Below are positions 1-64,000 of a stretch of DNA of 64,000 nucleotides, one piece after another. The position numbers and the translations under genes were made by a program. Origin of the DNA: Pseudomonadota bacterium (GTDB taxonomy: Bacteria; Pseudomonadota; Alphaproteobacteria; Micavibrionales; UBA2020). Below the pieces are notes generated by a model. That model was given only the letters and a program-made list of their open reading frames with translations. It did no database searches and was not told the origin of the DNA. The stretch is taken from contig JAJZVA010000006.1 in assembly GCA_021845905.1 (NCBI GenBank), positions 74,264-138,263 of the forward strand, written 5' to 3'. Position 1 is the first letter of the stretch, and every line of letters begins with the position of its first letter.

Positions 1-464
1 GAAATGGCCAGCGCGCCGCCGAAACCCGCGCTCCAGTTCACGTCGTCCGGCCCGTGCGCCTTGGTGTTGGACGGCATGACGCCCGTGCCGACCCAGATCT
101 GGCTGTGCTGTTGCGACAGCGTCCAGAAATATTCAATGGTCGAGAACTTGTCGCCGTTGACGGAGGCGGAATTGGTGAAACCCGCCGCGACCTTGTTTTT
201 CCACGCTTGTGTGAACCACGGCTTCGACGAGGCGTCGGCGAATTTCTTGAACTGCCACGCGGGGCCGCCCATGTAGGTCGGACTGCCGTAGATGATCGCG
301 TCGGCCTTGCCGATGGCATCCATCGCGCCGTCGGGCAGGTTGCCTTCCTTGTCGATGGCATAGAGCGTGGCGGTGGCTTTTCTCGCCGCGCCTTCGCGCA
401 CCGCTTCCGCCTGTTTCGCCGTGTGGCCGTAGCCGCTGAAATATACGATAGCAACGTTTGTCAT
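1..464 (-). CDS. WrbA-like flavodoxin-fold NAD(P)H:quinone oxidoreductase, 3' end beyond window
   Basis: Own translation of minus strand from ATG 464-462: MTNVAIVYFSGYGHTAKQAEAVREGA...IIYGSPTYMGGPAWQFKKFADAS; open to window edge so absent from ORF track. Confidence 0.7.
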   Translation of the reverse strand, partial: MTNVAIVYFSGYGHTAKQAEAVREGAARKATATLYAIDKEGNLPDGAMDAIGKADAIIYGSPTYMGGPAWQFKKFADASSKPWFTQAWKNKVAAGFTNSASVNGDKFSTIEYFWTLSQQHSQIWVGTGVMPSNTKAHGPDDVNWSAGFGGALAI

Positions 465-495
465 GATGTTTTTCCTTTTCTGGTTGTTAAATTGT

Positions 496-1374
496 TCAGG
501 CCGCGCGGGATTCCTTCAACCCCGCCGCGTCAAGCGCTTTGAAGTCCGCATCGGAGAGGACGATCCCCGCAGCGGCCGTATTTTCCTCAAGGTGCTTCAC
601 CTTGCCCGTGCCGGGGATCGGCAGCATGACGGGGCTGCGCTTCAACACCCAGGCCAGCGCGATTTGCGACGGCGTGGCTCCCGTTTTCTTCGCCAAGGCG
701 TCCAGAACGGTGCCGGGTTTGGTCAGGTCGCCCGCCGCGAGCGGGAACCACGGCATGAAGCCGATGTTGTGCTTTTCGCAATAATCAAGCACGTCTTCAT
801 GCACGCGGTCGACAAGGTTGTAGCGATTCTGCACCGTGGCGACGGAGAAGAACTTTTGCGCGGCCTCGATCTCATCGATACTCACTTCGCTCAAACCCAC
901 GTGACGGATCAGCCCTTCTTTTTGCATGTCGCGGATGACGGCGAACTGCTCGTCGCGCGGCGTCTTCGTGTCGATGCGGTGGAGCTGCCAGAGGTCGATC
1001 GTTTCGACCTTCAACCGGCGCAAGCTCATCAACACCGCCTGACGCAGATATTCCGGACGGCCCAGCGGCGTCCAGACGCCGGGGCCGCCGCGCACAAGTC
1101 CGCCCTTGGTGGCGATCAGCATGTTCTTGAAAGGATGCAATGCCTCGGTCAGCAGGTTTTCGCTGGTCTCGGGGCCGTAGGCATCCGACGTGTCGATGAA
1201 ATTGACGCCCAGTTCCGGCAAACGTTTCAGCGTGCGAAGCGCTTCCGCGCGGTCTTCCGGCTCGCCCCACACGCCCGCGCCGGTGACGCGCATCGCGCCG
1301 AAACCCAAACGGTTGATCTCGATGTCGCCGCCGATTTTGAAAGCGCCGGATGAGGATGCGTCGATATTTGTCAT
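496..1374 (-). CDS. aldo/keto reductase
   Basis: ORF 496..1446; internal ATG at 1374 gives [32 protein letters not shown]..., typical AKR N-terminus and length. Confidence 0.85.
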
Positions 1375-1387
1375 GATCTTCTCCTTT

Positions 1388-2371
1388 TTAAACGTGACCC
1401 GCAACATTGTGCGGAATGTAGAGTTCCTCCAGATAAGCGACCTCATCCGCGGACAGCTTCACATCAAGCGCGGCGACGGCATCGTCGAGATGCTTCATCT
1501 TGGTCGCGCCGATGATCGGCGATGTCACGACCGGTTTGGTCAGCATCCATGCCAGCGCGATTTGCGCCTGAGGCACGCCGTGTTTCTTGGCCAGTTCCCC
1601 GACGCGGCCGATGATTTGATTGTCGGCCTCCGCCGTTTTGTCGTACACGGTATGACCGATCTTGTCGCCCTTGCGGCGCTTGGTGTCTTCCGCACCGACG
1701 GGACGCGCCAGCAATCCCCGCGCCAGCGGGCTCCACGGAATGACGCCCACGCCCTGATCGGCGCACAGCTTCAACATCTCGCGCTCTTCCTCGCGGTACA
1801 TCAGGTTGTAGTGCGGTTGCATGGAGACGAAGCGCGTCCAGCCGTTGAGATCGGCGAGATATTGCGCTTTTGAAAACTGCCACGCATGCATCGAGCTCGC
1901 GCCGATATACCTTGCCTTGCCCGCCTTGACGACGTCGTGCAGCGCTTCCATCGTTTCCTCGATCGGCACGTTGTAATCCCAGCGGTGGATCTGATAGAGA
2001 TCGACATAATCCATTTGCAGGCGTTTCAGGCTGTTGTCGATTTCGGTCATGATCGCCTTGCGCGAAAGGCCGCCGCCATTCGGCACGTCGCGCATCTGGC
2101 CGTTGACCTTGGTGGCGATGACGAGGTCTTCACGTTTGGCGAAATCCTTGATCGCGCGGCCGAGAATCTCCTCGCTCGCGCCGAGGGAATAGATATTGGC
2201 GGTATCGAAGAAGTTGATACCCTTGTCGAGCGCCGCCTTGATGAACGGACGGCCCTCCTCTTCGGTCAGCACCCAGTTGTGCAGCCACTTCGCGGGATCT
2301 CCGTAGGTCATGCACCCAAGGCAGATGCGCGAGACTTTGAGGCCGGTTTTTCCGAGATTGACGTATTCCAT
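1388..2371 (-). CDS. aldo/keto reductase
   Basis: ORF 1388..2389; [24 protein letters not shown]... AKR signature; start at 2371 preferred. Confidence 0.85.
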
Positions 2372-2508
2372 GGCGGGATCCTTTTGCAAAATGGACGGCG
2401 GAACTTTTTGGTAGTTCGTAATAACAGAACTTAAGAACCTGTGTCAAGCCCCGTTCCGCGTTATTGTGGACGATTGAACCTTTCCTGAAAATGCTCTATA
2501 TTGGTAAT

Positions 2509-2874
2509 ATGAAACCTTTGTCGCACCCGAAAATGGAAGACGTCACGGTCGAGGGCATTCTTTATGCTTTCTCGAACCCCATCCGCATACGCATCTATGC
2601 GGAGCTTGCGTCCGCCGAGTGCACGCAGATCTGCTCGGCCTACCGCGACATCACCGGCGCAAAACTGCCCAAATCAACGCTCTCGCAACATTTCGCCATT
2701 CTGCGCGAAACCGGCCTGATTTTGAGCGAACGCAAAGGCACGGAACTGCACAACAAAACCCGCTGCGCAGAATTAAAGAAACGCTTCGGCCCGATGATCG
2801 AATCCATTATCGGCGCCTATATCGAGCAAAACGCGCGCAATAAAAAATCTGCTAAAAAAAAGAAGCGTATCTGA
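2509..2874 (+). CDS. ArsR-type winged-helix transcriptional regulator
   Basis: MKPLSHPKMEDVTVEGILYAFSNPIRIRIYAEL...LPKSTLSQHFAILRETGLI; divergent from the AKR genes. Confidence 0.7.
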   Translation: MKPLSHPKMEDVTVEGILYAFSNPIRIRIYAELASAECTQICSAYRDITGAKLPKSTLSQHFAILRETGLILSERKGTELHNKTRCAELKKRFGPMIESIIGAYIEQNARNKKSAKKKKRI

Positions 2875-2937
2875 CTTTTAATTTTTATAATAAAATCAAA
2901 TATTTAAATATAAATACCTCTTTTCTCGAGTTTATTA

Positions 2938-2966
2938 TTGACATAACATAAACAACTTGCTATATT
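2938..2966 (+). promoter_or_regulatory. sigma70-like promoter in an AT-rich spacer
   Basis: TTGACA (2938-2943), 17-nt spacer, TATATT (2961-2966), ~50 nt upstream of ORF 3017. Confidence 0.45.
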
Positions 2967-3016
2967 ATTATAAAATACGTATACAGTTATAAAAAACAAA
3001 CTCGGGGAAATGAAAA

Positions 3017-3631
3017 ATGCAAAACAGCAAAACTCAAAAAGGATACCTCTCACACGCCTGGCAAAAAGCGATGGCGGGATTTGCAGCCGCAGTAACAATT
3101 TCATCCGTTCTCGCCCCCACGGCGGCGGAAGCGCAAACATATGCCCAATCCACTCAAGAGCAAGTGCAACTGGATCAGTGTCGAAATCAGTACCTCGCAA
3201 ATGAAAGAAATCTGAACCAAAGCACCTACTATAACTGGCAGCAAGTCCAGTCTTTCGATCAAACGTATAGAGATACTTATAACGCCTGCGTCGCCCGCAC
3301 GCAGAGCTACTACGGCAACACGCCATCCTACACGCAGCCTTACACGCCTTACTCGCAGTCGCAAACATATCAGGCGCCGCAGTCTTCCTACTATCCGCAG
3401 ACTTTCCCGCAGCAACCGGTATACCAGCCGCCGGCATATCAGCCGCCTGCCGTCGTGTACGCTCCCGCGCCGCCTGTCTATCAGTCCTATAACAGCGCTC
3501 CCTCGATCATCCCGGAAATTATCGGTGGCGTTATCCTCGGCGGCATCATCCATCACGCCATAGAAGACGGACATCATGATCGTGGCGGATATCGTGGCGG
3601 CGACCGCGGCGGATATCGCTTCAGACGTTAA
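3017..3631 (+). CDS. secreted low-complexity Q/Y/P-rich protein with Gly/Arg-rich C-terminus
   Basis: ORF with signal-peptide-like MAGFAAAVTISSVLAPTAAEA, then Q/Y/P-rich repeats, hydrophobic GGVILGGII and GGYRGGDRGGYRFRR tail; no family recognised. Confidence 0.55.
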   Translation: MQNSKTQKGYLSHAWQKAMAGFAAAVTISSVLAPTAAEAQTYAQSTQEQVQLDQCRNQYLANERNLNQSTYYNWQQVQSFDQTYRDTYNACVARTQSYYGNTPSYTQPYTPYSQSQTYQAPQSSYYPQTFPQQPVYQPPAYQPPAVVYAPAPPVYQSYNSAPSIIPEIIGGVILGGIIHHAIEDGHHDRGGYRGGDRGGYRFRR

Positions 3632-3692
3632 ACCAGCCTCTCAACTCATCCTTAACGATTATACATTCGTGTATAACCCCGCAATATAAGTG

Positions 3693-3764
3693 TGGTAGCG
3701 CTGACCGGAATCGACCGAGGCTCCGCCGCTGAATTTTAATTGGCTCCGCTGCTGAATTTTAATT
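3693..3764 (-). repeat. decayed copy of the tRNA-Leu 3' end plus two tandem 23-nt att-like repeats
   Basis: tggtagcgctgaccggaatcgaccg resembles tggtggccctgaccggaatcgaaccg at 3806; ggctccgc(c/t)gctgaattttaatt occurs at 3719-3741 and 3742-3764. Confidence 0.5.
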
Positions 3765-3805
3765 CGAGGTTCGATCCGGTGAGAGTATTGCTCTCAAAAT
3801 TCGGA

Positions 3806-3860
3806 TGGTGGCCCTGACCGGAATCGAACCGGTACGCCCGAAGGCTCACGATTTTAAGTC
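3806..3860 (-). tRNA. displaced 3' part of the resident tRNA-Leu(UAA) (anticodon loop to CCA)
   Basis: Minus strand reads GACTTAAAATCGTG-AGCCTTCGGGCGT-ACCGGTTCGATTCCGGT-CAGGGCC-A-CCA; TCGTG and CAGGGCC are complementary to CACGA and GGCCCTG of the 5' part at 51164-51204. Confidence 0.85.
3850..3860. repeat. att core copy 1 (gattttaagtc)
   Basis: Identical 11-mer at 3850-3860, 8341-8351 and 51164-51174; equals anticodon loop CTTAAAA plus flanking bases. Confidence 0.85.
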
Positions 3861-3918
3861 CTCTCATGATAGTCCTTACACATTGAATTTATTATACAAT
3901 TCACCATCAAAAAGTCAA

Positions 3919-3939
3919 CCGTGTAAGAACCCGTGTAAG
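3919..3939 (+). repeat. arm-type repeat CCGTGTAAG x2 (small element, distal end)
   Basis: ccgtgtaag at 3919-3927 and 3931-3939; third copy at 8235-8243 upstream of the integrase. Confidence 0.6.
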
Positions 3940-3992
3940 TTTTGAGAAGATTTTGAGGCGAGAATCCATCCTTTTTGCTCCCATAAAATGGC

Positions 3993-4030
3993 TTTGCGCC
4001 GCAACTGTAGAGTTGCGGCGCAAATTTTTT
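3993..4030 (+). terminator. rho-independent terminator-like hairpin
   Basis: 14-bp perfect stem tttgcgccgcaact/agttgcggcgcaaa, loop gtag, followed by TTTTTT (4025-4030). Confidence 0.55.
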
Positions 4031-4243
4031 AGCCTCTGGCTTATGAACACCTGTAAACCAGCCGCGTTCCGGCGATTTCTGCGGTGCTGTAGTCGGCCTC
4101 AAGGTCGCGGGCGATAAGGTCATAGTCCAGATAATAGCGGAGGGACTCCGGTATGAGCGCAACCTGAAAAAGCGGGATGCCCGCGACGGTAGCGGTTCGC
4201 GCTACCTGCTGGGGTCGCTGTATTTGCTGCTGGACGACAAGCC

Positions 4244-4684
4244 TTGTTGAACCAGTATATCCGCCAGTATGCGGAATTGCAGGTCAGGCAGGAAGAGGAA
4301 GCCCGCAAAATCGAAGCCAACAGGCAGTTCTATTCCATCATCATGAATATGAGCTACGCCCTCAACGGCGTTCCGCTCTGGCCTGTCACCGTCATGTCGC
4401 CACCGCCGGAAAAACGCCTTGACGAAAAGGCGTTCACAGCGACATTGCGCCAGAGAAGCAACAGCGAATTGCTTTCCACCGTCACGCGGCGATACGTCAG
4501 GCCGAAAATCGACCCGCCGATGGCGACGGTCAACCTGCGCACAAGCGTCCTTGAGGTCAAAGAAATCCTCCGCCGTGCGGGGTTACAGCCCGATGGAGGG
4601 AAATCCACCTTCGACCCGAAACAGAAAATCAAGGTAACGACGCCACCACCCAAGGCGTCTGCACGGTTCAACGCGAGGAGATAG
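4244..4684 (+). CDS. hypothetical protein, paralog of 36777..37130
   Basis: Shared block FTATLRQRSNSELL...ATVNLRTSVLEVKEILRR vs FTEAAYESRLQKKSNVELL...ATVALRQDVLQVKEPLRR; start uncertain (TTG 4244 or ATG 4343). Confidence 0.55.
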   Translation: MLNQYIRQYAELQVRQEEEARKIEANRQFYSIIMNMSYALNGVPLWPVTVMSPPPEKRLDEKAFTATLRQRSNSELLSTVTRRYVRPKIDPPMATVNLRTSVLEVKEILRRAGLQPDGGKSTFDPKQKIKVTTPPPKASARFNARR

Positions 4685-4687
4685 CGC

Positions 4688-5020
4688 ATGGCATGGACAC
4701 AATCAGGCGAATTCGTGGAATCCGACGTTGTGGAATGGACGGAAGCCATATGGCCTCCCAACCGTTCCCGCCGCCGGAAGAAATCCCGCCCGTGGGGAAA
4801 ACAAAAGGTCACGGCGCAAATTACAGCCATAGACGGCGATTTTGTGAAACTCACCGTCTTGCGCTCCGCTATCGTCGAAAACACTATCGGCTCGGCATTA
4901 AAACTCCACAAGGTCGGCACAACCATTACCAAGAAACGCCAAACCCTCCTGCGCGGCGAACCGGAAAGGCTCTTGTGGTCGGAAGAGGATGTACGAAAGG
5001 TACTTCTCCATCCCCAATAA
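4688..5020 (+). CDS. hypothetical protein, paralog of 41041..41520
   Basis: GAGGAG RBS; shares VVEWTE/VIRWTE, ...TITKKRQTLLRGEPERLLWSEEDVR vs TTITRGGAERLLWSDESAR with the large-element protein. Confidence 0.6.
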   Translation: MAWTQSGEFVESDVVEWTEAIWPPNRSRRRKKSRPWGKQKVTAQITAIDGDFVKLTVLRSAIVENTIGSALKLHKVGTTITKKRQTLLRGEPERLLWSEEDVRKVLLHPQ

Positions 5021-5123
5021 TAAGACAAGCATATGATAAATATAATGTTTTCTGCTATATTGCATGAATTTTAGTCTAAAAAATTGACATTTCTATATGG
5101 GTAAGCTATGATTAAGTTAAAGG

Positions 5124-5711
5124 ATGGAAACAATGGCAAGCGTCAACGAACTCAAAAAATATCTTCACTCCGGCAGGGTCTACCGCCGCGCTGATTTGGC
5201 GCGGTGGTCGAAGTCGGTTGACCGCCATTTGCAAGCACTGGTCAGGGACGGCACAGTTAAAAAGCTTTCCGGCGGCATCTACTACTGCCCAGAAAAATCG
5301 CGCTTCGGCGATTTACCCCCGCACGATGCCGACCTTATCCGCGCTTTTTTGAAGGACGACCATTTTTACATGGCCTCTCTCAACGCCTATAATTCCTTAG
5401 GCGTTGGCGCAACTCAGCTTTACAATGAAACGCTGGTTTATAACAACAAGCGGGATGGACGTATGCGCTTGAACGGGCGTCCCTACTACTTCATAAAACG
5501 ACGCTTTCCCAAAAAAGGAAGTCGGGAATTTTTAATGGTTGACCTTGTGAACAACTTGCATCTGATGGCGGAGGACACGGAAGAAGTCCTCAAACATGCC
5601 GCAAGAAACGCGCTTGAAATGGACAGGGATAAACTGATGCACGCCGTTCATGAATACGGCGGCGCACGAGCAAGAAAATTCTATGAAGGCGTATTCAGCC
5701 ATGCCAGCTAA
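5124..5711 (+). CDS. AbiEi-family antitoxin-like protein
   Basis: Immediately upstream of and overlapping an AbiEii-type nucleotidyltransferase; N-terminal wHTH-like region; family assignment from memory. Confidence 0.65.
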   Translation: METMASVNELKKYLHSGRVYRRADLARWSKSVDRHLQALVRDGTVKKLSGGIYYCPEKSRFGDLPPHDADLIRAFLKDDHFYMASLNAYNSLGVGATQLYNETLVYNNKRDGRMRLNGRPYYFIKRRFPKKGSREFLMVDLVNNLHLMAEDTEEVLKHAARNALEMDRDKLMHAVHEYGGARARKFYEGVFSHAS

Positions 5712-6660
5712 AATATATCTTCACCAGCATCCGGAATTTTCCGACCTTATCCGCGTCGTCGCGGGCGAGAAGAATATAGACCCTTACCTTGCCGAAAAAG
5801 ACTATTGGCTCATGCACTGTCTTTACGGACTGAAAAAGGCCGGATACGATTTTCAGCTTAAAGGCGGTACGTCGTTATCCAAGGGATACGGCATTATCCA
5901 CCGCTTTTCCGAAGACATCGACATTCAAATCACTCCGCTGGAAAGCTTGAATGTCAGAACGTCCAGAAACCACGACAAGGACAAAGACCGCCAAGGCCGC
6001 AAGGATTATTACGATTATCTTGCGGCGCATATTCGCATCGACGGCATTGTGAAAGTCGTGCGGGATACTGATTTTGACTCCCTGCCAAAATACTATAGCG
6101 GTGGAATCCGCCTTCACTATGAAGCAAAATTTTCTTCGGACGGTAGTGTGAAGGAAGGTATTTTACTGGAAGTCGGTTTCGATGCCATGACGCCGAACCA
6201 ACCGCTTAACATCGGATCATGGGCTTTGCGGCGAGCATTGGAGGCAAAGCTGGATGTGACGGACAACACGGCCTTGCAAATTCCCTGCTACGACCCTGCC
6301 TATACGCTGGTCGAAAAATTGCAGGCCGTCGTCACCAAACACCGCAACCTGCAAGAAAAGGGCGGTGCGTTCCCAACCAATTTTATGCGGCATTATTACG
6401 ATATTTACTGCCTGTTGCAGAATGACCATGTGCAAAGCTTCATTGGTTCGCCGGAATACCTCGCGCACAAGAAACGCCGTTTTCCGGCGGCTGACCAGCA
6501 AGCGCCGTTAAGCGAAAACGAAGCATTCTTATTGCATGATGAAGGCAAGAAGGCGCTTTACAAGAAAGAGTATGAGCGTCGCGCTTCGCTCTACTATCAA
6601 GGCCAACCGCCGTTTGAGGAAGTATTGACGGTTATCCAAAAGAATTTAAGGCGATTGTAA
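5701..6660 (+). CDS. AbiEii/AbiGii-family nucleotidyltransferase toxin
   Basis: LKGGTSLSKGYGIIHRFSEDIDIQI nucleotidyltransferase motif; 11-nt overlap with upstream gene. Confidence 0.8.
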   Translation: MPAKIYLHQHPEFSDLIRVVAGEKNIDPYLAEKDYWLMHCLYGLKKAGYDFQLKGGTSLSKGYGIIHRFSEDIDIQITPLESLNVRTSRNHDKDKDRQGRKDYYDYLAAHIRIDGIVKVVRDTDFDSLPKYYSGGIRLHYEAKFSSDGSVKEGILLEVGFDAMTPNQPLNIGSWALRRALEAKLDVTDNTALQIPCYDPAYTLVEKLQAVVTKHRNLQEKGGAFPTNFMRHYYDIYCLLQNDHVQSFIGSPEYLAHKKRRFPAADQQAPLSENEAFLLHDEGKKALYKKEYERRASLYYQGQPPFEEVLTVIQKNLRRL

Positions 6661-6662
6661 TT

Positions 6663-6979
6663 TGGTGCAGGCGGGGGGACTTGAACCCCCACGGGATTGC
6701 TCCCCACGGATTTTCATACCACTTCGGCTTTCGCCGCCACCGTCCGGTGTTCGTGGTCTGGACTATACCTTCGCCATACGGTTTGGATTTCGGCGTTCGC
6801 CTCATCTTCCGCTTAGACGCTGCCCGTCTAGTCTCTACACCTTCCCCTGTTCAGGGGCTTGGCTCGGGATTGCCATGTGAAAGGTTTCCCCGAGTTTGGG
6901 CAGTTCTGCTCCTCGGGTTTCCCACGGGGGCACTCAATTTCGTTCAAGTCCGTTGCGTATACCGTTCCGCCACGCCTGC
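6663..6979 (-). tRNA. tRNA-Leu(UAA) interrupted by a group I intron (exons 6979-6946 and 6714-6663)
   Basis: 5' exon GCAGGCG-TG-GCGGAACGGTATACGC-A-ACGGA-CTT; 3' exon AAAA-TCCGT-GGGGAGCAATCCCGT-GGGGGTTCAAGTCCCCC-CGCCTGC-A-CCA; all stems complementary; spliced length 86 nt. Confidence 0.85.
6715..6945 (-). ncRNA. group I intron (231 nt, no ORF) between U34 and A35
   Basis: Core blocks GGGGAAACC, GGCAATCCCGAGCCAAGCC, GGAAGGTGTAGAGACTAGACGGGCAGC, AAGGTATAGTCCAG, terminal G before AAAATCCGT; resembles cyanobacterial/plastid tRNA-Leu intron (from memory). Confidence 0.8.
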
Positions 6980-7004
6980 TTAATGAACTGGAATTGATTA
7001 TACT

Positions 7005-8207
7005 CTACAAATCTTCATCTTCAAGAAGCGGTTTTTTGGCCTTTTTGCCCTTTTTCTTGCGCCGCGTATTGATGGCGGCGGCATCAAGGCTGGTTTTGAT
7101 GTGCGAGGCGTAGTAATTTTCAATCATTTCCACGCTCGTCCGGCAGTTTTTGGCGATTTGATAAATATCCGCCCCTTCCATGAGGCGTAGGCAGATATAG
7201 GTATGGCGCAGACTGTAGGCCGTGCGCCTGCTCCCTTCCCTGTCGAATTTGAAATCCAACTCATTCAGGATGCGGTTGAACATTTCCCGATGTCCTTTGG
7301 GGAAAAGCCTGTCGGTCGGCTTGGGCTTTGCGTTCATTCTCAGCCTGTCCCTCAGGCGTTTGAAAGGAATGACCGCGCCTGCGGTGCTTTTACAATAACC
7401 GACACCACGCTTGCCGCGTACTTCGATTTCAAGGATTGTCTCGCCCGAGTCCTCGTCCTCGACAATGGTTACGTCCCGAAACTCAAGCCGTGAGGCTTCA
7501 TCGGGACGCAGGCCAGTATTGGCCATGAACAGCACATAGTCGTGCAACTGTGCTGACTCCCAAACCCAGCGTTTGCGCTTGGGTTTTTCCGCGCGTTCGC
7601 GCGTCGCCTGATAAAGGGTTTTATATTCCTCTGGTGAAAACCATGCGCGATGCGAGAGTTTTCCAGTTGTTTTATACGGTTCTGAAAGGTCAGGCAGGTG
7701 TTTCAACCAATCATGGCGCAAGGCTGTTTTCAGCACTTGCCGCAAGGTGACGATTTCTTGGTGCATCGTATTCCGCGCAGGCGGCTTGCCGTTGCGCTCC
7801 ATGCCTGTTTTACGTCGATGGATGCGGTATTCCTGCAAGCGTCCTGCGGTGATTTGAGAAAGCCCCATATCTCCGAAGAAAGGCAACAGGTGGACGGCCA
7901 GACGTTGTTCGTGTCCCTTCACGTATACCTTGTTCCGGTTACCCTCGGTGATAATGGGATATTCTTTCAGGAATTGCTCGGCGGCCTCGTTGAAAGTCTT
8001 CTCCTCGACAAGCTCGCCGCGCTTGTGCTTGCCCCGCAGTTCCAGATACCAGTCCTCGGCAAAGTCCTTGGCTTTGCCAAGGCTCTCCTCATGGGTCGTA
8101 ATGCGGAAGTTTTTCTCATTAAGGAAAGCGGAACACTGCCAATAGCGGCTGTCGTCGCGCTTGTAAACGTGGATACGTCCGTCAAAAATCGTGTGGCTCT
8201 CGGTCAT
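7005..8207 (-). CDS. tyrosine recombinase/integrase
   Basis: FMANTGLRPDEA (Arg box), AYSLRHTYICLRL (HxxR), NCRTSVEMIENYY (Tyr); stop is 25 nt from the tRNA 5' end. Confidence 0.9.
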   Translation of the reverse strand: MTESHTIFDGRIHVYKRDDSRYWQCSAFLNEKNFRITTHEESLGKAKDFAEDWYLELRGKHKRGELVEEKTFNEAAEQFLKEYPIITEGNRNKVYVKGHEQRLAVHLLPFFGDMGLSQITAGRLQEYRIHRRKTGMERNGKPPARNTMHQEIVTLRQVLKTALRHDWLKHLPDLSEPYKTTGKLSHRAWFSPEEYKTLYQATRERAEKPKRKRWVWESAQLHDYVLFMANTGLRPDEASRLEFRDVTIVEDEDSGETILEIEVRGKRGVGYCKSTAGAVIPFKRLRDRLRMNAKPKPTDRLFPKGHREMFNRILNELDFKFDREGSRRTAYSLRHTYICLRLMEGADIYQIAKNCRTSVEMIENYYASHIKTSLDAAAINTRRKKKGKKAKKPLLEDEDL

Positions 8208-8234
8208 AGCACCTCCGGTAATAAAGTTTCAAAA

Positions 8235-8243
8235 CCGTGTAAG
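8235..8243 (+). repeat. arm-type repeat CCGTGTAAG (small element, integrase end)
   Basis: Same 9-mer and orientation as 3919 and 3931. Confidence 0.55.
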
Positions 8244-8340
8244 TACTGTGAAAGTGAAAATTCGTGGTTTATGTCATCTTCAATTATACTAACTAATTGA
8301 AAATAAAGTCTTAATTTCCGCTAAGACCTTATAATATCAC

Positions 8341-8402
8341 GATTTTAAGTCCTGTATATGATTTTATAAGCTATTGATTTTATTGACTATTATAGGATTT
8401 TA
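8341..8402. repeat. att core copy 2 followed by a GATTTTA ladder
   Basis: gattttaagtc at 8341-8351; GATTTTA recurs at 8341, 8360, 8376, 8396; 8392-8407 ataggattttaccgtg resembles junction ataggattttaagtcgtg at 51161. Confidence 0.6.
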
Positions 8403-8403
8403 C

Positions 8404-8430
8404 CGTGCTAATGTGTTAGCCAATGTGCTA
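8404..8430 (+). repeat. arm-type repeats (C/T)GTGCTA (large element, distal end)
   Basis: cgtgcta 8404-8410, tgtgtta 8412-8418, tgtgcta 8424-8430; matching tgtgcta at 51093 and 51104. Confidence 0.55.
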
Positions 8431-8740
8431 ATTGCTATGTTTCCGCTCTCCCAAGGAGCTTGCCCAACGGGTGAAAAAGCACCGGATGCGGCGTCCGCGA
8501 TGTGTAAGAGTAAGCTACTGTAATAGCTACATAATTCTAATAATCGGAGAGCGCCGTGTTAGCCCTGTGCTGATTTTTGCGCTAGCAATCCAAAAACTGC
8601 GGCTAGGTACCTATCGAATGGGGTTACTGACGCCGGTCCGCCTGGCCCATGGGGAGCATCATTCCGCTAGTCGCCACTTGCCCCACCCCCGCCGATCTTC
8701 TGCGCGGCACCGTTGACACGCTAAGGATATCTATTTTGCA

Positions 8741-8787
8741 TTTTGATGCACAAAACTAGGCAATATCCCTTGTTTTGATGCATAAAC
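8741..8787. promoter_or_regulatory. two operator-like palindromes sharing TTTTGATGCA
   Basis: TTTTGATGCACAAAA (8741-8755) and GTTTTGATGCATAAAC (8772-8787). Confidence 0.3.
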
Positions 8788-8794
8788 TGTTGCG

Positions 8795-8878
8795 GACGGC
8801 CAAGCCAAGCAGAACCTGCGCGTCAGCGTCACGCGAGGCAAGCGTCTTACAACCATTTTGAGGCCGTCGTCACGGTAG
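8795..8878 (+). pseudogene. orphan 3' fragment of a UvrD-like helicase gene (inverted duplicate of the gajB-like 3' end)
   Basis: 8800-8861 is a perfect reverse complement of 14137-14198; translates DGQAKQNLRVSVTRGKRLTTIL vs DDQAKQNLRVSVTRGKRLTTIL in ORF 14093..15910. Confidence 0.8.
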
Positions 8879-8893
8879 TTGAACACGCCTCCG

Positions 8894-10135
8894 TCACGCA
8901 ATCAGGGACGCGGCTGCCTCGGCTTGTTCGGTCAGGTAGTGACGGAGTTCGGCGAGCAATGCGCGTTCCGTGGGACTTACACCTGCGAGTAGATCGTCAG
9001 CCTCTTCGATCGCCTTAGGAAGGGTCAGCCAGGGCACGGTCCCGTCCCCAACCATGAGACGGCGGGCAATGGCGATCTCGTAATCACGGCGGGCGGCATG
9101 GGGCATGACATACGCCGCCTCGACGAATACGAGACGCTGGCCGAGCGCCCGCAGGCGCCCATCGCCGAGCCGGCCGATCAGCGGCGGGCGGTGGTGCCAT
9201 TCCAGATCGTGAAACCGGTCAAGCAGCGCCTGATCGTCATTGCCGGTGAAGCCGTCATAAATCTGCTCCTCGACATGGGGCGACGGCTCTTTTTCTTCGC
9301 GCGTCCGGCCAAAGGCGGCGATAAGGCGCGCGGCCAGATTATCATCGGACAGCGCGGCGAAATCGTCCGGGTCCTGCGAGAGGTCGAAGACCAGCATTTC
9401 AGAGCCGTTGTCCGGGTTCATGCCGATGCCGGTGACGAACCACGAGTATCCCTTGCCGTAGAAAAAATCTGTGAGCACGAAGACGTCCTCGTCGAGCGCG
9501 AAATCCGCGACCGCCGCCTTCTGGGCAAAGCGCACGAAATTCGACCAGTGCTCCGGCACGCGCTCGGCGATCAGGCGACACATATGGATGGTCGCCTCCA
9601 CATCGCCCATCGCATCGTGCGCGGCGCTGTGATCGAAGCCGTTGGCAGGCGCGAGCCGGTCGAGCTTGAAGACGGGCCTGCCGCGATCATCGAGCGGGAT
9701 GCTCAGGGTGTTTGGCGCGAACCGTGCGACTGCCTGAATCATCCGCAGGCTGTCGGTGCGGCAATTTCCGTTCGTATTGGTCAGGTAGGGTGCGTGCAGG
9801 GTCTTATACAGCGCCTGGCGCAACAGGTGCTCGTCAAAGCCGAGCGAGTTATGCCCGATGAATATCGCGGGCGACCATTCGGCCATCTTCGCCCTGATCG
9901 CGCGCACCATCCGGTAGTGGCTCGGCAGCGCGGGATCGGTAAGCCGGCCGATGCCGATTCCCGTGACGCGCACCGCGCCAGGCGACGGCACGACGTAAGG
10001 TAAAAGGCGGGAGCGGATTTCAAAGCGGTCCAGCTCGTTCAGGTCGTGATCCGTCCTGATTGCGCCGAACTGGAGTATCTGGTCGAAGGCGGTGTTGGTG
10101 CCGGTCGTCTCGGTATCATAAAACACGAAACTCAT
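8894..10135 (-). CDS. exodeoxyribonuclease I (SbcB)-like DEDDh exonuclease
   Basis: FYDTETTG, GHNSLGFDEHLL, HDAMGDVEAT DEDDh motifs; colinear with E. coli ExoI as recalled, somewhat shorter. Confidence 0.8.
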   Translation of the reverse strand: MSFVFYDTETTGTNTAFDQILQFGAIRTDHDLNELDRFEIRSRLLPYVVPSPGAVRVTGIGIGRLTDPALPSHYRMVRAIRAKMAEWSPAIFIGHNSLGFDEHLLRQALYKTLHAPYLTNTNGNCRTDSLRMIQAVARFAPNTLSIPLDDRGRPVFKLDRLAPANGFDHSAAHDAMGDVEATIHMCRLIAERVPEHWSNFVRFAQKAAVADFALDEDVFVLTDFFYGKGYSWFVTGIGMNPDNGSEMLVFDLSQDPDDFAALSDDNLAARLIAAFGRTREEKEPSPHVEEQIYDGFTGNDDQALLDRFHDLEWHHRPPLIGRLGDGRLRALGQRLVFVEAAYVMPHAARRDYEIAIARRLMVGDGTVPWLTLPKAIEEADDLLAGVSPTERALLAELRHYLTEQAEAAASLIA

Positions 10136-10158
10136 CGCTGGCCCTCCGCCGGCTGGAA

Positions 10159-10686
10159 TTAGGCAAACAGATTTCCGAGCCTGAAGCGCATCGCCGCCGT
10201 GCTGACCTTGTATTCCTTGGCGAGCGCGCTGACGGCGCCCTCGTCGTCAATGTCGAATGACTGCCCCTGCAATGAACGCGCAAGAAATTCTTCGGGCATC
10301 AGAAGTTCGGCGGCGAAGAAATTGGCCTCGATCTCCATTTCATCGATTCCGGCCGAAGACACCGAGTCGCGCATCAGCATCGGGAAGCCCTTATCGACGT
10401 GGATTTGCTTTGTGATCTCGGCGCGGTGAAGCACGAGATGCCCGACTTCGTGGGCGAGCGTAAATCTTTGTCGGTTGGGATGATGAAGGGCGTTGACGCC
10501 GATTATCGGCGTGCCGTCCTTGACATAGACCATGCCCGAGAGTTCGTCGTCGAGCGGGGAAAACCGCAACTGCGCCTCAAGCCCCTTGGCGATACGCTCG
10601 ACCGGAACCGGGGCCGCCATGATGCCCTGCTCGTCCCGTAATTCCTTTACGCGCTTCTGGATCGCGCTGCGCCGTTTCGTATTCAT
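10159..10686 (-). CDS. ImmA/IrrE-family zinc metallopeptidase (CapP-like)
   Basis: HEVGHLVLH motif; 4-nt overlap with upstream XRE gene. Confidence 0.8.
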   Translation of the reverse strand: MNTKRRSAIQKRVKELRDEQGIMAAPVPVERIAKGLEAQLRFSPLDDELSGMVYVKDGTPIIGVNALHHPNRQRFTLAHEVGHLVLHRAEITKQIHVDKGFPMLMRDSVSSAGIDEMEIEANFFAAELLMPEEFLARSLQGQSFDIDDEGAVSALAKEYKVSTAAMRFRLGNLFA

Positions 10687-11060
10687 GCGTTCTCCCTCCC
10701 GTTGTTGGCGCCCTGCTGCATGGCATCGCCCATCAGGCTCAGGACCTCGCGGCGCTGTTTTTCGGTCAGCCCGTCTTCGGCAAGCGGCAGCGGTGACGAG
10801 GCGCCTGCCTTCGGTGCGCGCGCCTGCGGCGCGAGCAGGAGCTGCGCCGGCGAATCGAGTTGCAGAGCCGACGCCAGCGCAAACAGGTGGTGGACAAGCA
10901 CCTGCTGCCGCCCCGCCTCAATATTGGCGAGCGAGGCGCGGGATATGCCGATCTGCTTTGCGAGCTGGTCCTGGGTCTGGCGCAGACTTTTGCGCAAGTC
11001 CCTGATTCGCGCTCCTAAACTTTGATAGATGTGGCCGGCTTCCATAGGTTTTTCTACCAT
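10683..11060 (-). CDS. XRE-family HTH regulator (CapH-like)
   Basis: LRQTQDQLAKQIGISRASLANIEAGRQ HTH; divergent from the Ubl operon. Confidence 0.8.
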   Translation of the reverse strand: MVEKPMEAGHIYQSLGARIRDLRKSLRQTQDQLAKQIGISRASLANIEAGRQQVLVHHLFALASALQLDSPAQLLLAPQARAPKAGASSPLPLAEDGLTEKQRREVLSLMGDAMQQGANNGRENA

Positions 11061-11092
11061 GCAAACGGAAGCGGCGTCAAGATCGCAAACAT

Positions 11093-11159
11093 AGACGTTT
11101 GCATTATAAACTTATTAAACGATTGCATTTTTGACATTTCCGGCGCGCTGTGGCATAAA
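11093..11159 (+). promoter_or_regulatory. promoter of the Ubl operon with adjacent direct-repeat operators
   Basis: TTGACA 11131-11136, 17-nt spacer, CATAAA 11154-11159; ACG(T/A)TTGCATT at 11095-11105 and 11119-11129. Confidence 0.5.
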
Positions 11160-11219
11160 GGAAGGGTCTGCGGGGCCGTCGGCGCCGCGCTTTCTGAAGT
11201 ACGGTGTAAGGAGATTCCG

Positions 11220-11519
11220 ATGGCGCACGAGCATCAACACGAGCATCAACACGAGCATGGACATGGTGGGCATGGCGGGGACGAAGTCACGCTTGAGGTT
11301 GGCACGCCCAAGGGGCTGTTCACTGGCACCTTCCCGAAAACAGCCAAGATTGAGGACGTGATCGCGGCGGCTGTCGAAGCCAAGGGCATCGACAGCGGCG
11401 AATCGCTAGAGCTTGTCTATAACGGCGATGTGCTGCAGCCGGTGCAGCGCACGCTCGTCAGTTTCGGCCTCGCCGGTACAGTGAAGCTCGAACTGGTTGC
11501 GACCGGCTCCGGGGTGTGA
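11220..11519 (+). CDS. bilA: ubiquitin-like beta-grasp protein with His-rich N-terminal tail
   Basis: AAGGAG RBS; MAHEHQHEHQHEHGHGGHGG then ~80-aa Ubl-sized domain ending LELVATGSGV; first gene of Ubl-E2-JAB-E1 operon. Confidence 0.7.
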   Translation: MAHEHQHEHQHEHGHGGHGGDEVTLEVGTPKGLFTGTFPKTAKIEDVIAAAVEAKGIDSGESLELVYNGDVLQPVQRTLVSFGLAGTVKLELVATGSGV

Positions 11520-11522
11520 GCG

Positions 11523-11966
11523 ATGGCCACCGCAGGCGAGCTGGTTTTCGAAGAGCAATTCGGTCACCTGCGGGAGAACGCGCAATCCCGCGGGTGGCCG
11601 CTGGAGCGGGCCTTCATCCTCGGCATGAAAGCCCGCGATGATTCGCAATACTGGCTGCTCGCCGATTGCAGCGACTACCCGGCCCTGCCGCCGGCATGGC
11701 ACTGGTACAACCCAGCGACGAGGCTGCTCGACCAGCCGGCCGATACGCCGAAGGGAGGGACGTTCTTTCACCCCTCCGGCCGAATTTGCGCGCCTTGGAA
11801 CCGTCTTGCCTATACCAAGGTCGATCCCAAGGGGCCTCATGGCGAGTGGGATCTCGCGAACTGGATCACGAATCCCAAGACCGGCAACTGCACCACGCTG
11901 TCGGCGATGGCGCTGCGAATTCATGTCGAGATGAAAAGCGCTCACTACCAGGGCCGGATGGGGTGA
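11523..11966 (+). CDS. bilB: E2-like (UBC-fold) conjugating enzyme
   Basis: FFHPSGRICAPWN resembles the HPN...C active-site loop of E2 enzymes; operon context. Confidence 0.7.
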   Translation: MATAGELVFEEQFGHLRENAQSRGWPLERAFILGMKARDDSQYWLLADCSDYPALPPAWHWYNPATRLLDQPADTPKGGTFFHPSGRICAPWNRLAYTKVDPKGPHGEWDLANWITNPKTGNCTTLSAMALRIHVEMKSAHYQGRMG

Positions 11967-11970
11967 GACG

Positions 11971-12492
11971 ATGCTGAATGCCCTCAAACGCCTGTTTGCA
12001 AAGAAGCCGCGCTACAAGCCGGGGCCGCCGCCCCCGCCGCGGCTCGTGATATCGCAAGGCTGCATCGATGCGCTTGCCGCGTGCCTTGCCCCGGAGATTC
12101 GCGACGGACAGGAAGGGATCGCCTACCTGCTCGGGCAAAGCGACGGTACGACCACGGTGGCGCTCGCCTCGATCCGCCCCGAGGCGCAGGTCACGCGCAG
12201 CAGCTTTGTCGTGAGCGCGTCGGCGATGGCGAAGGTCGTGCGCGCCGCCGTCGATCGCGGCCTGCAGGTGGTCGGACAGATTCACACCCATCCCGGCGAT
12301 GCCTATCACAGCGGCGGCGATGATGACGGCGCGCGGATTGCCTTCACCGGTTATGTATCGATCGTACTGCCCGATTACGGGCGTCACCTCCCCGCGCTGA
12401 CGCGCTCCGCCACCTATGTCTTTCAGGCGGGCAAGGGATTCGTGCCGCTCGGCGCCTCGAACATCGTTATCGTTCCGGGGAGGGTCGCGTGA
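11971..12492 (+). CDS. bilC: JAB/MPN+ metallopeptidase
   Basis: JAMM motif QIHTHPGDAYHSGGD with upstream Glu (EGIAYLLG). Confidence 0.8.
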   Translation: MLNALKRLFAKKPRYKPGPPPPPRLVISQGCIDALAACLAPEIRDGQEGIAYLLGQSDGTTTVALASIRPEAQVTRSSFVVSASAMAKVVRAAVDRGLQVVGQIHTHPGDAYHSGGDDDGARIAFTGYVSIVLPDYGRHLPALTRSATYVFQAGKGFVPLGASNIVIVPGRVA

Positions 12493-13820
12493 AGGATGAG
12501 GATTATTATGACGTGCGCGATGACCGGTTGTTTCGCTATCCCGACGCGCGGCGGCTTGACCAGTCGCGCTGGATTGCGATCCGCGCAGCTCCCGATTACC
12601 TGCGCAGCTATGCCGGCCAGGTCGCCCTGCTGACAGCGGCCAACCTGCTCGGCCGCATGGCGCGGCGGGTTGCGCTCGACATCCTGCCGACGGACATGGT
12701 CCAGCCCCTGCCCTGGGCGGGCGAAGACATCGTCGGCTTTGCTCTCGCGCAGATGCAGGCCGCCGATCCGCGCGGCGAATATCTGATCCGCCCCGCGCAT
12801 GATTCCGATCACATCGTGTTTCTTGGCGCGTCCGGCGCCCCGGTCGTGACGCATGGCGCCGGCTGGCTCGCCTATACCGGCCCTGCCCCGTCACCGCTTC
12901 CCGCCGACGACGCGGCGAACCCCATCGGCGCGGCGCTCGCGGTCATTGCCATGGCGGCGCAGCTTGCTGCACACGGTTTCGACGGGCCGCCGGCTGCGGT
13001 CATGCTCAACAGCTTTGACTGGACTCACGAGTTCGGCGCGCCATTGCCGGCGCTGCCCCTTGGCGCCGATCTCGGCGCGCTATGGGCGGTCGGCGCCGGT
13101 TCCGTCGGCACGGCGATCCTTTATTTCCTGACGCTGGCGACGCGCAATTTTTCCGCGCTGCTGTTCGATCGCGACAAGGTGAAACGCGAGAACATCACGC
13201 GCTCGCCGGTATTCGCCGATGAAGATATCAAAAGCGATAAGGCGCAAGTGCTGGAAGCCTATCTGAGACGCTGCGGGATAACGGACATGGCGCACGAGCC
13301 GGTGATGCTGCATGAATCGCGCAAATGGACCGACCGCGCGAGCGGAACGCCGGACCTCGTGATCGCGGCAGCCAACGAGCACAATGTCCGCCACCTGATA
13401 GAGTCCCTGTTGCCGCCGGTGCAGATTTACGGCACCACAGGCCGCAACTGGCAAGCTTCGGTCATCCGGCATGTGCCGATGGTCGATCCGTGCTCATGCT
13501 GCCTGTTCCCGGAAACCTCCTATACGCCGACCGGCTGCGCAACCGATCCCGAGGCAGCGCCTGCCGACGGTCAGCAGGTCGATGCCGCGCTGCCGCACCT
13601 TTCATTCGCCGCGGGCCTGATGGCCGCCGCGGAAATCCTCAAGCTGAGCCTGCCGGGCTACACAATGACGCCGAACCGCTCCCTGCTCTATACGAAGCCG
13701 GAGCTGCGGCTGGCGCGGGCCGGCGTGAAGCTGCGGCAGGGTTGCGTGTGCGGCGCGCGTAGCCGCGCCGTCCATGAGAAGATGATCGCGGGCAGCCGGT
13801 ACGCAGCGCTGTCGGGTTAG
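12489..13820 (+). CDS. bilD: E1-like ThiF/MoeB-family adenylating enzyme
   Basis: Rossmann GAGSVGTAILYFL...FDRDKV; Cys clusters DPCSCCLFPE and GCVCG; GTGA start/stop overlap with JAB gene. Confidence 0.75.
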   Translation: MKDEDYYDVRDDRLFRYPDARRLDQSRWIAIRAAPDYLRSYAGQVALLTAANLLGRMARRVALDILPTDMVQPLPWAGEDIVGFALAQMQAADPRGEYLIRPAHDSDHIVFLGASGAPVVTHGAGWLAYTGPAPSPLPADDAANPIGAALAVIAMAAQLAAHGFDGPPAAVMLNSFDWTHEFGAPLPALPLGADLGALWAVGAGSVGTAILYFLTLATRNFSALLFDRDKVKRENITRSPVFADEDIKSDKAQVLEAYLRRCGITDMAHEPVMLHESRKWTDRASGTPDLVIAAANEHNVRHLIESLLPPVQIYGTTGRNWQASVIRHVPMVDPCSCCLFPETSYTPTGCATDPEAAPADGQQVDAALPHLSFAAGLMAAAEILKLSLPGYTMTPNRSLLYTKPELRLARAGVKLRQGCVCGARSRAVHEKMIAGSRYAALSG

Positions 13821-13857
13821 CGGTCCGATAGGCTGGCATTGGCGCTAGGCCCCGATT

Positions 13858-13894
13858 CCTTGCAATTCCGGCGGCTAGCGCCGGAATTGCAAGG
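13858..13894. other. perfect 16-bp hairpin (5-nt loop)
   Basis: ccttgcaattccggcg-gctag-cgccggaattgcaagg; no flanking T-run on either strand. Confidence 0.7.
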
Positions 13895-13999
13895 ATGATA
13901 CCGCGCCAGAAAACTGAAGTAGTTCTTGCCCGCCTTGGCCAGTTTCCGACCGTGGCGCTGCTCGGGCCGCGGCAGGAGGGCAAAACCACGCTCGCCGAA
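13895..13999 (+). pseudogene. truncated 5' end of an AAA ATPase gene (DUF4143-associated type)
   Basis: MIPRQKTEVVLARLGQFPTVALLGPRQEGKTTLAE matches the usual N-terminus and Walker A of this family (memory); similarity ends after ~35 codons. Confidence 0.6.
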
Positions 14000-14092
14000 G
14001 GGCGAAGGAGTCGAGGTTATCGGTCTCAAGGAAATGGCGTCGCTTGTCGCGGGCTCCTAGAGCGGCCCATGGCGTCAGCGATGAAGTCGGTT

Positions 14093-15910
14093 TCAATTGT
14101 TTCCAGGAAGAAGGACGCAAGGGTCATTCTTCGGCGTCAAAATGGTTGTAAGACGCTTGCCTCGCGTGACGCTGACGCGCAGGTTCTGCTTGGCTTGGTC
14201 GTCTGCATGATCCCGTGAATTGAAGCGCACAATGCGGTCCGCGTTGTAGGGTGGCTGGCCCTTCCGTTTGATCGGCCAGCCCTCGAAAATAATAACTTCG
14301 TCGAATTGCTTACCTTTCGCTTTGTGCATGTTCATCACGATAACGCCGGACTCCGGCTTGACGTTTGTCGAAAAGTGCTCCCGGACGAAAGCCTGTCGCG
14401 TGATCGCCAGCGCATTGGAATAGCCGCCGTTGTCACGCCAATCCCGGGAAAGCTCCTGACGAAGTTGGGTCCCGCGCTCCAGGATACGGACGTTGCGAAC
14501 CTCATTCGCAATCTCATTCAATCTTTTGCAAGCTCCGTCCTGGAGGATGTGCCGCATGGCCAGCCAGTCGTTATCGGGGTCGCCCACAAGCACGAGCGCA
14601 CGTGTCTGGTCGTACACGGCGAGCATGCTGACGATGATGCTGTTCTTCCGCACGGCTTTGCCTGACGCATGACAAGTCAAAAGCTCTTCGTAGGCTTTTC
14701 GGATGCCCGCCGCCTCTTTCAGTGCTCCTTGCGTGGGTTCATCGCCGCCTTTGCCATGGAAGTAGTTGCACATGAGTTCGATGAACTGTTCAAAGTGATG
14801 GCGATCCACGGCAGGCTGCAACAGATGTGCGATAACTTCCGCCCCAAGGATTGCCGCCTCCATTTCGATGACCGCGGAATGCGGCACCTCAATCATCCCT
14901 GCCGGAGGTTGACGCAAGGCATCTGACACCAGGCGCGTCATCTTCTTTGTCGGGACGAGAATGGCCAGGGACCAGTCGGTGACGCCTTGGCTGACCAAGC
15001 GCCCGCGCGCGGCATAGGTCGTCGTAACTAGCTTTGTCATCGCTGGATCGGGAAAGGGGTCAAAGACATCGAACGCGATGCCCTTATACGTGTTCTGACG
15101 GAATTTCCCCGTAAGCAGGTCGTTGCCGAACATGCCGATCTCTGTCCCGGCGCTTCGGTGATTGTCTGTGCTCAGGTCTATCTCTGTTGGGGTGAACGTC
15201 TCTCGGAAATGGTGGAGACGCGCCGGGTCGGCACCAATCCAGTCATAAATGCGCTGTTCCGGGTCGGCGAGAGCAATCAGCCGGCAGAACGCGCCCAGCG
15301 CCTGAACGACCCGCCATTGCTGCGCATTCGTGTCCTGAAACTCGTCGAGGATGATGATCGGGTACATGGTCCCAATCAATCTGCGAATGCGATCGCTGCC
15401 GTGAAGGATTTCGCCGACATGGGGGGCATAGAGATCGAAGCACACAAGCCCCTCCGCGTTTGCGAGGCGGATGCGCTCTGTCTGCTCAGCGGCCTTCTTG
15501 GCCACCTTCTGCTCGTCGGAGAGGTTTCTGGCCGGGAAACCGGATCGCACCGCGGAGAGGGCGATCGCCTCGCCGGACGGCGTGAGGATACTGAGCCGCC
15601 GCGGCAGCCCGATGAGATAACCATGAGCCTTGAGGATACGCCAAAAGAAGGAATGGTAGGTCTCGACATCGATGAGCTGCTTCTGGGCACGCGGGATTTT
15701 CTGCTCATATTCGATAGCTTCTACCACACGCGAGACGGTGGCGCGTGCGAAGCTCAGAAACAGTATCTTCTGGCCGGGCCGAAGTTGATGCTCTGCCAAG
15801 TGGGCCGCCTTAAGAATGGAAACGGTTGTCTTTCCGGAACCCGGCCCTCCCGTGACAAGAAGGTGGCCATCGGCGTCCATCGCCTCAAGCTGCTTTTCAG
15901 TCAATTTCAT
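14093..15910 (-). CDS. gajB: UvrD/PcrA-like superfamily 1 helicase (GajB-like)
   Basis: LVTGGPGSGKTT Walker A, IILDEFQDT motif II; 14-nt overlap with upstream OLD-family gene. Confidence 0.8.
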   Translation of the reverse strand: MKLTEKQLEAMDADGHLLVTGGPGSGKTTVSILKAAHLAEHQLRPGQKILFLSFARATVSRVVEAIEYEQKIPRAQKQLIDVETYHSFFWRILKAHGYLIGLPRRLSILTPSGEAIALSAVRSGFPARNLSDEQKVAKKAAEQTERIRLANAEGLVCFDLYAPHVGEILHGSDRIRRLIGTMYPIIILDEFQDTNAQQWRVVQALGAFCRLIALADPEQRIYDWIGADPARLHHFRETFTPTEIDLSTDNHRSAGTEIGMFGNDLLTGKFRQNTYKGIAFDVFDPFPDPAMTKLVTTTYAARGRLVSQGVTDWSLAILVPTKKMTRLVSDALRQPPAGMIEVPHSAVIEMEAAILGAEVIAHLLQPAVDRHHFEQFIELMCNYFHGKGGDEPTQGALKEAAGIRKAYEELLTCHASGKAVRKNSIIVSMLAVYDQTRALVLVGDPDNDWLAMRHILQDGACKRLNEIANEVRNVRILERGTQLRQELSRDWRDNGGYSNALAITRQAFVREHFSTNVKPESGVIVMNMHKAKGKQFDEVIIFEGWPIKRKGQPPYNADRIVRFNSRDHADDQAKQNLRVSVTRGKRLTTILTPKNDPCVLLPGNN

Positions 15911-17768
15911 TTACACCGGCTCCCGGATCAGCGCCCGCAGCGACGGGTTCGACCGCCGCATTGATGGCGGCTGGGGCGGGTGTGCAGGCATCTTTCAACT
16001 GGACACACGCATTCCGAAGCCATTCGGGAATCTCGGACTCACTACATTGAGCCAGAAAGTCAGCGATAGCCCAATTTCCTTTGGCCCCTGCAAAATACTC
16101 CGAAAGCGCAACCGTGGCCTGCGCTCCAGGATCAGGGTACTTGGCCTTGAGGTGCGGAGGCCACGTGATGAGGTTCACGAACCGTTTTAGAGCCGCCTCG
16201 GTGGTGCCTTTCAGCACCATGGCCTCGAATCCTTTTTCCTCGTGCATCAACGACAACTCGACGTGGGCTTCAATCAGGGCCTTGTTCCCGTCCTCCTGCT
16301 TGTCGCAAATCGCAAAGGTGCGTTTTCCGAGGGCGCTATAAAACTGCGCCATGCCGGGGATGTTACTTTCGCTGCCGGCATCGACCGTGCAGATACCGAG
16401 TGCTTCAAGGGAGGAATAAACCTCCGGCTTTATCTCTGAAAGGCGACGGCATACCACCGGAAAGGCCGACGCCTCCGTAGCTCCTTCAGCAATGAGGATA
16501 CGGCGGGCGAGCAAACCTTCGCAGAAGCGGGTGCGGAATTCCTGCCGGTAGCGCTTGAGCTTCACGTTGTCGGGCAGCGCTATGATCTTGCGGGCGAGCA
16601 TCCCTTCTGTGTCACGCCCCAGAACGACGGTCTCCTCAAGGGCGAACTCCTCAAGCACGTATGGCGAATGCGACGTGAAGAGGGTTTGCGATGCCAGCTT
16701 CCGAACCTCGTGAACGATGCGCTTTTGGGCATAGGGCGGGATGGCCGTCTCCGGCTCTTCCATGGCAAAGATGACATTCTGCTTGTCTTCAGCGATTTGT
16801 GAGAGCATCGCCAGGACCAGCATGTTGATGGTGCCCGTCCCTTGTCGATAGAAGGGTGCGGCGTGATCGCCGTCTCCTGTGGCGATGAACGCCGTGATCA
16901 CCTTCCGCAAGTGCTCACGCGTTAAATTGGACACCTTAAGATGGGGCTTTACGCCCCATTCCTTTGGCACGTACTTCTTGAGCGCGACGCTGATGCTATC
17001 AAGTATCGGGGAAATACCAAGTTTCGGATCACTCGCAACCGAGATTCCAGACAGCGTTCCAAGTGTGTCCTCCCACATCTGCGGCCTGACTTCTTTGAGC
17101 CGCAGAATGATATCAAGCAGGCTGCCACGCTCTAAACTCAATGCGCGGGTGCCTGTCCGGAGGGAGCGGAGGTAAAGGAAGCCACATACCTGCTTGTGCC
17201 TCTTTGAGAACAGCTCTGGCGTGTCACCTTCCGTGAGACTGCGGGTAAAGAAGGTCCTGCCCTCGAAATCGTCCTCTTCCTCTTCGTACCAACCGTGGAA
17301 TGTGACGCGCAGCGCTTCGGTGATGGCGGCGCCGTCGACTCCCGCCGGGTTTGGTTCGTTGTAGAACTGGTCTGTCGCCGCGTCCCAAAACTCCGTGTAG
17401 TCGCCAAACTTTCCCTTCTGCTCGTCGGTAAGGTCCGCAACTGTCACCTCAATCTCGATTCTGGGAGCATCGGCCGCTACCTTGGTATCGTTGGCGGCGG
17501 GTTCGCCGTTATCATCAGCAGCGGGTTCAGCCGCTCCATCAGCCGGGGCCGCAACGGGCTTGACGGTATAATCACCTCTGAAAAAATCGTGCTCGTCGAT
17601 GGGTGGTTGGCGGTTGAGACGATCAGGCCCGAGCACCAGATCGAGTGCTTCGAGAATGGTCGTTTTGCCGGTGTTGTTATCGCCGATCAGTACCCCGTGC
17701 TTTGGTAACAACAGTGTTGTTGCCTTCACACCCCTGAAATTCTTGATGATGAGGCGACACGCTCTCAC
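15897..17768 (-). CDS. gajA: OLD-family ABC ATPase + TOPRIM nuclease (GajA-like)
   Basis: IIKNFRGVK...LIGDNNTGKTTILEAL N-terminus; C-terminal ILIAEGATEASAF TOPRIM-like; paired with UvrD helicase. Confidence 0.8.
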   Translation of the reverse strand: MRACRLIIKNFRGVKATTLLLPKHGVLIGDNNTGKTTILEALDLVLGPDRLNRQPPIDEHDFFRGDYTVKPVAAPADGAAEPAADDNGEPAANDTKVAADAPRIEIEVTVADLTDEQKGKFGDYTEFWDAATDQFYNEPNPAGVDGAAITEALRVTFHGWYEEEEDDFEGRTFFTRSLTEGDTPELFSKRHKQVCGFLYLRSLRTGTRALSLERGSLLDIILRLKEVRPQMWEDTLGTLSGISVASDPKLGISPILDSISVALKKYVPKEWGVKPHLKVSNLTREHLRKVITAFIATGDGDHAAPFYRQGTGTINMLVLAMLSQIAEDKQNVIFAMEEPETAIPPYAQKRIVHEVRKLASQTLFTSHSPYVLEEFALEETVVLGRDTEGMLARKIIALPDNVKLKRYRQEFRTRFCEGLLARRILIAEGATEASAFPVVCRRLSEIKPEVYSSLEALGICTVDAGSESNIPGMAQFYSALGKRTFAICDKQEDGNKALIEAHVELSLMHEEKGFEAMVLKGTTEAALKRFVNLITWPPHLKAKYPDPGAQATVALSEYFAGAKGNWAIADFLAQCSESEIPEWLRNACVQLKDACTPAPAAINAAVEPVAAGADPGAGVNEID

Positions 17769-17806
17769 ACTAAACTCCTTCTAATTGTTATGCTTACGGA
17801 GCGCCG

Positions 17807-20800
17807 TCACTCCTCCTCAAATCCTACCTTGCCGGTATCCAGCTTCAGGTCGCGCACATTCGCCCGCACGACATCGACAACATCGTCGGGATAGCCGGCG
17901 GGCGATGAGGCGTCGATCTCTAACGTCAGCTTTACCGTGGCTCCGTCGGCGCGGCTCAGCTCGAACAGGATTTCCTCGGCGATCTTGGCAACCTGGAGGC
18001 CCGCCTTATCAGGGTCCAGTGGAATCGAACCGTAGAAACGCCGCGGCTTCCCGGTTGTCGTTGCGGTTTTACCGGACTGATCGCCTACTCCCGTTGCCGT
18101 CGGACCGCCAGTGCGAGCGGAGGTTCCAGCACCTTCTGTCTTGCCAGTGGCTTCGCGTTCAGGCAATGCGCTGCGCCAGACCAGAATGCCGGTAGCGATA
18201 TTGCTGCCCAGACCGGCGGACCAGAGGGAAACGCGTTGGTATTCGCCGGACGCCTCGTCGAAGCCTTGGGCGAACGCCACGGGCGCCTCAATCTTGGCGA
18301 CAAGTTTTTCAATCGCCAGGGTGAGCGTGGCATCGTCCCGCAGGCGCGGCAGGTAGACATAAGAGGCGAACCAGTCGAGCAAAGTCGCAACCTCGATGTG
18401 CGGCTTGCTCTCTTCCCAGACCTTGCGCAACTCGGCCATGAGCGTGTCCGGCCCCAACTCATCGACGATGACGCTGTTGGCCTTGAGCTTGTCGTAAACG
18501 ACCTGGGCAATCGGCTTTCCCGGTGCCCGGTTGACAACCGAGGTATGCTCCAACTCGAAACCGCTGGCCGGACCTGTACCGTTGCCACCGTCCTGCGTGG
18601 GCACCGGATAGAGCACATGAGACCAGGTGCTGCGAATGCGCTGCGCGAGTCCTTCCGCGGATTGACGCATGCGGGCGTTGGCGTCTTCGATCTGCGCCTC
18701 GGTGAGGCCCTTCCTCATCTCCCTGTCTTCGACGATCGATTTCCAGGCAAGATACTTCCGGGCGATCTCGCGGCAGGTATCGAGTCCGCTCTCATCGGGG
18801 GCAACGAAAACCAGCGCGTTGCGAAACTTGCGCTGTCCGGTGCCGCGCCGTTGCAGCGTATCCGAAACGATGCGCTGCGCCGGGGTCCGTTCGGGACTCT
18901 TCAGGGCGTGTGGATATGTAGGCGGAACAATGAGAAGCGCGATGGCGCGCGCATCCTCCACGTCGATCAAGCTGTCGGGCGCGGCATGTACGCGGTGGAA
19001 ACTGCCCCTGTGGCTCTGCTCTTTGCGAAGAATAGAGATGATCTCAGCATCGGCGTCATCGGCGGCAACGTCGTTGGCGCGCTCGTCGGCAATCCGGTTA
19101 AGCGTCGGCTGCGTTGAAAACCAATAGCGGTCTCCTTCGCGGTAAAGATAGGCGGAGCGCTCCGACAGCTCGCGCAACGCATCGCCGAATATCGAAATCT
19201 GATCGCCGGGCTGCGCACAAGCGAGACGGAGCGAAGGCCCGGTCAAGCCGCCGCGCGACGATCCGCGATGGGGCGCGGTCGCAAGGAACACGGCCCGCGC
19301 GGCCCGCGTCACAGCGATGACATCGCCAAAGCGCTTACGCGAAGCCTCGATCTTGACCGGCAGGGCGAGTTCGCCATCGACCTCGCCCTGAAGGATTGGT
19401 CCATAAGAGCGGTCGAGCGGTTCCAAAATGGCCGTGCGCACCTTGTCTTCGGCCAGGGGTATCAGCCCGAGGTTAATCAAGGGCGCGGTGCTCTGCCCGC
19501 GCCATAGCGCATAGATGACGTTGGCCATGATCTTGAGAATACCGCGGGTGCGCTGAAATTTTTCCAGCGTGGACCAGTCCTCGGAAAAGCGCTTCAGCAG
19601 CTCCGGGTGGATCGGATAAGCGCGCTTCATCTCCTCACGATAGGCGGGCTCCTTCACTTCCGCGGGGAAGTCGGAAGCGTTGTCACGATAGAGCTTGCTG
19701 AAGGCTTGTATGGTCGCATCGCATGCTTTCTCGCCTTCCTCGTCGAGGGGCTGGAAGAGACGCCGTCGCACAATCTCGAAGGTCTCCATACCGCTCGCCG
19801 GGGTCCACGCGGATTGCACGCGGCCGAACAGTTTTTCGAGGCGGTGGAGAGCGGCAACGCCGCGTTCGTCGCCGACTTCCATGCCGGATTCCGGGAGCGA
19901 ACCAACGACCATGGCGCCAGGCACGGCCGCCGCGGCTTCCGTCAGCGATTGAATGAAAGCGTGGAAAGACTCGTTTTCCTCACCCCGGAGCTGCTTGGCG
20001 AAGGCAACCACTTCGTCAAGCAAAATGAGACAGGGCGAAGCGAGTTCCAGAATCTGGATGAGCTTCTCGGAGCCCGGATTGGTTCGACTGGCTTCGGAAT
20101 CGGCAATGTGGTCCACCGCGTCCCAACCACCGAGCTTGTAGGCGATGTAACCCCAGGGAGTGCGGATTTCCCGGCCATCGCTCGCATGCATGACCTCGCT
20201 CGGGCCTTTGTGCGTGCCGACGAAGACAGCGCGCTGGATCGTCGGCAGCGTCGAAACCCCGGCGGCGTCGAAGATGCTTTTCATGCCGTGCAGGATTTCA
20301 GGCTTGTATCCGGCTTGCGCCGCTCCCGCCAAGTGATAGAGGGCAAGCATGGTGTGGGTTTTGCCCCCGCCGAAATTGGTTTGCAGGCCAACCACGGGAT
20401 CGCCGCCTTTCTTCGCAAAGCGTTCAATCGCATCGCGCAGAACGCGGCTCAAGCCCTCGGTCAGATAGGTGATGCGGAAGAAGGCAAGCGGGTCGGTGTA
20501 TTCTTCCGAGCCGACGCCTTGGTCCACATGGGCGAGGTTCGCTGCAAATTCGGCGTCCGTAAAGCGCGCCTCCAGAACATCGGGATGGGGCTGGGCGACC
20601 TCGCGCCAGGGGCGGAGCTTCGCCGGCGGTGGCGGTTCGTCGAGCTGCCTCGCCCCCGCCGTCGCTTCGGCTGCCGCCTCAGGGCTTGCGCGTTTCTGGC
20701 CTTCGTACAATTTATCCACGATGGCGACCTGCTCTTTGGCGCCGATGGCATCGAGCAACTCGCGGATGGCGTCGAGATAACGAAGCGCCTCGCGATCCTG

Positions 20801-21103
20801 CATCATTCCGTCGAAATGCGAGGTCGCGTTGCGGGCATCCAGTGCGAGGGAGACATAGCTGCGCGCCTTGCGCATCCGGGCGTCATGCCGGAACACCTCG
20901 CTATAGTTATCGAGGATTGTCTTGAGTAAGCCGTAGCCATCCAGCTCCGAACCGGTATCGCCGCCGGTCGCACGGCTTACATATTGACGCCAGTGATTGC
21001 CATGGCGCTGTTTCATGCGCTCGGCCACATAGGGAGACAGGCCGACGCGCAGCGCCTCAAGGGCCTGATCGACTTTCTGCTTCGCGCCGTATGCATCGCT
21101 CAT
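17807..21103 (-). CDS. HEPN-DUF499 ATPase
   Basis: N-terminal Rx4H (ARNATSH) HEPN-like motif; FGGGKTHTMLALYHL Walker A; 1098 aa; 4-nt overlap with upstream gene. Confidence 0.75.
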   Translation of the reverse strand: MSDAYGAKQKVDQALEALRVGLSPYVAERMKQRHGNHWRQYVSRATGGDTGSELDGYGLLKTILDNYSEVFRHDARMRKARSYVSLALDARNATSHFDGMMQDREALRYLDAIRELLDAIGAKEQVAIVDKLYEGQKRASPEAAAEATAGARQLDEPPPPAKLRPWREVAQPHPDVLEARFTDAEFAANLAHVDQGVGSEEYTDPLAFFRITYLTEGLSRVLRDAIERFAKKGGDPVVGLQTNFGGGKTHTMLALYHLAGAAQAGYKPEILHGMKSIFDAAGVSTLPTIQRAVFVGTHKGPSEVMHASDGREIRTPWGYIAYKLGGWDAVDHIADSEASRTNPGSEKLIQILELASPCLILLDEVVAFAKQLRGEENESFHAFIQSLTEAAAAVPGAMVVGSLPESGMEVGDERGVAALHRLEKLFGRVQSAWTPASGMETFEIVRRRLFQPLDEEGEKACDATIQAFSKLYRDNASDFPAEVKEPAYREEMKRAYPIHPELLKRFSEDWSTLEKFQRTRGILKIMANVIYALWRGQSTAPLINLGLIPLAEDKVRTAILEPLDRSYGPILQGEVDGELALPVKIEASRKRFGDVIAVTRAARAVFLATAPHRGSSRGGLTGPSLRLACAQPGDQISIFGDALRELSERSAYLYREGDRYWFSTQPTLNRIADERANDVAADDADAEIISILRKEQSHRGSFHRVHAAPDSLIDVEDARAIALLIVPPTYPHALKSPERTPAQRIVSDTLQRRGTGQRKFRNALVFVAPDESGLDTCREIARKYLAWKSIVEDREMRKGLTEAQIEDANARMRQSAEGLAQRIRSTWSHVLYPVPTQDGGNGTGPASGFELEHTSVVNRAPGKPIAQVVYDKLKANSVIVDELGPDTLMAELRKVWEESKPHIEVATLLDWFASYVYLPRLRDDATLTLAIEKLVAKIEAPVAFAQGFDEASGEYQRVSLWSAGLGSNIATGILVWRSALPEREATGKTEGAGTSARTGGPTATGVGDQSGKTATTTGKPRRFYGSIPLDPDKAGLQVAKIAEEILFELSRADGATVKLTLEIDASSPAGYPDDVVDVVRANVRDLKLDTGKVGFEEE

Positions 21104-24057
21104 GACCGCGCCTCCCCAAGATCGAACGTGCCTTGCGCTGGCCCGATCTTGCCCTGAAAATCAAGCGCCGCCTGTTCGAGGTGGGGGAATTCCTCCGCCA
21201 GAAGATTGTAGACTTGTGCCTCCTGCGCCCATCCCTTCTTTTCGCAGATGTCGTAAAGGCGGTAAGCGAGCGCCCGCGCCGCCTCGGCGTCTTCGGAACT
21301 CATTTCGGCGATCAGCGCGGCGGCGGCGGCGGTGCTGCCATCCGCTGCCTCCAGTACGCGTATCAAATGCTGCGTGCATTCCCAATGCGTAAGAGTGCGG
21401 TCCGTGCTCGGCCGCCAGCCCTCCTGCATCTCAGCACGCTTCAGAAGGCGCGCCACACCTCCCTTAGCATAGAACACGCCGGCATGTTCCAAATCGCCAA
21501 GACCAAGATTGTAAGCGTTCGCCATGCCGATGGCGTCGCCGGACTTGCCCTGCTCCACGCCGAATGCCTGAAACCAGTCGATACAGAAACGTGTCGCTGG
21601 ATCATAATGCGCATCTTCTTCGCCGAGGATTTCCTCTCGCACTTCGTTGATAAGTGCGATGGCTGTGCGCACGGTCATCTCGGAATCATCAGGCTCCAAG
21701 ACCTTCGCGTAGCTGGTGAAAATGCCCATCCCCGGCCCAAGCGCCGACTGCGCCATATCGACCGGCCCGACACCGGCCTCCTTGATCTTCTGGAGAGCAT
21801 TTGGCAGGTCTTGTTTTAAGCGCGCGGCAAATTCCCGACGGGTACTGACCGCAGCGGTCACTGGGCGCTTAGTACAAACAAGGACAATTGATGAGGCCAA
21901 AGCATTTGAGGCTTGTCCTACCATGCGACTCGCGTTTTCCGTTCGCACCGGCCAAGTCCCATCGATTATGTATCCAGCATTAACGACACCCTGTAGAAAA
22001 GAAGCCCATCCAGCCGACGTGAGTCCGTCATCAGCGATCTCGGACTGCTTGAACGCGTAGTAGATGGCAACCGGCACCTCATCTGTCGCCGCCTTGTGTA
22101 TGTTCTTCAGTGCCTTCGAAATGCCCTCCATGAAAAACTGTTCGGCTTTTTCCACAGAGCCGTGGAGGTGACGCGTTGCTACGAGTTCTTCTTCCTTCGG
22201 CGTAAGAGTTCGTCTAAATAAGTCAGGCCAAATCTGTCTTAGTGACGGCCGCAGCCAGTTATAGAAGAAATCGGCGAGAACTGCGTAGCCAATATTATCA
22301 AAATATGGAGGATCAGTACAAAATACGGAATCTGGGTCGAATGTATTTTCCTGCGCGGCCTTATTGGTAATCACTCCCTGAAGGCGATTTGACTGCCAAC
22401 ACAGCGTAGAGGCGAGCGCCTTGCACTGGCCATCCAACACGGTAAGGAAGCTGCCGGACCTTTCTCCTAGAATATTCGACTCTGCAAAGTCCCATACCAT
22501 CGCCATACCCTGTCGCGCAAAGAGCTGACGTGGACATTGAGCAATTGGCTCCCATCTACAAAGGTTGTTGTTGAGGTCAGCAGACTTGTCTATGGCAAAC
22601 GCTACATAGGTAGCGACTGCATCAGCATATGCTTCGGCGCCACGTCCACCGCTTGCCAGCGAAACGTCGTCAGGGGTCAGACCATTTCGTTGAGCGGCGT
22701 TAAGTACATTTGTCCGTAGCTCCTGGATTAAGCCTGATAACGTTGCAAGTGCGATAGTCTGCCGATCTGTGAATAGGTGCCCCCAAGTGCGTAGACCATA
22801 GGCGGAACAAACGCCTCCTGTAATCATCGCTCTGGTTGGTGTTGCTCCAGATAAAAACCGCTCTCTCGCATCGGCGACGACATCTTTCCACTCATCGGCC
22901 AGTGTGGCTCGCTCATGTAGGTTATCCGGTGCGATGTATTGTCTTCCTCCAGGTCCATCTGCAACGACTGCCATTAGTCGAACCGACAGCCTATCTGCTT
23001 TGCCTTCTGTCTGGATGTAACTTCTTGGGATCGGCGCTCCCGAGAGCAAGCAGAGGAAATCTTGTGCTTTACCGGCCTTGGTGCCTAGTTTCTTGTTCTC
23101 CTCTACCTCCTTCGTCAGGTGCCCAGATTTGATCTCAAAACGCCAGCCGTCTTGTGCAGCGGCGTCCCGCACCACCTCGACCCATGCTTGCTTGCCTTTC
23201 TTCGCCGAGAGCATGAATGAAGAAACAAGCGGCACATGCGCACCCTTTGCCATGGGGTCGGGCGAGGCAACCGTGCGCGCCCACAACCATGCGATGACAG
23301 TCGCCTCGCTGCCGTCCGGCAGTGTCGCTTTGGGATAGAGATGCCCGATGCGTTTCTCGGCCTCGCCGCGCATCCATTGGCCGTAATAGCGCATGTCCTC
23401 GGCGAGTCCCTCCGCGCCCTTCCAGGCGCGGTGGGGATCGCGGTCGGGATTTACCGGCGGGCGGCCGGCAAACTTCGGCGGGATTTCCACCAGCGCCTTC
23501 GATATCAGCACTGCCACCGGGTTGAGGTCGGAGCCGTAGGCGCGAAGCCCGAGCCGTTGCGCTTCGAGCGGGATTGAGCCGCCGCCGCAGAACGGGTCAT
23601 AGACCGGCGGAGCTTTCTCTTGCAGATATGCGACAACGGCATCGGCGTCGGATTTCGCCGGCGGTTCCTCGCCCAACCCCCAGGCGACGGAGCGCGCGAT
23701 CTCCCACCGGGCATTGTTGAGAATGTGCGCGTTGGTCGAGGATTCCCACTGCACAAGCCCACCCTCATACCGACCGGTTTTCGGGTTCTTGTGACCTGCG
23801 ATCAGGTCGTGAAGACGCTTTCTTTCCACGTTCTGCGCTTCTTCTGTCGGGAAGCGGTCCGGCCAGGATGACGGGTCATCGACAAGCTGGGCGAACAGGA
23901 CGGCACGACACGCCGCGAGCGGTCGCCGTGCCCACCAGAGATGAAGCGTGGAAGGGTGCCCATGCCGAATGGACTTCTCCCGCGCGCTCGCCTCGTTGAT
24001 GGCTTCGAGCGGGATCGAGACTTCGATGAGCTTTTTTCTTCTTACGGGTCCGCTCAT
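21100..24057 (-). CDS. DUF1156-type DNA methyltransferase
   Basis: N-terminal IEVSIPLEAINEASAREKSIRHGHPSTLHLWWARRP; DPFCGGGSIPLEA (motif I) and TDPPYFDNIGY (motif IV). Confidence 0.8.
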   Translation of the reverse strand: MSGPVRRKKLIEVSIPLEAINEASAREKSIRHGHPSTLHLWWARRPLAACRAVLFAQLVDDPSSWPDRFPTEEAQNVERKRLHDLIAGHKNPKTGRYEGGLVQWESSTNAHILNNARWEIARSVAWGLGEEPPAKSDADAVVAYLQEKAPPVYDPFCGGGSIPLEAQRLGLRAYGSDLNPVAVLISKALVEIPPKFAGRPPVNPDRDPHRAWKGAEGLAEDMRYYGQWMRGEAEKRIGHLYPKATLPDGSEATVIAWLWARTVASPDPMAKGAHVPLVSSFMLSAKKGKQAWVEVVRDAAAQDGWRFEIKSGHLTKEVEENKKLGTKAGKAQDFLCLLSGAPIPRSYIQTEGKADRLSVRLMAVVADGPGGRQYIAPDNLHERATLADEWKDVVADARERFLSGATPTRAMITGGVCSAYGLRTWGHLFTDRQTIALATLSGLIQELRTNVLNAAQRNGLTPDDVSLASGGRGAEAYADAVATYVAFAIDKSADLNNNLCRWEPIAQCPRQLFARQGMAMVWDFAESNILGERSGSFLTVLDGQCKALASTLCWQSNRLQGVITNKAAQENTFDPDSVFCTDPPYFDNIGYAVLADFFYNWLRPSLRQIWPDLFRRTLTPKEEELVATRHLHGSVEKAEQFFMEGISKALKNIHKAATDEVPVAIYYAFKQSEIADDGLTSAGWASFLQGVVNAGYIIDGTWPVRTENASRMVGQASNALASSIVLVCTKRPVTAAVSTRREFAARLKQDLPNALQKIKEAGVGPVDMAQSALGPGMGIFTSYAKVLEPDDSEMTVRTAIALINEVREEILGEEDAHYDPATRFCIDWFQAFGVEQGKSGDAIGMANAYNLGLGDLEHAGVFYAKGGVARLLKRAEMQEGWRPSTDRTLTHWECTQHLIRVLEAADGSTAAAAALIAEMSSEDAEAARALAYRLYDICEKKGWAQEAQVYNLLAEEFPHLEQAALDFQGKIGPAQGTFDLGEARS

Positions 24058-27000
24058 GCCGGCGGCCCCCCTACGGTCAGAATTTTTGTCAGGTTCAAAT
24101 TTCGTGAGACCTCCATGAATCCGGGTTCAGCACCGAAAACGCCGGTGGGGCTTCGCACATAAATGGGCGGCCGGGCGAATCCGGCTTCGACCTGCACGAC
24201 GGCAAGGATGTAGGAAAGCTCGGAGTCTTCGGTGTTGAAAGCCGTCAGCATCTCGTTGCGGGTGACGGTGATGGTATCGGCGGCCTCCGCGCGTCCCTTC
24301 ACCTCAATGAAGATCAGGTCGCCGGTCTTCGCATCGCGGCTTTCGATGTCATAGCCGCGATTTTCGGCGGACACATCGCGCGGGTCGCGCCCAAGTGCGC
24401 GCTCCGCGGCCATGACGGCTTCCATCGCGAGCTGTTCGATTTCTGCGCGGTCTTTTGCGAGTCTGGTTGCCGGACCGGACGGCTCGGAATATTTGGCGAA
24501 CCAGCCGATCGGAACCACCAGCGCCGCGCCCTGTATCTCCGGTGGCAAGGGCGCGATCTGCCGTTCCTTGGCAAGCTCGGAAAGGCGCTTGTCGAGCCGG
24601 TCGGTCAGCATCTCAACATAGCGCCGCGCATTCTGGGAATTAAGGCGTTGCTGCTTGCCGGCTTTCTCCTGCCGTTCGAGTTCGAGCGCCCGATGCTGCC
24701 AATGCAGAATTTCGCGGCGCAGGCGTTCCTTTACGGCCGTCTCGATCTTCTGAATTTCTTGCAGCCGCCGGGACTTAACCTCTTCCAGGTGGTGCGGAAC
24801 GAGTTCCGTGATGGCATATGAACGAACCGCGTCCTCGATGTTGCCGGCGAGCCAATCCTCATGCAGGAGCGGCTCAATCTGCTGTTTCTCGTCTTCCTTA
24901 ACCGGCCGGCAATCGAGATAAGGCGCTGCGCCGCCGTCCATGGCGCTGCCATTGCGGTCGAGATAAACGAATTGAAGGCGCTGCGAGATTACGCGCGGGC
25001 GTCCGTTACGCCCGACACGGCCATCACGAATACCATGTTCCAAATACACGAGGACACGGGGCTGTTCACCGCTATCGTTCTCATCAACCAGGACTGCACC
25101 CTGGCCTAACAGATTGCGATAACGATCCAGCGTCAAATCAACAGTGGCATCCAAGAGCGGGTGGCCGGGCGCGACCAGCATGGCCTGGTGCTTGCCGGGG
25201 ATATCCCCCTTGTCAAAACAGATTCGTTCATAGCGCGGGAGTACAGGATCGCCGCGACCGATGAGCCGGTCGCGGTCCCGGAGGATGGCGGGCACGCGCC
25301 TGACTTCATAGCGACCCTTTTCCCGCGGGCGCATAACGCCGCCGACTAGCGCGAACGCCTCCTCGAAAAACGAGCGGATGTAGCGCGGCTGCAAACGGCG
25401 TGCCTCTGCGCGCTCCATCTCCTCTTTGAGAGTGGTGATGGTGGCGGGATCGAGTCCTTCTTTGGTGAGCTTGCTGCGCGTAACAATCTCGTCGATATGC
25501 TTGCGGTCGATGGCGCCGTCAATCGCTGTGAAAAGTCGCTCGCGCACTTCGGGGCTTTCGCCATAGCGGATTGCTTCCATGAACATGTCGCGGAGCGCGC
25601 GCGCCTCGAACAGCTCGCCGAGCACGTCGTAGACTTTGCCGCCGAGGGTCTCGCGCGCAGTCTCCAGCTTTTCAAGCAGACGGGCATAAACTTCGCCTTC
25701 GCGGGTTTCGCCCGCGATAAGGTTCCAAAGGTGGCATACTTCAGTCTGGCCGATCCTGTGGATACGCCCAAAGCGCTGCTCCAGGCGGTTCGGATTCCAA
25801 GGCAGGTCGTAATTGACCATAAGGTGCGCACCACGTTGCAGATTCACACCTTCGCCAGCGGCGTCATTGGCGATCAGAAAGCGGACCCTCGGATCGTCGT
25901 TGAAAGCGGCGATCGCGGCGCGACGGCGATCGCGCGGCACACCGCCGTGAATGATCGCAACGGCCTCCGCCTCGCCAATTCGCCCGCGAATACGTGTGGC
26001 GAGATATTCCAGGGTATCGCGGGATTCAGTGAAGACGACGATCTTCCGGTGTACATCGTTCGCAGGGTCGTAGACGATGGGATCGTCCAGAATGCGGTCC
26101 AGCTCGCGCCACTTGGTATCTTCCCCCGAACGGCGCAGCACGCGGGCCAGCCCCTCAAGCTCTTTCAGGGACTCAATCTCAGCTTCGAGTTCGGCGATGG
26201 TGCGCGCGGCTGTCGCCTGATCGACAACCTGATCTTCGAGGTTCTCCAATTCGTCCTCGGGGGCCTCATCAACGTCTTCGTCGTCCCAGGTTGGAATGTC
26301 TGTCTTCGTTGACAAAACACCTGCCGCCTCATGGCCGCGCTTGAGCAAGCGCTCCTCCTCAAGGCGGGCTTCGAGCCGCGCAAGGCGCCGCTTCAAGGAT
26401 TCATGGATGGCGGCCGGAGACGATGCGAGCCGTCTTTGGAGAATTTGCAAGGCGAAGCCGACATTATTGCGCCGGCGGTCGCCGCCGTCCTGTATCTGGT
26501 CGGCGCGGTTCATTTCGTCGCGCACGTAACGGGTCACCGCTTCATAGAGCACGGCCTCCCGGTCCGAGAGCTTGTAGGAAACTGTGTAAGCCTTGCGCTC
26601 GGGAAAGAGCGGCGTGCCATCGAAGCGTTTGAGTTCTTCCTTGGTCAGGCGGCGGATCATGTCCGAGATATCGACCTTGTGCGCTCCCTCGCGGAAGCGG
26701 CCCTCAAAGCGGTCGGAGTCCAAGAGCCCCATGAAAAGCTGAAAATCCTCCTCCTTGCCGTTGTGGGGCGTGGCTGTCATGAGGAGAAAGTGGCGCGCAA
26801 GGGAGCCAAGAAGCTGTCCGAGCTGATAGCGCTTGGTGTATTTGACCTCACCGCCGAAGAAGTTGGCGGACATGCGATGGGCTTCGTCGCAGATGATAAG
26901 GTCCCAACCAGGCGCAGCCTTCAGTCGGTCCTGAAGGTCCTGTGCTCGGGACAGCATGTCGAGGCGGGCAATGACTCTCTGGTGTTCGGCGAAGAAATTT

Positions 27001-27575
27001 CCGCTTGCAGAAGCTTCAACCTGATCGCGCGTCAGGATGTCGAAGTCGGTCGAGAACTTATCACGCAGTTCATCTTGCCACTGTTCGACCAGACTTCCAG
27101 GGGCGACGATCAGGCAGCGCTCAAGATCGCCCCTGATGAGAAGCTCCTTGATGAGCAAACCGGCCATGATTGTCTTGCCCGCGCCGGGATCGTCGGCGAG
27201 GAGAAATCGTAGGGGTTGGCGTGGCAGCATGTCCTCGTAGACGGCTGTCAACTGGTGGGGTAATGCCTCGATTTGGGACGAGCGGACCGCGAGGAACGGA
27301 TCGAAAAGGTAAGCGAGCCGAATGCGCAAAGCTTCCGAAGTGAGACGTAACAGATGACCATCACCATCAAAGGCGAAACGGCGCGAAGGGGATGCTAGTT
27401 CCAGCTCCGTCTCGGAAGACCGAAATAGAACGGTCTGTTCGACGCCGCCGGTGGATTTGTAAGTGACCTCGACCGCATCAGGACCGAAGGAGCGCGCGGC
27501 GATAACATCGACGAACTCGCCGCCGGCGATCCCACGTATCCTGCTTCCTGCTACGATCTCTTCCAGCCGCATCAT
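24054..27575 (-). CDS. SNF2-type helicase with C-terminal PD-(D/E)xK (DUF3883-like) nuclease domain
   Basis: DDPGAGKTIMAG, ICDEAHRMS, QRFGRIHRIGQT; C-terminus NRGYDIES...LIFIEVKGR. Confidence 0.8.
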   Translation of the reverse strand: MMRLEEIVAGSRIRGIAGGEFVDVIAARSFGPDAVEVTYKSTGGVEQTVLFRSSETELELASPSRRFAFDGDGHLLRLTSEALRIRLAYLFDPFLAVRSSQIEALPHQLTAVYEDMLPRQPLRFLLADDPGAGKTIMAGLLIKELLIRGDLERCLIVAPGSLVEQWQDELRDKFSTDFDILTRDQVEASASGNFFAEHQRVIARLDMLSRAQDLQDRLKAAPGWDLIICDEAHRMSANFFGGEVKYTKRYQLGQLLGSLARHFLLMTATPHNGKEEDFQLFMGLLDSDRFEGRFREGAHKVDISDMIRRLTKEELKRFDGTPLFPERKAYTVSYKLSDREAVLYEAVTRYVRDEMNRADQIQDGGDRRRNNVGFALQILQRRLASSPAAIHESLKRRLARLEARLEEERLLKRGHEAAGVLSTKTDIPTWDDEDVDEAPEDELENLEDQVVDQATAARTIAELEAEIESLKELEGLARVLRRSGEDTKWRELDRILDDPIVYDPANDVHRKIVVFTESRDTLEYLATRIRGRIGEAEAVAIIHGGVPRDRRRAAIAAFNDDPRVRFLIANDAAGEGVNLQRGAHLMVNYDLPWNPNRLEQRFGRIHRIGQTEVCHLWNLIAGETREGEVYARLLEKLETARETLGGKVYDVLGELFEARALRDMFMEAIRYGESPEVRERLFTAIDGAIDRKHIDEIVTRSKLTKEGLDPATITTLKEEMERAEARRLQPRYIRSFFEEAFALVGGVMRPREKGRYEVRRVPAILRDRDRLIGRGDPVLPRYERICFDKGDIPGKHQAMLVAPGHPLLDATVDLTLDRYRNLLGQGAVLVDENDSGEQPRVLVYLEHGIRDGRVGRNGRPRVISQRLQFVYLDRNGSAMDGGAAPYLDCRPVKEDEKQQIEPLLHEDWLAGNIEDAVRSYAITELVPHHLEEVKSRRLQEIQKIETAVKERLRREILHWQHRALELERQEKAGKQQRLNSQNARRYVEMLTDRLDKRLSELAKERQIAPLPPEIQGAALVVPIGWFAKYSEPSGPATRLAKDRAEIEQLAMEAVMAAERALGRDPRDVSAENRGYDIESRDAKTGDLIFIEVKGRAEAADTITVTRNEMLTAFNTEDSELSYILAVVQVEAGFARPPIYVRSPTGVFGAEPGFMEVSRNLNLTKILTVGGPPA

Positions 27576-27808
27576 GCCTTCTTTCTCTCTGGCCAGATTT
27601 CGACACCCGCGGCAGGCCCCTTTGCCTGAAGCCGTTGCGACGAACCGCGTTCTTCGGCCGCGTCTTTGTATTCCGGCACGTAATCCCGCATGAACTCTCG
27701 GGTGACCTGCGCGTCGAGCAGCGTACCAGCCAGCTTCGCGGCATCCGCCACGGAATGCAGCCGGCTCAGCTCATGTGCAAATAGCTTGGCGTGGTATTCG
27801 GTTATCAA
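27572..27808 (-). CDS. small ORF; first ~35 codons look like the N-terminus of a different SNF2 helicase family
   Basis: MITEYHAKLFAHELSRLHSVADAAKLAGTLLDAQV then unrelated sequence; ATGA overlaps with both neighbours. Confidence 0.4.
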   Translation of the reverse strand: MITEYHAKLFAHELSRLHSVADAAKLAGTLLDAQVTREFMRDYVPEYKDAAEERGSSQRLQAKGPAAGVEIWPERKKA

Positions 27809-27999
27809 GCCTTGCCGTCCCTTCTTTGCTCCTCGACTTTGCGCTTCATCCAGTTGGCGATCTCCTGCCGTTCAAACCGCCAAGACCCGCCAACCTTGAA
27901 ACCGGGAAGTTTGCCTTCTGCGGCAAGCTTGTAGGCCGTCTTCTCGTTGATCTTGAGAAGCTCCGCCACTTCCCGGATCGTGAGAATCTCGTCGGTCAT
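27805..27999 (-). CDS. excisionase-family (MerR-like) HTH DNA-binding protein
   Basis: LTIREVAELLKINEKTAYKLAAEGKLPGFKVGGSWRFERQEIANWM. Confidence 0.8.
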   Translation of the reverse strand: MTDEILTIREVAELLKINEKTAYKLAAEGKLPGFKVGGSWRFERQEIANWMKRKVEEQRRDGKA

Positions 28000-28193
28000 A
28001 TGCCACCCGGAATTGCCAACCGGGACAGTATAGGAAAAAAACTGGAAAATCCGAGAAAAAACTTACTTGAGTTCTGGGTCAGGCACGGACGCTTGAGGCA
28101 TGTTCGGGAATTGGACGTGCTTCGGGGAAACAAAGGAGTTATGGTATTCACTAATCAATTGCGTAAAGTATCAAAAAATGATACCTTGCGCAC

Positions 28194-28997
28194 ATGAGTA
28201 AGGATTCTCCTCCCCTGCACGCCAGGGGTTATATAGAGGCCCTCGCCTCCCGCGGACGCTATCAGTTCGGCTCTGAAGAGGCCCGCAAGGCACTCGGGGT
28301 TTCGGAGGCTGCGGCCAAGCTGGCGCTGAACCGGCTCGCCCGACGGGGCCTGATCGCCAGCCCGGCCCGCGGCTTTTACGTCATCGTGCCGCCGGAATAC
28401 CGCCGTCTCGGCTGCCTCCCGGCCGACCAGTTCATTCCGTCCCTGATGCAGCGGCAGGGCCTTGCCTATTATGCCGGACTGCTTTCAGCAGCCCAGTTTC
28501 ATGGCGCCGCCCATCACAGGCCACAGGAATTCCAGGTAATGCTCGCCAAGGCGCGCCGCCCCATTCGCTGCGGGCAGATGCGCGTCACCTTCCATATGCG
28601 CAAACGCCTCAAGGAAGTGCCGGTGCAGACCTTCAACACGCCGCGCGGCACGGTCCTCGTCTCCACGCCCGAAGCGACGGCTCTCGACCTTGTCGGCTAT
28701 CAAGAACAGGCAGGCGGACTTGACGTAGTTGCGACCGTGCTTGCGGAGCTTGCCGAAAAAATCGATCCGGAAAAACTGGCGGCGGCGGCGCAGACGGCGC
28801 CGCTGCCGTGGGCACAGAGGCTGGGCTATCTCCTGCACAAGATCGGCGCCGCGGACAAAGCAGCCGTATTGAAAGATTACGTCAGGCGGCATGCGCGGCA
28901 GAGCGCCGCGCTGCTGCCGGGAGCGCCTGCCAAAGATGCGCCGCGCGATGCGGCGTGGAAGGTGATCGTCAATGCCGATGTGGAGGCGGAACTGTGA
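28194..28997 (+). CDS. abiEi: AbiEi-family antitoxin
   Basis: N-terminal wHTH (AAAKLALNRLARRGLIASPARGFYVIVPPEY); overlaps downstream AbiEii gene. Confidence 0.8.
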   Translation: MSKDSPPLHARGYIEALASRGRYQFGSEEARKALGVSEAAAKLALNRLARRGLIASPARGFYVIVPPEYRRLGCLPADQFIPSLMQRQGLAYYAGLLSAAQFHGAAHHRPQEFQVMLAKARRPIRCGQMRVTFHMRKRLKEVPVQTFNTPRGTVLVSTPEATALDLVGYQEQAGGLDVVATVLAELAEKIDPEKLAAAAQTAPLPWAQRLGYLLHKIGAADKAAVLKDYVRRHARQSAALLPGAPAKDAPRDAAWKVIVNADVEAEL

Positions 28998-29815
28998 TTC
29001 CGCGCGACTACATCACGGAGTGGCGGGCGCAGGCGCCCTGGGTGCAGGACTTGCAGGTCGAGCAGGACCTTGTCATCAGCCGGGCGCTCGTGGCGATCTT
29101 CACCCATCCTCTGCTTGCACGCGCGCTCGCCTTCCGCGGCGGGACGGCACTTTACAAGCTGCACCTGAAGCCGCCGGCGCGGTACTCCGAGGATATTGAT
29201 CTCGTACAGGTCAACGCCGAACCCGCGGGTCCGATCATGGACGCGCTCCATGAGGCGCTCGATGACTGGCTTGGCAAGCCGCGGTACAAGCAAAGCGAAG
29301 GCCGGGTGACATTTTTCTATCGCTTTGACTCGGAAGACATGCCGCCGATCCCGCTCAGGCTCAAGGTCGAAATCAATTCGCGGGAGCATTTTGCGGTTTA
29401 CGGTTTCGCGCGCCTCCCGTTCGCCGTGTCCTCGCGCTGGTTTGAAGGCGCCTGCGAGATCGCGACCTATGCGCTTGATGAGCTGCTCGGCACGAAGCTG
29501 CGCGCCCTTTATCAGCGCAAGAAAGGCCGCGACCTTTTCGATCTGTCCGTCGCGCTCAAAGAACCGTCTGCCCATCCTGATCGCGTGATCGATGCGTTTT
29601 CTCGATACATGGCGCATGGTGGCCACCAGGTGTCGCGCGCCGAGTTCGAAGAGAATTTTGATGCGAAACTGCGCGACCGGCAATTCACCGCTGATATCGG
29701 CGCGCTACTTGCTACGGGTTACGCATGGGACATTGACGCCGCCGCCGAAATCGTATCCTCGCGTCTGATTGCGCACCTGCCGGGCGAGCCGTGGAAGGGC
29801 GAAGGAAAAAAATGA
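28994..29815 (+). CDS. abiEii: AbiEii-family nucleotidyltransferase toxin
   Basis: GTG start overlapping upstream TGA; FRGGTALYKLHL...RYSEDIDLVQ motif. Confidence 0.8.
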   Translation: MIPRDYITEWRAQAPWVQDLQVEQDLVISRALVAIFTHPLLARALAFRGGTALYKLHLKPPARYSEDIDLVQVNAEPAGPIMDALHEALDDWLGKPRYKQSEGRVTFFYRFDSEDMPPIPLRLKVEINSREHFAVYGFARLPFAVSSRWFEGACEIATYALDELLGTKLRALYQRKKGRDLFDLSVALKEPSAHPDRVIDAFSRYMAHGGHQVSRAEFEENFDAKLRDRQFTADIGALLATGYAWDIDAAAEIVSSRLIAHLPGEPWKGEGKK

Positions 29816-29948
29816 CGCGGTGCGAGGATCGGCCAGTAGACCGCCGTTCCGATGACGACGATGATCATGATGATAACAACACGAAAGGTCACCATCATGT
29901 TGGCGGGCAGGCCGAGCACACAACGGCTACTGCAAAAGAAAGGCCGTC

Positions 29949-30869
29949 TTAAGCGGCGGCCCTCTCCTCGGCTTGGGATTCTGCGGTCTCCGCCTTCGGC
30001 TGCAAGCTGTGCAAGAAGGCGGCGGCGCGTTCGGCGTGGGCGGCGGCGGTGAAGACAGCCCGCTTGTCGTTCTTCAGTACGCGCAACCAGTTCTCAACGT
30101 AGCTGGCATGATCAGCGCGGGGTTCCGGTGTCAGAGCGAGGTCGGCACAGAGAAACGCACTGCCGAGTTCCGCCACCAGTTCCTCGGCGGCGTAAGCTTC
30201 ATCTCCCCAGCGTTTGCGGCCAAACTCGCGGGCAAGGCGCTTTTCGTGTTTCGTGGCGTGCGTGCATTCGTGCGCCAAAGTGGCGTAATAGCTTTCCGCA
30301 TCCCTGAACGTCTCGAACGGCGGCATCTGCACAACGTCGCGGCCTTCGGCGTAGAAAGCCCGGTCTCCACCATGCCGGATGTCGATTCCGGTCGCGGCAA
30401 AGAAGGCTTCCGCGTGGGCGATGCGCTGCACGGGATCGATCGTCGGCGCGGCGGGTGCCGTGAAGTGCGGCGGCAGATTGTCGATCTGCTCCGCGTTAAA
30501 CACGGTGTAGCCTTTGAGGAAGGGGATTTCGCGCTCGGTATCTTCTCCGTTCTCGGTCGTCTCGGTGCGCGTGATCTTGCTTGCGAACACGACAAGCTCG
30601 CCATGCTCTCCCTTGCGCACCTGCGCCCCGAGTTCCCGCGCTTGTTTATAGGTCAACCAAGTCGGCGAGACGTAACCGGATGCGGTAGCCGTCATCCAAA
30701 GCGTAATGACGTTGATTCCGCGATAGGGGATTCCGTTGTGGCGTAACGGGCGGGTGATGCGTCCTGCGGCATGTTCTGCGTTCCAAGGTTTCACCCAAGG
30801 ACGGGTGCCCGTCTCCAGTTCCGCCACGATGCGGTTGGTGATTCGCGTGTAGATGTCTTGCTTTTCCAT
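29949..30869 (-). CDS. ardC: ArdC-like antirestriction protein (ssDNA-binding N-domain + zincin peptidase)
   Basis: MEKQDIYTRITNRIVAELETGTRPWVKPWN; C-terminal HECTHAT; start at 30869, the track's upstream extension is not credible. Confidence 0.8.
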   Translation of the reverse strand: MEKQDIYTRITNRIVAELETGTRPWVKPWNAEHAAGRITRPLRHNGIPYRGINVITLWMTATASGYVSPTWLTYKQARELGAQVRKGEHGELVVFASKITRTETTENGEDTEREIPFLKGYTVFNAEQIDNLPPHFTAPAAPTIDPVQRIAHAEAFFAATGIDIRHGGDRAFYAEGRDVVQMPPFETFRDAESYYATLAHECTHATKHEKRLAREFGRKRWGDEAYAAEELVAELGSAFLCADLALTPEPRADHASYVENWLRVLKNDKRAVFTAAAHAERAAAFLHSLQPKAETAESQAEERAAA

Positions 30870-31239
30870 GATCTGCCTTCCTTTCCGGGCTTGGGGTTCA
30901 GCGCGCGTCTGAACCCTTGCCCGTCGGCGAGACCGGGGTGTGCAAGCGGAAAGGGGCTTCGCGGGGAACCGGCTGCACGGAGCCGGCGCCGCTTCGCGCG
31001 GGCGGAGGAAGCTGGGCGGAAGCCCCTTGCAGCGCGCTGAGGGGCAGCGCCCCTTCCATGTCCTTTTGCAAGTAATATTTCGTGCGTCAGCACACCGCAT
31101 AAAAATGCCGTGCTGAAATGGGGTTTTTGTGTTTCTGTTGGGTCGGAAGCAGGGCGGCGATGGCGACGGTCGATCAAACTTCCATACGCGGGTCAAAAAC
31201 CGCATGAATGCGTGTCGTCTTGGGCCTACCTCGGACTAA

Positions 31240-32640
31240 GTGCGAGCATCGGCATTGTGCCTGCTCATAGGGGCCTCGAGGATTGCCTGAACCGTCCGCC
31301 CTGCCCCCGGCCAAACAGGCCAGGAGTCGAAGATGCCTATGGCATCACCGGTTTCACTTCCTGGCCAATCGCCCATATGAATCCGGATAGTTCTCGCGCG
31401 ATAGCGGTAACCACCACTGTTGGCTTCTTGTTTTTGGCCGTCAGTTTCCGGTAGCGGTCGCAGAGACGAGTCTGAGCCTTCCAGGCGATATCTCGTACCA
31501 CCTTGGGCAACTCCATGATGATTGCGACCTTGCCTGTAGCGACGCGGGCTGGATAGCGATAGCTCCACGACGCTTCAACAAGCATCCGTCTGGCTTCAAG
31601 GTTTCCCGTTTTTGTGATGCCGCTGCGATGGATGCGCGCACCGCTGGAATGTTCCGAAGGGACGAGACCAAGATAAGCCATGAGCTGGCGGGGATTCTCG
31701 AAACGGGTCAGGTCGCCGGTCGCGGCCACGAAAGTGACGGCGGAGATAAGATCAATCCCGCGCAAGCCTCGGAGAGCTTCGACAAGTGGCGCGAGAGACC
31801 AGCCCGAAGTCAACGCAACAATCCGTTCGACGAGTCGATCCCGCCGCTCCTGACCTGCAGCGACAGCTTCGACGTAATCCTGAAAAACGATTTGATGCGC
31901 CGGCTGATCAAACGTCTGGCTGGCAAGCCAGAGATAGTGTTTTTTTGTCCAGTGCTTGAGCCCCTGCTGATACGTTCGGCCATGCCGAAGCAAAAATGCA
32001 AGAAGCTGTTGCCTGGCACGCGTCAGGTGCACGACAGCATCCATTCGTGCACGGACGAGATCGCGCATTGCCTCATGCACCTCGTCCGGCACCCAGACCC
32101 GCGTGAGATCGCCTGAGCGATGCAAGATCGCGAGCCGTTGGGAATCTCTCCGGTCAGTCTTGATCTTGTCTCCCGCCATGGTTGGGATTTTTGAAGGCGC
32201 TACCACCATGCAACCATGGCCGAGATCGGTGAGTTGGCGGTAGATAATGTAACCGCAGCACCCGGCTTCGTAACAGAACTCAAGGCGACCGCCGTCTTTT
32301 GAAAGTTGCTTGGTGAGCTTCTCGATGTCATTGGGGGTGTTTGGGATAGCACCGATGAATCTGATCGGGCCGTCTCGACCGTCCTCGGCAACGGTTACCG
32401 AAATGCTTGCCTTGTGAACATCCAACCCAACATAAAACGTCTTTTTCATATACTCTCCATCCATTGAATATTTTTGCGTGCTCTCGGCACGATCACTTCA
32501 ACAGTAGAGAACTGAAGGCAAACGTCTACGGCGCACCCCTTAAGGACATACAGACTAAGCTGCGCGCCATGCGCGCTGAAGGCCGCGTCTGCGGCCGAAA
32601 AACTCACCTTGCCCGAAGGATCGTCACCTCTGGCCGAGAC
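31240..32640 (-). mobile_element. IS110-family insertion sequence (ends approximate)
   Basis: Contains the IS110-type transposase; ~190 nt non-coding upstream of the ATG; no terminal repeats identified, boundaries are guesses. Confidence 0.35.
31337..32449 (-). CDS. IS110-family DEDD transposase
   Basis: MKKTFYVGLDVHKASISVTV... N-terminus, C-terminal SGITKTGN region. Confidence 0.9.
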   Translation of the reverse strand: MKKTFYVGLDVHKASISVTVAEDGRDGPIRFIGAIPNTPNDIEKLTKQLSKDGGRLEFCYEAGCCGYIIYRQLTDLGHGCMVVAPSKIPTMAGDKIKTDRRDSQRLAILHRSGDLTRVWVPDEVHEAMRDLVRARMDAVVHLTRARQQLLAFLLRHGRTYQQGLKHWTKKHYLWLASQTFDQPAHQIVFQDYVEAVAAGQERRDRLVERIVALTSGWSLAPLVEALRGLRGIDLISAVTFVAATGDLTRFENPRQLMAYLGLVPSEHSSGARIHRSGITKTGNLEARRMLVEASWSYRYPARVATGKVAIIMELPKVVRDIAWKAQTRLCDRYRKLTAKNKKPTVVVTAIARELSGFIWAIGQEVKPVMP

Positions 32641-33464
32641 GCGCATGTCGCGGCTGGGGGAGGGCGTCTTCGCCCGAGTAGAGCGTGGTCCTGCCGGTGG
32701 CAGGACGGGCCATTATTTTGGCTGTGGTTTTCGTGCGGTCTATGCGTCGTTAACGCCGTCAGATCGTTTATCCCACCGTGCAAGTTGCCATTGTCCGCCT
32801 TGATCCGACTGCGCAGGTTGTCGTTCTCTGCTTTGAGACGATCAATCTCGGCTTGCTGCGTGGCGCAATCGCACCCCCGAGTCGGAATCCGTTGCGATTC
32901 AGTTTTCACACGGTCTGTCTGAGTCTTTCATTGGAGATTTTGGCTGCATGCGGGAATGTGGGCTACCGGAAGGGGGCTCGGCTGCGCCGCCACTACAGTG
33001 TGACTCCGGACGCCCCGCCGACCGCCGTACAAAGTATCGCAAAACCGGCTTGAGGGTAGCGCCACAGCCCTGTTCTGGCTGATCGCCGGCATCTACCTTG
33101 CATGCTGGATGATCGTCCCGACCTTTGCCATCGCCAGCGTGCCAATCGACACGCTTGAAGCCTCACCACTTTCATCGCCATTAGCACGACTGATGTCATC
33201 CGCAACATGTGGGCGACACCAGACTGGAACGTTATCGGCCTTTGGGCGGTGTTCAGCTTCACTCCGGCGTTTTCCGCCTCCAATCTGCACCGTTTTGGCA
33301 AGGTATGGACGTTCCTTTTCCTCATCGGGCTGATCGGCTTTATCTATAGTCGAAGCGCTCGCACCTGGCGTCACGCACAAAGTCAAAAGAAATACTTTTT
33401 CCATAAACTTATTTACATACAAATAATTCTCCGGAAAAAACTACAAACAGCATCGCTAGAGATC

Positions 33465-34430
33465 ATGATTCCAAAAATCCATGTGGCGGGGTGGACACTC
33501 TACATATACTCTGAAACGATGAATGCTTCTCTTTTCTATACACAACGGATACACGCGCTTTACGGATTCAGAAAGGCTTCTTACTTTCTATTACAAACGC
33601 GGCTCAGGCCAAACCTGTTCGCTCGCTGGTTCGAGTTTGTGGACGCGGCCCTGCCGCCTGACGTAACGGAGATTTATAAAATCAGGCTGGCGATGCGACC
33701 GGCCTTCCGTTTCATGAACCCGCGGTTTGATGCCGTTGACCGGGTGAACGCCCTCACCCATCACTTCACGGTGCTGCGGGAAAAATTCCCCGCTCCCGTC
33801 CGCCTCACCATGACACAGGAAAGAACCGGTTACAGGCTGGCGGAGGTGACCGGGAAAAGCGGGAAAAAATACGCGTTCGAAACGCGCGGCGAAGTCACCA
33901 AGGAAGGAGGGATCAGGATCGTCTTCTTCGATGCCGAAAAAGAAGACGGGCTGGCTTTGCTGGCGGGCATTCTTGCAACGGACAAACATGGCAAACAGAT
34001 TTTCAACATCGGCATGCTGCGCGGACCGAACAAGAACAACAAGGAAATCATTATCAAGGCCACAAAGGACCTGAACGGCCTCCGGCCCAAACAGGCGGTT
34101 TTGCATGCAGCCGCCGCGCTGGCGGCATGGCTAGGCGCGGAAGAAATCGTCGCACCCTCCTCGGAAAAAGAAATCGCCATGAAGAACCTGTTCAAGGGGC
34201 ACAAGGTTCTCGCCAACCACGACCCCTTCTGGCGGGAGTTCGCGCAATCGCCCGCAGCCGACGGCATTTATCACCTGCCGCTGCCCCTGCCGCGCCGTGA
34301 CGAGTCCGAAGTGCAGCAAAAGCGTCGCAAGGACTGGCGCGCGCGCTACGAGCATATCGACGCATTTTCGACAGACATCAAAAACGCGCTGGATGCGCTT
34401 TCGGGAGAAGAAAATGGCAATACGTATTAA
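33465..34430 (+). CDS. VirK/YbjX (DUF535) family protein
   Basis: Family recognised from overall pattern incl. KDLNGLRPKQAVLHAAAALAAWLGAEEIVAPS; start uncertain (33465 or 33519). Confidence 0.6.
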   Translation: MIPKIHVAGWTLYIYSETMNASLFYTQRIHALYGFRKASYFLLQTRLRPNLFARWFEFVDAALPPDVTEIYKIRLAMRPAFRFMNPRFDAVDRVNALTHHFTVLREKFPAPVRLTMTQERTGYRLAEVTGKSGKKYAFETRGEVTKEGGIRIVFFDAEKEDGLALLAGILATDKHGKQIFNIGMLRGPNKNNKEIIIKATKDLNGLRPKQAVLHAAAALAAWLGAEEIVAPSSEKEIAMKNLFKGHKVLANHDPFWREFAQSPAADGIYHLPLPLPRRDESEVQQKRRKDWRARYEHIDAFSTDIKNALDALSGEENGNTY

Positions 34431-35295
34431 AAAAACAATCTACAGGGAATGGCACCGGGCGCTGTTCCGCCTGCAGGAAACCTGCGGAGCCGCTTCCGTG
34501 AAGCATTGTCCCGCGCAAACGGTTTTCCTCCATGTGCCAAAGTCGGCGGGATCTTCAGTCACGGAATATTTCGCCTGTTTCATCGGCAAAAGCGGGTCGG
34601 ACAGGTTCGTGAAGATGGAAAAATTCAGGGGCGGCGACCCGCACGCGGATGTCAGCGCGGAAGGCGTGCAAAAAGCCCGCAACGGCAGGTTCGTGACGGG
34701 GCATTTCGACTGGCATACGCTCGAAGCCGTCCGTCAGCCGCACGCCTTCGTGTTCACGTTCCTGCGCGATCCCGCCGCGCGCCTCCTGTCGCTCTACCAT
34801 TATCTGCATCATATCGACGAGAACACGCAGCCGGAAGAAAGCATGAAGGAATGGTTCCGGCATATGAAATCTCTGACTCTTGAAGAATTTTTTTCCAGCA
34901 ATGACTCCAGAGCTCTGTACGAAACGAATAATTTCATGGTGCGGCAGTTCTCCGGACAGTTAAACGGCGGCGCGGGGGTGGATGCGCCCTTTGAAACAAT
35001 GCTTGAACAGGCTCTGAGAAACCTTGAAACATTGAACTATGTAGGTTTTCAGGAAACATTCACGGACGACTTTGCCGCCCTCGTGAAAAAAACCGGTTTC
35101 CCGCAGCGCCTCATGCCGGCTGAAAACATGACGCATAAAAAGGCCGCCTATCCCGGCGCGCGCTATGCCGCGAAAGCGAAGAAGGAGGACGTCCTCGCCC
35201 TCGCCGGCGCGCGCATCAAGTGCGATGCCGAGTTCTACCGGCGGGCGCGGGCGCGGGCGCCGGAAATCAACAGCCGCCCGTACGCGCACGGCTAA
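34414..35295 (+). CDS. sulfotransferase family protein
   Basis: FLHVPKSAGSSV PAPS-binding loop; 17-nt overlap with upstream gene. Confidence 0.7.
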   Translation: MAIRIKKTIYREWHRALFRLQETCGAASVKHCPAQTVFLHVPKSAGSSVTEYFACFIGKSGSDRFVKMEKFRGGDPHADVSAEGVQKARNGRFVTGHFDWHTLEAVRQPHAFVFTFLRDPAARLLSLYHYLHHIDENTQPEESMKEWFRHMKSLTLEEFFSSNDSRALYETNNFMVRQFSGQLNGGAGVDAPFETMLEQALRNLETLNYVGFQETFTDDFAALVKKTGFPQRLMPAENMTHKKAAYPGARYAAKAKKEDVLALAGARIKCDAEFYRRARARAPEINSRPYAHG

Positions 35296-35308
35296 GGAGG
35301 AAGTTGCG

Positions 35309-36580
35309 TTGAAGATCAGCATCGTCGTCCCGTCGCGCAACGGCGCGCCCTATCTGCGCCACTGCCTGGAGACCTGCCTCGCTTCGCCCGACCGCGATCT
35401 CGAGGTCGTCGTCAGCGACAACGACAGCGCCGACGACACGCGGGAAATGGTCGCGACCTTTTCCGACGGCCGGCTCCATTATTACAATACCGGCGAAAGC
35501 CTGAGCATGAGGCGGAACTTCGAGTTCGCGCTCGGCAAGGCCACGGGCGACTACATCATCTTTATCGGCGACGACGACGGCGTTTTGAAAGACGGCCTTG
35601 CTACTCTCCGCCGCGTTCTTGAGAAGTACCGCCCCGACGTCGTCAACTGGCGGCATATCACCTATAAATGGCCGCATGTCGATTATCCGGACAGTCCAAG
35701 CGTGCTCAAGTTCCGCCCGCAGGACTTTTTCGGCCCGCTCTACAAAAGGAACGCGCGGAAAATGCTGGACGCGTTCTTCGCGGGCGCGCGGACAAGCTAC
35801 CGCGACGCGGCGCACATCTACCACGGCGCCGTTTCCCGGCAACTGATCGAGAAAACGCGCGCCAGGACCGGAGATTATTTCATGGGGCAAAGCCCCGACA
35901 TCTATACGGGGTTCGCCAACCTGACGCAGATGGACGATTTCATCTGGATCAGAAACCCCGTCACCATCGGCGGCGAAAGCCCGAAAAGCAACGGCGCGGC
36001 GTGCCTGAAAGACGGAAAGCGGTCGTCGGCGCAAGCGCAAATCAATAAAAGCTTCATCGATCTCGCCGGGCAGGACGACGTCGTTCCCGAGACGGACTTA
36101 AGCCTGCGCTGCCTTGCGGCGCACGTCTACGCCAACCTGATCCGCGTGAACGAAACGATCCTGAACGGCGCGGGCGAAATAAACCACCGGAAATGGCGCG
36201 AAACCGTTCTGGCCGCCAACGACAGGCAGGAACCGGCGGTGCGGCAAAGGCAGAAAGACATCCTTCACGCGTTTTTCGCCAAGGCCGACCCGCTTTACGT
36301 CCCGCCGCCGCCGCAACCCGCCGCGGAGATCGCGCCGCAACCCGATGAAGGCGCGGCGACATCCGCGCCGCCTGCAAAAAACAAAGCGCAGCGGCCCGAC
36401 CTGCTCACCGTCGAGGACGCCCGCAGGTGGATCGACGCCGTGACGGAGGAGGGATACCTGCCCCAAAAGTTTCTGCCGCTGGCCTTGCCCGCGCAGGCCC
36501 TTCACGCTTTTCGCCTGCGCGGCAGCATGCGGAAGAACAGCTATCAATTGAGAAAAAGAAGAAAGGCAGAACAAAAATAA
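35309..36580 (+). CDS. family 2 glycosyltransferase
   Basis: AAGGAGG RBS then TTG; KISIVVPSRNGAPYLRHCLETCL...VVVSDNDSADDT...FIGDDDG. Confidence 0.75.
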   Translation: MKISIVVPSRNGAPYLRHCLETCLASPDRDLEVVVSDNDSADDTREMVATFSDGRLHYYNTGESLSMRRNFEFALGKATGDYIIFIGDDDGVLKDGLATLRRVLEKYRPDVVNWRHITYKWPHVDYPDSPSVLKFRPQDFFGPLYKRNARKMLDAFFAGARTSYRDAAHIYHGAVSRQLIEKTRARTGDYFMGQSPDIYTGFANLTQMDDFIWIRNPVTIGGESPKSNGAACLKDGKRSSAQAQINKSFIDLAGQDDVVPETDLSLRCLAAHVYANLIRVNETILNGAGEINHRKWRETVLAANDRQEPAVRQRQKDILHAFFAKADPLYVPPPPQPAAEIAPQPDEGAATSAPPAKNKAQRPDLLTVEDARRWIDAVTEEGYLPQKFLPLALPAQALHAFRLRGSMRKNSYQLRKRRKAEQK

Positions 36581-36780
36581 TGGCTGATATTGAGCAACAA
36601 ATGTACGACTGGCCAGATAGAGTGACCTTTACTTCTCGGTCGGCGACAGGCAAAAATTTTATGAGCAAGAACGGGTATAGCGACCCACATACTTTTAATC
36701 TCCCTTCGGAAGCCTACTACGTTAGAGAATTTTTAGATAACACCGAACGAGAAGATTTGACTTTTAGCTATGTTCCCTAA
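36580..36780 (+). CDS. small hypothetical protein (66 aa)
   Basis: ATG overlaps the GT2 stop (TAATG); MADIEQQMYDWPDRVTFTSR...; lower GC than surroundings. Confidence 0.45.
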   Translation: MADIEQQMYDWPDRVTFTSRSATGKNFMSKNGYSDPHTFNLPSEAYYVREFLDNTEREDLTFSYVP

Positions 36781-37130
36781 GAAGAAGAAAAACGGTAGGT
36801 CACTTGCGCCGCGCCGCGCGTGAATCTCTGCTCTATCGATGCGCTGCCCCTGCCCTGCGCTGGCGGCTTCGAGCGGCGGAGCGGCTCTTTCACCTGTAGC
36901 ACGTCCTGACGCAGGGCGACGGTTGCCAGTTCAGGCCGCCGCGCCACGGTCGGCGGCGCGAGAACATGGCGCAATAACTCGACGTTGCTTTTCTTCTGGA
37001 GTCTGCTCTCGTAGGCGGCCTCGGTGAACTTCGCCGCCACGGCGATTTGCAGGGTGATCTTATAGGGCGGGATGCCTTTAAGCCGCGTCGTCATACTCTG
37101 CACAGCGGTGATCAGCTCCCACGCCTTCAC
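36777..37130 (-). CDS. hypothetical protein, paralog of 4244..4684
   Basis: ATGA overlap with upstream small gene; shared blocks with the small-element protein. Confidence 0.6.
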   Translation of the reverse strand: MKAWELITAVQSMTTRLKGIPPYKITLQIAVAAKFTEAAYESRLQKKSNVELLRHVLAPPTVARRPELATVALRQDVLQVKEPLRRSKPPAQGRGSASIEQRFTRGAAQVTYRFSSS

Positions 37131-37270
37131 CGCGGCTTCCTGCTGCTCGCCGCGTCCATGGCGCGTAAGCCGGAGCCAAAGCCCTCAACGCGGACTTGCT
37201 CATCAAAAGCGCAAAGGGCGGACTCTGCCCACATGGCGCGGTTAAGGTTGGTTATTTTTGGAGAGGTCAT
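37127..37270 (-). CDS. small hypothetical protein (47 aa)
   Basis: MTSPKITNLNRAMWAESALCAFDEQ...; ATGA overlaps at both ends indicate translational coupling. Confidence 0.5.
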   Translation of the reverse strand: MTSPKITNLNRAMWAESALCAFDEQVRVEGFGSGLRAMDAASSRKPR

Positions 37271-37659
37271 TTGGACCTCCTTGCCGCCAGAGTGGCGGCG
37301 GCCTGCAAGAGGGCGGGCCGATCTTCGGTGATGCATTCGGTCCAGCGGGCGGCTTCGGCGTAAACCGACATGGGATGACCGGCAGTGAACGACAGGTCGC
37401 GTTCAACGGGCAACCCGAGCTTGCCGCGAAGGGAACGGAGTTCGTCGAGGCTGACGCAGCCGAGTTCGGGGAAACGAAGGCCGAGGTCGCAGAGACCGAA
37501 GGCGATGTCCGGCTCTTCCGGATCGATCTCAGAGAGAAGCCAGGTACAGCCGGCGTCCGGCGTAAAGAGTTTCACGACCGGCGGATGGTCCTGATCGCGA
37601 TTTCGTCCATTGGCGAGCAACTGCTCGAACTGCGCTTTGGTGAAAAGGTTCATGTTCAT
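37267..37659 (-). CDS. DUF2958 domain protein
   Basis: KLFTPDAGCTWLLSEIDPEEPDIAFGLCDLGLRFPELGCVSLDEL. Confidence 0.8.
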   Translation of the reverse strand: MNMNLFTKAQFEQLLANGRNRDQDHPPVVKLFTPDAGCTWLLSEIDPEEPDIAFGLCDLGLRFPELGCVSLDELRSLRGKLGLPVERDLSFTAGHPMSVYAEAARWTECITEDRPALLQAAATLAARRSK

Positions 37660-37713
37660 TCTCCTTGTGTTTGCTTACGCCCCGAAGGGACAGCGCAGCC
37701 AAGGCCGGGCGCG

Positions 37714-37790
37714 AGACGCAGCGTCACACAGGAAAATTGGGGGCGACCTTCAGGGGGAACCAAGGCTTCCTGTTGACGCGGGAAGCGTCT
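37714..37790. promoter_or_regulatory. conserved structured leader element, copy A
   Basis: AGACGC-A-GCGTCA-C-ACAGGAA...CCTTCAGGGGGAACC...TTCCTGT-TGACGC-GGGAA-GCGTCT; homologous copies at 46295 and 48655. Confidence 0.65.
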
Positions 37791-38186
37791 GCGGCTGGCA
37801 CGGTCGCTAGACACTGCCGTTCGGGGGACGGCAAGCACGGAGAGAAGTTGAACCGCCAAAGCGAAGACAGTGCTACACGCTATCGCACGATCAAAACGGC
37901 CTGAAATGCCTCCGCAGCTTTCGCCGTGGCGGCGCGCGACGCAGGAACATTGACCGAAGCTGCGGCGCGCCCGGCGGCGCCGGCGATGGCGGGGGCGGCG
38001 CTGGCGGCGGAGGAGGTTTCGCGAGAAGGCGCTCGATTGCTGCAATCGCCACGGCGATCCTGCGCTGCGCCAATGCCAGCATGCGCAGCATGGTTCCGGT
38101 CAAAAACCGGGAACCCCAATTGGAAAGCGCGGCAACCTTTCTGGTGAGGAAGCGGCTCGGCTTTGATTGCAGGAAGCGCGAACCGC

Positions 38187-39701
38187 TTAGCGTACACGTG
38201 GTGGCGGATCGGGTCCGTCCCTGCTTCGCCCATGTTCGTCCTTGAGCTGTTGTTCGAGGCGACGGCGCTCCTCGATCTCGGCGAGGAGTCTTACGGCGGC
38301 TTCGTGCTCGCGCAAATACCGGTCGCGTTCCTGCTCGTATTTGGCGTCGTGTTCGCGGCGCTGTTGTTCGTGGCGTTCGGTCAGCTCGGCGAGGTCACTT
38401 GCCCGTTCGGCCTTGAGGCGCGCGACCCGGTCAGCGCGTTCCTCTTTCTGTCGGCGCAAGAAGGCGTCCTTCGCGTCTTTGCGGTCGCGGGCTTTGTCGG
38501 CCATTAGTTGCGGATTGAGTCTTTCTTTGATCGCTTCGATGAAAGCGGCGATGCCGGTCTTTGCCCGATAGGTGTCCCGGAAAAACTGCTCCCTCGCCGC
38601 CTGTTGCAGGGCGTCGAAGTGACCGAGCTTCTCCCGGGCTTCCTCTGTGAGGACCCGCGCCGTCTGTTTGTATTCAGCCTCTTGCCGGAGGCGCATCTGG
38701 CGGCCTTCCTCCGCATGGCGCTCCTTCAACGCGGTTTCAAGGGCGGCGATTTCTTCCTTGGTGGGGTCTTGCTTGGCGGGGCTGTCCGGCGCGGGGCTTT
38801 CCGACGGTGACGGTGGCGGTTGGGGCGCGGGCTGTTGGTGAGCTTCAGGGCTCTCTGGCGGGGCTTTCTCCGGCTCCGGTTTCCGGGCGCGCTCGTCCTG
38901 AAGCGCCTTGGCCTGATCGATGGTCGGGATCACGTTCCGGTCGATGTCGGCCATGAATTCCCGCAGCTCTTTGGCGTTCACGCCTTTGATCTGCCGGGCG
39001 AGGCTATAGACCTGGTGATGTTCGTCCACGATCACGTAATCGCGGCGGTCGCCCCTGGCGAGGACGTAGCCCTTTTCTTCAAGGGCCGCCTTGAAAGCCT
39101 GTCCATTGTCGGATTGCTCATAGAGCGCGGTGATGGCGGCTTTGAATTCCCGCGGGTCGATGCCGGTGCGTTCGCCCTGCTGCCATTCGGCGTGGTTGAA
39201 TTCCTGCCGCGGGAACTCCGGCTGCTTCTCCCGATCGCGTTTGGCGTGCTTGCCGGGAACGTGCTCGTGCCCGAATTCCTTTTCGAGGGCCATGCTCGCC
39301 CGCTCGTGGGCAAGGTAGTTCCAACTGTCGGAGCGCAGCGTCATCGTGTCGATGTCGGTGCGCTGCCAGACGACGTGGATGTGCTCGCGCCCGTGCTTTT
39401 CATGGAGGACGACGGCGCGGGGCTGGTCTTCCAGGCCAAGCTCTTTTTCGAGGACTTCGACGGAGCGCTGCCACTGCTCGGGCGTCATGGCGTAGTCGCC
39501 GTGCGGGTCGATGTTGGCGTGATAGAGCCCCCGGCTCCCCAGAGTGCCTTCGGTCAGAAACTGCCAGTCGCGAAAGCTCTCCTTGAGGCTGTCGTGCGGG
39601 GACTGGATTTCGAGGATTTTGACGCGCTCATTGGTGTCGGTGCGGAGAAGATGGCGGGCGAGCTGGTCAGGGCTGCCGCGGCTGCTACCCTTGATGATCA
39701 T
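38187..39701 (-). CDS. relaxase/mobilization nuclease (MobA/VirD2 family)
   Basis: MIIKGSSRGSPDQLARHLL..., HGREHIHVVW His motif; long coiled-coil C-terminus. Confidence 0.85.
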   Translation of the reverse strand: MIIKGSSRGSPDQLARHLLRTDTNERVKILEIQSPHDSLKESFRDWQFLTEGTLGSRGLYHANIDPHGDYAMTPEQWQRSVEVLEKELGLEDQPRAVVLHEKHGREHIHVVWQRTDIDTMTLRSDSWNYLAHERASMALEKEFGHEHVPGKHAKRDREKQPEFPRQEFNHAEWQQGERTGIDPREFKAAITALYEQSDNGQAFKAALEEKGYVLARGDRRDYVIVDEHHQVYSLARQIKGVNAKELREFMADIDRNVIPTIDQAKALQDERARKPEPEKAPPESPEAHQQPAPQPPPSPSESPAPDSPAKQDPTKEEIAALETALKERHAEEGRQMRLRQEAEYKQTARVLTEEAREKLGHFDALQQAAREQFFRDTYRAKTGIAAFIEAIKERLNPQLMADKARDRKDAKDAFLRRQKEERADRVARLKAERASDLAELTERHEQQRREHDAKYEQERDRYLREHEAAVRLLAEIEERRRLEQQLKDEHGRSRDGPDPPPRVR

Positions 39702-40071
39702 CAGACCCCTCCCCGGCGGGTTTCATGCCGAGGGCGGTGAAGATGGCGTCGCGGATCATGCGATAGGCGGCCAGTGCCTCCTTGATTTCAGGGAGGGGGA
39801 CGGTTTCGCCCTGGTTCAGCCGGCGGGCGATCTGGTTGATGTTGTTGCCGATGCGCCCGCACTCGCCGAGGAGCTGCCGCAGGGTCCGATGGTCGGCGGT
39901 GGGCCGGCGCCTGGCGCGGGGGCCGGCATCGCCGAAGGCGGCGGCCCGCATGAAAGCGCCCGCGGCCATGCCGCTGCGGGAGGACAGGGTTTCAAGGGCG
40001 GCGCGCTCGTCTTTGGTCAGACGGACGGTGACAGTCTCGCCCCGCTGTCGTTTGTCGCTCCCGCTCGTCAT
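39685..40071 (-). CDS. mobC: MobC-family relaxosome accessory protein
   Basis: VRLTKDERAALETLSSRSGM... and GRIGNNINQIARRLN. Confidence 0.85.
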   Translation of the reverse strand: MTSGSDKRQRGETVTVRLTKDERAALETLSSRSGMAAGAFMRAAAFGDAGPRARRRPTADHRTLRQLLGECGRIGNNINQIARRLNQGETVPLPEIKEALAAYRMIRDAIFTALGMKPAGEGSDDHQG

Positions 40072-40180
40072 TCCACCCCTCTTGCGTGCGTCGGCACGCG
40101 GGTTTCAAGGGGCCTGTCTTGGCGGGGCCGGCGCGGTGGGACCGGCTCTCCCGGGCGGTTCTTGTCTGCCGCCCCGCAGC

Positions 40181-40572
40181 CAAGGGCGCAAAATGCCCCT
40201 GGTCGTCGCCGGGGCCGAAATCCCCGGTCATGGGTTCCATAGGGAGCACGAAGGCTCCCTTGGTCGGTGCCGGGGCCGAAACCCCGGTCAGAGTGCAGGG
40301 GCTCGAAGGCCGCCTGCTCGTGGGTGCCGGGACGCGAAAGTCCTGGCGAGTGGTCAAGGGCGCGATAGCCCTTGTCAGGGTCCAGGGCGGAACGCCCCGG
40401 CCATGGGTTCCTTAAGGGAGCACGGAGGCTCCCTTGGTCGGGTCCAGGGCGGAAGCCCGGTCTGGTCCAGGACGAAGTGCCTGGTCTGGGTCCACGGGGC
40501 GAAGCGCCCTGGTCCTGGGGATGCAACGGGGGTGGACAACCCCCTTGCCAAGCCGCGCGGTGTGACCGCGCA
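40181..40572. repeat. ladder of at least 10 short GC-rich hairpins punctuated by (T)GGTC, upstream of mobC
   Basis: e.g. CCGGGG-CCGAAAT-CCCCGG, AGGGAGC-ACGAAG-GCTCCCT, CAAGGGC-GCGATA-GCCCTTG, AAGGGAGC-ACGGAG-GCTCCCTT; ~39-nt direct repeat at 40229 and 40402. Confidence 0.7.
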
Positions 40573-41040
40573 TGGCTTGCACTTCACGATATCAGGATAT
40601 CACGAGTTTCCTTAATGTGGGATTAAGAAAGTCCGGTTTGCGGTGGGAGGCCTCGGCTAACGCCGATTCTCCCGATTCGATATGTAAATTATACCACGCA
40701 CGGCAGAGTTCGGGGACAATGCTTTGAGACGGAAGCTCATCGGGCTTCCGGCACGGCCCTATCGGGCCGTCCCGCAATCCTTGGCATAGGGCACATAGCA
40801 GGTTTGAAGCAGAGTGCCAGGCTTGAGACCTGTATGGCCGAGGTCGGAAATGACCTGTCTCCGATCGAGAACGGGGGCCACGTCGAGCCCGCCGCCGCCG
40901 GTTTCGAGAACCGACGGCGGCGTCATTGTTTTTTTCAGGAAAAACAATGAGTTATATGGATGACCTTTGAGAATTAACCGATAAATCAGTGGGTTATGAG
41001 ATAATCAAGAATAAGAGCAAAACCCGAGAATGGAGCGGGC

Positions 41041-41520
41041 ATGACGGTCTGGATGCCCGTTGGGGACGGGTTCATTGAAGCGGATGTAATCCGATGGACG
41101 GAGCCGGTGTATAGGGACCGGCTGCGTGGAAAACCTGTCCGGGTCGGTAAGCGGCTGGTGACGGCGGAGGTCCTGGAGGCGGACAAAGACGGCTGGACCC
41201 ATCTGCTGGTGCGTGGCGCCAAGGCGGTATCGGCGAACTTCGGCTGGAACCTCCGCGACGTTCTAGTCCCACCCAAAGACGAAGAAACAAAACGGAAACG
41301 GACGACCATTACCAGAGGCGGTGCCGAGCGGCTGCTGTGGAGCGATGAGAGCGCCCGCGCCCTCGTCGCCAGCCGGTTCCTGAACGAACGAGACACGGCC
41401 CCGCCAGTGTCCACCGCCAAGCTCCGTCGTCCATCCCGACCCGCCCGTCATTCCTCTTCCGGGAAACACAAGAGGCGCATTCGCGATACCGGATGGAAAC
41501 CGCCTCGCCCGCGATTTTGA
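41041..41520 (+). CDS. hypothetical protein, paralog of 4688..5020
   Basis: GGAG RBS; conserved N-terminal and RLLWS blocks shared with the small element; basic C-terminal tail. Confidence 0.6.
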   Translation: MTVWMPVGDGFIEADVIRWTEPVYRDRLRGKPVRVGKRLVTAEVLEADKDGWTHLLVRGAKAVSANFGWNLRDVLVPPKDEETKRKRTTITRGGAERLLWSDESARALVASRFLNERDTAPPVSTAKLRRPSRPARHSSSGKHKRRIRDTGWKPPRPRF

Positions 41521-41711
41521 AGGGGGCAGGAAAAGCTTCTCGCGAAAGGGGGCGCTACCTGAAAAGGCCGAGACGGCAACGCTGGCTCGGTGAGGCGCGG
41601 AGCCGCCGAATAGCACCCGGCCCGCCACTGGCCAGGCCTCGGGTTCGCCCGGAACAAATCCACACTCGTTCCACCGTCAACACTGGCCGTGTCTCACTGC
41701 CCTAAATTCGT

Positions 41712-44700
41712 TCACGTCCTGACCTCTTCCGGCCCGGGAATGTCGGCGGCGACGAGTTGCTTTAGGTCCTCTATTCCTACGTCATGCGCATCCGCCAGCC
41801 TCGTCGCCTGTCGTTCCATGCAGACTTCGAAGAGATTGCGCACCGCGCGACCGTTGCCGAACCCCTTGCCACGCCCTGTATAGAGCGCATGGATAGTTTT
41901 CTTGAGCTTCGGGGGCGCCTTTCCGGTCAGCTCCATGCCGTTCCGGGCACAAAGCCCCCGGAAAATCTCCATCAAGTCTGACGGTTCATAGTCGGGGAAA
42001 TCGATGAACGTCTTGAAGCGCGATTTGAGGCCGGGGTTGCTGTCCACGAAACCCTGCATTTCTTCGCGATAGCCCGCCGCGATGACCACGAGACGGTCCC
42101 GGTAATCCTCCATGAATTTGAGCAGCGCCGTAACGGCCTCGATCCCGAAATCGTTGTTCGAGTCTGACGAAATCAGGCTGTAGGCTTCGTCGATAAACAG
42201 CACGCCGTCCAGGGCCTGCTCCACGGCCTCCGCAACCTTGGGCGCGGTCTGGCCGATATATTCCGCCACCAGATCGCCCCGGCTTACCTCGATACAATGG
42301 CCTTTTTTCAGGACCCCAAGATCGCGATAAATCCGGCCGATGATGCGCGCGACCGTCGTCTTGCCCGTGCCGGGGTTGCCCGTAAAAACCAGATGGTTCG
42401 ACCTCTCGGGCACCGGCAAGCCTGCCTTCCGCCGTGCCTGGTTGACTTTCTCCAGATTGGCGACGGTTTCGACCTGCTTTTTGACGGGCGCGAGACCGGT
42501 CAGTCCGCGCAGGTCCGCGAAGGGGTCTTGCTTCGTCTCGACCGGAGCGGGCGCTGCCGGTTGCTTTTCTCGGGGCGGCTTCGGCGGAGGCGATGACGGT
42601 TGCGGTGGCGGTTGCGGCGGTTTCTGCTGCCCTTTGCTGAAATAAGGATTCTCGTCGTACTGAAGCGGCGGCGCCTTACCCATGTTGTACGGATACATAT
42701 GCTTGAGATGATCGTAGGCACGATCGAGATTCCAGTAGTCGATGGGTCTGAGATACTCCGGCAAACCGCGCGGGTTGAGCAGGATTGCCACGTCCCGCCC
42801 GAGATTGAGAATCTCGTCGGGCATCAGCAGCGGGCGTGCCATCTCGCCGAAGTTGGTGCTTTCCCCGGATGTGGCGCCGCCCTTGGTCTCGCCGGAGGAC
42901 ATGGATGTCGCCACGGTGCGCACGGTCGCCTTGCCGAGGCTCTCGCTGAGATATTTGGCGGTGTCGAGTTCGTTGACGAAACAGAACCACTTGAAGGCGC
43001 AATTGCTGAGGATCGTTCCGCTGGAATCGCCGTAGTGATCCTTGAGCTGGTCGAGCCCCTGCACGATCAGCGTGAAGTCGAGCCCGTAGCCGCTCATCAG
43101 CGCGATATCGCGCGGAATGTCGTCGATGCGCCCGATGGAGCCGAACTCGTCTATCAGGAACATGCAGCGACGGCGCGGCACGCTTGTGGCCTTGTGGCTT
43201 TTCATGCCCTGCATGGCGGAGGCGATGACCAGCCGGAGCCAGGTGGCGTGGGTTTGAATCCGGTCGTGCGGGATGACGAGATAGACGGTGGTCGCTTCCT
43301 CCCGGAGCTTCTTCATCGAAAACGAAGACGAGGCCGTCGATTGCTTGATCTGCGGGTCCGACAGGAACTTGGTGTTCTCTGCCAGGTTCGACATGATCCC
43401 GCTGTAGGTTTCCGGCGCGAGGTCGATGTACTGGCTGACCATCTCGCTGACCGCGCCGTGGTAAGCGGTTGAAGCCGTCATCTTGACCAGAATCTTGAGA
43501 AACTCGGCCCGGCTCATGGTCACGATCTGACGGGCGCGGGCGAGGGTCTTTTGTTCGCCCGGCGCGTCGGCGATCCAGAGAAAGACGCCCGCGAGCACGT
43601 TGGCCGCGCTCCCCTGCCAGAACGACTCCTTGCCTGTCGCGGGCGGGCAGATGATTGCCGCGAGCGATTGGGCGAAGGCGACGGCGTTGGGATCGTTGCG
43701 GTCGAGCGCGTCGAGCGGGTTGAAAGTCGCCCTGGCGAAGCCAAGGCTCCGGTAACGGCTCTCCATTTCTCCCCACGGGTTGACGATATGGACCGTCTGC
43801 TTATGCCGGTTGCGGCGCGTGCGCGCCGTGATCGCCGCGTTCTCGCCTTTGGGGTCGATGACCAGCATCGAGCCTGTGTAATTCAACAAGGTCGGCACGA
43901 TAACGCGGGTGCCCTTGCCCGCCCGCGTGCGGGCCACGATCAGCGTATGTGTTTCCGGCGATGACGTGACGGGGGCGCCGGGAGCATCGGCAGGGATGTC
44001 AGGTCTGCTGCTTTTACCGAAGTTGACGCCCTGGAACATATTCTCCCCGCGACGCTCCACGATCCGATGTTCGGCCCAGTCGGCGGTGCCGTAGTTGTCG
44101 CTCAGCGGCGGAAGGGAATCGTCCGGCTCTTCTTCACGTCTCAACATCAGCCACCCAAAAAACCCGATCACGAACGCGCCGCCACCGTAAACCAGAACGT
44201 AAGCGCTTGCGGTGATCCAGGGATTCGGCTTGACCGAAGACCCCGCGTTCGCGGAAGAAACGGGGTTCTGGCCCCGTCTTTGCGCCTCACTCTCCCAATT
44301 GACCTGCGCCGCCACGTATTCCGGCGCAAAGTAGCGCCCGAGCACGTCACGCATAAAATCCGTGTTGGCGCTGTAGGCGTATTCCTTCTCGAAAAACTGC
44401 GGCCGGATGCAGCTCTTGCCGGAACAATTCCCGTCGTTGAATTTGAGGCCATAGGGTTTCTCGCCGAAGGCGCGGGAGTATTCCCGAAACTTGGCGGCGG
44501 CGCGGGGCGGCATCGACCTGATGTCCAGGGCGCCGGTCCAAACCTGAATCGCGTTGCGGAGGATTTCGAAAGCTGCGGCCTGCCGTGCGGCCGTATCGAT
44601 TTCGTTCGAACCCCGGACGTCCCTGAACACTTGCGCGACCGTGGGAGCATGGGCGATCCATCCGTCGCTCATGGCTGCGGCGCGGCAGGTGGCCGGCACA

Positions 44701-44747
44701 GGAGCAAGCGCCAGAGCGAAAGACAGACAGAGCAGACGAAAGCGCAT
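41712..44747 (-). CDS. VirD4/TraG-type coupling protein fused to a C-terminal CbbX/SpoVK-like AAA+ module
   Basis: Signal-like MRFRLLCLSFALALAPVPATC (start 44747; track start 44855), TM segment, IVARTRAGKGTRVIVPTLL Walker A, Pro-rich linker, then VFTGNPGTGKTTVARIIGRIY...GVLFIDEAYSL. Confidence 0.8.
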   Translation of the reverse strand: MRFRLLCLSFALALAPVPATCRAAAMSDGWIAHAPTVAQVFRDVRGSNEIDTAARQAAAFEILRNAIQVWTGALDIRSMPPRAAAKFREYSRAFGEKPYGLKFNDGNCSGKSCIRPQFFEKEYAYSANTDFMRDVLGRYFAPEYVAAQVNWESEAQRRGQNPVSSANAGSSVKPNPWITASAYVLVYGGGAFVIGFFGWLMLRREEEPDDSLPPLSDNYGTADWAEHRIVERRGENMFQGVNFGKSSRPDIPADAPGAPVTSSPETHTLIVARTRAGKGTRVIVPTLLNYTGSMLVIDPKGENAAITARTRRNRHKQTVHIVNPWGEMESRYRSLGFARATFNPLDALDRNDPNAVAFAQSLAAIICPPATGKESFWQGSAANVLAGVFLWIADAPGEQKTLARARQIVTMSRAEFLKILVKMTASTAYHGAVSEMVSQYIDLAPETYSGIMSNLAENTKFLSDPQIKQSTASSSFSMKKLREEATTVYLVIPHDRIQTHATWLRLVIASAMQGMKSHKATSVPRRRCMFLIDEFGSIGRIDDIPRDIALMSGYGLDFTLIVQGLDQLKDHYGDSSGTILSNCAFKWFCFVNELDTAKYLSESLGKATVRTVATSMSSGETKGGATSGESTNFGEMARPLLMPDEILNLGRDVAILLNPRGLPEYLRPIDYWNLDRAYDHLKHMYPYNMGKAPPLQYDENPYFSKGQQKPPQPPPQPSSPPPKPPREKQPAAPAPVETKQDPFADLRGLTGLAPVKKQVETVANLEKVNQARRKAGLPVPERSNHLVFTGNPGTGKTTVARIIGRIYRDLGVLKKGHCIEVSRGDLVAEYIGQTAPKVAEAVEQALDGVLFIDEAYSLISSDSNNDFGIEAVTALLKFMEDYRDRLVVIAAGYREEMQGFVDSNPGLKSRFKTFIDFPDYEPSDLMEIFRGLCARNGMELTGKAPPKLKKTIHALYTGRGKGFGNGRAVRNLFEVCMERQATRLADAHDVGIEDLKQLVAADIPGPEEVRT

Positions 44748-45173
44748 CTGAATCAGTCCCCGGGGCATCGCCACAGGCGGCTCGATGGCAGACAAGGCCG
44801 AAAGCTCTGTAGTCCGTCCGACGCCAGAAGCGATAGTGCTGCGGAAGTATTGCATACGCCAGTCCCTGAACCTCTGAAAAAAGCGCGTTGGAGACCTGCC
44901 GCTTTGATTGTGTCCGCGCGGTAATGATTCAAATCCATGATCTCCCCCCCTTTTCAGGGAGCCCCGATTCCGGACTTCGATGGTGCAGCGTTAGCACCGG
45001 CGCGCCTTTGGGCGCTGCAAGCTTGTTGCCAAGCTCCTTCTCTTCGTTGCGGTCCACTCATGTTGCGCATGCACAGCATGGTGGATGCAGCTCAAGGCGG
45101 CCGTCGCTCTCCACGGCTGCGTGAAGTCCGCGATCGGCGCGGGCAGAAGAAAAGGAGAGACACCATGAGAGTC

Positions 45174-45356
45174 ATCACCGCAGCAGAACTGGCCAACAAA
45201 ACGAATTTCCAACTGAGCGCCCTTTACGCGAGGCTCAAGGAGGAACTGTCACGCACAGAACCGGGCAGCTACGAGCACGAAGTTTTATCCATCTCGCTCG
45301 AAAACGTCCGCCGCGCATACACGACGACTCCCAAGTTCAAGCCCCCGAGGATGTAA
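45174..45356 (+). CDS. small hypothetical protein (60 aa)
   Basis: AAGGAGAG RBS; MRVITAAELANKTNFQLSALYARLKEEL... Confidence 0.45.
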   Translation: MTAAELANKTNFQLSALYARLKEELSRTEPGSYEHEVLSISLENVRRAYTTTPKFKPPRM

Positions 45357-45443
45357 TTCCCGGCCTCCAAAACAAGGCGCCCCGACCGGCAATCGCCGGT
45401 CGGAGTTTCGGCGGAGCAGGTGGCACGGGCGAACCCCGCTCGC

Positions 45444-45950
45444 TCACGCGCAACGATAAACAAGCCGCGTTCCGGCAATGGTCGTTTCGCTGTAGTCCAT
45501 GCCGAGGTCACGGGCGATGGCGTCATAGTCGAGATAATTGCGGATGGGTTCGGGGATTTCTCCGAACAGTCCTTCATCGACAAATTGCTCGGCGAGTTCG
45601 CGCAGGCTGTCTATTTGATAAAGATCAACGTCGAAGTCGTCCGGATCGCCGGAAGCCAGGTCGAAGCGGTATCCGCATTCGCCGACGGCGATGATGACTT
45701 TCTGCTTCTGATTATCGTCCCACGCGTCGCAGGCGTCCAGAAATTGCGGGAAGTTGCCTTGGTTGACGCCGAGCGCCTCGAACAGCTTCGCGTCGATGCT
45801 TTCGCCGTCGATGAATTGCAGTTCAAATCCCTCCACGGGGCAGCCAGCGGAATTGCGTAGCTTCGCGGCTTTCTCCGCGTATTCGGACGCGGTTCGGAAG
45901 TAGAAGCCCGTGGCGCTGATGTCGTAAGGTTGTGCGAATAATTCGGTCAT
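45444..45950 (-). CDS. ardA: ArdA-family antirestriction protein
   Basis: Acidic 168-aa protein; family recognised from overall pattern incl. MTELFAQPYDISATGFYF N-terminus. Confidence 0.75.
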   Translation of the reverse strand: MTELFAQPYDISATGFYFRTASEYAEKAAKLRNSAGCPVEGFELQFIDGESIDAKLFEALGVNQGNFPQFLDACDAWDDNQKQKVIIAVGECGYRFDLASGDPDDFDVDLYQIDSLRELAEQFVDEGLFGEIPEPIRNYLDYDAIARDLGMDYSETTIAGTRLVYRCA

Positions 45951-45960
45951 GGCTGCCCCC

Positions 45961-46230
45961 TCACGCTGCCAGTAGGGTTTCGGCTTCGAGCATCACGTCG
46001 ATGTAATCGACGGGACCGCCGGCGGCGGTGATGATCGAACGCGGCAGGGCGTGCGCGTAAAGCCCGCTTGGCGCGATGGGAAGCGGTGCGTCGGTGGGAT
46101 AGATGCTCCGCACCTGAAGGTGCGCGAAGTCTTGTCCGGTGACGCTGGCCGGAAGCCAGTCGGGCTCATAGGTGATTTCCAGCAAGTGGCCCTTCCAGTC
46201 CATGCGGTGTATTTCGGTCGTGCGTTTCAT
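45961..46230 (-). CDS. hypothetical protein
   Basis: 89-aa ORF directly upstream of ardA and downstream of leader element copy B. Confidence 0.5.
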   Translation of the reverse strand: MKRTTEIHRMDWKGHLLEITYEPDWLPASVTGQDFAHLQVRSIYPTDAPLPIAPSGLYAHALPRSIITAAGGPVDYIDVMLEAETLLAA

Positions 46231-46294
46231 CGGCGTTTTCCTTTTTTCTGTTTGAACGATCCCCTTCGGGATTGAGTCCCCGCCTCACGCGCAA

Positions 46295-46396
46295 GGGCGC
46301 GGTGTCACACAAGAAAATCGGGGGGAACCTTCAGGGGGAACCGACCCCTGAACGAAGTTCGGGGCCTGTTTTCTTGTTGACGCCAGAAAGCGCCCG
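46295..46396. promoter_or_regulatory. conserved structured leader element, copy B
   Basis: GGGCGC-GGTGTCA-C-ACAAGAAAA...CCTTCAGGGGGAACC...TTTTCTTGT-TGACGCC...GCGCCC; compensatory changes relative to copies A and C. Confidence 0.65.
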
Positions 46397-46512
46397 CGCG
46401 TGATAAAAGGGGCCAGACCGACACTGAAGGGGCGTTCAAAACCTGAGAGAAAAAGGAAAACGCCGGTCGCGTGAACGACCGGCGTCATGGACGGCGATGC
46501 GTCCGTTGATGA

Positions 46513-48330
46513 TTACCGGAGGATGTCCGGCAACCAGCCCGTGCCGGCGATTTCACGCTCAGCAAGTGCGGCCAGCTCGGCCTTCTTGAGCTTGTCCCAT
46601 GCGGGCGCAACCGGCTGCTTGCGCGCGTCTGTCAGGGCATCGAGGATTTGCGGTTTGCTGATGCGGCTGAAATATCCCTCGGCCGTCGGGGTGAACCACG
46701 CCTTCATGTCGAGCTTGACCGCGACGGAGAGTTTACTGGCATGGTCCAGTCTCGGGCAGTCCGGACGATCCGTCTTGCGCTGCACGGCATTGACCATGCA
46801 GGCCGCGCAGAATGTCAGGAGATCGAGTAACACGGACTGATCCTGCTCCAGACACCAGTTCCAGAGATCATCCGGAGTACCGGGGATACGTTGGCCCCAG
46901 GATTCACGGGCTCGTTCAAGACGCTGGAAAGCAGTCGAGCCTTCGACAAGATTCAGCGGCTGCGTTTTGCCGGAAAGTTCAAGGGCCGTAGCGTGTCCTT
47001 GATCGAATGTGTCCAGCACAAGGGCGTACACGATCGTGGCAAGACCTTTGTCCGGTGCGTCCAGCAAGGTTGCGGCAAGCGCTGCCGACCTATGGGCGGT
47101 CAGGCTCTCGACCAGCGCCGCCGACAATCCGGGAGTCTCCGCTTCAACGGCTGCGGTATCCGCATCGCCGGGAACGCCAGAGACTTTTGCCTTTTTGGAC
47201 TGTTTCGGCATGTCCTCCGGCTTCACAAAACCGCGCTCGATCTTCACCTTGCCGGCGTGATCGAGGGATACCACGGTGCCCGCGATCGCAAGCTGTTCCG
47301 GCGTCCAGACGCCGTCGCGGTCTTCGATGTCGGCGATGAGCTTCTCCAGCTCGTCGAGACGTTCCGGCGCTTCGCCCGCGTCGGATGCGTACCACGCGTC
47401 ATTCAGGGCGGTGTATTCCGCCTGAAGGCTGTCGAACCGTTGCTGTTCGTCTTCGGTCAGGGGAACGGGCTCGGGATAGATACGCCTGTAAGCGGAACTT
47501 TGCGCGTATCCGAACTCGGGCATGACTTCGATCCATTTCCAGCCCTCGGCGCGGACCGGCTTGGCCTTCTTCTCAAGCTTCTCCGTCACAAGGCTGTCCA
47601 GCAGGGCGGCGTCTTCGATATAGACGCCGTTGTCGTCGTCGCTGAACAGGTCGCGCTTGAGATTGCCACCGGCCTTTTCGTACCCGTTCAGGGTCACGAA
47701 TTTCACGCGCTTGTCGGTTGCGGCGATGTCGTTCTCCGTCAGGGCGTCGCGGATGTCGCGGGCATCGTTGCGTTCGGGGTCGTAATCCGCCAGCACGCGT
47801 TCCTGCGCTTCGTGGTCGTCGGTCACGGCGAAGGCCATGACGCATTCCAGCGTCAGGTCGCCGTCCCGGTACGCCTTGATGATGCTCGGGCTGACACGGG
47901 CCAGTTTCAGGAGCTTCTGGACGTGGGCCTCGCTGCATCCGAAACGGGCGGCAATATCCGCAGCCGGCATACCGTCATCGGTCAGGGAACGGAACGCCTC
48001 GAACTGGTCGGCGGGGTGCATGTCTTCCCGCATGACGTTCTCGGCCAGGCTCAATTCCGTTGCGTTGTCGGCCGCCGTGATGCGGCATGGCACCGGAAAT
48101 GTCGCCTGTAGATCACCGGTCTTGGCGAGTTGCTGCAAGGCTTTCAGGCGTCTGCCGCCGGCGACGACGGCGAACTTCTTGCCGTCCTTGCGGACGACGA
48201 GATTTTGCTGAAGGCCGTGGGCTTTGATGCTGGCGGCCAGCGCGTCGATGCCGTCCTTGTTCCGGATTTTCCGAACGTTGCCGGACCAGACGGTCAGCTT
48301 GTTGAGCGGTACATTTATAATGTCGGTCAT
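46513..48330 (-). CDS. ParB/Srx N-terminal domain protein
   Basis: VPLNKLTVWSGNVRKIRNKDGIDALAASIKAHGLQQNLVV ParB-type N-domain; 605 aa. Confidence 0.75.
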   Translation of the reverse strand: MTDIINVPLNKLTVWSGNVRKIRNKDGIDALAASIKAHGLQQNLVVRKDGKKFAVVAGGRRLKALQQLAKTGDLQATFPVPCRITAADNATELSLAENVMREDMHPADQFEAFRSLTDDGMPAADIAARFGCSEAHVQKLLKLARVSPSIIKAYRDGDLTLECVMAFAVTDDHEAQERVLADYDPERNDARDIRDALTENDIAATDKRVKFVTLNGYEKAGGNLKRDLFSDDDNGVYIEDAALLDSLVTEKLEKKAKPVRAEGWKWIEVMPEFGYAQSSAYRRIYPEPVPLTEDEQQRFDSLQAEYTALNDAWYASDAGEAPERLDELEKLIADIEDRDGVWTPEQLAIAGTVVSLDHAGKVKIERGFVKPEDMPKQSKKAKVSGVPGDADTAAVEAETPGLSAALVESLTAHRSAALAATLLDAPDKGLATIVYALVLDTFDQGHATALELSGKTQPLNLVEGSTAFQRLERARESWGQRIPGTPDDLWNWCLEQDQSVLLDLLTFCAACMVNAVQRKTDRPDCPRLDHASKLSVAVKLDMKAWFTPTAEGYFSRISKPQILDALTDARKQPVAPAWDKLKKAELAALAEREIAGTGWLPDILR

Positions 48331-48365
48331 GATGGTTCTCCCTTCTGAAAAGAAGAAGAGCGCCG

Positions 48366-48596
48366 TTAAGCGCTCTTCCCTTCCGTTTCCTCGGGTTGCA
48401 CAGCGGCTTTTGCTTTGGGCGGAAATGCCGCGTAGCGTTTGCCGGCGATCAAGAGGGTGAAGCCGTTGCCCTTCTTGTGGGCGAAGCCTGCACCTGCGGG
48501 TTTGCCGGATTTTTCGCCGTTGGCTGCGTTCTCGAAGATGTAGAAGTCGGGAACCTGTTTGGTTTTGGCCGTTTGGTTTTCAGTGGTCGTTGTCAT
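48366..48596 (-). CDS. hypothetical protein
   Basis: GGAG RBS then ATG at 48596: MTTTTENQTAKTKQVPDFYIF...; first gene after leader element copy C. Confidence 0.5.
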   Translation of the reverse strand: MTTTTENQTAKTKQVPDFYIFENAANGEKSGKPAGAGFAHKKGNGFTLLIAGKRYAAFPPKAKAAVQPEETEGKSA

Positions 48597-48654
48597 TTTA
48601 GTCTCCTTCGTTTGCATTACCCTTTCGGGCGATGCCTCCGATCAGCCAGCAGCG

Positions 48655-48730
48655 GATGCAGCGTCACACAGGAAAATTGGGGGAGACCTTTAGGGGGAAC
48701 CGAGGCTTCCTGTTGACGCGGGAAGCGGCC
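48655..48730. promoter_or_regulatory. conserved structured leader element, copy C
   Basis: GCGTCA-C-ACAGGAA...CCTTTAGGGGGAACC...TTCCTGT-TGACGC; near-identical to copy A. Confidence 0.65.
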
Positions 48731-49244
48731 GCGCATGGCAGGGGGCTCGAACATGCACGAAGGGTGGATGCAAATAGCGGAAGGAGATGATGTGCTGACA
48801 ACGCCGGAGAACCACGGCTCGCAAACAGGAACGCGTCATCATTCCTGAGAAGAACGGACGCGCGGAAAAGACCGTTTGATCACCCGTTCGCTCCACCACG
48901 GCAGATTAGGTGAACCGATCCCGTAGATCGCATCCGTCAACGTTGCGGCCTCCGGCAAGCAGCCGCGCAACCTCGTTTGGATACGGAAGGGAATGTCGAT
49001 AACGGGTGTGCTCACACTTCCGAAAGGAAAGCTCGGCGGCGCCCCCACAGCGCAACGCCCGAGCTGCTGATTGTCAAATGAGGAAAATGTCGAACCCGGG
49101 AATCGTCCGATCCGTGTTCGACGCGGCACGCGCAACGGTCCCGTAGCTTTATCGTGCCTGTCGCCGTTAGGCCGTTCGGCCCGGCTCCGGAGCGCCGTCC
49201 AGCGCTCCCGACAACTTGAAGATTCTCAAGCAGGGAAAGGAAGA

Positions 49245-49558
49245 TGGTGCGGGCGGCCGGACTTGAACCGGCACAGGCCTTTCGGCCCTACGGATTTTCA
49301 TACCACTACGGCTTTCGCCGCGTTCGCCGCTGCGCCTCTCGGCACAGGACGCTTTGTGGTCTGGACTATCCCTTCACCATAGCCGTTGCTTTAGGTGCTG
49401 CCCGTCTAGTCTCTACACCTTCCCGTTTCCGGGCTTGGCTCGGGATTGCCATGTGAAAGGTTTCCCCGACTTTGAGCAGTTCTGCATCGCGGGTTTCCCC
49501 GCGCGCACTCAATTTTCTGGTTTAAGTCCGTTGCGTCTACCAATTTCGCCACGCCCGC
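49245..49558 (-). tRNA. tRNA-Leu(UAA) interrupted by a group I intron (exons 49558-49524 and 49298-49245)
   Basis: 5' exon GCGGGCG-TG-GCGAAATTGGTAGACGC-A-ACGGA-CTT; 3' exon AAAA-TCCGT-AGGGCCGAAAGGCCTGT-GCCGGTTCAAGTCCGGC-CGCCCGC-A-CCA. Confidence 0.85.
49299..49523 (-). ncRNA. group I intron (225 nt, no ORF) between U34 and A35
   Basis: Shares TCGGGGAAACCTTTCACATGGCAATCCCGAGCCAAGCCC and GGGAAGGTGTAGAGACTAGACGGGCAGC with the 6715-6945 intron; GAAGGGATAGTCCAG; ends ...GGTATG. Confidence 0.8.
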
Positions 49559-49746
49559 GTGGTACATCCACCTATAGCCGCAACCCACTTAACAACCAAG
49601 AAAAATCGAGCATTTCTGCGGATTCCGGCATTACGGAAAGGCAGGGTAGCAGCCTTCGCCGCCTGAGGTTTTGGCTAGCATAACACAATAGGAGTCGTAC
49701 CTGCTCGGCGCGCAGACGCCGATGCGGCACGCCTGTACGCGTCCGC

Positions 49747-51069
49747 CTATCTTGCCTTTGGGGGCGGAGTCCGCGGTCGCGGCTTGCGCACGTTTATGGC
49801 TCCGGCATCGATGCTGTCTTTGATGTGAGAGGCGTAATACTTCTCGATCATCTCGACACTGGTACGGCAGTTTTTCGCGATCTGATAGATGTCGGCGCCT
49901 TCCATGAGCCTCAAGCTGATATAGGTATGACGGAGGCTATAGGCGGTTCGCTCGTTGCCCTCCCGGTCTGTCTTGAGATCGAGTTCGTTCAAAATGTCTC
50001 TAAACAATTGCCTGTGCGTTTTCGGGAACACCAGGTCCGTCGGTTTCGGAAGGACGGTTGTTGTGTCCGGCTCCTCGTTCGATGCGCCTGACGAAGAAGA
50101 TGATCGAAGGCTTTCGCTCATCTTTGCCGGACGCCGGCGCTTCTCCAAGCGCCTGAAGGGCTCTACTGCGCCAGGCATGCTTTTGCAGTAGCCGACACCA
50201 CGCTTGCCGCGAACGGTGATGACAAGAATGTCGTCTTTGCCGTTTTTGGCGCTTCCGGACTCGATTTCCACGTCCCGAAACTGAAGCCGCAGCGCTTCGT
50301 CGGGCCGCAGTCCGGTGTTCGCCATGAACAGCACAAAGTCATGGAGTTGCTCGCACGACCACTTCCAGCGCGGCTTTGGAGGATTCTTGGCGCGCGTTCC
50401 CGTTGCCGTATAGAGCTGCCTGTACTCTTCCGCAGAGAACCAGGCGCGATGGGATACCTTGGATGAGGATTGGTATGGCGCGGATAGATTGGGAAGATGG
50501 TCAAGCCACCCCTGCCGATTTGCAGTTTTCAGTATCTGACGGAGGCAGACTATTTCCTGATGGAGGGCGCTGCGCGATGGAGGCTTTTGCCTTTCAAAGC
50601 CCTTGGACGAACCGTTCTTCTTGATATGCGCCGCAAGCTTGTGTTGGTCCGTACGGGACATTCCCGTCTTCATGCGGTGTATGCGGTAGTCCTGAACCTT
50701 GCCTGCCGTTATATCGCTGAGAACCAAATTGCCGAAGAACGGATTCAGATGGTTGTTGATCCTGTCCTTGTGGCAGGCGACATATACCTCGCTTCTCTGC
50801 CCTTCGGTAATGGTCTCGAATTCATCGATGAAGCGTTCGGCTGCTTCCCGGAAGGTCTTCCCTTCCTTCAACTCGCCGGCTCGATATTTTCCCAGGAGGC
50901 TTAGGTACCAGTCTCGGGCTACATCCTTTGCGCGGGCGAGGCTTTCTTCTCTCGTCGTGGTGCGCCGCTGGCGTCCGGCCACTGAACACGAGCACTGCCA
51001 ATGCGGACTGTTCTTCCGCATGTAGAGCTGGACGCGATTGTCCATAAGGGAGTGGCGGGTGGTGTCCAT
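49747..51069 (-). CDS. tyrosine recombinase/integrase
   Basis: Homologous over its length to 7005..8207 (FMANTGLRPDEA, AYSLRHTYISLRLMEGADIYQIAKNCRTSVEMIEKYY) with a Ser-rich insertion. Confidence 0.9.
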   Translation of the reverse strand: MDTTRHSLMDNRVQLYMRKNSPHWQCSCSVAGRQRRTTTREESLARAKDVARDWYLSLLGKYRAGELKEGKTFREAAERFIDEFETITEGQRSEVYVACHKDRINNHLNPFFGNLVLSDITAGKVQDYRIHRMKTGMSRTDQHKLAAHIKKNGSSKGFERQKPPSRSALHQEIVCLRQILKTANRQGWLDHLPNLSAPYQSSSKVSHRAWFSAEEYRQLYTATGTRAKNPPKPRWKWSCEQLHDFVLFMANTGLRPDEALRLQFRDVEIESGSAKNGKDDILVITVRGKRGVGYCKSMPGAVEPFRRLEKRRRPAKMSESLRSSSSSGASNEEPDTTTVLPKPTDLVFPKTHRQLFRDILNELDLKTDREGNERTAYSLRHTYISLRLMEGADIYQIAKNCRTSVEMIEKYYASHIKDSIDAGAINVRKPRPRTPPPKAR

Positions 51070-51092
51070 CGAAAGGCCTGTAGACGCTTGTT

Positions 51093-51110
51093 TGTGCTAG
51101 ATATGTGCTA
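51093..51110 (+). repeat. arm-type repeats TGTGCTA x2 (large element, integrase end)
   Basis: tgtgcta at 51093-51099 and 51104-51110. Confidence 0.55.
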
Positions 51111-51163
51111 AGTATCTATAGCGCCAAATGCCTGAATATACAAGGAAATATTATTTTACATAG

Positions 51164-51204
51164 GATTTTAAGTCGTGTGCGTCTACCAGTTCCGCCACAG
51201 GGCC
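51164..51204 (-). tRNA. 5' part of the resident tRNA-Leu(UAA), ending in att core copy 3
   Basis: Minus strand GGCCCTG-TG-GCGGAACTGGTAGACGC-A-CACGA-CTTAAAA-TC, then CTATGTAAAATAAT (no tRNA 3' half). Confidence 0.85.
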
Positions 51205-51326
51205 CTGCTTTATAAACCGTCTCCAGAAATTACGTGAACACCCAAAGATATTCAAGGTTTTAACGATATTTTCACCTTTCCTGCATATTATGGATACATA
51301 ACATTTGCACTTCAACACGGGAGAAA

Positions 51327-51701
51327 ATGATGTCTCTTTCCATGGATCAGCTTATGCCGCTGACCGAAGCCTCTCAACTCTTCGACAAGGTTGAAGAAGA
51401 ACTCCGCCGTAGCGGAAAAACCGCCATCGCTGATGATCTTTTAAAATTACAGCAAGATGCCGGCATAGAGCTGGAAAAAGCCTTTGGCATCTACGATCCC
51501 GCCGCGGGCGAGCAAACGGCAAAGCTTGACGCCGCTTATAAGGAAGTGACGCTGACGCGCGTAAGCAGCATTCTTCAAGACGCGCATAGCGCTCTTGGCG
51601 CGGGCGGCCTTAAGGAAGAACTTGGCCGGTTGAAAAACGTACTGGTGCCGGAAACGGCTCCCGCTCCGGTTGCGGTCAACCGGAAGAGGCCGCGCCTGTA
51701 A
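51327..51701 (+). CDS. hypothetical protein
   Basis: 124-aa ORF with normal composition; no family recognised. Confidence 0.45.
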   Translation: MMSLSMDQLMPLTEASQLFDKVEEELRRSGKTAIADDLLKLQQDAGIELEKAFGIYDPAAGEQTAKLDAAYKEVTLTRVSSILQDAHSALGAGGLKEELGRLKNVLVPETAPAPVAVNRKRPRL

Positions 51702-51745
51702 AACTTTCCTTACCCAAAACGGCTCATTGCTTATAAAATAGAGCC

Positions 51746-53608
51746 ATGAGCGAAAAATCGAAATTGCCAAAATCGAAACTGGCGGGCGCGCACGTCATTG
51801 AATCCTTCGTCAAAACCCTGCCCGGCAGCCCCGGCGTGTACCGGATGCTGGGCGCCAAGGGCGATATTTTGTACGTCGGCAAGGCCAAAAACCTCAAAAA
51901 GCGCGTCACCGCCTACACGCAGCCGTCGAAACACCCGATCCGTATCCAGCGCATGATCGCGCAGACGGAGACGATGGAATTCGCGCTCACGCACACCGAA
52001 GCCGAGGCGTTGCTCCTCGAAGCGAACCTTATCAAAAAACTCAAACCGCGCTACAACATCCTTTTGCGCGACGACAAATCCTTCCCCTACATCCTCATCA
52101 CCGGAGATCACGACTTCCCGCAAGTCTTGAAACATCGCGGCGCGAAGACGCGCAAGGGCGAATATTTCGGCCCCTTCGCGTCCGGCGCGGCGGTCAACGA
52201 GGCGATCGAGACGTTGCACAAAGTGTTTTTGCTGCGCAACTGCTCCGACTCCATTTTCAGCGCGCGCACCCGCCCCTGTCTGCAATACCAGATCAAGCGC
52301 TGCACCGCGCCGTGTGTGAGTAAAGTCACGCAAGAAGCTTACGCCAAACAGGTCGATATGGCGCGGCAGTTCCTCTCCGGCAAAAGCCGCAAGATACAGG
52401 ACGTCTTCGCCCGCGAGATGATGGCGGCGAGCGAGCGGCAGGAATTCGAAACCGCCGCGGCCTACCGCGACCGCATCAAGGCGCTCACCCACATTCAATC
52501 GCATCTCGTCAAAGGCGTCGACAATGCCGACATCCATGCGCTTTATCAGCAGGACGGCATGACGTGCATCGAGGTCTTTTTTTTCCGCGCGGGGCAAAAC
52601 TACGGCAACCGCGCCTATTTCCCGCGCCATGAAAAAGACGAAACGCCGGAAGACATTCTCGCCGCCTTCATCGCGCAGTTTTACGCCAGCCGCCCGGTGC
52701 CGAAGGAAATCCTCGTCAACATTCCCGTCAGCGACAAGGCCATGCTGGAGCAGGCGCTCAAGACGCATATCCTGAAACCCGCGCGCGGCAACAAGACGGC
52801 GCTTGTCGAGATGGCGTTCAAAAACGCCAAGGACGCTTATCAGCGCAAACGCGCCATCGACGCTTCGCAAACCGAATTGCTCGAAGGCCTCGCCGCGCGT
52901 CTCGGGCTGGAGGCGCCGCCGGAACGCGTCGAAGTCTACGACAACAGCCATATCGGCGGCACGCACGCCCTCGGCGCGATGATCGTCGCGGGGCCGGAAG
53001 GCTTTCGCAAAAACGCCTACCGCAAATTCAACATGGACCGCAAAGACGACGCGAACAAAATCACCCCCGGCGACGACTTCGCGATGATGAAGGCCATGCT
53101 CATCCGCCGGTTTAAATCGCTCACGAACGACGAGACCGCTATCCGCCCCGATCTCCTGCTCATCGACGGCGGCGCAGGGCAGCTCAAAGTCGCGCTGGAA
53201 GCGCTTTCCGATCTCGGCGTGTCGGACATCCCCGTCGTCGCCATCGCCAAAGGCACGGAAGCCTCGGGCGGCGGACGCAATGCCGGACGCGAGCGGTTTT
53301 TCCTGCCCGGCCGCGAGCCTTTCCGGCTTGAACCCAACGATCCCGTGCTCTATTTCCTGCAACGCCTGCGCGACGAGGCGCACCGCTTCGCCATCACCTC
53401 CCACCGGGCGCGGCGCACCCGGGCGATCACCTCCAGTCCGCTGGATGATATCGGCGGAATCGGTGAAAAGCGCAAAAAGGCCCTGCTCCTTCATTTCGGA
53501 TCAGCGAAGGCGGTTGCCGAAGCGGGGGTCGCCGATTTGCAAAAGGTAGAGACCATCAGCCGCGCCGTCGCGGAGAAAATCTATAATTTCTTTCACGAAC
53601 AGAGATAA
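51746..53608 (+). CDS. uvrC: excinuclease ABC subunit C
   Basis: GVYRMLGAKGDILYVGKAKNLKKRVTAY GIY-YIG N-terminus; 620 aa. Confidence 0.95.
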   Translation: MSEKSKLPKSKLAGAHVIESFVKTLPGSPGVYRMLGAKGDILYVGKAKNLKKRVTAYTQPSKHPIRIQRMIAQTETMEFALTHTEAEALLLEANLIKKLKPRYNILLRDDKSFPYILITGDHDFPQVLKHRGAKTRKGEYFGPFASGAAVNEAIETLHKVFLLRNCSDSIFSARTRPCLQYQIKRCTAPCVSKVTQEAYAKQVDMARQFLSGKSRKIQDVFAREMMAASERQEFETAAAYRDRIKALTHIQSHLVKGVDNADIHALYQQDGMTCIEVFFFRAGQNYGNRAYFPRHEKDETPEDILAAFIAQFYASRPVPKEILVNIPVSDKAMLEQALKTHILKPARGNKTALVEMAFKNAKDAYQRKRAIDASQTELLEGLAARLGLEAPPERVEVYDNSHIGGTHALGAMIVAGPEGFRKNAYRKFNMDRKDDANKITPGDDFAMMKAMLIRRFKSLTNDETAIRPDLLLIDGGAGQLKVALEALSDLGVSDIPVVAIAKGTEASGGGRNAGRERFFLPGREPFRLEPNDPVLYFLQRLRDEAHRFAITSHRARRTRAITSSPLDDIGGIGEKRKKALLLHFGSAKAVAEAGVADLQKVETISRAVAEKIYNFFHEQR

Positions 53609-53620
53609 AAATTCACGTTT

Positions 53621-54522
53621 CTAGAAAGTGATTTTGGCCATAGGCGCCCGCGGCGCGGTGTGCGGCGTTTTTGCGCCGCTTTCGTGCCTGTCGAGAAATG
53701 CGCGCGCAGGCGACGTGATGCGGCTATTGCCGTCCGCTGTCTCGATAAAGGCTTTTGCCATGATCCTGGCCGCCTGCGGATCTTTTTTCGCGAAGCTCTC
53801 CATCGATTTGGGCAACTGTTCCGCGGCAATCGCCTTCACCCCCTCGTCCAGACCTTTGATATCAAGCATGCTACGGCACATGCTTGCAACGGCATGCGGA
53901 TCGTATTTATCGAGCGTTGCGAGATTTTTCTTCAACCGCGTCATTTCCTCTTCCATCATGTTCGGGGCGACCGTACCGTCTATAAAGCCCTGTATCGACA
54001 TGCCGACCATGCCGCGCGAGGCGTGCGGCCGTGATCGACCCGAGAATGGTGGCTGCCACCGCCTCGGGAGAGGCGTTTTCCGCTGAAAAATGGGTTTCTA
54101 TCTGGTCAGGACGGATCGTCTGCTGCCCCGCCTTGCCCATGGGATAGCGGTCCTGATCGTCCGCGGCGAGCGACATGTCCTTCACCAGCATGAAATGCGA
54201 CGTACGCGTGTCCTTGAAACCGTCGTCCTGCATAGACGCTTTGACAAATTCCTCAATCTTTCGGCGAAAACGGTCCACCAGCTTGTCGGCATTTTTTTTC
54301 GATGACATCGTTTAAAAGCCATTTACTGCGCCCGGATGCTTTTTCGTCGTTGGTCAGAAGCGTGTCGAGACGGGAAACGGCGATCGCATCCCCGTGCAAC
54401 GGCCCCTCCAGATGCTTTTGCATGTGCTCCGTGCTGCTGACATGGCGCAAGCCGTAGCTGTTATTCATCAGGAACAGGATATCGTCTTTTGAAAACGCCC
54501 CGGCTGGAGATTTTTGATCCAT
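53621..54522 (-). pseudogene. hypothetical gene split into three overlapping reading frames
   Basis: ORFs 54522-54253, 54308-53907 and 54010-53621 overlap head to tail; first frame change coincides with an A8 run (T8 at 54292-54299). Confidence 0.4.
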
Positions 54523-54670
54523 GTTTGCAGTACCGCGCTTCCCATTATTATACTTGCATGATACATATTTTAATATGTAAATATTAATAATCCTTTAAAA
54601 CCTCTTTATACGGCAGCGTATCCATTGTATTTTCAAGAAAATTATCCTTTCCTGAACCTGCGAAGACACT

Positions 54671-55264
54671 ATGCCCAAGTCTTTATTCAACATACCCAAT
54701 CTGCTCTCCTTCTACCGCATCATGGTGGTGCCGTTGCTGACGATCTTCTTTTTCATCGGCGGCGAAACGGCGACGTGGATCGCGACGTTCCTCTTCTTCT
54801 GGGCCTGCATATCCGACTATCTCGACGGCGTCATCGCGCGGCGGACGGGTCAAAGCACCATCTTCGGCAAGTTCATCGATTCCACCTCGGATAAAATCCT
54901 CATCGGCAGCGTGATGATGCTGCTGGTGTCGTTCGGCCGCCTGACGGGTCCGTGGATCCTCTGCGCGCTGCTGATCTTCATCCGCGAAATCCTCGTCGCA
55001 GGCCTGCGCGAGTTTCTCGGCCAATACAACGTCGCCGTGCCCGTCACCTGGATGGGCAAATGGAAGACGGCCACGCAAATGTTCGCCAGCGGTTTCGTGA
55101 TGGCCGGCAATTACGGGCCGAAGCTCGTGCCGCATTCCTACGCCATCGGCAAAGGCGCCTTCATCATCGCCACGCTGATGACGCTGATCTCCGGATGGGA
55201 TTATTTGAGCGCCGGAATAAAAACGCTCCGCCGCCTGGAAAACGAAAAGGCCAGAGAAGTTTAA
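54671..55264 (+). CDS. pgsA: CDP-diacylglycerol--glycerol-3-phosphate 3-phosphatidyltransferase
   Basis: CDP-alcohol phosphatidyltransferase motif DYLDGVIARRTGQSTIFGKFIDSTSDK. Confidence 0.9.
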   Translation: MPKSLFNIPNLLSFYRIMVVPLLTIFFFIGGETATWIATFLFFWACISDYLDGVIARRTGQSTIFGKFIDSTSDKILIGSVMMLLVSFGRLTGPWILCALLIFIREILVAGLREFLGQYNVAVPVTWMGKWKTATQMFASGFVMAGNYGPKLVPHSYAIGKGAFIIATLMTLISGWDYLSAGIKTLRRLENEKAREV

Positions 55265-55268
55265 TCCT

Positions 55269-56180
55269 TCAAACGCCCGGCTTCAGCATCGTCCGCCGCG
55301 TTTCGTGGCGGATGAGATAGGCGCCGGAGGCGATCAGCAACGCCGCGCCGACCATCACCTGCATGCCGGGCACCTCGCTGAAAATGTAATATCCCAGCAG
55401 AGCGCCCCAGATGATCTGCGTGTAATGGCACGGGGCGATGGCGGCGGAGGACGTCGCGTGCTGGAACCCGTAGCCGATGCACAAAAGCCCGAGACCGTTA
55501 ACGATGCCAAGGCCGATGAAGATCAGCCATTCCGCGCCCGTCAGCGGCGCATAGTGTCCGCCGAGAAACGGCACGGCGACCACCACGTTCATCACCGCGC
55601 CGACATTGACCATCAGGAAGCGGCTCTCGTGCGGGCCGATGCGGCGGATGACCAGCAACTGGCAGGCGAAGGCCAGCGCGTTGAAAAGGATCAACCCCGA
55701 CCAGATGTTGAAAAGCCCGCTGCCCGGCCGGAAGATGAACAGCACCACGCAAAACCCGAAGATGATGACGCCGATGCGCCGCCTGTCCGCCGCCTCCTTG
55801 AGCACGACGATCGACAACAGCGCCACCCAGAAGGGCGACGTGAAAATCAGCGTGTAAAAAACCGTCAGATGGATATGCGGGAACGCGAACAGGCCGCACA
55901 GCGTGCTCACCTGCCCCAGCGCCGCGCGCGCCAGCATCAGTTTCGGCTTGTCGGTGCGGAAGGCCTTTTTGCCCTCCTTGATCGCGCCATACATCGTCAT
56001 GAAGACGATGCTGACGGCCGCCGACACCAGCATCACCTGCATTGAATAAAGATGATATTTCTCCAGCAGGGCCTTGGACCCCGCATCGCCAAGGTTGTAA
56101 AAAGCATAGCCGAGGCAGGCCATCAGGATCGGCACGACGACGCTTTTGAACGACGAAGGCGCCGAGTCCGATTGCGTCAT
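55269..56180 (-). CDS. DMT (EamA-like) family transporter
   Basis: 303-aa polytopic membrane protein with ~10 hydrophobic segments. Confidence 0.7.
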   Translation of the reverse strand: MTQSDSAPSSFKSVVVPILMACLGYAFYNLGDAGSKALLEKYHLYSMQVMLVSAAVSIVFMTMYGAIKEGKKAFRTDKPKLMLARAALGQVSTLCGLFAFPHIHLTVFYTLIFTSPFWVALLSIVVLKEAADRRRIGVIIFGFCVVLFIFRPGSGLFNIWSGLILFNALAFACQLLVIRRIGPHESRFLMVNVGAVMNVVVAVPFLGGHYAPLTGAEWLIFIGLGIVNGLGLLCIGYGFQHATSSAAIAPCHYTQIIWGALLGYYIFSEVPGMQVMVGAALLIASGAYLIRHETRRTMLKPGV

Positions 56181-57499
56181 GTAAAAACCCTTTTGCGGAT
56201 GAGTTCAGGCGGCGGCGCGGGCGCGTCCGTCATGGCATCAGACAAAACCTTCGCCATATGATTGAAATCCGTCTGCGTTTTCGCGTGGATCGTGGCGAGC
56301 GGTCTTGCGCCCCTGCCGACCTCCTCGCCGATCTGCGCCACGTTCGTCAGACCCACGGCATGGTTGACCGTATCCGTGGGCTTGGCGCGTCCGCCGCCGA
56401 TCTCGACGATGCCGATGCCGATCGCCCGTGCGTTGACGGCGGAAACGCGGAAATTGCGCGCGGGATAAAAATCCTTCACCACCGGCGCGGACGCGAGATG
56501 CCGCGCGGGCTTGTCCATGAAATCAGCAGGGCCTCCGAGCGTCGCCACCATGCGCGCGAAATGCTCCGCCGCCTGTCCGTTTTTCAACACCGTTTCTATT
56601 TTCATCCGCGCCGCGCCGGTATCCTTCGCCAGTTTGCCGATGACCAGCAGCTCCGCCGTCAGCGCCAGCGTCACCTCGTGCAGGCGCGGATCGATGTTTT
56701 TATGTTGCAGGTATTCCACGGCTTCGACAACCTCGACCGCGTTGCCCGCCGTGCGGCCCAGCACCTCGTTCATGTCGGTGAGCAATCCCACGGTCGGCAG
56801 TCCCGCGCCGTTCGCGACATGCACGATGCTCTCCGCGAGCGCCACGGCATCTTCGTATTTCTGCATGAAGGCGCCGGTGCCGAACTTCACGTCCATCACC
56901 AGCCCCTGCAATCCCGCGGCGAGCTTCTTCGACAAGATCGACGCCGTGATGAGATCGAGCGATTCGACCGTGCCCGTCACATCGCGGATGGCGTACATGA
57001 TGCGGTCGGCGGGCGCGAGATCCGGCGTCGCGCCGATGATCGCGCAGCCCGTCCCGCGCACGGTCTTTCTGAACAGCGCGATATCCGGCTGCGACACGTA
57101 CCCCGGGATCGCGTCCATTTTATCGAGCGTGCCGCCGGTGTGGCCAAGGCCGCGGCCCGAGAGCATCGGCACGAAACCGCCGCAGGCCGCGACGATCGGC
57201 GCGAGCATCAGCGACACTTTGTCTCCGACGCCGCCGGTGGAATGCTTGTCGAGCACGGGGCCGGGAAGATTTTCGGATGTCCACTCCATCACCGTGCCGG
57301 AACGCGCCATCGCCGCCGTGAGCGCGACGCGCTCGTCCATGTCCATTTTTTTCAGCAGCACCGCCATGCAAAACGCGGCGACCTGCCCCTCGCTCACCGT
57401 CTTCGCCGGAACGCCCTTGATGAACGCGGCGATCTCGTCGGCGGAGAGTTTCATCCCGTCGCGTTTTCTGCGAATGATTTCCTGTGGCAGCATGCTCAA
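56177..57499 (-). CDS. deoA: thymidine phosphorylase
   Basis: LPQEIIRRKRDGMKLSADEIAAFIKG...HSTGGVGDKVSL. Confidence 0.9.
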   Translation of the reverse strand: MSMLPQEIIRRKRDGMKLSADEIAAFIKGVPAKTVSEGQVAAFCMAVLLKKMDMDERVALTAAMARSGTVMEWTSENLPGPVLDKHSTGGVGDKVSLMLAPIVAACGGFVPMLSGRGLGHTGGTLDKMDAIPGYVSQPDIALFRKTVRGTGCAIIGATPDLAPADRIMYAIRDVTGTVESLDLITASILSKKLAAGLQGLVMDVKFGTGAFMQKYEDAVALAESIVHVANGAGLPTVGLLTDMNEVLGRTAGNAVEVVEAVEYLQHKNIDPRLHEVTLALTAELLVIGKLAKDTGAARMKIETVLKNGQAAEHFARMVATLGGPADFMDKPARHLASAPVVKDFYPARNFRVSAVNARAIGIGIVEIGGGRAKPTDTVNHAVGLTNVAQIGEEVGRGARPLATIHAKTQTDFNHMAKVLSDAMTDAPAPPPELIRKRVFT

Positions 57500-57684
57500 T
57501 TCGTCCTGTTTCCGCGGCGCGGCAAAATCGCCACATCAGCATACAGAAAATTCTTTAAAAAAATGAGTGGCTTCAATAAATTTTCGGATTTTTTATGTCT
57601 AACCAGCGCGTTCATTTTGCTTCATGCTTATGATATGCTAGTTTTCATGCCTGTTCCGGTTTCATTCCCTTTATAAAAGAAAAG

Positions 57685-59040
57685 GTGCATCCCATGTCCG
57701 CTTCGCAATCTTCCGCCGCGCAAAAACCCGCCGCCGGCAACCTCGAACCCTTCTGGATGCCTTTCTCTGCCAACCGCAACTTCAAGAAAAATCCGCGCCT
57801 GTTCGTCGCGGCGGAGGGCATGCATTACATCACCGACGACGGGCGCAAGGTGCTCGACGGCACCGCCGGTCTCTGGTGCAGCAACATCGGCCATTGCCAC
57901 CCGAACGTCGTCGCCGCCGTGCAAAAGCAGATCGCCACGCTCGACTACGCCTCCGCCTTCCAGATGGGCCACCCGAAAGCGTTCGAACTCGCCGGGCGCG
58001 TCGCCGACCTCATGCCCGGCACGCTCGACCACGTGTTCTTCACCAACTCCGGCTCGGAAGCCGTCGACACCGCCCTCAAAATCGCCCTCGCCTACCACGC
58101 CCACAAAGGACAGGGTAGCCGCACGCGCTTTATCGGGCGCGAGCGCGCCTATCACGGCGTCGGCTTCGGCGGCATCTCCGTCTGCGGACTGGTCAACAAC
58201 CGCAAGCTCTTCGGCCCGTTGCTGCCCGGCGTCGACCATCTGCCACACACCCACGGCCTCAAGGAAAACCTTTTCAGCCGCGGCCTGCCCAAACACGGCG
58301 CGCACCTCGCCGACGAGCTTGAACGTCTTGTCGGCCTGCACGGCGCGGAAACCATCGCCGCGGTGATCGTCGAGCCTGTCGCGGGCGCGACCGGCGTATT
58401 GCTGCCGCCGGAAAGCTATCTCAAGCGCCTGCGCGAGATTTGCACCAAACACGGCATCCTGATGATCATGGACGAAGTGGTGACCGCTTTCGGGCGCCTT
58501 GGCAACGCCGCGACGGCGTCGGAACTCTTCGGCATCCAGCCCGACATCGTCACCATCGCAAAAGGGCTGACCTCCGGCACCATCCCGATGGGCGGGGTCG
58601 TGGTCGACAAGAAAATATACGACGCCTTCATGCAAGGGCCGGAAAGCGCCATCGAGTTCTTCCACGGCTACACCTATTCCGGCCATCCGGTCGCCGCCGC
58701 CGCAGGGCTTGCGACGCTCGACGTCTACCGCGACGAAAAACTTTTCGCCCGCACGGCGGAGCTCGCGCCCCACTGGGAAAACGCGATGCACGCGCTCAAG
58801 GGACTGCCGCATGTCGCGGACATCCGCAACTTCGGGCTCATCGGCGCGGTCGAGCTGGAACCGGTCGCCGGAAAGCCCGGCGCGCGCGGCTTCGACACTT
58901 TCCTCCACTGCTTCGAAAAGAACGTGCTGATCCGCGCCGCGGGCGACATCATGGTGCTCTCGCCGCCGCTGATCATCTCCAAAGAACAGATCGACGAAAT
59001 TTTCGGCACGCTCGCCGACGCGCTCAAAAAGCTGGCCTGA
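57685..59040 (+). CDS. class-III (omega-amino acid:pyruvate type) aminotransferase
   Basis: FWMPFSANRNFKKNPRLFVAAEGMHYITDDGRKVLDGTAGLWCSNIGH. Confidence 0.85.
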   Translation: MHPMSASQSSAAQKPAAGNLEPFWMPFSANRNFKKNPRLFVAAEGMHYITDDGRKVLDGTAGLWCSNIGHCHPNVVAAVQKQIATLDYASAFQMGHPKAFELAGRVADLMPGTLDHVFFTNSGSEAVDTALKIALAYHAHKGQGSRTRFIGRERAYHGVGFGGISVCGLVNNRKLFGPLLPGVDHLPHTHGLKENLFSRGLPKHGAHLADELERLVGLHGAETIAAVIVEPVAGATGVLLPPESYLKRLREICTKHGILMIMDEVVTAFGRLGNAATASELFGIQPDIVTIAKGLTSGTIPMGGVVVDKKIYDAFMQGPESAIEFFHGYTYSGHPVAAAAGLATLDVYRDEKLFARTAELAPHWENAMHALKGLPHVADIRNFGLIGAVELEPVAGKPGARGFDTFLHCFEKNVLIRAAGDIMVLSPPLIISKEQIDEIFGTLADALKKLA

Positions 59041-59041
59041 C

Positions 59042-59440
59042 ATGACGGATGGAGAGATCAAGCCGAAAGTCCTGCTCATCGAGGACAACCCTTACGACGC
59101 AAAGCTCCTCAAAATCTACCTTGAGGGCGACGGCTTCGACATCATGCACGCGGAAAGCGGCCACAGGGGCATCGAGATCATGGCCAACACCCCGTACGCC
59201 TTCAACGCCGTCCTGCTCGACCGCGTTTTGCCGGACATGGACGGGCTTGAAACCCTGCGCGCGCTCAAGTTCGCGCCGCGGGGGTCGAACGTGCCGGTCA
59301 TCATGCTGACGGCGGCGATCTCTCCGCGACAGGCCGAGGAAGCGCTGCTGATCGGCGCGCATGCCTGCCTTGCGAAGCCTTACAACAAAGATGAAATCCT
59401 CGCGACGCTCAACGCCCTGCTGAAACGCAAAAGGCCGTAA
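59042..59440 (+). CDS. single-domain response regulator receiver
   Basis: KVLLIEDNPYDAKLL...VLLDRVLPDMDG...MLTA. Confidence 0.8.
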   Translation: MTDGEIKPKVLLIEDNPYDAKLLKIYLEGDGFDIMHAESGHRGIEIMANTPYAFNAVLLDRVLPDMDGLETLRALKFAPRGSNVPVIMLTAAISPRQAEEALLIGAHACLAKPYNKDEILATLNALLKRKRP

Positions 59441-59655
59441 AACCGTTTGCGCTCCGGTGAAAACCGGACTGAAACGATATCCTAAATTGCTATCCATATA
59501 TCACGCATTCTTCATAAATTTATGGCATCATGATGGAAGTGGAGGGGCATTATCCAAATCATGTATGCAGTTAAATCAATCATTTAGATCTGGCACGACT
59601 ATTGCTTCATGTCTTCGTGTAAGGCATTTGTGCCGCATTATCGCGTGGGGGTTGC

Positions 59656-60522
59656 ATGAAAAAGACACCGGATGATCCATTGACGAAACTTTCGTGGCCC
59701 GCCGCCTGGGGCGGACTTGCCGGTTTTCTTCTCATCGCCAGCGCGATCGCGCTCAGCACCAACCACCTCGTCGCCTTTTTCAGCATCGAAGGGGTGATGA
59801 TCGTTTTCGGCGGCGTGATGGCCGTCGCCTTCATGAGCTTCGGCGTGAAAGACGTCAACGCCGCGCTGCACGCCATCCACACCATGTTCCGCGAGTCTCC
59901 CGCCACTGACGACGAAATCCGCCACGACGTCGTCGACATCCTCAACTGGGCGCGCATCATCAAGGACAAAGGCACGCTCGGCCTCGAGCGCAGCATCAAC
60001 CAGACCAGCAACGCCGACCCGTTCGTCGCCTTCGGCCTGACGCTGGTGGTGAGCGATTACGCGCCGGAAGAAATCCACGCCATGATGGAGACCGCCGCCG
60101 ACGCGCGCTACGAGCGCGACAGCGGCCCCGTGCAGGTGCTGCACGCCATGGCCAGCCATGCGCCCGCCTTCGGCATGGTCGGCACGCTGATCGGCATGGT
60201 GACGATGCTTTATAATCTCAGCGGCAACCCGACCGGCATCGGCCCCGCGCTCGCCGTCTCGTTCCTTTCGACCTTTTACGGCGTCGTTTCCGCGCGGATG
60301 ATCTACATGCCCGCCGCCGCGCGCCTGACGCTCAAGCTCGACAGCCAGCGCTTCCGCAACCTTTTGCTCACCGAGGGCATGGTGCTGCTCGCCTCGAAAA
60401 AATCCTCCGTCTACGTGCAGGACAGGCTCAACAGCTTCCTTTCCCCCGAAATGCGCAACGGCCTCGTCGACATCCTGCACGAGCGCGCCCTCAAGAACAT
60501 GAAGAAGGCCGCCAGCGCATGA
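59656..60522 (+). CDS. motA: MotA/PomA-type stator channel protein
   Basis: MotA/TolQ/ExbB-like C-terminal TM pair (GMVGTLIGMV...ALAVSFLSTFYG); followed by OmpA-like partner. Confidence 0.7.
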   Translation: MKKTPDDPLTKLSWPAAWGGLAGFLLIASAIALSTNHLVAFFSIEGVMIVFGGVMAVAFMSFGVKDVNAALHAIHTMFRESPATDDEIRHDVVDILNWARIIKDKGTLGLERSINQTSNADPFVAFGLTLVVSDYAPEEIHAMMETAADARYERDSGPVQVLHAMASHAPAFGMVGTLIGMVTMLYNLSGNPTGIGPALAVSFLSTFYGVVSARMIYMPAAARLTLKLDSQRFRNLLLTEGMVLLASKKSSVYVQDRLNSFLSPEMRNGLVDILHERALKNMKKAASA

Positions 60523-61172
60523 AAAAAAGCTACCGCCATAAAACGCCCGCGCAGGACGCACACGTCAACGACTGGCTCCTCACTTATGCCGACATGATCA
60601 CGCTTTTGCTGTGCTTCTTCGCCGTGTTCCTCTCCGTCTCGGTGACGAAGCAGGATATGCTCCGCGTGCAGCAGCAGTCGCTCAACGGCTGGGGCGCGAC
60701 GGATTATTTCGGCAGCAGCCGGACGGCGGGAAAACAGCCCGTTATCGCGCCCGCCAGCGAAATGATCGGCGACCGCATCATCGCGCTCAAAATGAGCAGC
60801 CGCCTGTTCTTCGCAGCCGGCTCCGCGACGCTGACGCCGCAGGGCAAAACCATCCTCCGCAAGGAAGCCGCGATACTTCTGTCCCCGCAATACAACGGCT
60901 ATGAAATCACCGTCGAGGGCCACACCGACGACACGCCGATCCACACCGCCGAATTCCCCAACAACTGGGTGCTCTCGGCGGCGCGCGCGGGCGCAGTGGT
61001 GAGCTATTTCATCAGGCAGGGCGTCAATCCGCAAAACCTGCGCGCCGCGGGCTACGCCGACGCCTTCCCCGTCGCCCCTGACCGCGACGCGAACGGCAAA
61101 GCCATCCCCGCCAATCAGGCGAAAAACCGCCGCGTCGTCATCAAATTGCAGAAAATCGGATCGGCGGAGTAA
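60519..61172 (+). CDS. motB: MotB-type OmpA-domain stator protein
   Basis: N-terminal WLLTYADMITLLLCFF; C-terminal GHTDDTPIHTAEFPNNWVLSAARA. Confidence 0.75.
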   Translation: MKKSYRHKTPAQDAHVNDWLLTYADMITLLLCFFAVFLSVSVTKQDMLRVQQQSLNGWGATDYFGSSRTAGKQPVIAPASEMIGDRIIALKMSSRLFFAAGSATLTPQGKTILRKEAAILLSPQYNGYEITVEGHTDDTPIHTAEFPNNWVLSAARAGAVVSYFIRQGVNPQNLRAAGYADAFPVAPDRDANGKAIPANQAKNRRVVIKLQKIGSAE

Positions 61173-61176
61173 ACCG

Positions 61177-61596
61177 CTACTCCCGCTCCTTGCGCCGGAA
61201 GCCTTCAAGGCCGATCTCGTCGAGTTCCTTCGACTCTTTCAATGCGCGTTCGGCGGCTTCGAGGCGGTCGCGCTCGGCCTGCGTCATCTCGTATTTCTTG
61301 AGCTCGCTGAAGGTCTCCATCATGCTGTCTTTCGCCGCCTCGATCTGTTTTTCCAGCCCGGCTTTCTGCGCGTCCAGTTCCTCCTGCCGCTGTTTGACTT
61401 TCGCGGCATAGCCGGTGAAAGTGAAATTGACGTCGCCGCTCGCGCGCACCAGTTCCTTCTCGCGTTCGAAATCGCGGTCGAGGTCGCGCCGCCGTCGCTC
61501 CACATCCTCCACCGCCGTATAAAGGACGGCGAGCGCCTGACGCTTCTCGTCAAGTTCGTGCTTGTGCAGGCGGATCAATGTCGAAAGGTCGGCCAT
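61177..61596 (-). CDS. fliJ: flagellar export chaperone FliJ-like coiled-coil protein
   Basis: 139-aa coiled coil immediately downstream of fliI. Confidence 0.65.
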   Translation of the reverse strand: MADLSTLIRLHKHELDEKRQALAVLYTAVEDVERRRRDLDRDFEREKELVRASGDVNFTFTGYAAKVKQRQEELDAQKAGLEKQIEAAKDSMMETFSELKKYEMTQAERDRLEAAERALKESKELDEIGLEGFRRKERE

Positions 61597-61611
61597 GGCT
61601 GTTCGTTACCG

Positions 61612-62967
61612 CTATTGTTTCCGTGCGGCGTCGAGCACCTGCGCCAGCCTGTTGTAGCCCTCGTCGAGCGAGGTTTTCTCATCCGGCCGCTGGGCGAGGA
61701 ACGTGTCCAGCGCTGGATAAATCCTGATCGCCTCGTCGACCTTCGGATCCGAACCCTGACGGTACGCGCCGAGGCGGATCAGTTCCGCCATGTCTTCATA
61801 CGTCGACATGATCTCGCGCCCGCGCCGCACCAGATCGGCCTGCTCCTGCGTGAGACAGCGCGGCATGGAGCGCGAAATGCTGCGCAGGATATTGATCGCG
61901 GGATAGCGTCCGCGGTCGGCGATCGCGCGTTCCAAAACCACATGGCCGTCGATGATGCCGCGCACCGCGTCGGCGATCGGCTCGTTGTGATCGTCGCCTT
62001 CCACCAGCACGGAGAAGAACGCCGTGATGTCGCCGCTGTTGTTCACGCCCGGGCCAGCGCGCTCCAGCAGTTTCGCAAGTTCGGAAAACGTCGTCGGCGG
62101 ATAGCCCTTGCTGGTCGGCGGCTCGCCCGCCGAAAGGCCGATCTCGCGCTGCGCCATGGCGAAACGCGTCACGGAGTCCATCATGCATAAAACCTGCTTG
62201 CCCTGATTGCGGAAGTATTCCGAAATCGCCAGCGTCATGTACGCGCCCTGACGGCGCATCAGCGGCGCTTCGTCTCCCGTCGAGACGATGACCACGCTGC
62301 GCTTCAGACCTTCCGGCCCCAAATCTTCTTCTATAAATTCCTTCACTTCGCGGCCGCGCTCGCCGATCAGCCCGATGACGCTGACGTCCGCCGCCGTGTA
62401 GCGCGCCAGCATCGACATCATCACCGATTTGCCGACGCCCGAGCCCGCGAAGATCCCCATACGCTGTCCGCGGCAGGTGGAGAGAAAACTGTTGATGGCG
62501 CGGACGCCCAGATCCAGCTTGTCGCCGAGGCGTTTGCGGTCGTGCGCCGCGGGCGGCGGACTGCGCAGCGGCATCGCCACGCTGCCGGTCATCAGCGGCC
62601 CCTTGCCGTCGATCGGCTCGCCCATCGCGTTGATCACACGGCCCAGCCACGACGGATCCGGAAACACCGAAGCTTGCGACTCCGCCACTTCGGCGCGGCA
62701 GCCGAGCCCCACGTGGTCGAGCGGCTTGAACGGCATGACCAGCGCACGGCCCTGCCCGCCCTCGGCGCGAAAGCCGACGACTTCGCACGGCACCGGCGCG
62801 GCGCCACGCGGCGTGAGCGTGCAGCGGTCGCCGATGGAAAGCTCGCGCTCCACCCCGCCGACCTCGACCAGAAGCCCGAGAATTTTCGTCACGCGCCCGA
62901 AAAGCCGGTATTCCGCCAAGCCGTCGATCCGCGCCGCCAGACTGTCGATGAACTGCTGTCCCGCCAT
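61612..62967 (-). CDS. fliI: flagellum-specific ATPase
   Basis: [17 protein letters not shown] Walker A; F1-ATPase-beta-like architecture. Confidence 0.9.
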
Positions 62968-63046
62968 TTAAAATACCCCTGTCTTCCATTATATATCGGA
63001 ATGCGCGGGAAGGATAGTGGCCTGTTATGCCCTTATTTATGCGTTA

Positions 63047-63991
63047 TTAAGGTAGCGGACGGCATCGCCTGAAACTCACCACTTTCAATTTTCCGCTGTC
63101 GTCGCGCACCGTCACGCGCGACGCTTTCAAAAACGCCTTGCGCAGGACGGTGGTCAGCTTTTTCTGGTCGTCGTTCGCCGCGCCCCAGAAGGTATCGGCC
63201 AGAGACGGGCGCAAAATCTGTTTCAGCAGAATATCGGGAGACATCTTCGCCAGATAATTGCCCGTGCCGGAAAAGCTCCGTCCTAGGCTGAGGACGCTTT
63301 GCATGTCATCGACGTCAATGCCGGGCGTAAACCGTGAAACATAGGCCTGAAATTCGAAATTACGCCGCGGCAAGTCGCCCGCGTAAACGCCCCATGCACG
63401 TCCGAGCCTCTTGCTGCAAGCATCCCCATAGTAGACAGACGAGGTTTCAAACCATTTTTTGAATTCGGCTATCAATATGCCATTCGTATCGCGCAAAGAC
63501 TGCTCCTCGAACTCAAGCGACTCCCGACGCCGCATGCGTACGACTTCGCGTATGCGCTGGCGGTTTTCTCTTTCACGCGGGGATTTCAACGGCGGCTCTT
63601 TTGCTTCAGCCGCCTCGATTTCTTTTATAGCCTGCTTTCTAAAAGCCAAATTCATTTGCCGCCCCACCAGCCTGCCATAGGCCTTGGCATCGGCCTCGTA
63701 GAGTGCAACCTGCAAAAGTTCCCTGCTGAATTCACTGATGAGGATATTCCGTTTTATACCGATATACCCATGATAGTCCTGCCAGGCATGGCGTATCTCG
63801 TGCCCCATCACCTCGAACGCGAAATCCTCCATGGTCTCGGGAGACGCGTATTTCGCCGCGATCGCCACAACACCTGCGCCGGGCGTATAATATCCGCCGC
63901 AGTTGACAGCCGTGCGGTCGATAAAAAATTTGATGCCGTGCGCGCGCGCCCATTTTATTTCCTCGGCAAGCAGGGGGGATGCCGCAGCCAT
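63047..63991 (-). CDS. hypothetical protein with HExxH motif
   Basis: FEVMGHEIRHAWQDYHG; no family recognised. Confidence 0.5.
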   Translation of the reverse strand: MAAASPLLAEEIKWARAHGIKFFIDRTAVNCGGYYTPGAGVVAIAAKYASPETMEDFAFEVMGHEIRHAWQDYHGYIGIKRNILISEFSRELLQVALYEADAKAYGRLVGRQMNLAFRKQAIKEIEAAEAKEPPLKSPRERENRQRIREVVRMRRRESLEFEEQSLRDTNGILIAEFKKWFETSSVYYGDACSKRLGRAWGVYAGDLPRRNFEFQAYVSRFTPGIDVDDMQSVLSLGRSFSGTGNYLAKMSPDILLKQILRPSLADTFWGAANDDQKKLTTVLRKAFLKASRVTVRDDSGKLKVVSFRRCRPLP

Positions 63992-64000
63992 TCTAAAAAT

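What the first reader, a model, noticed from the sequence alone, without database searches (positions are those of the whole stretch)
17807..27999. Five-gene translationally coupled operon: HTH, helicase-N fragment, SNF2 helicase-nuclease, DUF1156 methyltransferase, HEPN-DUF499 ATPase
All four gene junctions are 4-nt ATGA overlaps (27805, 27572, 24054, 21100). The large proteins are:
- a 1173-aa SNF2 helicase with a C-terminal PD-(D/E)xK module (GYDIES...IEVK)
- a 985-aa DUF1156 enzyme with FxGxG and DPPY methyltransferase motifs
- a 1098-aa ATPase whose N-terminus carries an Rx4H HEPN-like motif ahead of a GGGKTH P-loop

I recall this DUF499/DUF1156/helicase trio as a predicted anti-phage, restriction-modification-like system. 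I know of no established mechanism for it. The combination of a putative RNase (HEPN), a DNA nuclease and a methylase in one operon is striking.
Basis: partly seen in the sequence, partly recalled or inferred. Interest (0 to 1): 0.7.

Follow-up and report, generated by a model that had tools for sequence, protein, structure and literature searches.

The report
Known Hma anti-phage system plus Gabija
This is an intact copy of a common, already described bacterial anti-phage system (Hma, also called Type-1 BREX-related), sitting next to a Gabija system on a mobile element; it is ordinary, except that it has displaced an older defence module and left a small scar.

Summary
One detail is wrong: the first junction is TTGA, not ATGA. 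The three large genes are full-length matches to PADLOC HmaA, HmaB and HmaC. This is the Hma system (Payne 2021), also called the Type-1 DUF499-centred BREX-related system (Rakesh & Krishnan 2026). The architecture was first noted in 2013. The HEPN-DUF499 fusion is the common form, not a rarity: 57 of 60 relatives have it, as do all 120 best database homologues.

The HTH gene and the 78-codon ORF are not Hma parts. A block of promoter, HTH and the first 35 codons matches the head of a different module (a DrmD-like SNF2 helicase plus a Type III-like methylase). That homology stops abruptly at 27705. Hma homology starts at about 27584. Hma therefore replaced that module.

No terminator-like site was found before the one after gajB. 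The locus lies on an ICE-like defence island.

Likely mechanism, inferred from MANTIS/BREX and the HmaA study:
- HmaC loads HmaB for self-methylation.
- HmaA cuts unmodified DNA.
- HEPN is a backup RNase.

Novelty: already known. Interest is low.

The parts
24054..27575 (-). hmaA: SNF2 helicase (Walker A GAGKT 131-135, DEAH 230-233, motif VI 600-610) fused to a C-terminal NOV_C / PD-(D/E)xK nuclease (residues 1046-1130, window 24186-24440; D1076, E1091, K1093)
   Evidence: PADLOC HmaA E=0, 1606 bits, aligned 1-1167 of a 1176-position profile. Pfam SNF2-rel_dom, Helicase_C and NOV_C 1.2e-19. Motifs located. Closest solved relative by sequence is RapA.
21100..24057 (-). hmaB: DUF1156-headed amino-methyltransferase (motif I FCGGG 156-160, motif IV DPPY 582-585) with a hypervariable central region, about residues 300-600 (window 22258-23160), read as the target-recognition domain
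   Evidence: PADLOC HmaB E=0, 1068 bits. Pfam DUF1156 1.7e-31. D154-P155-F156-G158 and T581-D582-P583-P584-Y585 are invariant in 32 homologues. Against the three closest relatives, residues 300-600 are 30-50% identical in most 50-residue blocks, and the flanking blocks 151-200 and 751-850 are 82-88% identical.
17807..21103 (-). hmaC: N-terminal Swt1-type HEPN domain (residues 13-121, window 20741-21067; R91-N92-x3-H96) fused to a DUF499 AAA+ ATPase (Walker A GGGKT 245-249, Walker B D363-E364)
   Evidence: Pfam HEPN_Swt1 4e-14 and DUF499 2.4e-31. PADLOC HmaC 1.9e-242, covering residues 162-1090 only. R91, N92, H96, G245-H250, D363 and E364 are invariant in 30 homologues of 32-78% identity. In the AF2 model, the best PDB fold matches are BrxC.
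27805..27999 (-). Small HTH_17 / MAD1-like DNA-binding protein (64 aa). Probably the regulator of the promoter that now drives the operon. Inherited from the displaced module, not an Hma component.
   Evidence: Pfam HTH_17 6e-17. NCBIfam MADS1 75.6 bits, just under the cut-off of 80. PADLOC mad1 2.5e-9. The gene lies inside the 78%-identical DNA block shared with L084. A similar HTH sits upstream of hmaA in only 3 of 80 related loci.
27572..27808 (-). Relic ORF (78 codons, TTG start). Codons 1-35 (window 27704-27808) are the 5' stub of a different, DrmD-like SNF2 helicase. Codons 36-78 (window 27575-27703) are junction sequence without any relative. Its stop overlaps the hmaA start.
   Evidence: No Pfam, PADLOC or NCBIfam hit. 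All homologues match only residues 1-35, and the alignment breaks after 'LLDAQV'. Full N-termini of that helicase family score best on PADLOC DrmD PDLC02619. DNA homology to L084 ends at 27705. An open frame over 43 random codons has probability about 0.25 at local base composition.
28000..28063 (-). Upstream leader and promoter region that travels with the HTH gene (contains TATACT about 20 nt upstream of the HTH start codon)
   Evidence: It is part of the block 28063-27705 that is 78% identical to L084 7743-8104. No consensus sigma-70 site was called there, so promoter function is inferred.
15897..17768 (-). gajA: Gabija OLD-family ABC ATPase with TOPRIM nuclease. GTG start 38 nt after the hmaC stop, preceded by GAAGGAG.
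   Evidence: PADLOC GajA 2.6e-262, 870 bits, full length. Pfam AAA_15, AAA_21 and OLD-like_TOPRIM. Spacer sequence.
14093..15910 (-). gajB: Gabija UvrD-type helicase. Its start overlaps the gajA stop by 14 nt.
   Evidence: PADLOC GajB 4.6e-235, 780 bits. Pfam UvrD-helicase.
13991..14006 (-). Terminator-like hairpin with a T-run, 87 nt after the gajB stop. It is the first such site downstream of the operon on this strand outside coding sequence.
   Evidence: Consensus scan. The only other minus-strand terminator-like sites lie inside hmaB and hmaC coding sequence. This is a pattern match only.

Best explanation
The three large genes are an intact Hma system, also called a Type-1 DUF499-centred BREX-related system, in its common HEPN-fused form. 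It is a methylation-based, restriction-modification-like anti-phage and anti-plasmid module.

Proposed working, step by step:
(1) HmaB is an N6-adenine-type (amino) methyltransferase. Its variable central domain reads a short DNA motif and marks the host genome as self.
(2) HmaC is a BrxC-like AAA+ ATPase. It uses ATP to load or activate HmaB on DNA and acts as the scaffold that reports unmodified sites.
(3) HmaA is an SNF2 translocase fused to a PD-(D/E)xK nuclease. It is recruited to unmodified foreign DNA and nicks or cleaves it.
(4) The HEPN RNase on HmaC is a second-line effector that degrades RNA if restriction fails.

What is shown here: family membership, intact catalytic motifs, conservation of those motifs, hypervariability of the HmaB middle region, and a BrxC-like fold for HmaC.

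What is shown elsewhere: HmaA alone protects against T4 and its NOV_C domain is a nickase. In the sister system MANTIS, the DUF499 ATPase loads the methylase, and the methylase directs both modification and restriction.

What is inferred: all four steps as applied to this locus.

Locally, the cassette (window about 27584-17801) replaced most of an HTH / DrmD-like helicase / Type III-like methylase module on an ICE-like element. It kept that module's promoter, its HTH gene and 35 codons of its helicase. It is probably co-transcribed with a separately acquired Gabija pair.
For: Identity:
- PADLOC HmaA, HmaB and HmaC match at E = 0, 0 and 1.9e-242, all essentially full length.
- Pfam finds SNF2 + NOV_C, DUF1156, and HEPN_Swt1 + DUF499.
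- 80 related genomic loci keep the order A-B-C.
- More than 7,800 HmaC homologue clusters exist, and the top 120 all carry HEPN_Swt1 + DUF499.

Activity is plausible:
- All catalytic motifs are present.
- They are invariant across 30-32 homologues: HEPN R91/N92/H96, Walker A and B, motif I, and DPPY.
- An RNxxxH motif is present in 57 of 60 relatives.

Specificity lies in HmaB:
- Its residues 300-600 are 30-50% identical to the closest relatives in most 50-residue blocks, while blocks 151-200 and 751-850 are 82-88% identical.
- HmaA and HmaC are mostly 70-98% identical to the same relatives.

HmaC resembles BrxC: the three best Foldseek PDB hits of the AF2 model are Acinetobacter BrxC (9zll, 9zdx; E 4e-4 to 8e-4, probability 1.0).

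Literature:
- PMC3710099: first description of the architecture.
- PMC8565338: naming of Hma, 1,638 instances in 26 phyla.
- PMC11232893: HmaA defence and nickase activity.
- PMC12839542: Type-1 BR classification, with the HEPN variant in 1370 of 2446 taxa.
- bioRxiv 10.64898/2026.09.23.753747: MANTIS mechanism.

Mosaic origin: DNA homology to the HTH-SNF2-methylase module stops at 27705. Hma homology spans 27584-17801. The closest compact relative, L089, has no HTH, stub or Gabija.
Against: - No experiment exists on this locus, and no methylome data are available.
- In the only wet-lab study of a Type-1 system, HmaA protected on its own, with an abortive-infection-like phenotype. Phage grown on HmaB-expressing cells did not escape (PMC11232893). 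That result does not fit a simple modification-protects model, although T4 DNA is glucosyl-hydroxymethylated.
- The HmaC model is mediocre (pLDDT 69, pTM 0.39), and the TM-scores to BrxC are low (0.29).
- Sequence profiles of HmaB and HmaC find no solved relative. The BREX link therefore rests here on one fold search plus the literature.
- Type-1 systems lack the MtsB co-factor that MANTIS needs, so the loading step may differ.
- Co-transcription with Gabija is inferred only from spacing and the absence of a terminator-like site.
Confidence: 0.65

Rival explanations
1. HmaA is a stand-alone abortive-infection effector. It senses a phage cue through its helicase domain and nicks DNA. HmaB and HmaC are accessory: they restrain toxicity or tune HmaA, rather than providing methylation-based self/non-self discrimination.
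For: In Halomonas, HmaA alone reduced T4 titre about 100-fold with an abortive-infection-like growth phenotype. HmaB overexpression did not let T4 escape. About 15-20% of hmaA genes lack hmaB or hmaC nearby (PMC11232893).
Against: HmaA, HmaB and HmaC co-occur and keep their order in nearly all complete related loci. The HmaB catalytic motifs are invariant, and its central domain diversifies in the way restriction-modification specificity domains do. In the sister MANTIS system, the methylase and the DUF499 ATPase are both required for restriction and for modification. T4 is a poor test phage because its DNA is hypermodified (my own knowledge).
Confidence: 0.2
2. The five ORFs form one evolved five-gene system. 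The HTH is a dedicated Hma regulator and the 78-aa protein is a functional small subunit.
For: All five ORFs are co-directional with overlapping stop and start codons. HTH_17 genes occur directly upstream of hmaA in three other loci: L028, L043 and L073. The identical arrangement is seen in three assemblies.
Against: The small ORF is absent from all 80 related loci, and the HTH is absent from 77. Residues 1-35 of the small ORF are the N-terminus of another helicase family, and similarity breaks mid-domain, before the Q motif and Walker A. The HTH + stub block shares 78% DNA identity with a different module. Residues 36-78 have no relative anywhere searched. The three assemblies carry the same sequence, so they are not independent.
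Confidence: 0.05
3. The locus is a decaying or inactive relic: cargo picked up by a mobile element and no longer functional.
For: A recombination scar lies at the 5' end. The surroundings are a mosaic with an IS110 element and a second integrase-like gene.
Against: All three Hma genes and both Gabija genes are full length against their profiles, with no frameshift or internal stop. Every catalytic residue is intact. The overlapping junctions are preserved.
Confidence: 0.07

Closest known systems
Hma system (Payne et al. 2021, PADLOC), also called the Type-1 DUF499-centred BREX-related (BR) system (Rakesh & Krishnan 2026). Prototype neighbourhood Ava_2192 (Anantharaman et al. 2013).
   Same: The three proteins, domain architectures and gene order are the same. 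HmaA is SNF2 + NOV_C nuclease, HmaB is DUF1156 + amino-methyltransferase, and HmaC is HEPN + DUF499 ATPase. All give full-length PADLOC matches.
   Different: Nothing differs at the system level. Local peculiarities are a fully compact A/B/C arrangement with 4-nt overlaps (a minority form), a foreign HTH + helicase stub upstream, and Gabija appended downstream. Payne et al. labelled HmaB an m5C methylase. The invariant DPPY motif found here indicates an exocyclic-amino (N6A/N4C) enzyme instead, as the 2026 paper also says.
MANTIS / Gao_RL (Type-2 BR system; MtsABCD)
   Same: Both have a DUF499 AAA+ ATPase, a DUF1156-type adenine methylase and a helicase-nuclease effector. It is the best available mechanistic model: ATPase-loaded methylation and methylase-directed restriction.
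   Different: MANTIS has the DUF3870 protein MtsB and a PLD (HKD) nuclease-helicase. This locus has neither; it uses a PD-(D/E)xK (NOV_C) nuclease on an SNF2 motor and adds HEPN. The NCBIfam equivalogs DUF499_antiphage and DUF1156_antiphage score 148 and 115 bits against cut-offs of 1200 and 1000.
BREX (especially type 3: BrxC, BrxX/PglX-type methylase, BrxHII helicase)
   Same: The HmaC model's best solved-structure matches are BrxC. HmaA matches PADLOC BrxHII/BrxHI at 1e-92 and 7e-96. Both are methylation-based self-marking systems.
   Different: The operon has no PglZ, BrxA, BrxB or BrxL. Hma carries an explicit nuclease, and BREX has none in its core.
DISARM (DrmD SNF2 helicase)
   Same: HmaA shares the SNF2 core with DrmD (PADLOC 2.4e-114; NCBIfam 392 bits). 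The displaced helicase whose stub survives upstream is DrmD-like.
   Different: The DrmD score is below the NCBIfam cut-off of 610. No DrmA, DrmB or DrmC is present.
Gabija (GajA/GajB)
   Same: The two downstream genes are full-length GajA (ATPase + TOPRIM) and GajB (UvrD).
   Different: The pair is directly appended to hmaC on the same strand. None of the 80 related Hma loci has Gabija adjacent. OLD-family modules next to BREX and BR systems are, however, a described theme (PMC12839542).

Membership tests
Hma / Type-1 BR system | SNF2 helicase carrying a C-terminal PD-(D/E)xK (NOV_C/DUF3883) nuclease | tested here: met
   PADLOC HmaA 1606 bits, aligned 1-1167 of 1176. Pfam SNF2-rel_dom, Helicase_C and NOV_C 1.2e-19. 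The D...ExK residues are present.
Hma / Type-1 BR system | Methyltransferase with an N-terminal DUF1156 domain and amino-methyltransferase motifs I and IV | tested here: met
   PADLOC HmaB 1068 bits. Pfam DUF1156 1.7e-31. FCGGG and DPPY are present and invariant in 32 homologues.
Hma / Type-1 BR system | DUF499 AAA+ ATPase, optionally with an N-terminal HEPN domain | tested here: met
   PADLOC HmaC 805 bits. Pfam DUF499 2.4e-31 and HEPN_Swt1 4e-14. Walker A/B and RNxxxH are invariant.
Hma / Type-1 BR system | The three genes are adjacent and co-directional (helicase, methylase, ATPase), with no DUF3870 or PLD partner | tested here: met
   ORF map. Same order in 80 related loci. No PLD or DUF3870 hit in any operon protein.
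Hma / Type-1 BR system | ATPase is BrxC-like (ORC/Cdc6-clade AAA+ with wHTH modules) | tested here: inconclusive
   The top three Foldseek PDB hits are BrxC (E 4e-4, probability 1.0), but TM is 0.29 and the model is only moderate, pLDDT 69. Sequence profile searches against the PDB find nothing.
Hma / Type-1 BR system | Motif-specific DNA methylation by HmaB, and protection against phage or plasmids | not testable with these tools
   This needs methylome sequencing and challenge assays.
MANTIS / Gao_RL (Type-2 BR) | MtsB (DUF3870) and a PLD-nuclease helicase (MtsD); equivalog-level match to its DUF499 and DUF1156 proteins | tested here: not met
   NCBIfam DUF499_antiphage 148 bits against a cut-off of 1200. 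DUF1156_antiphage 115 against 1000. phospholipD_antiphage 159 against 1100. No PLD domain is present.
BREX | PglZ phosphatase together with BrxC and the PglX methylase | tested here: not met
   None of the seven operon proteins matches PglZ, BrxA, BrxB or BrxL in PADLOC.
DISARM | DrmA + DrmB (DUF1998) + DrmC or DrmD + methylase | tested here: not met
   Only SNF2-core similarity to DrmD, at 392 bits against a cut-off of 610. No DrmA/B/C partner is present.
MADS | The mad1-8 operon, with MAD6-8 mandatory | tested here: not met
   Only the HTH resembles MAD1, at 75.6 bits against a cut-off of 80. GajA hits MAD3 weakly, at 55 against 420. No other mad model hit was seen. MAD1 is described as a widespread accessory regulator.
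Gabija | GajA (ABC ATPase + TOPRIM) adjacent to GajB (UvrD-like helicase) | tested here: met
   PADLOC GajA 870 bits and GajB 780 bits, both full length. Pfam OLD-like_TOPRIM and UvrD-helicase. The genes overlap by 14 nt.

The most novel reading that the evidence does not exclude
The HTH_17 (MAD1-like) gene plus the first codons of its DrmD-like helicase may be a recurrent landing pad on conjugative elements. Whole defence cassettes would be swapped in behind a retained promoter and regulator.

The same stub, broken at different codons, precedes different cargo:
- Hma + Gabija in this window.
- A SIR2/LmuB-like set in L086.
- Restriction-enzyme fragments and CBASS in L085.

The relic ORF may be kept open to pass ribosomes from the HTH gene into the incoming cassette. 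Its stop overlaps the next start both here and in L086.
Probability: 0.15. Interest if true: 0.4.

Novelty: already known. Interest (0 to 1): 0.22.

Why it matters
The finding itself adds another instance of a very widespread, already catalogued defence system, so it changes little.

Its modest value is as material for experiments:
- It is a compact, intact, HEPN-bearing Type-1 BR/Hma operon with tightly overlapping genes. That makes it a convenient construct for testing what is still unproven for this type: the HmaB methylation motif, whether the DUF499 ATPase loads the methylase without an MtsB-like helper, and when the HEPN RNase fires.
- The recombination scar gives a precisely mapped example of one defence module replacing another behind a retained promoter and regulator on a mobile element.

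Tried and rejected
Solved relatives of HmaB and HmaC by sequence. Single sequences and profiles of 30-32 homologues gave nothing significant. Only a fold search gave BrxC.

Is the small ORF a conserved Hma gene? tblastn against 80 related loci gave no hit. Pfam, PADLOC and NCBIfam gave no hit.

Origin of the 120-nt junction (27585-27704). There was no match in any fetched locus or elsewhere in the window. An open frame over 43 codons is expected by chance about 25% of the time, so it is not evidence of selection.

A 3' remnant of the displaced helicase/methylase/Type III restriction-enzyme module downstream of Gabija. None was found.

Was Gabija or the HTH co-inherited with Hma?
- Homology to the closest Hma loci ends within a few bases of the hmaA start and the hmaC stop.
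- The nearest compact relative has neither gene.

Is the stub a dedicated docking site? A metagenome scan with the helicase N-terminus returned mostly intact helicases of about 950 aa, followed by a Type III-like methylase. The first protein search was biased towards short fragments. I therefore treat the stub as a scar and keep the docking-site idea only as a low-probability reading.

Other negatives:
- No tRNA gene marks the island.
- No consensus sigma-70 promoter was called upstream of the HTH gene.
- The organism was not identified. The exact proteins are unnamed in the collection. The closest named HmaC homologues are alphaproteobacterial.

Full report
OBSERVATION

- Three junctions are ATGA overlaps: small ORF/hmaA, hmaA/hmaB and hmaB/hmaC.
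- The HTH/small-ORF junction is TTGA, because the 78-codon ORF begins with TTG.
- Every quoted motif is present: GAGKT, DEAH, motif VI, GYDIES and IEVKG in the helicase; FCGGG and DPPY in the methylase; RNATSH, GGGKT and LLDE in the ATPase.
- Profile searches confirm all domain calls: HTH_17; SNF2-rel_dom, Helicase_C and NOV_C; DUF1156; DUF499 and HEPN_Swt1, the last above Pfam's gathering score.

WHAT IT IS

Against PADLOC, the three large proteins are full-length matches to HmaA (1606 bits), HmaB (1068 bits) and HmaC (805 bits). Hma ('helicase, methylase, ATPase') was named as a candidate defence system in 2021 and found 1,638 times in 26 phyla (PMC8565338).

The same neighbourhood had been described in 2013: a HEPN-fused DUF499 ATPase, an SNF2 helicase fused to a DUF3883 restriction-endonuclease-fold domain, and a methylase (PMC3710099). 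In 2026 it was reclassified as the Type-1 DUF499-centred BREX-related system. That study found it in 2446 taxa, 1370 of them with the HEPN fusion and 79% with the helicase-nuclease fusion (PMC12839542).

My own sampling agrees.
- 80 related genomic loci keep the A-B-C order.
- 57 of 60 with a readable hmaC have an N-terminal extension of at least 100 residues carrying RNxxxH.
- A database search returned more than 7,800 HmaC homologue clusters, and the best 120 all carry HEPN_Swt1 + DUF499.

The locus is not MANTIS/Type-2 BR, because it has no PLD and no DUF3870, and NCBIfam equivalog scores are far below cut-off. It is not BREX, because it has no PglZ. It is not DISARM or MADS either.

THE HTH GENE AND THE 'HELICASE-N FRAGMENT'

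These two ORFs are not part of Hma. The 78-aa ORF has no family hit and is absent from all 80 related loci. An HTH homologue precedes hmaA in only three of them.

A protein search found that only residues 1-35 have relatives. These are the N-termini of a different SNF2 helicase family, and the alignment breaks abruptly after 'LLDAQV', before the Q motif and Walker A. That family scores best on PADLOC DrmD PDLC02619.

At the DNA level, window 28063-27705 is 78% identical to the head of an HTH / SNF2 / Type III-like methylase module that sits beside a type IV coupling protein in contig L084. This block comprises the leader, the HTH gene and 35 helicase codons. In that module the HTH stop also overlaps the helicase start (GTGA).

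Homology to the closest Hma loci covers 27584-17801, from a few bases before the hmaA start to a few bases after the hmaC stop. The 120 nt in between (27585-27704) match nothing. No 3' remnant of the displaced module is left in the window.

The simplest reading is that an hmaABC cassette replaced the body of an older helicase-methylase module and now sits behind its promoter and regulator. The closest compact relative, L089, has an HmaC 85% identical. It has hmaABC with the same 4-nt overlaps, flanked by a resolvase and an integrase, and no HTH, stub or Gabija.

The relic ORF stays open up to the hmaA start, which could preserve translational coupling. However, 43 stop-free codons are expected by chance about one time in four.

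THE OPERON CONTINUES

gajA starts 38 nt after the hmaC stop, with a GAAGGAG ribosome-binding site. gajB follows and overlaps gajA by 14 nt. Both are full-length Gabija proteins.

On this strand, the first terminator-like site outside coding sequence lies after gajB, at 14006-13991. None of the 80 related Hma loci has Gabija adjacent, so Gabija was added independently. OLD-family modules placed next to BREX and BR systems have been described as putative backup effectors.

SURROUNDINGS

The operon lies in an ICE-like island. The island is bounded roughly by an integrase next to uvrC (49747-51069; uvrC at 51746-53608) and by an aldo-keto reductase gene near 1388-2389. It contains:
- a ParB-like gene, a coupling protein and a relaxase;
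- an IS110 element and ArdC;
- two AbiE pairs;
- a CapP-like peptidase, an SbcB-like exonuclease and a BilD-like E1 enzyme.

The identical locus is on NCBI contig DAIAHB010000015.1 of assembly GCA_027431735.1. The organism was not identified.

MECHANISM

Shown here:
- All catalytic residues are intact and invariant across 30-32 homologues.
- HmaB has a hypervariable middle, about residues 300-600, between motif I and DPPY. It is 30-50% identical to the nearest relatives in most 50-residue blocks. HmaB blocks 151-200 and 751-850 are 82-88% identical, and HmaA and HmaC are mostly 70-98% identical. This is the pattern expected of a target-recognition domain.
- The best solved-structure matches of an AlphaFold model of HmaC are BrxC from the Acinetobacter BREX system. 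The model is only moderate and TM-scores are low.

Shown elsewhere:
- HmaA alone protects E. coli against T4. This needs helicase motif VI and the NOV_C nuclease, which is a Mn2+-dependent nickase.
- In the sister system MANTIS, the DUF499 ATPase loads the methylase on DNA. The methylase hemimethylates asymmetric 6-bp sites and directs both modification and restriction by a helicase-nuclease.

Inferred for this locus:
- HmaC loads or activates HmaB for self-marking.
- Unmodified sites license HmaA to translocate and cut.
- The HEPN RNase acts as a last-resort effector.

The main rival is that HmaA works alone as an abortive-infection nuclease, with HmaB and HmaC as modulators. The Halomonas data support it. 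The tight three-gene conservation and the HmaB diversification pattern weaken it.

VERDICT

This is a correct and careful observation of an already known system. Two of the five ORFs are a scar of a displaced module, one junction is not ATGA, and an adjoining Gabija system was missed.

The only non-textbook element is the mapped cassette replacement. Similar stubs, broken at other codons, precede other defence cargo in L085 and L086. An unbiased scan found mostly intact helicases, so I rate a dedicated 'landing pad' as unlikely.

Noticed in passing
L085 8826-9318; L086 8736-9366; L087 4918-5313; L088 352-660; compare window 27572-28063: The same HTH_17 + DrmD-like SNF2 5' stub recurs in unrelated contigs, broken at different codons (about 81, 84 and 125, against 35 here). 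Different cargo follows: SIR2_2 + an LmuB-like ATPase (L086); a Type III restriction-enzyme 3' fragment, a SIR2 fragment, CapP/CapH and a patatin CBASS (L085); or an internal deletion that keeps the methylase (L088). In L086 the stub's stop also overlaps the next gene's start by 4 nt.
   Followed up: partly
L002 14149-17739; L003 10858-14427; L025 8314-12537; L033 13992-18218; L043 13498-17733; L067 13648-16824: In 46 of 67 related loci, hmaA and hmaB are more than 500 nt apart. The gaps hold large co-directional genes. L002 and L003, the second- and third-closest genomic relatives, have a protein of about 1190 aa with no Pfam hit. L025 and L043 have a Sacsin/GHKL-ATPase-like protein of about 1410 aa, and L033 has an unscanned ORF of similar size at the same position. 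Others hold HD + Schlafen/HATPase_c_4 genes or an IS1595. This agrees with the published 'insertion hotspot' between hmaA and hmaBC. The window has no insert.
   Followed up: partly
window 41712-44855 (-): The type IV coupling protein (T4SS-DNA_transf, TrwB_AAD_bind, TraG-D_C) is fused at its C-terminus to a classical AAA ATPase module (PF00004 + AAA_lid_6, residues about 820-1040). I did not examine this fusion further.
   Followed up: no
window 5124-6660 (+) and 28194-29815 (+): There are two separate AbiEi/AbiEii toxin-antitoxin/abortive-infection pairs on the same island. One is divergently transcribed from the HTH-Hma operon across a 194-nt intergenic region.
   Followed up: partly
window 28152-28200: A 22-nt imperfect inverted repeat (77% complementary, 5-nt spacer) overlaps the abiEi start in the divergent intergenic region. 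It may be an AbiEi autoregulation operator.
   Followed up: no
window 8894-13820: Further defence-flavoured genes lie beside Gabija: a BilD-like ThiF/E1 enzyme (12489-13820, +), a CapP-like M78 peptidase (10159-10686, -) and an SbcB-like exonuclease matching the PADLOC DRT-associated model RTasSbcB at 2.8e-107 (8894-10135, -). No partner reverse transcriptase or CBASS cyclase was seen among the ORFs tested.
   Followed up: partly
window 29949-32464 (-): The ArdC anti-restriction protein (ArdcN + MPTase-PolyVal) and an IS110 transposase lie just beyond AbiE. A relaxase (38187-39701) and an integrase (49747-51069) next to uvrC indicate an integrative conjugative or mobilisable element. No tRNA gene is present in the window.
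   Followed up: partly
window 21100-24057 (hmaB): The 2021 naming paper and the 2024 Halomonas paper call HmaB an m5C methyltransferase. The invariant DPPY motif IV, and motif I placed before a large insert, point to an exocyclic-amino (N6-adenine type) enzyme. PADLOC's own description and the 2026 BREX-related paper say the same.
   Followed up: partly

What the first reader, a model, noticed from the sequence alone, without database searches (positions are those of the whole stretch)
37660..37790. Covarying hairpin element in the leader of the DUF2958 operon (copy A of three)
Positions 37714-37790 fold as outer stem AGACGC/GCGTCT, then GCGTCA/TGACGC, a bulged C, then ACAGGAA/TTCCTGT, around a conserved CCTTCAGGGGGAACC centre. 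The element lies ~55 nt upstream of the operon ATG. Homologous elements precede two other operons (see next finding). This repeated structured module at operon heads of the transfer/anti-restriction arm is not explained by any protein-coding feature.
Basis: seen in the sequence. Interest (0 to 1): 0.7.

Follow-up and report, generated by a model that had tools for sequence, protein, structure and literature searches.

The report
Hairpin switch heading conjugative-element establishment operons
The reported hairpin is real, but it is only the tip of a ~230-nt fold-back found ahead of anti-restriction-type genes in mobile elements of many soil and water bacteria, and the evidence favours it folding in the transferred DNA strand as a new kind of single-strand promoter, though this is untested.

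Summary
In detail: stems, bulged C and conserved centre sit exactly at 37714-37790, and two more copies (B ~46335, C ~48694) lie in the same orientation.

It is much larger than reported. Each copy is the apex of a 227-267-nt imperfect hairpin. Its arms run from just after the upstream gene to past the Shine-Dalgarno and start codon of the downstream gene, and the upstream arm covaries with whichever gene follows.

Relatives occur in 33 genomes and more than 120 metagenome contigs. They precede DUF2958, ParB-like, ArdA, ArdC and small unknown genes. There is no Rfam match and no similarity to the F plasmid leading region that holds its Frpo promoters.

- **Which strand folds:** transition mismatches are mostly C·A on the mRNA strand, which are G·T wobbles on the complementary strand (120 of 137 copies).
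- **Transferred strand:** the oriT layout predicts that this complementary strand is the transferred strand and the template of all these genes.
- **Promoter-like features:** that strand's 3' arm carries TTGACG. A 4-5-nt bulge sets a roughly 17-bp helical spacer, followed by a conserved CA and an irregular region.

Best reading (about 0.5): a new class of single-stranded-DNA promoter or priming hairpin. The main weaknesses are that only copy B has a -10-like box, the conserved loop is unexplained, and copy A lies at the lagging end.

The parts
37635..37861 (+). Copy A, whole fold-back (about 227 nt). The 5' arm (37635-37734) is the template of the DUF2958 leader, Shine-Dalgarno and first codons. 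The 3' arm is 37767-37861.
   Evidence: DNA fold of the + strand: -57.5 kcal/mol, z -4.04, 0 of 200 shuffles. Arm-against-arm alignment gives 79 Watson-Crick pairs.
37714..37790 (+).
   Evidence: Sequence. Covariation count on relatives.
37739..37761 (+). Apical loop core. It holds two direct repeats, GGGGGCGACC (37739-37748) and GGGGGAACC (37753-37761), separated by TTCA. On the mRNA strand they read GGYTCCCCC and GGTNNCCCCC.
   Evidence: Most strongly conserved part across both classes. In relatives the spacer is replaced by hairpins of variable sequence. Part of this conservation was imposed by the search patterns.
37773..37778 (+). TTGACG, a -35-like hexamer on the 3' arm of the + strand. 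It is the non-template strand only in the folded single strand. In duplex DNA it points away from the operon.
   Evidence: TTGAC is present on this arm in 45 of 55 class I copies, against 9 of 55 on the other arm.
37780..37784 (+). GGGAA, a 4-5-nt bulge found only on the 3' arm, between the -35-like box and the next helix.
   Evidence: The upstream arm has 5 nt where the downstream arm has 1 in all class I copies. The distance from TTGACG to the conserved CA is 20 nt on this arm (40 of 47 copies). On the partner arm I counted 17-18 nt on two copies only (A and L002, sequences).
37799..37804 (+). CACGGT, at the position where a -10 hexamer would lie, followed by an irregular, poorly paired stretch.
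   Evidence: Hexamers at this position: CAGGGG in 30 copies, CACGGT in 3. Copy B has TG-A-TAAAAG, unpaired in the predicted fold. This is a poor -10 in copies A and C.
37651..37666 (-). Shine-Dalgarno AAGGAG (37666-37661) and the likely start codon ATG (37653-37651) of the DUF2958 gene, both inside the basal stem.
   Evidence: Sequence. Homologous loci start MNLFTK at the equivalent ATG. Pairing with upstream TTCTCTCC...GTTGAAC.
37267..37653 (-). DUF2958 gene, first gene downstream of copy A.
   Evidence: Pfam PF11171, E 3.7e-39.
46215..46481 (+). Copy B, whole fold-back, upstream of an 89-aa ORF (45961-46230) and ArdA (45444-45950). TTGACG is at 46377-46382. A 23-nt hairpin is inserted in the loop.
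   Evidence: Longest inverted repeat in the window (I1). Fold -81.4 kcal/mol, z -7.3. ArdA Pfam hit.
46459..46486 (-). Intrinsic-terminator-like hairpin (12-bp stem plus T run) directly after the ParB-like gene. Its 3' half is part of the upstream arm of copy B.
48575..48813 (+). Copy C, whole fold-back, upstream of a ~76-aa ORF (ATG 48596) and the ParB-like gene (46513-48330). TTGACG is at 48713-48718.
   Evidence: Fold -51.8 kcal/mol, z -2.97. Sequence. Pfam and NCBIfam ParB hits.
40520..40610 (+). oriT-like region. It reads GGGGATGCAACGGGGG..CCCCCTTGCCAAGC, then an inverted repeat (40549-40579), then CATGGCTTGCA. It lies between the T4CP gene and the nikA/mobC-relaxase operon.
   Evidence: The module is conserved in seven of the eight related loci examined, counting the window. 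In L092 it is followed on the same strand by TATCCTG/T.

Best explanation
The element is a structure of the transferred DNA strand, not of the mRNA.

Proposed mechanism:
1. When the integrative mobilizable element (or plasmid) is transferred by conjugation, the window's + strand enters the recipient as single-stranded DNA.
2. At each copy, roughly 230-270 nt snap back into a long imperfect hairpin.
3. The hairpin rebuilds a duplex -35 box (TTGACG on the 3' arm). A 4-5-nt bulge shortens the helical spacer to about 17 bp. A conserved CA marks the junction to an irregular, poorly paired stretch.
4. Host RNA polymerase starts there and copies the 5' arm, making an mRNA that begins just before a small GNRA/UUCG hairpin and a free Shine-Dalgarno.
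5. The downstream establishment genes (DUF2958, ArdA operon, ParB-like, small unknown proteins) are therefore expressed before the second strand is made.
6. The RNA may also prime complementary-strand synthesis, or the hairpin may stall it.
7. Once the DNA is double-stranded, the box faces the wrong way with a 20-21-bp spacer, so the promoter disappears. Any read-through RNA carrying both arms would bury the Shine-Dalgarno and start codon.

Shown here: the structure, its covariation, its spread, the strand bias of mismatches, and the gene and oriT geometry.

Inferred: which strand is transferred, the promoter activity, the transcription start, and silencing in the duplex state.
For: 1. **Long fold-backs.** Hairpins of 227-267 nt with z -3 to -7.3. 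The upstream arm pairs with the Shine-Dalgarno and first codons, and changes with the downstream gene.
2. **Strand asymmetry.** On the mRNA strand, C·A versus G·U mismatches are 128 vs 48, 398 vs 185 in class I and 581 vs 244 in class II. C·A exceeds G·U in 120 of 137 copies. In the 26 apical pairs the count is 32 vs 7. After normalising for base composition, the excess is carried mainly by upstream-arm C opposite downstream-arm A (17% of downstream-arm A's), with the other mismatch classes at 5-12%. Strand-symmetric mutation predicts equal numbers, so the complementary strand appears to be the one kept foldable.
3. **Geometry.** Relaxase, NikA/MobC, T4CP, ArdA, ParB-like and DUF2958 genes are all on the minus strand. 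The element is co-oriented with them in 15 of 16 related loci. The oriT inverted repeat followed by a conserved box lies on the + strand, and L092 has TATCCTG/T there. This is the usual layout in which the relaxase enters last and the + strand is both transferred and template.
4. **Comparator.** F plasmid leading genes have the same orientation towards oriT, and the F region where Frpo2 is reported (upstream of ssb) folds into a ~320-nt T-strand hairpin (PMC9849209).
5. **-35-like box.** TTGAC is on the 3' arm in 45 of 55 class I copies and on the other arm in 9 of 55. The distance to a conserved CA is fixed at 20 nt. Copy B has an extended -10-like TG-A-TAAAAG there, unpaired in the fold.
6. 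**No conventional promoter.** No sigma-70-like duplex promoter is found upstream of any copy, and a strong terminator sits directly before copy B.
7. **Gene content.** Downstream genes are typical establishment or anti-defence genes: ArdA, ArdC, ParB-like, DUF2958, DUF4326, AlpA. This matches the association described for ssDNA promoters (PMC11541004, PMC12672017).
Against: - **No usable -10 in most copies.** Copies A and C, and most relatives, read CACGGT or CAGGGG. Known ssDNA promoters rebuild canonical -10 boxes (PMC9849209, PMC12672017).
- **The loop is unexplained.** The most conserved part is the apical loop with two G5-A-R-CC repeats, and a promoter model does not account for it.
- **Copy A is at the lagging end.** It lies about 2.9 kb from the 3' end of the predicted transferred strand, not in the leading region. 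The same placement is seen in relatives.
- **RNA-like loops.** The small hairpin before the Shine-Dalgarno has GNRA or UUCG loops on the mRNA strand, as do some apical inserts (GCAA, GCGA). The first fits an mRNA starting upstream of it, but the second would not be transcribed in this model.
- **Class II is less regular.** Its arms are not a simple hairpin, and both arms carry TTG.
- **The nick site and transferred strand are inferred, not mapped.**
- **Sampling limits.** The sequences are related, so counts are not independent, and the search patterns fixed part of the core.
Confidence: 0.5

Rival explanations
1. It is an RNA structure in the 5' leader. A transcript that includes both arms folds into the long hairpin, hides the Shine-Dalgarno and start codon, and is opened or stabilised by a factor that recognises the C-rich apical loop. 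The result is translational control or mRNA stabilisation.
For: The basal stem covers the Shine-Dalgarno and AUG, with an anti-SD CTCCTT in the upstream arm. GNRA and UUCG tetraloops lie on the mRNA strand in the small downstream-arm hairpin and in some apical inserts. The RNA fold of the sense strand is also stable. Some copies upstream of the ~76-83-aa gene (the family of the ORF after copy C) have a sigma-70-like TTGTCA-N17-AATAAT or AATATT upstream.
Against: Mismatches are 2-4.6 times more often C·A than G·U on the mRNA strand, the reverse of what an RNA helix tolerates. No promoter is conserved upstream of the upstream arm, and a terminator abuts copy B. The TTGTCA box is explained by pairing with ATGACAA of that particular gene and is absent in other copies. 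There is no Rfam match.
Confidence: 0.2
2. It is a single-strand DNA element without promoter function. It could be a priming site for complementary-strand synthesis (ssi or sso-like, read by primase, PriA or RNA polymerase), or a hairpin roadblock that times conversion to duplex DNA. The conserved loop would be the recognition site.
For: It shares the strand and geometry evidence of the main model. Copy A near the 3' end of the transferred strand is a good place for a primer that can copy almost the whole strand. Frpo was first described as making primer RNA, and an ssDNA promoter acts as a roadblock in F (bioRxiv 10.64898/2026.01.09.698686). The conserved loop and the poor -10 fit a reader other than sigma-70.
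Against: It always lies immediately upstream of a gene, and the arm is tailored to that gene's Shine-Dalgarno and start codon, which a pure priming site would not need. No primase gene was found in the window. The sso CS-6 motif TAGCGT is absent from the loop.
Confidence: 0.13
3. It is a duplex-DNA regulatory cassette. An element-encoded regulator (for example the ParB-like protein or a small unknown protein) would bind the conserved centre or the interrupted palindrome and repress several operons until it is diluted after transfer, as in repressor-based zygotic induction.
For: The same module heads several operons, like the kor operators of IncP or the Reg576-controlled promoters (PMC6294495). 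Within class I the inner stem is conserved in sequence rather than covarying.
Against: Hairpins of variable length (4 to more than 60 nt) are inserted in the middle of the conserved centre, which a duplex binding site would not tolerate. Helices covary. There is no duplex promoter. The strand-biased mismatches have no meaning for duplex DNA.
Confidence: 0.07
4. It is a selfish or neutral repeat, such as a miniature inverted-repeat element, with no role for the host element.
For: There are multiple copies per element and a palindromic architecture.
Against: Only the apex is repeated. The arms are unique to each site and complementary to the local gene start. Position and orientation are fixed relative to genes. 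It is conserved across phyla.
Confidence: 0.03

Closest known systems
Frpo / ssi single-stranded DNA promoters of F and ColIb-P9 ('class 1'; Masai & Arai 1997, PMC9849209, PMC12672017)
   Same: Several copies per element. Each is a long imperfect hairpin in the strand that is template for co-oriented anti-restriction, ParB-like and SOS-inhibitor-type genes pointing towards oriT. A duplex -35 box is rebuilt by folding. No conventional promoter is present.
   Different: No sequence similarity. The hosts are integrative elements and plasmids of Alphaproteobacteria, Acidobacteria, Nitrospira and others rather than enterobacterial plasmids. There is no canonical -10 in most copies. The apical loop is strongly conserved. 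The hairpin reaches over the Shine-Dalgarno and start codon, whereas the F hairpin upstream of ssb stops about 35 nt before the Shine-Dalgarno. One copy lies at the lagging end.
Class 2 and class 3 ssDNA promoters of the IncI plasmid pESBL (klcA/ardA and M.EcoGIX; PMC12672017)
   Same: They set a precedent that unrelated hairpin families serve the same role upstream of anti-defence operons, and that they can be found by hairpin mining rather than by homology.
   Different: Those have mapped transcription starts and rebuilt -35 and -10 boxes. Here nothing is mapped.
Minus-strand origins of filamentous phages and ssoA-type single-strand origins of rolling-circle plasmids (from my own knowledge)
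   Same: Strand- and orientation-specific single-strand DNA hairpins that RNA polymerase reads as promoter mimics to make a primer. ssoA has a conserved loop motif.
   Different: Those make only a short primer and are not tied to a downstream gene. The ssoA CS-6 motif TAGCGT is absent here.
EGeRS1 modules of pLS20-family plasmids (PMC8708921)
   Same: Long, conserved, repeated non-coding modules at the heads of several establishment operons.
   Different: In pLS20 the transferred strand is the non-template strand, and the modules carry a strong duplex sigma-A promoter, so the authors judged an ssDNA promoter role highly unlikely. Here the geometry allows it and no duplex promoter is seen.

Membership tests
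Frpo/ssi class 1 ssDNA promoters | Sequence homology to the known Frpo/ssi sequences (the BLAST criterion used in PMC11541004) | tested here: not met
   blastn (word size 7) of copies A, B and C, and nhmmer with the core profile, against the F leading region gave only chance hits with E >= 0.14.
ssDNA promoters in general (functional class) | A long stable stem-loop in the transferred strand upstream of an operon | tested here: met
   Hairpins of 227-267 nt, z -3.0 to -7.3. The identity of the transferred strand is inferred.
ssDNA promoters in general (functional class) | The transferred strand is the template strand of the downstream genes | tested here: inconclusive
   The genes are on the minus strand. 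The oriT inverted repeat plus conserved box lies on the + strand, and a relative has TATCCTG/T there. The nick itself is not mapped.
ssDNA promoters in general (functional class) | Folding rebuilds -35 and -10 boxes at a working spacing | tested here: inconclusive
   For the -35 box: TTGACG on the correct arm in 45 of 55 copies. For the spacer: 20 nt on that arm, and 17-18 nt on the partner arm as counted on two copies (A and L002, sequences), because of a bulge. For the -10 box: acceptable only in copy B and its relatives (TAAAAG with TG), and CAGGGG or CACGGT elsewhere.
ssDNA promoters in general (functional class) | Transcription from single-stranded DNA and early, transient expression in transconjugants | not testable with these tools
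   Needs in vitro transcription or 5'-RACE/RNA-seq in matings.
Any Rfam RNA family | A covariance-model match at or near the gathering score | tested here: not met
   No hit at gathering thresholds in the window apart from a group I intron elsewhere. In E-value mode, the matches overlapping the hairpins themselves are two miRNA-family hits at 16.8-19.2 bits against gathering scores of 80-90, a ClpQY_promoter hit at 15.9 bits (gathering 42), and an osmY RNA hit at 25.7 bits (gathering 46.9, E 0.0045) on the downstream arm and Shine-Dalgarno region of copy B. All are well below their gathering scores.
ssoA single-strand origins of rolling-circle plasmids | Conserved CS-6 (TAGCGT/A) in the terminal loop | tested here: not met
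   The loop reads AATTGGGGGCGACCTTCAGGGGGAACCAAGGC, with no TAGCG. The feature definition is from my own knowledge.
Integron attC sites | R''/R' boxes (RYYYAAC and GTTRRRY), 57-141 nt long, located at the 3' end of a cassette | tested here: not met
   CGTCAAC and GTTGACG do not fit the boxes. The structure is 230-270 nt and is tied to the downstream gene's Shine-Dalgarno and start codon. The definition is from my own knowledge.
Intrinsic terminator | A GC-rich hairpin followed by a U run on the transcribed strand | tested here: not met
   No terminator call falls on the element itself. The only ones are upstream of copy B and inside genes.

The most novel reading that the evidence does not exclude
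The element is a two-state switch specific to single-stranded DNA. On the entering strand, the conserved loop (two GGGGGA-R-CC repeats held together by a variable hairpin) recruits a universal host factor or an element-encoded protein. This lets RNA polymerase start at a pre-opened junction without a -10 box. The same sequence in duplex form yields only read-through RNA whose two arms bury the Shine-Dalgarno and start codon. This would be a promoter type with its own recognition logic, spread across at least five phyla on mobilizable islands.
Probability: 0.15. Interest if true: 0.85.

Novelty: new variant of a known kind. Interest (0 to 1): 0.64.

Why it matters
Single-strand promoters have been shown experimentally only for F- and I-type plasmids of enterobacteria. 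A sequence-unrelated family on integrative mobilizable elements and small plasmids of Sphingomonadales, Caulobacterales, Acidobacteria, Nitrospira and Bdellovibrionota would have three consequences:

- Early expression from the incoming strand would look like a general strategy of conjugative DNA rather than an enterobacterial speciality.
- The family would give a simple sequence marker (loop plus stem) for finding establishment and anti-defence genes, including a very common ~70-aa protein family with no annotation.
- It would offer a natural test of how much of a -10 element RNA polymerase needs at a pre-opened junction.

If the element instead acts in RNA, it is an unclassified and widespread leader motif. 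Either way it is directly testable.

Tried and rejected
- **Rfam:** scans at gathering and E-value thresholds found nothing relevant.
- **Plasmid BLAST:** one hit only, Sphingopyxis pSREG01. It was useful for synteny.
- **MFE comparison of the two strands:** the antisense strand is more stable in 35 of 35 copies. I rejected this as evidence because shuffled controls show the G/T-rich strand folds better by composition alone.
- **Sigma-54 reading of TGGCAC/TGGCAG:** the -12 GC is not at the right distance (read from the sequences).
- **DnaA box in the stem:** TTTTCCTGT matches only 6 of 9 positions.
- **Promoter running up the stem towards the loop** (GAAAAT plus a G-rich discriminator): no -35 box at any sensible spacing.
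- **Duplex promoter inside the loop:** excluded by the variable-length inserts.
- **Antisense RNA:** this would need a promoter inside the unrelated downstream genes, and none is conserved.
- **attC and ssoA:** the defining motifs are absent.
- **A further hairpin upstream of ArdC (31135-31318):** weak, z -1.8. An IS110-family transposase gene lies just upstream, so I did not pursue it.
- **Small downstream proteins:** Pfam, NCBIfam and PDB sequence searches gave nothing.
- **Literature searches** for DUF2958 and for ICE leading-region hairpins found no description of this element.
- **Covariance model:** not built, because nhmmer with a core profile already recovered all copies and found no fourth copy in the window.

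Full report
**1. The observation**

On the + strand, the stems are AGACGC/GCGTCT (37714-19 / 37785-90), GCGTCA/TGACGC (37721-26 / 37774-79) and ACAGGAA/TTCCTGT (37728-34 / 37767-73). The bulged C is at 37727 and the centre CCTTCAGGGGGAACC at 37747-61. All are exactly as described.

The genes below the element are on the minus strand. The DUF2958 gene (Pfam E 4e-39) begins at ATG 37659 or, with better Shine-Dalgarno spacing and agreement with homologues, at ATG 37653.

The centre recurs at 46328 (exact) and 48687 (one mismatch), in the same orientation. Copies A and C share 89 nt at 90% identity, and all three share 46 nt at 85%.

**2. It is larger than reported**

Reading the alignment showed that sequences far upstream are complementary to sequences far downstream. 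In copy A these are CCCCGAA and TTCGGGG; in copy B, CCCCTTC and GAAGGGG; in copy C, ACCCTTCG and CGAAAGGGT. In the common type, GTTTGCAT pairs with ATGCAAAC next to the Shine-Dalgarno. An anti-SD CTCCTT pairs with AAGGAG, and further bases pair with the first codons.

Folding gives one long imperfect hairpin per copy:

| Copy | Span | + strand DNA fold | z-score |
|---|---|---|---|
| A | 37635-37861 | -57.5 kcal/mol | -4.0 |
| B | 46215-46481 | -81.4 kcal/mol | -7.3 |
| C | 48575-48813 | -51.8 kcal/mol | -3.0 |

The basal stem of copy B is the longest inverted repeat in the whole window.

The upstream arm differs according to the gene that follows. For example, CGTTGTCA lies opposite TGACAACG, and ATCAGT opposite ACTGAC. 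Pairing is therefore what is maintained.

**3. Relatives**

- A 21-nt pattern from the core found 33 species genomes. By record title these are Sphingomonadales, Phenylobacterium, Elioraea, Acidobacteria, Nitrospira, Bdellovibrionota, and one Patescibacteria MAG, which may be a binning error.
- Only one PLSDB plasmid matched, Sphingopyxis pSREG01. It has the same order: T4CP, mobC, relaxase, small ORF, element, DUF2958.
- There are 137 distinct copies in two classes. Class I has the stem of this window. Class II has the same loop but other stems that covary (CAATC/GATTG, CAACC/GGTTG, CAAGC/GCTTG) while keeping TTG/CAA.
- On 34 class I sequences, 89% of cells in 26 pairs are paired and 10 pairs show changes on both sides. 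None of 500 shuffles reaches this, and slid controls give 31-59%. The outer helices covary and the inner one is nearly invariant.
- There is no Rfam family, no similarity to the F leading region, and no description in the searched literature.

**4. Context**

The window holds a mobilizable island with these parts:

- MobA/VirD2-type relaxase (38187-39701), NikA/MobC (39685-40071), and a T4CP fused to an AAA+ module (41712-44855).
- ArdA (45444-45950), a ParB-like protein (46513-48330) and ArdC (29949-31205).
- Defence cargo.
- No mating-pore genes.

All backbone genes are on the minus strand. Along the direction of transcription, the order is:

C, small ORF, ParB-like, B, 89-aa ORF, ArdA, T4CP, oriT, mobC, relaxase, orf117, A, DUF2958.

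This order recurs in relatives, with the element co-oriented in 15 of 16 loci.

Downstream genes of the 137 copies are as follows. Most of the counts come from BLAST clusters named after a representative checked by Pfam or tblastn. The single ArdA and ArdC genes are named from their N-terminal sequence.

| Downstream gene | Copies |
|---|---|
| ~70-aa family with no Pfam or NCBIfam model | 87 |
| DUF2958 | 7 |
| 87-aa family | 6 |
| ParB-like | 3 |
| The ORF ahead of ArdA | 3 |
| AlpA-like | 2 |
| ArdA, ArdC, DUF4326, DUF6573 | 1 each |

**5. Which strand folds**

I aligned each upstream arm with the reverse complement of its downstream arm and counted transition mismatches.

| Data set | C·A on mRNA strand | G·U on mRNA strand |
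|---|---|---|
| First 25 copies | 128 | 48 |
| Class I | 398 | 185 |
| Class II | 581 | 244 |
| 26 apical pairs | 32 | 7 |

C·A exceeds G·U in 120 of 137 copies and the reverse holds in 12.

After normalising for base composition, upstream-arm C opposite downstream-arm A accounts for most of the excess (17% of downstream-arm A's). The other classes lie between 5 and 12%.

A C·A on the mRNA strand is a G·T on the complementary strand. Strand-symmetric mutation would give equal numbers. Transcription-linked deamination of the coding strand would push the other way (my own knowledge). So the strand complementary to the mRNA, the window's + strand, appears to be the one kept foldable.

The raw energy difference between strands is not evidence, because shuffles show a composition effect.

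An antisense RNA would need a promoter inside unrelated coding regions, so single-stranded DNA is the simpler reading.

**6. Which strand is transferred**

Between T4CP and mobC, the + strand reads GGGGATGCAACGGGGG..CCCCCTTGCCAAGC, then an inverted repeat (40549-40579), then CATGGCTTGCA.

The same module is conserved in seven of the eight related loci examined, counting the window. In L092 it is followed directly by TATCCTG/T, the IncP-type nick core. TGG/CTTGCA also resembles the ColE1 nick CTGG/CTTA (from memory).

An inverted repeat lying 5' of the nick on the cut strand, with the relaxase operon on the repeat side, is the standard layout (my own knowledge; PMC11541004 states that the relaxase usually enters last). 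This makes the + strand the transferred strand and the template of every backbone gene.

F shows the same geometry: ssb, a ParB-like gene and psiB all point towards oriT. The T-strand upstream of ssb, where Frpo2 is reported, folds into a ~320-nt hairpin.

**7. Promoter-like anatomy**

In the folded + strand, the 3' arm runs from loop to base in the direction of transcription. It reads TTCCTG-TTGACG-C-(4-5-nt bulge)-GC-rich helix-(T/C)A, followed by an irregular stretch of 13-16 nt, and then the pairing CCCGA.GGG.

- TTGAC is on this arm in 45 of 55 class I copies and on the other arm in 9 of 55.
- The opposite arm usually carries an extra base (TGT-G-TGAC). Where it is perfect, the 3' arm is TTTACG, so an irregularity inside the box is itself conserved.
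- From TTGACG to the conserved CA is 20 nt on the 3' arm (40 of 47 copies). On the template arm it is 17-18 nt, which I counted on copies A and L002 only. The helical spacer is thus near 17 bp in the hairpin, but 20-21 bp if the same strand were read in duplex DNA.
- At the -10 position, copy B has TG-A-TAAAAG, predicted unpaired. Copies A and C have CACGGT and CAGGGG.
- A start a few bases further on would give an mRNA beginning just before the small GNRA/UUCG hairpin and the Shine-Dalgarno.
- No sigma-70-like duplex promoter is found near any copy, and a strong terminator abuts copy B.

**8. What does not fit**

- Most copies lack a -10 box.
- The best-conserved part is the loop: two repeats, GGGGGA-R-CC on the + strand, separated by TTCA or by hairpins of any sequence. 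No model here explains it. Part of that conservation was forced by my search patterns.
- Copy A lies near the end of the strand that enters last. This suits priming of the complementary strand better than very early expression.
- GNRA loops in some apical inserts suggest RNA.
- Class II arms carry local hairpins and are less regular.

**9. Verdict**

The hairpin is real, conserved and not previously catalogued. The best-supported reading is a transferred-strand DNA hairpin that works like Frpo-type single-strand promoters, and possibly also as a primer site or roadblock. It belongs to a new sequence family with features of its own.

| Reading | Confidence |
|---|---|
| ssDNA promoter | about 0.5 |
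| RNA leader | about 0.2 |
| ssDNA priming site or roadblock only | about 0.13 |
| Duplex operator | about 0.07 |
| Selfish or neutral repeat | about 0.03 |

It is not a member of the Frpo family by sequence. Its membership of the functional class remains untested.

Noticed in passing
window 49342-49533 (-), with repeats at 49521-49552 and 51167-51198: There is a group I intron (Rfam RF00028, 54 bits). It abuts a sequence that looks like the 5' half of a tRNA-Leu(UAA) gene (GTGGCGAAATTGGTAGACGC..GGACTTAAA), although ARAGORN calls no tRNA. An 84%-identical second copy of that 32-mer lies 1.6 kb away, with a tyrosine recombinase gene (49747-51069) between the two. These are probably attachment-site duplicates marking the right end of the island.
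   Followed up: partly
window 40170-40520 (+): A dense array of about a dozen short GC-rich hairpins lies between the nikA/mobC start and the oriT inverted repeat. Their loops on the + strand are GAA, GAAA or GCGAAG-type (for example GGGGCGAAGCGCCC). Relatives show similar arrays. It may be a single-strand DNA feature of the end of the strand that enters last.
   Followed up: no
window 41712-44855 (-): The type IV coupling protein is 1047 aa. It has an unassigned ~300-aa N-terminus and a C-terminal AAA+ ATPase with a lid domain fused to it. The window has no mating-pore genes.
   Followed up: no
window 14093-27575 and 28808-29815, 5650-6660: The cargo looks like stacked defence systems: an OLD-type TOPRIM ATPase plus a UvrD-like helicase (Gabija-like); DUF499 with an HEPN domain, a DUF1156 protein and an SNF2 helicase with NOV_C (a DISARM/Dpd-like set); and two AbiEii toxins.
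   Followed up: no
metagenome and genome loci L002-L154; window 48366-48596 (-): The gene most often found behind the element (87 of 128 calls) encodes a ~70-aa protein (..PSHIAY.VR.R....W.RIGSAW.H.DGKGF.I.L...PLDGR..LR). It has no Pfam, NCBIfam or PDB sequence match. The window's ORF after copy C is a divergent member.
   Followed up: partly
window 31135-31318, 31337-32464 (-): An IS110-family transposase gene sits directly upstream of ArdC. A 23-nt inverted repeat spans the ArdC start region, but the fold is only weakly better than shuffles (z -1.8).
   Followed up: partly
window 37962-38003 (+): A GC-rich 12-nt periodic repeat (CGGCGGCGC-like) with palindromic character lies inside the small ORF between the relaxase gene and copy A.
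   Followed up: no

What the first reader, a model, noticed from the sequence alone, without database searches (positions are those of the whole stretch)
40181..40572. ~400-nt ladder of GC-rich mini-hairpins upstream of mobC
At least ten 5-8 bp stems with purine-rich loops follow one another every 20-35 nt, separated by recurring (T)GGTC. Examples are CCGGGG-CCGAAAT-CCCCGG, AGGGAGC-ACGAAG-GCTCCCT, CCGGGAC-GCGAAA-GTCCTGG and CAAGGGC-GCGATA-GCCCTTG. A ~39-nt unit (catgggttcc.ta.gggagcacg.aggctcccttggtcgg) is repeated at 40229 and 40402.

Every reading frame is open here, which is a GC-composition effect. Nothing protein-like or CRISPR-like is present. The position between mobC/relaxase and the rest of the element fits an oriT accessory region, iterons, a priming signal on the transferred strand, or a structured RNA.
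Basis: seen in the sequence. Interest (0 to 1): 0.6.

Follow-up and report, generated by a model that had tools for sequence, protein, structure and literature searches.

The report
Polar DNA mini-hairpin array beside oriT
Next to the transfer origin of a mobilizable genomic island lies a one-strand-specific row of about a dozen very stable small DNA hairpins, conserved in most of the ~90 related elements examined, which most likely marks where the transferred single strand is primed for copying.

Summary
Window 40180-40512 holds 12 GC-rich mini-hairpins. They are followed by a conserved oriT core: a hairpin (40523-40548), a nested inverted repeat (40549-40579) and the invariant CATGGCTTGC.

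The window has 14 short hairpins against 5.1±1.7 in shuffles, and 13 GGTC against 4.8±1.8.

The ladder fills the mobC-to-oriT spacer (76-904 nt) in about 70 of 76 usable loci from Alphaproteobacteria, Acidobacteriota and metagenomes. Stems differ and co-vary. Loops and spacers are conserved and strictly polar:
- Motif hairpins: 123 on the window + orientation, 0 on the other, about 100-fold above flanks.
- GGTC:GACC is 441:37.
- GAA:TTC in loops is 265:30.

Eight of the 12 window hairpins carry a C-GNA-G or C-GNNA-G "mini-hairpin DNA" top. This motif is known from the phage G4 complementary-strand origin, RSF1010 ssiA and N4 promoters.

Best reading (about 0.4): the array folds in single-stranded + strand DNA, the inferred transferred strand, at its last-entering end. 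There it acts as an SSB-excluding priming zone, like a single-strand origin.

Rivals are a double-stranded MobC binding array, a termination or protection aid, and an mRNA leader. The nick site and strand are inferred, not shown.

I found no description of this array. It looks like a new variant of a known kind.

The parts
38187..39701 (-). Relaxase (MobA/VirD2-type nuclease domain, 504 aa)
   Evidence: Pfam PF03432, E 3.9e-15. Only weak matches to NCBIfam TraI/MobA(P). No solved relative found by sequence.
39685..40071 (-). mobC: ribbon-helix-helix relaxosome accessory protein (NikA-like/MobC)
   Evidence: Pfam PF21983 and PF05713.
40084..40099 (.). Small conserved hairpin GCGTGC-GTCG-GCACGC, about 12 nt from the mobC start codon, just upstream of its ribosome-binding site. 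It leaves little room for a promoter between the ladder and mobC.
   Evidence: Sequence. Variants that keep the pairing occur in L005, L008 and L080.
40180..40512 (+). Hairpin ladder of 12 mini-hairpins: H1 40180-40202, H2 40209-40227, H3 40241-40260, H4 40270-40287, H5 40295-40317, H6 40326-40347, H7 40355-40374, H8 40382-40400, H9 40415-40434, H10 40444-40460, H11 40467-40484, H12 40492-40512. Stems are 5-9 bp. Loops are mostly RCGAAR-like. Hairpins are punctuated by (T/G)GGTC. Eight of the 12 have a C-GNA-G or C-GNNA-G top.
40229..40267 (+). Copy a of the repeated ~39-nt unit (spacer CATGGGTTCC plus hairpin H3 plus TGGTCGG)
40402..40441 (+). Copy b of the repeated unit (contains H9)
40523..40548 (+). 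oriT core hairpin GCAACGGGGG-TGGACAA-CCCCCTTGC. The flanks GGGGATGCAACGGGG and CCCTTGCCAAGC are nearly invariant in the family.
   Evidence: Alignments.
40549..40580 (+). Nested inverted repeat: outer stem CAAGCC/GGCTTG around inner GCGCGGT-GTG-ACCGCGC, ending in the invariant 10-mer CATGGCTTGC (40571-40580). This is the presumed relaxase/MobC recognition element, with the nick within or 3' of it.
   Evidence: The 10-mer is exact in about 70 of 80 genome loci. The inner stem co-varies, for example GC 26 / AU 16 at one pair.
40584..40605 (.). Nick-region candidate: the 8-nt direct repeats TCACGATA / TCAGGATA / TCACGAG. They contain the family motif T(C/T)AG(G/A)ATA(N)CAC at 40592-40603. The reverse complement reads GTGATATCCTG|A, which resembles the MOBP nick core.
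   Evidence: The resemblance to YATCCTG|Y comes from my own knowledge and was not tested.
40607..40630 (.). Second inverted repeat, TTTCCTTAAT-GTGG-GATTAAGAAA, on the far side of the nick-region motif
41712..44855 (-). Type IV coupling protein with a C-terminal AAA+ module. It points toward oriT.
45444..45950 (-). ArdA anti-restriction gene, 5 kb from oriT on the side opposite the relaxase. It is oriented so that the + strand is its template.
   Evidence: Pfam PF07275. The orientation rule is from PMC11541004.

Best explanation
The ladder is an accessory module of the oriT of a widespread MobC-plus-relaxase family. It works as single-stranded DNA on the window's + strand.

That strand is most likely the transferred strand, nicked just 3' of the conserved inverted repeat. 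The ladder is then the last 100-500 nt to leave the donor and enter the recipient.

Once single-stranded, the region snaps into a row of very stable mini-hairpins, many with GNA or GNNA tops. These keep SSB off and leave the short (T/G)GGTC spacers exposed.

This creates a single-strand initiation zone, functionally a single-strand origin. A primase, probably the host's since no primase gene was found in the island ORFs scanned or annotated in the two related plasmids, starts the complementary strand there. A primer laid down here runs back through mobC and the relaxase gene and copies almost the whole element in one pass.

Shown:
- the anatomy;
- the excess over chance;
- conservation across the family;
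- maintenance of pairing;
- absolute strand polarity;
- restriction of the motif to this spot.

Inferred:
- which strand is nicked and transferred;
- that the hairpins form in vivo;
- that priming, rather than another single-strand function, is the role;
- the identity of the primase.
For: 1. The ladder is a family feature, not a local accident.
- Hairpins fill the mobC-to-core spacer in 76 loci: 707 hairpins against 316 expected from shuffles.
- It is also present beside a 35%-identical relaxase in Bradyrhizobium.
- A ladder unit searched in metagenomes gave 16 hits, all GGTC-rich. Twelve have the same oriT core 108-382 nt away.

2. Pairing is maintained.
- There are 270 distinct 5' stem arms.
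- In sequence-only homologues of the window hairpins, pairs changed on both sides stay complementary 84 times and break 38 times. With the partner slid by one position the figures are 31 and 64.

3. One strand is constrained.
- Hairpins with the hexaloop N[CGT]GA[AT][AG]: 123 in ladders on the + orientation (3.99 per kb), 0 on the - orientation, and 0.03-0.06 per kb in 597 kb of flanks.
- Loops with GAA 265 against TTC 30; CGAA 134 against TTCG 8.
- GGTC 441 against GACC 37; TGGTC 188 against GACCA 3.
- Single stem mismatches: G.T 56 against A.C 29, p=0.0045.

4. The motif class is known from priming sites.
- Eight of 12 window hairpins have C-GNA-G or C-GNNA-G tops, including an exact GCGAAGC, GCGATAGC and GCGGAAGC.
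- Strict GCGNAGC and GCGNNAGC occur 104 times on the + strand against 11 on the - strand of ladders.
- The review PMC13037366 places such mini-hairpins at the primer start of the phage G4, St-1 and alpha3 complementary-strand origins, in RSF1010 ssiA (RepB' primase) and in N4 vRNAP promoters. It reports that they bind SSB poorly.

5. The spacer (T/G)GGTC equals the T7 primase site 5'-(G/T)2GTC-3' (PMC12839067). This shows it is the kind of short signal DnaG-type primases read. It is a lead only.

6. The position matches a single-strand origin. In rolling-circle plasmids the sso lies just upstream of the nick, so it is exposed last (PMC4595007 section 20).

7. The + strand is the likelier transferred strand.
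- Relaxosome genes are typically on the last-entering side of oriT, and leading-region anti-defence genes are oriented to be read from the transferred strand (PMC11541004).
- Here ArdA, the ParB-like gene and the coupling protein lie on the other side of oriT on the - strand.
- In pSREG01 an ArdC-like gene lies about 9 kb from oriT on that same side, in the same orientation.

8. No primase is annotated in the ladder-bearing mobilizable plasmids pSREG01 and pcai42B, and none was found in the window ORFs scanned.

9. Relatives with a conserved MobC but almost no ladder exist: pTF4.1, a Xanthomonas plasmid, L079 and L084. The ladder is therefore not needed for the core nicking complex.
Against: - No experiment exists. 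The nick site and nicked strand are not mapped for any member I could find.
- The oriT core is an almost perfect dyad, so both strands read 'inverted repeat then GGCTTG.CA'. A MOBP-like TATCCTG|A, preceded by its own inverted repeat, lies on the - strand. If the - strand is transferred, the ladder would be the first DNA to enter, and the constrained + strand would be the donor's retained strand.
- Only about 19% of all unique predicted hairpins family-wide (36% of the hexaloop class) have a strict C-GNA-G or C-GNNA-G top.
- Twelve or more priming units seem more than priming needs.
- The primase specificity of these hosts is unknown.
- For integrating elements, an sso upstream of oriT has been argued to be risky (PMC4595007).
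- The ladder is probably also transcribed, in the opposite sense, as the mobC leader. An RNA contribution is therefore not excluded.
- The counts are not phylogenetically independent.
Confidence: 0.4

Rival explanations
1. The ladder is a relaxosome scaffold on duplex DNA. It would be an array of binding sites for MobC (a ribbon-helix-helix protein) or a host protein that bends or melts oriT and autoregulates mobC, like the TraM and TraY sites between nic and traM in F or the MobC operators in RA3.
For: - It occupies exactly the nic-to-first-relaxosome-gene interval where such sites lie in other systems. RA3 oriT also holds many inverted and direct repeats (PMC4175270).
- Conserved short words (GGTC, GGGT) recur as direct repeats.
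- Palindromes suit dimeric binders.
Against: - Stem sequences are highly diverse while complementarity is kept.
- The conserved parts are the loop centres and one-strand-specific words, which a symmetric duplex binder does not explain.
- GGTC spacing is broad (clusters at 6-7, 21-25, 32-36 and 50 nt) with no helical phasing.
- Relatives with well-conserved MobC have no ladder.
Confidence: 0.2
2. The hairpins do form on the transferred strand, but they serve termination or protection rather than priming. They could keep the adjacent inverted repeat and nick correctly folded and free of SSB for the rejoining reaction. They could slow passage so the relaxase can act. They could block 3' exonucleases, or block complementary-strand synthesis.
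For: - The strand polarity, position and stability evidence is the same as for the best explanation.
- Mini-hairpins are nuclease-resistant and bind SSB poorly (PMC13037366).
- A stable single-stranded DNA structure in F acts as a roadblock to complementary-strand synthesis (bioRxiv 10.64898/2026.01.09.698686, abstract).
Against: - It does not explain the conserved GGTC punctuation.
- Ladder-less relatives transfer with the inverted repeat alone. This is inferred from their existence as mobilizable plasmids.
- No precedent is known to me for multi-hairpin termination aids.
Confidence: 0.2
3. The ladder is an RNA leader. It would be transcribed on the - strand as a long structured 5' UTR of the mobC-relaxase mRNA, or as a spacer in a coupling-protein-to-relaxase transcript, controlling mRNA stability or translation.
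For: - There is no room for a promoter between the ladder and mobC in several relatives.
- In RA3 and PromA plasmids the mobC promoter overlaps oriT (PMC4175270).
- RNA folding z-score on the - strand is -5.4.
Against: - The sequence constraints are on the opposite strand: 123 against 0 motif hairpins, GAA not UUC loops, and G.T 56 against A.C 29.
- The - strand loops (YUUCGY) lack the C-G closure of stable UUCG tetraloops.
- No Rfam match at E<=1 and no promoter-like or terminator-like sites.
Confidence: 0.1
4. The ladder is a by-product without its own function. It would be a hairpin minisatellite that expands by slippage or template switching where DNA is repeatedly single-stranded, with units homogenised by duplication.
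For: - Copy number varies from 0 to 17 and the spacer from 76 to 904 nt.
- There is a recent 75-nt internal duplication in the window.
- Modules are shared in mosaic fashion between elements.
Against: - It persists across relaxases only 35-50% identical and across phyla.
- Compensatory changes occur.
- Polarity is absolute.
- The sequence is identical in three independent assemblies, so there is no rapid length instability.
Confidence: 0.1

Closest known systems
G4-type single-strand initiation signals (complementary-strand origins of phages G4, St-1 and alpha3; G-sites of plasmids)
   Same: Hairpins on single-stranded DNA contain the GCGAAAGC/GCGNNAGC mini-hairpin at the primer start. They are SSB-poor and strand-specific. 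In the ladder a short single-stranded motif, (T/G)GGTC, sits beside each hairpin where a primase start word could lie (PMC13037366).
   Different: Those origins have one to three hairpins of fixed sequence in about 140 nt. Here there are 6-17 units of variable stem sequence beside an oriT, with GGTC rather than the E. coli CTG start word. Priming was not tested.
RSF1010/R1162 ssiA and ssiB with RepB' primase
   Same: A GC-rich hairpin with a C-GAA-G top (CCGAAGG), used to prime a strand of a mobilizable broad-host-range plasmid (PMC13037366 and PMC8567376).
   Different: RSF1010 has two 40-nt sites in oriV, one per strand, read by a plasmid-encoded dedicated primase. Here no primase gene was found, all units are on one strand, and they lie at oriT.
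Single-strand origins (sso) of rolling-circle plasmids and ICEBs1 sso1
   Same: A structured single-stranded region lying just upstream of the nick, so it is exposed last. It is needed for second-strand synthesis after rolling-circle replication or conjugation (PMC4595007).
   Different: Known sso types (ssoA, ssoT, ssoU, ssoW) are one large imperfect fold with RNA-polymerase-binding and CS-6 motifs, found in Firmicutes. ICEBs1 sso1 lies downstream of oriT. There is no sequence or architectural similarity to the ladder.
Accessory-protein regions of oriT (F sbmA-C/sbyA; RA3 MobC operators; T-DNA overdrive)
   Same: The same map position, between the nick and the first relaxosome gene on the last-transferred side. 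These regions are rich in repeats (PMC4175270).
   Different: Those are sequence-specific duplex binding sites. The ladder conserves pairing, loop centres and one-strand words instead of stem sequence.
Frpo/ssi single-stranded DNA promoters of plasmid leading regions
   Same: Function depends on a fold of the transferred single strand (PMC11541004).
   Different: Frpo is one long hairpin that rebuilds -35 and -10 boxes, and it lies in the leading region upstream of genes. The ladder has no promoter-like boxes, consists of mini-hairpins and lies on the relaxase side.

Membership tests
Mini-hairpin DNA motif (GCGNAGC / GCGNNAGC; C-GNA-G or C-GNNA-G top) | Sequence motif: a G-C/C-G stem closing a GNA or GNNA loop | tested here: met
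   Eight of 12 window hairpins have it, including exact GCGAAGC, GCGATAGC and GCGGAAGC. Family-wide the strict motifs occur 104 times on the + strand against 11 on the - strand of ladders. However, only 19% of all predicted hairpins have it.
Mini-hairpin DNA motif (GCGNAGC / GCGNNAGC; C-GNA-G or C-GNNA-G top) | Extraordinary thermal stability, nuclease resistance and poor SSB binding of the folded DNA | not testable with these tools
   These properties are reported for model oligonucleotides in PMC13037366. Nearest-neighbour folding does not model them.
G4-type / ssi priming signal | Strand-specific hairpin structure on single-stranded DNA | tested here: met
   Motif hairpins 123 against 0 by strand. 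G.T 56 against A.C 29. Compensatory changes 84 against 38 broken.
G4-type / ssi priming signal | Primase start trinucleotide next to the hairpin | tested here: inconclusive
   (T/G)GGTC follows the hairpins: 114 of 523 have stem end plus flank equal to GGTC, and 193 of 523 have a 3' TC. It equals the T7 primase word. The start word of the relevant host primases is unknown.
G4-type / ssi priming signal | SSB- and primase-dependent primer synthesis on the cloned single strand | not testable with these tools
   Needs an M13 ssi assay or in vitro priming.
sso of rolling-circle replicons | Located upstream of the nick on the displaced strand | tested here: inconclusive
   True if the + strand is nicked. 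That is favoured by gene order and orientation, but the nick is unmapped.
sso of rolling-circle replicons | Conserved ssoA/ssoU-type fold and motifs (RS_B, CS-6) | not tested
   No dedicated motif search was run. The anatomy read (a row of short independent hairpins) differs from the single large imperfect fold I recall for these types, and no promoter-like boxes were found.
oriT (origin of transfer) of a MOBP/MOBQ-like relaxase | Adjacent to the relaxase and accessory genes, with a conserved inverted repeat next to a conserved nick-region sequence | tested here: met
   The core with the invariant CATGGCTTGC and a co-varying inverted repeat is present in about 70 of 80 loci, 76-904 nt from mobC. 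This applies to 40523-40605, not to the ladder itself.
oriT (origin of transfer) of a MOBP/MOBQ-like relaxase | Mapped nick site and demonstrated mobilization | not testable with these tools
   No paper found by sequence words or by gene names.
Iterons / duplex protein-binding repeats | Repeated conserved sequence with regular (helically phased) spacing | tested here: not met
   Stems are diverse, with 270 distinct arms. GGTC spacing is broad and unphased.
Structured RNA family | Match to a described family, or signs of transcription of the constrained strand | tested here: not met
   No Rfam match at gathering score or at E<=1. No promoter-like or terminator-like sites flank it.
REP/BIME-type dispersed palindromes | Many copies dispersed through intergenic regions of the genome, in both orientations | tested here: not met
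   Motif hairpins occur at 0.03-0.06 per kb outside ladders against 3.99 per kb inside, all in one orientation.
CRISPR array | Identical direct repeats separated by unique spacers of constant length | tested here: not met
   No such family appears in the repeat or tandem-repeat output.

The most novel reading that the evidence does not exclude
This may be a previously unrecognised class of conjugative single-strand origin. It would be a polar, modular array of 'hairpin plus GGTC' priming units built from mini-hairpin DNA, placed at the last-transferred end of oriT. It is common in mobilizable islands and plasmids of Alphaproteobacteria and Acidobacteriota. It would let elements without their own primase recruit the recipient's primase, and it would be the first natural tandem array of mini-hairpin DNA.
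Probability: 0.3. Interest if true: 0.75.

Novelty: new variant of a known kind. Interest (0 to 1): 0.6.

Why it matters
How mobilizable elements without a primase get their second strand made in a new host is poorly known outside a few model plasmids. The same is true for what lies between the nick and the relaxosome genes in non-model oriTs.

A conserved, easily recognised, strand-specific signature beside oriT would have three uses:
- It would give a direct computational marker of the transferred strand and the transfer direction for a large family of environmental elements.
- It would offer a simple testable model for host-primase recruitment during conjugation.
- It would provide a natural context for the unusually stable mini-hairpin DNA motif.

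If the array proves dispensable, it is still a useful annotation landmark for this oriT family.

Tried and rejected
- Rfam found nothing in the region, at gathering score on the whole window or at E<=1 on 40000-40750.
- The promoter and terminator scan of 39900-41200 found 0 promoter-like sites and one terminator-like site inside mobC.
- Folding energy does not tell the strands, or DNA from RNA, apart: z is -5.0 to -6.7 in all four cases.
- A global MAFFT/RNAalifold alignment of the 227 nt before the core (A2) recovered only the oriT core pairs. Ladder units are not positionally homologous between elements.
- A small alignment of H6-H7 (A3) was too conserved, and its gaps were not structure-aware, so I did not run pair counts on it. 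I used sequence-only homologue matching with a slid-partner control instead.
- Literature searches by sequence words, by oriT plus GCGAAGC, and by mobZ/mobC/Dtr found no description of this oriT or ladder.
- The RSF1010 record was not in the plasmid collection under NC_001740. The ssiA hairpin is therefore cited from the review only.
- The relaxase has no solved relative by sequence.
- A genome-wide repeat (REP-like) reading was rejected.
- A protein-coding reading of the open frames was rejected: no Pfam match for 39782-40615.
- The resemblance of ladder spacers (CATGGGTTCC) to the invariant core (CATGGCTTGC) was considered as evidence for pseudo-nick sites. I left it as an observation, because the two occupy different structural roles.
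Full report
**What is there**

The interval lies in a 970-bp gap. On one side is mobC (39685-40071, - strand; NikA-like/MobC), followed by a MobA/VirD2-type relaxase (38187-39701, -). On the other side is a small unannotated ORF, followed by a type IV coupling protein (41712-44855, -), ArdA (45444-45950, -) and a ParB-like gene (46513-48330, -).

The wider window is a genomic island. It carries defence cargo, ArdC and an IS110. At one edge it has a tyrosine integrase next to an intron-containing tRNA gene and uvrC.

Reading left to right on the + strand:
- a small hairpin about 12 nt from the mobC start codon, just upstream of its ribosome-binding site (40084-40099);
- twelve mini-hairpins, H1-H12 (40180-40512);
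- a conserved hairpin, GCAACGGGGG...CCCCCTTGC (40523-40548);
- a nested inverted repeat, CAAGCC-GCGCGGT-GTG-ACCGCGC-AT-GGCTTG (40549-40579), ending in CATGGCTTGC;
- three 8-nt direct repeats containing TCAGGATATCAC (40584-40605);
- another inverted repeat (40607-40630).

Yes.

The region holds 14 short hairpins against 5.1±1.7 in dinucleotide shuffles. It holds 13 GGTC against 4.8±1.8 and 7 CGAA against 1.6±1.2. No shuffle out of 1000 reached either value. The ladder contains no GACC.

The same 1.1 kb is base-for-base identical in three independent public assemblies that encode the identical relaxase.

**Comparison with relatives**

BLAST of the gap against plasmids hit only short pieces, in Sphingopyxis pSREG01, Frigidibacter pcai42B and two Acidibrevibacterium plasmids. 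The first two have the same gene order and their own ladders. The Acidibrevibacterium plasmids carry only the core, with neither mob genes nor a ladder.

A profile of the relaxase retrieved 80 genome loci. They are mostly Alphaproteobacteria, with some Acidobacteriota/Terriglobia and other MAGs.

In about 70 of these loci the exact 10-mer CATGGCTTGC lies 76-904 nt beyond the mobC start. The core architecture is shared, and the inner repeat co-varies.

The variable-length spacer is filled with mini-hairpins: 707 against 316 expected, with an excess in almost every locus.

Members with almost no spacer exist:
- the 4.1-kb Acidithiobacillus plasmid pTF4.1;
- L079;
- L084;
- a Xanthomonas conjugative plasmid with a 36%-identical relaxase.

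A Bradyrhizobium plasmid with a 35%-identical relaxase and a different core does have a ladder.

An exact 24-nt ladder unit searched in metagenomes gave 16 hits, all in GGTC-rich context. Twelve have the same core at +108 to +382. Two of the other four are cut by contig ends.

**What is conserved**

Stem sequence is not conserved: there are 270 distinct 5' arms. Pairing is.

I matched the window's hairpins to other loci by sequence alone. Pairs changed on both sides were still complementary 84 times and broken 38 times. With the partner slid by one position the figures were 31 and 64.

The loops and the punctuation are conserved, and only on one strand:
- The modal loop is six bases, R-C-G-A-A-R, usually closed by C-G.
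- GAA occurs in 265 loops and TTC in 30.
- A strict scan (perfect stem of at least 5 bp plus hexaloop N[CGT]GA[AT][AG]) found 123 hairpins in ladders in the window's + orientation and none in the opposite orientation. The rate in 597 kb of flanking DNA was 0.03-0.06 per kb. In the 64-kb window the same scan finds three in the ladder and five elsewhere.
- GGTC outnumbers GACC 441 to 37, and TGGTC outnumbers GACCA 188 to 3.
- Single stem mismatches are G.T 56 times and A.C 29 times.
- About a third of hairpins are bracketed by a T.T mismatch and then a G-C pair, giving the unit GGGT-[hairpin]-TC.
- Spacing between successive GGTC is broad and not helically phased.

**Which molecule folds?**

The constrained strand is the + strand. 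Three points argue against an RNA:
- There is no Rfam match even at E<=1.
- There are no promoter-like sites.
- The only transcript expected here is the mobC leader, which has the opposite sense. In several relatives the ladder starts about 30 nt from the mobC start codon, so the leader probably does run through it. On that strand the loops read YUUCGY, without the C-G closure that makes UUCG loops special.

On the + strand read as DNA, 8 of the 12 window hairpins have a C-GNA-G or C-GNNA-G top. These include exact GCGAAGC, GCGATAGC and GCGGAAGC. Strict GCGNAGC and GCGNNAGC occur 104 times on the + strand of ladders and 11 times on the - strand.

These are the 'mini-hairpin DNA' motifs reviewed in PMC13037366. 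According to that review they are extraordinarily stable, nuclease-resistant and poor SSB binders. It places them at the primer start of the G4, St-1 and alpha3 complementary-strand origins, in RSF1010 ssiA (CCGAAGG, RepB' primase) and in N4 virion RNA polymerase promoters.

The review also notes that in G4 the mini-hairpin is out of register with the longer textbook hairpin. The same two-base register choice is visible here in the hexaloop hairpins.

The caveat is that family-wide only 19% of all predicted hairpins have a strict top (36% of the hexaloop class). Purine-rich GAA-type loops are the more general feature.

**Which strand is transferred?**

This is not shown. The core is nearly a perfect dyad, so each strand reads 'inverted repeat, then GGCTTG.CA'.

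Favouring the + strand:
- Relaxosome genes next to oriT and transcribed away from it are typically on the last-entering side. Leading-region anti-defence genes are oriented to be read from the transferred strand (PMC11541004).
- Here ArdA lies 5 kb away on the non-relaxase side, and every gene there is on the - strand.
- In pSREG01 an ArdC-like gene lies about 9 kb along the same direction in the same orientation.

Favouring the - strand:
- The reverse complement of the family motif reads GTG(N)TATCCTG|A in the window. From my own knowledge this resembles the MOBP nick core YATCCTG|Y, and it is preceded by its own inverted repeat.
- That motif is only loosely conserved, and it lies at a variable distance (about 10-45 nt) from the invariant core.

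I put the + strand at about 0.75.

**Mechanism proposed**

With the + strand transferred, the ladder is the last 100-500 nt before the inverted repeat and nick. This is the position of single-strand origins in rolling-circle plasmids, where the sso is exposed only when displacement is nearly complete (PMC4595007).

A primer made at the ladder is extended toward mobC and the relaxase gene, and onward round the element. One initiation would then copy almost everything.

The unit 'stable hairpin that excludes SSB, plus an adjacent short single-stranded word' is the logic of G4-type signals and of ssiA. The word itself, (T/G)GGTC, is identical to the T7 primase recognition site 5'-(G/T)2GTC-3' (PMC12839067, PMC2910064). 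I treat that as a lead about the type of signal, not as evidence for a particular enzyme.

No primase gene was found in the window ORFs scanned, and none is annotated in pSREG01 or pcai42B. A host primase is therefore the likely reader.

If instead the - strand is transferred, the same + strand array would be the first part of the donor's retained strand to be exposed. It could then prime replacement synthesis in the same direction. The priming idea therefore survives either polarity, but with a different biological meaning.

**Rivals**

- A duplex MobC or host-factor array fits the map position (compare F and RA3). It does not fit the co-varying stems, the one-strand constraints, the unphased spacing or the ladder-less relatives.
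- A non-priming single-strand role uses the same evidence but leaves GGTC unexplained. Candidates are help for the termination reaction, 3'-end protection, or a roadblock like the F single-strand promoter.
- An RNA leader role is contradicted by strand polarity.
- Neutral minisatellite expansion is suggested by the variable copy number and a recent internal duplication. Against it stand persistence across phyla, compensatory change and sequence identity among independent assemblies.

**Novelty and score**

I found no description of this oriT core or of the ladder. The components are known: oriT inverted repeats, priming hairpins and mini-hairpin DNA. The arrangement appears new. It is a polar tandem array of a dozen such hairpins with primase-like punctuation, fixed beside the oriT of a large environmental family.

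I classify it as a new variant of a known kind, with interest 0.6. The function is inferred.

Noticed in passing
window 49240-49560 (-): A tRNA-Leu(UAA)-like gene is interrupted in the anticodon loop by a group I intron (Rfam RF00028, 54.2 bits, at 49342-49533). ARAGORN does not call it. A tyrosine integrase (49747-51069, -) lies directly upstream and uvrC (51746-53608, +) beyond it, so this is probably the island's attachment site.
   Followed up: partly
window 41712-44855 (-): The type IV coupling protein (VirD4/TraG domains, residues about 300-720) is fused to a C-terminal CbbX/SpoVK/EccA-type AAA+ ATPase with lid (residues about 780-1040). This is an unusual architecture for a coupling protein.
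   Followed up: no
window 14093-31205: The island carries defence and anti-defence cargo. It has a DUF1156 / DUF499+HEPN / SNF2-type helicase with NOV_C block (17807-27575, -) and an OLD-like TOPRIM ATPase plus UvrD-type helicase pair (14093-17768, -). It also has AbiEii toxins (5650-6660 and 28808-29815) and ArdC-N plus metallopeptidase (29949-31205, -), followed by an IS110 transposase (31337-32464, -).
   Followed up: no
window 40584-40630: Three 8-nt direct repeats (TCACGATA / TCAGGATA / TCACGAG) occur here. Their reverse complement contains TATCCTG|A, like the MOBP nick core. They are followed by the inverted repeat TTTCCTTAAT-GTGG-GATTAAGAAA. This gives an alternative nick geometry on the - strand.
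   Followed up: partly
L003 3001-3065 (Acidibrevibacterium fodinaquatile plasmids NZ_CP029178 and NZ_CP029179): An orphan copy of the oriT core (GGGGATGCAACGGGG...CCCCTTGCCAA...GCGCGGTATGACCGCGCATGGCTTGC) lies between pqqA and a WGR-domain gene. No mobC, relaxase or ladder is nearby. It may be an oriT that can be mobilized in trans, or a relic.
   Followed up: no
window 40229-40238 and 40402-40411 compared with 40571-40580: The ladder spacer CATGGGTTCC, which follows a hairpin, resembles the invariant core CATGGCTTGC, which follows the inverted repeat. The same spacer (CATGGGTTCC or CATGGGTCGC) recurs 120-145 nt before the core in many loci. Ladder units might be diverged copies of the relaxase-binding hairpin.
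   Followed up: partly
window 40084-40099: The small hairpin GCGTGC-GTCG-GCACGC lies about 12 nt from the mobC start codon, just upstream of its ribosome-binding site. Its pairing is kept with different loops or stems in L005, L008 and L080. It may be a translational or mRNA-stability element of the mobC leader.
   Followed up: no
window 37267-37659 (-) and 37880-38233 (-): Two small genes downstream of the relaxase travel with it in the identical public contigs: a 117-aa protein without a family match and a DUF2958 protein. Their roles are unknown.
   Followed up: no
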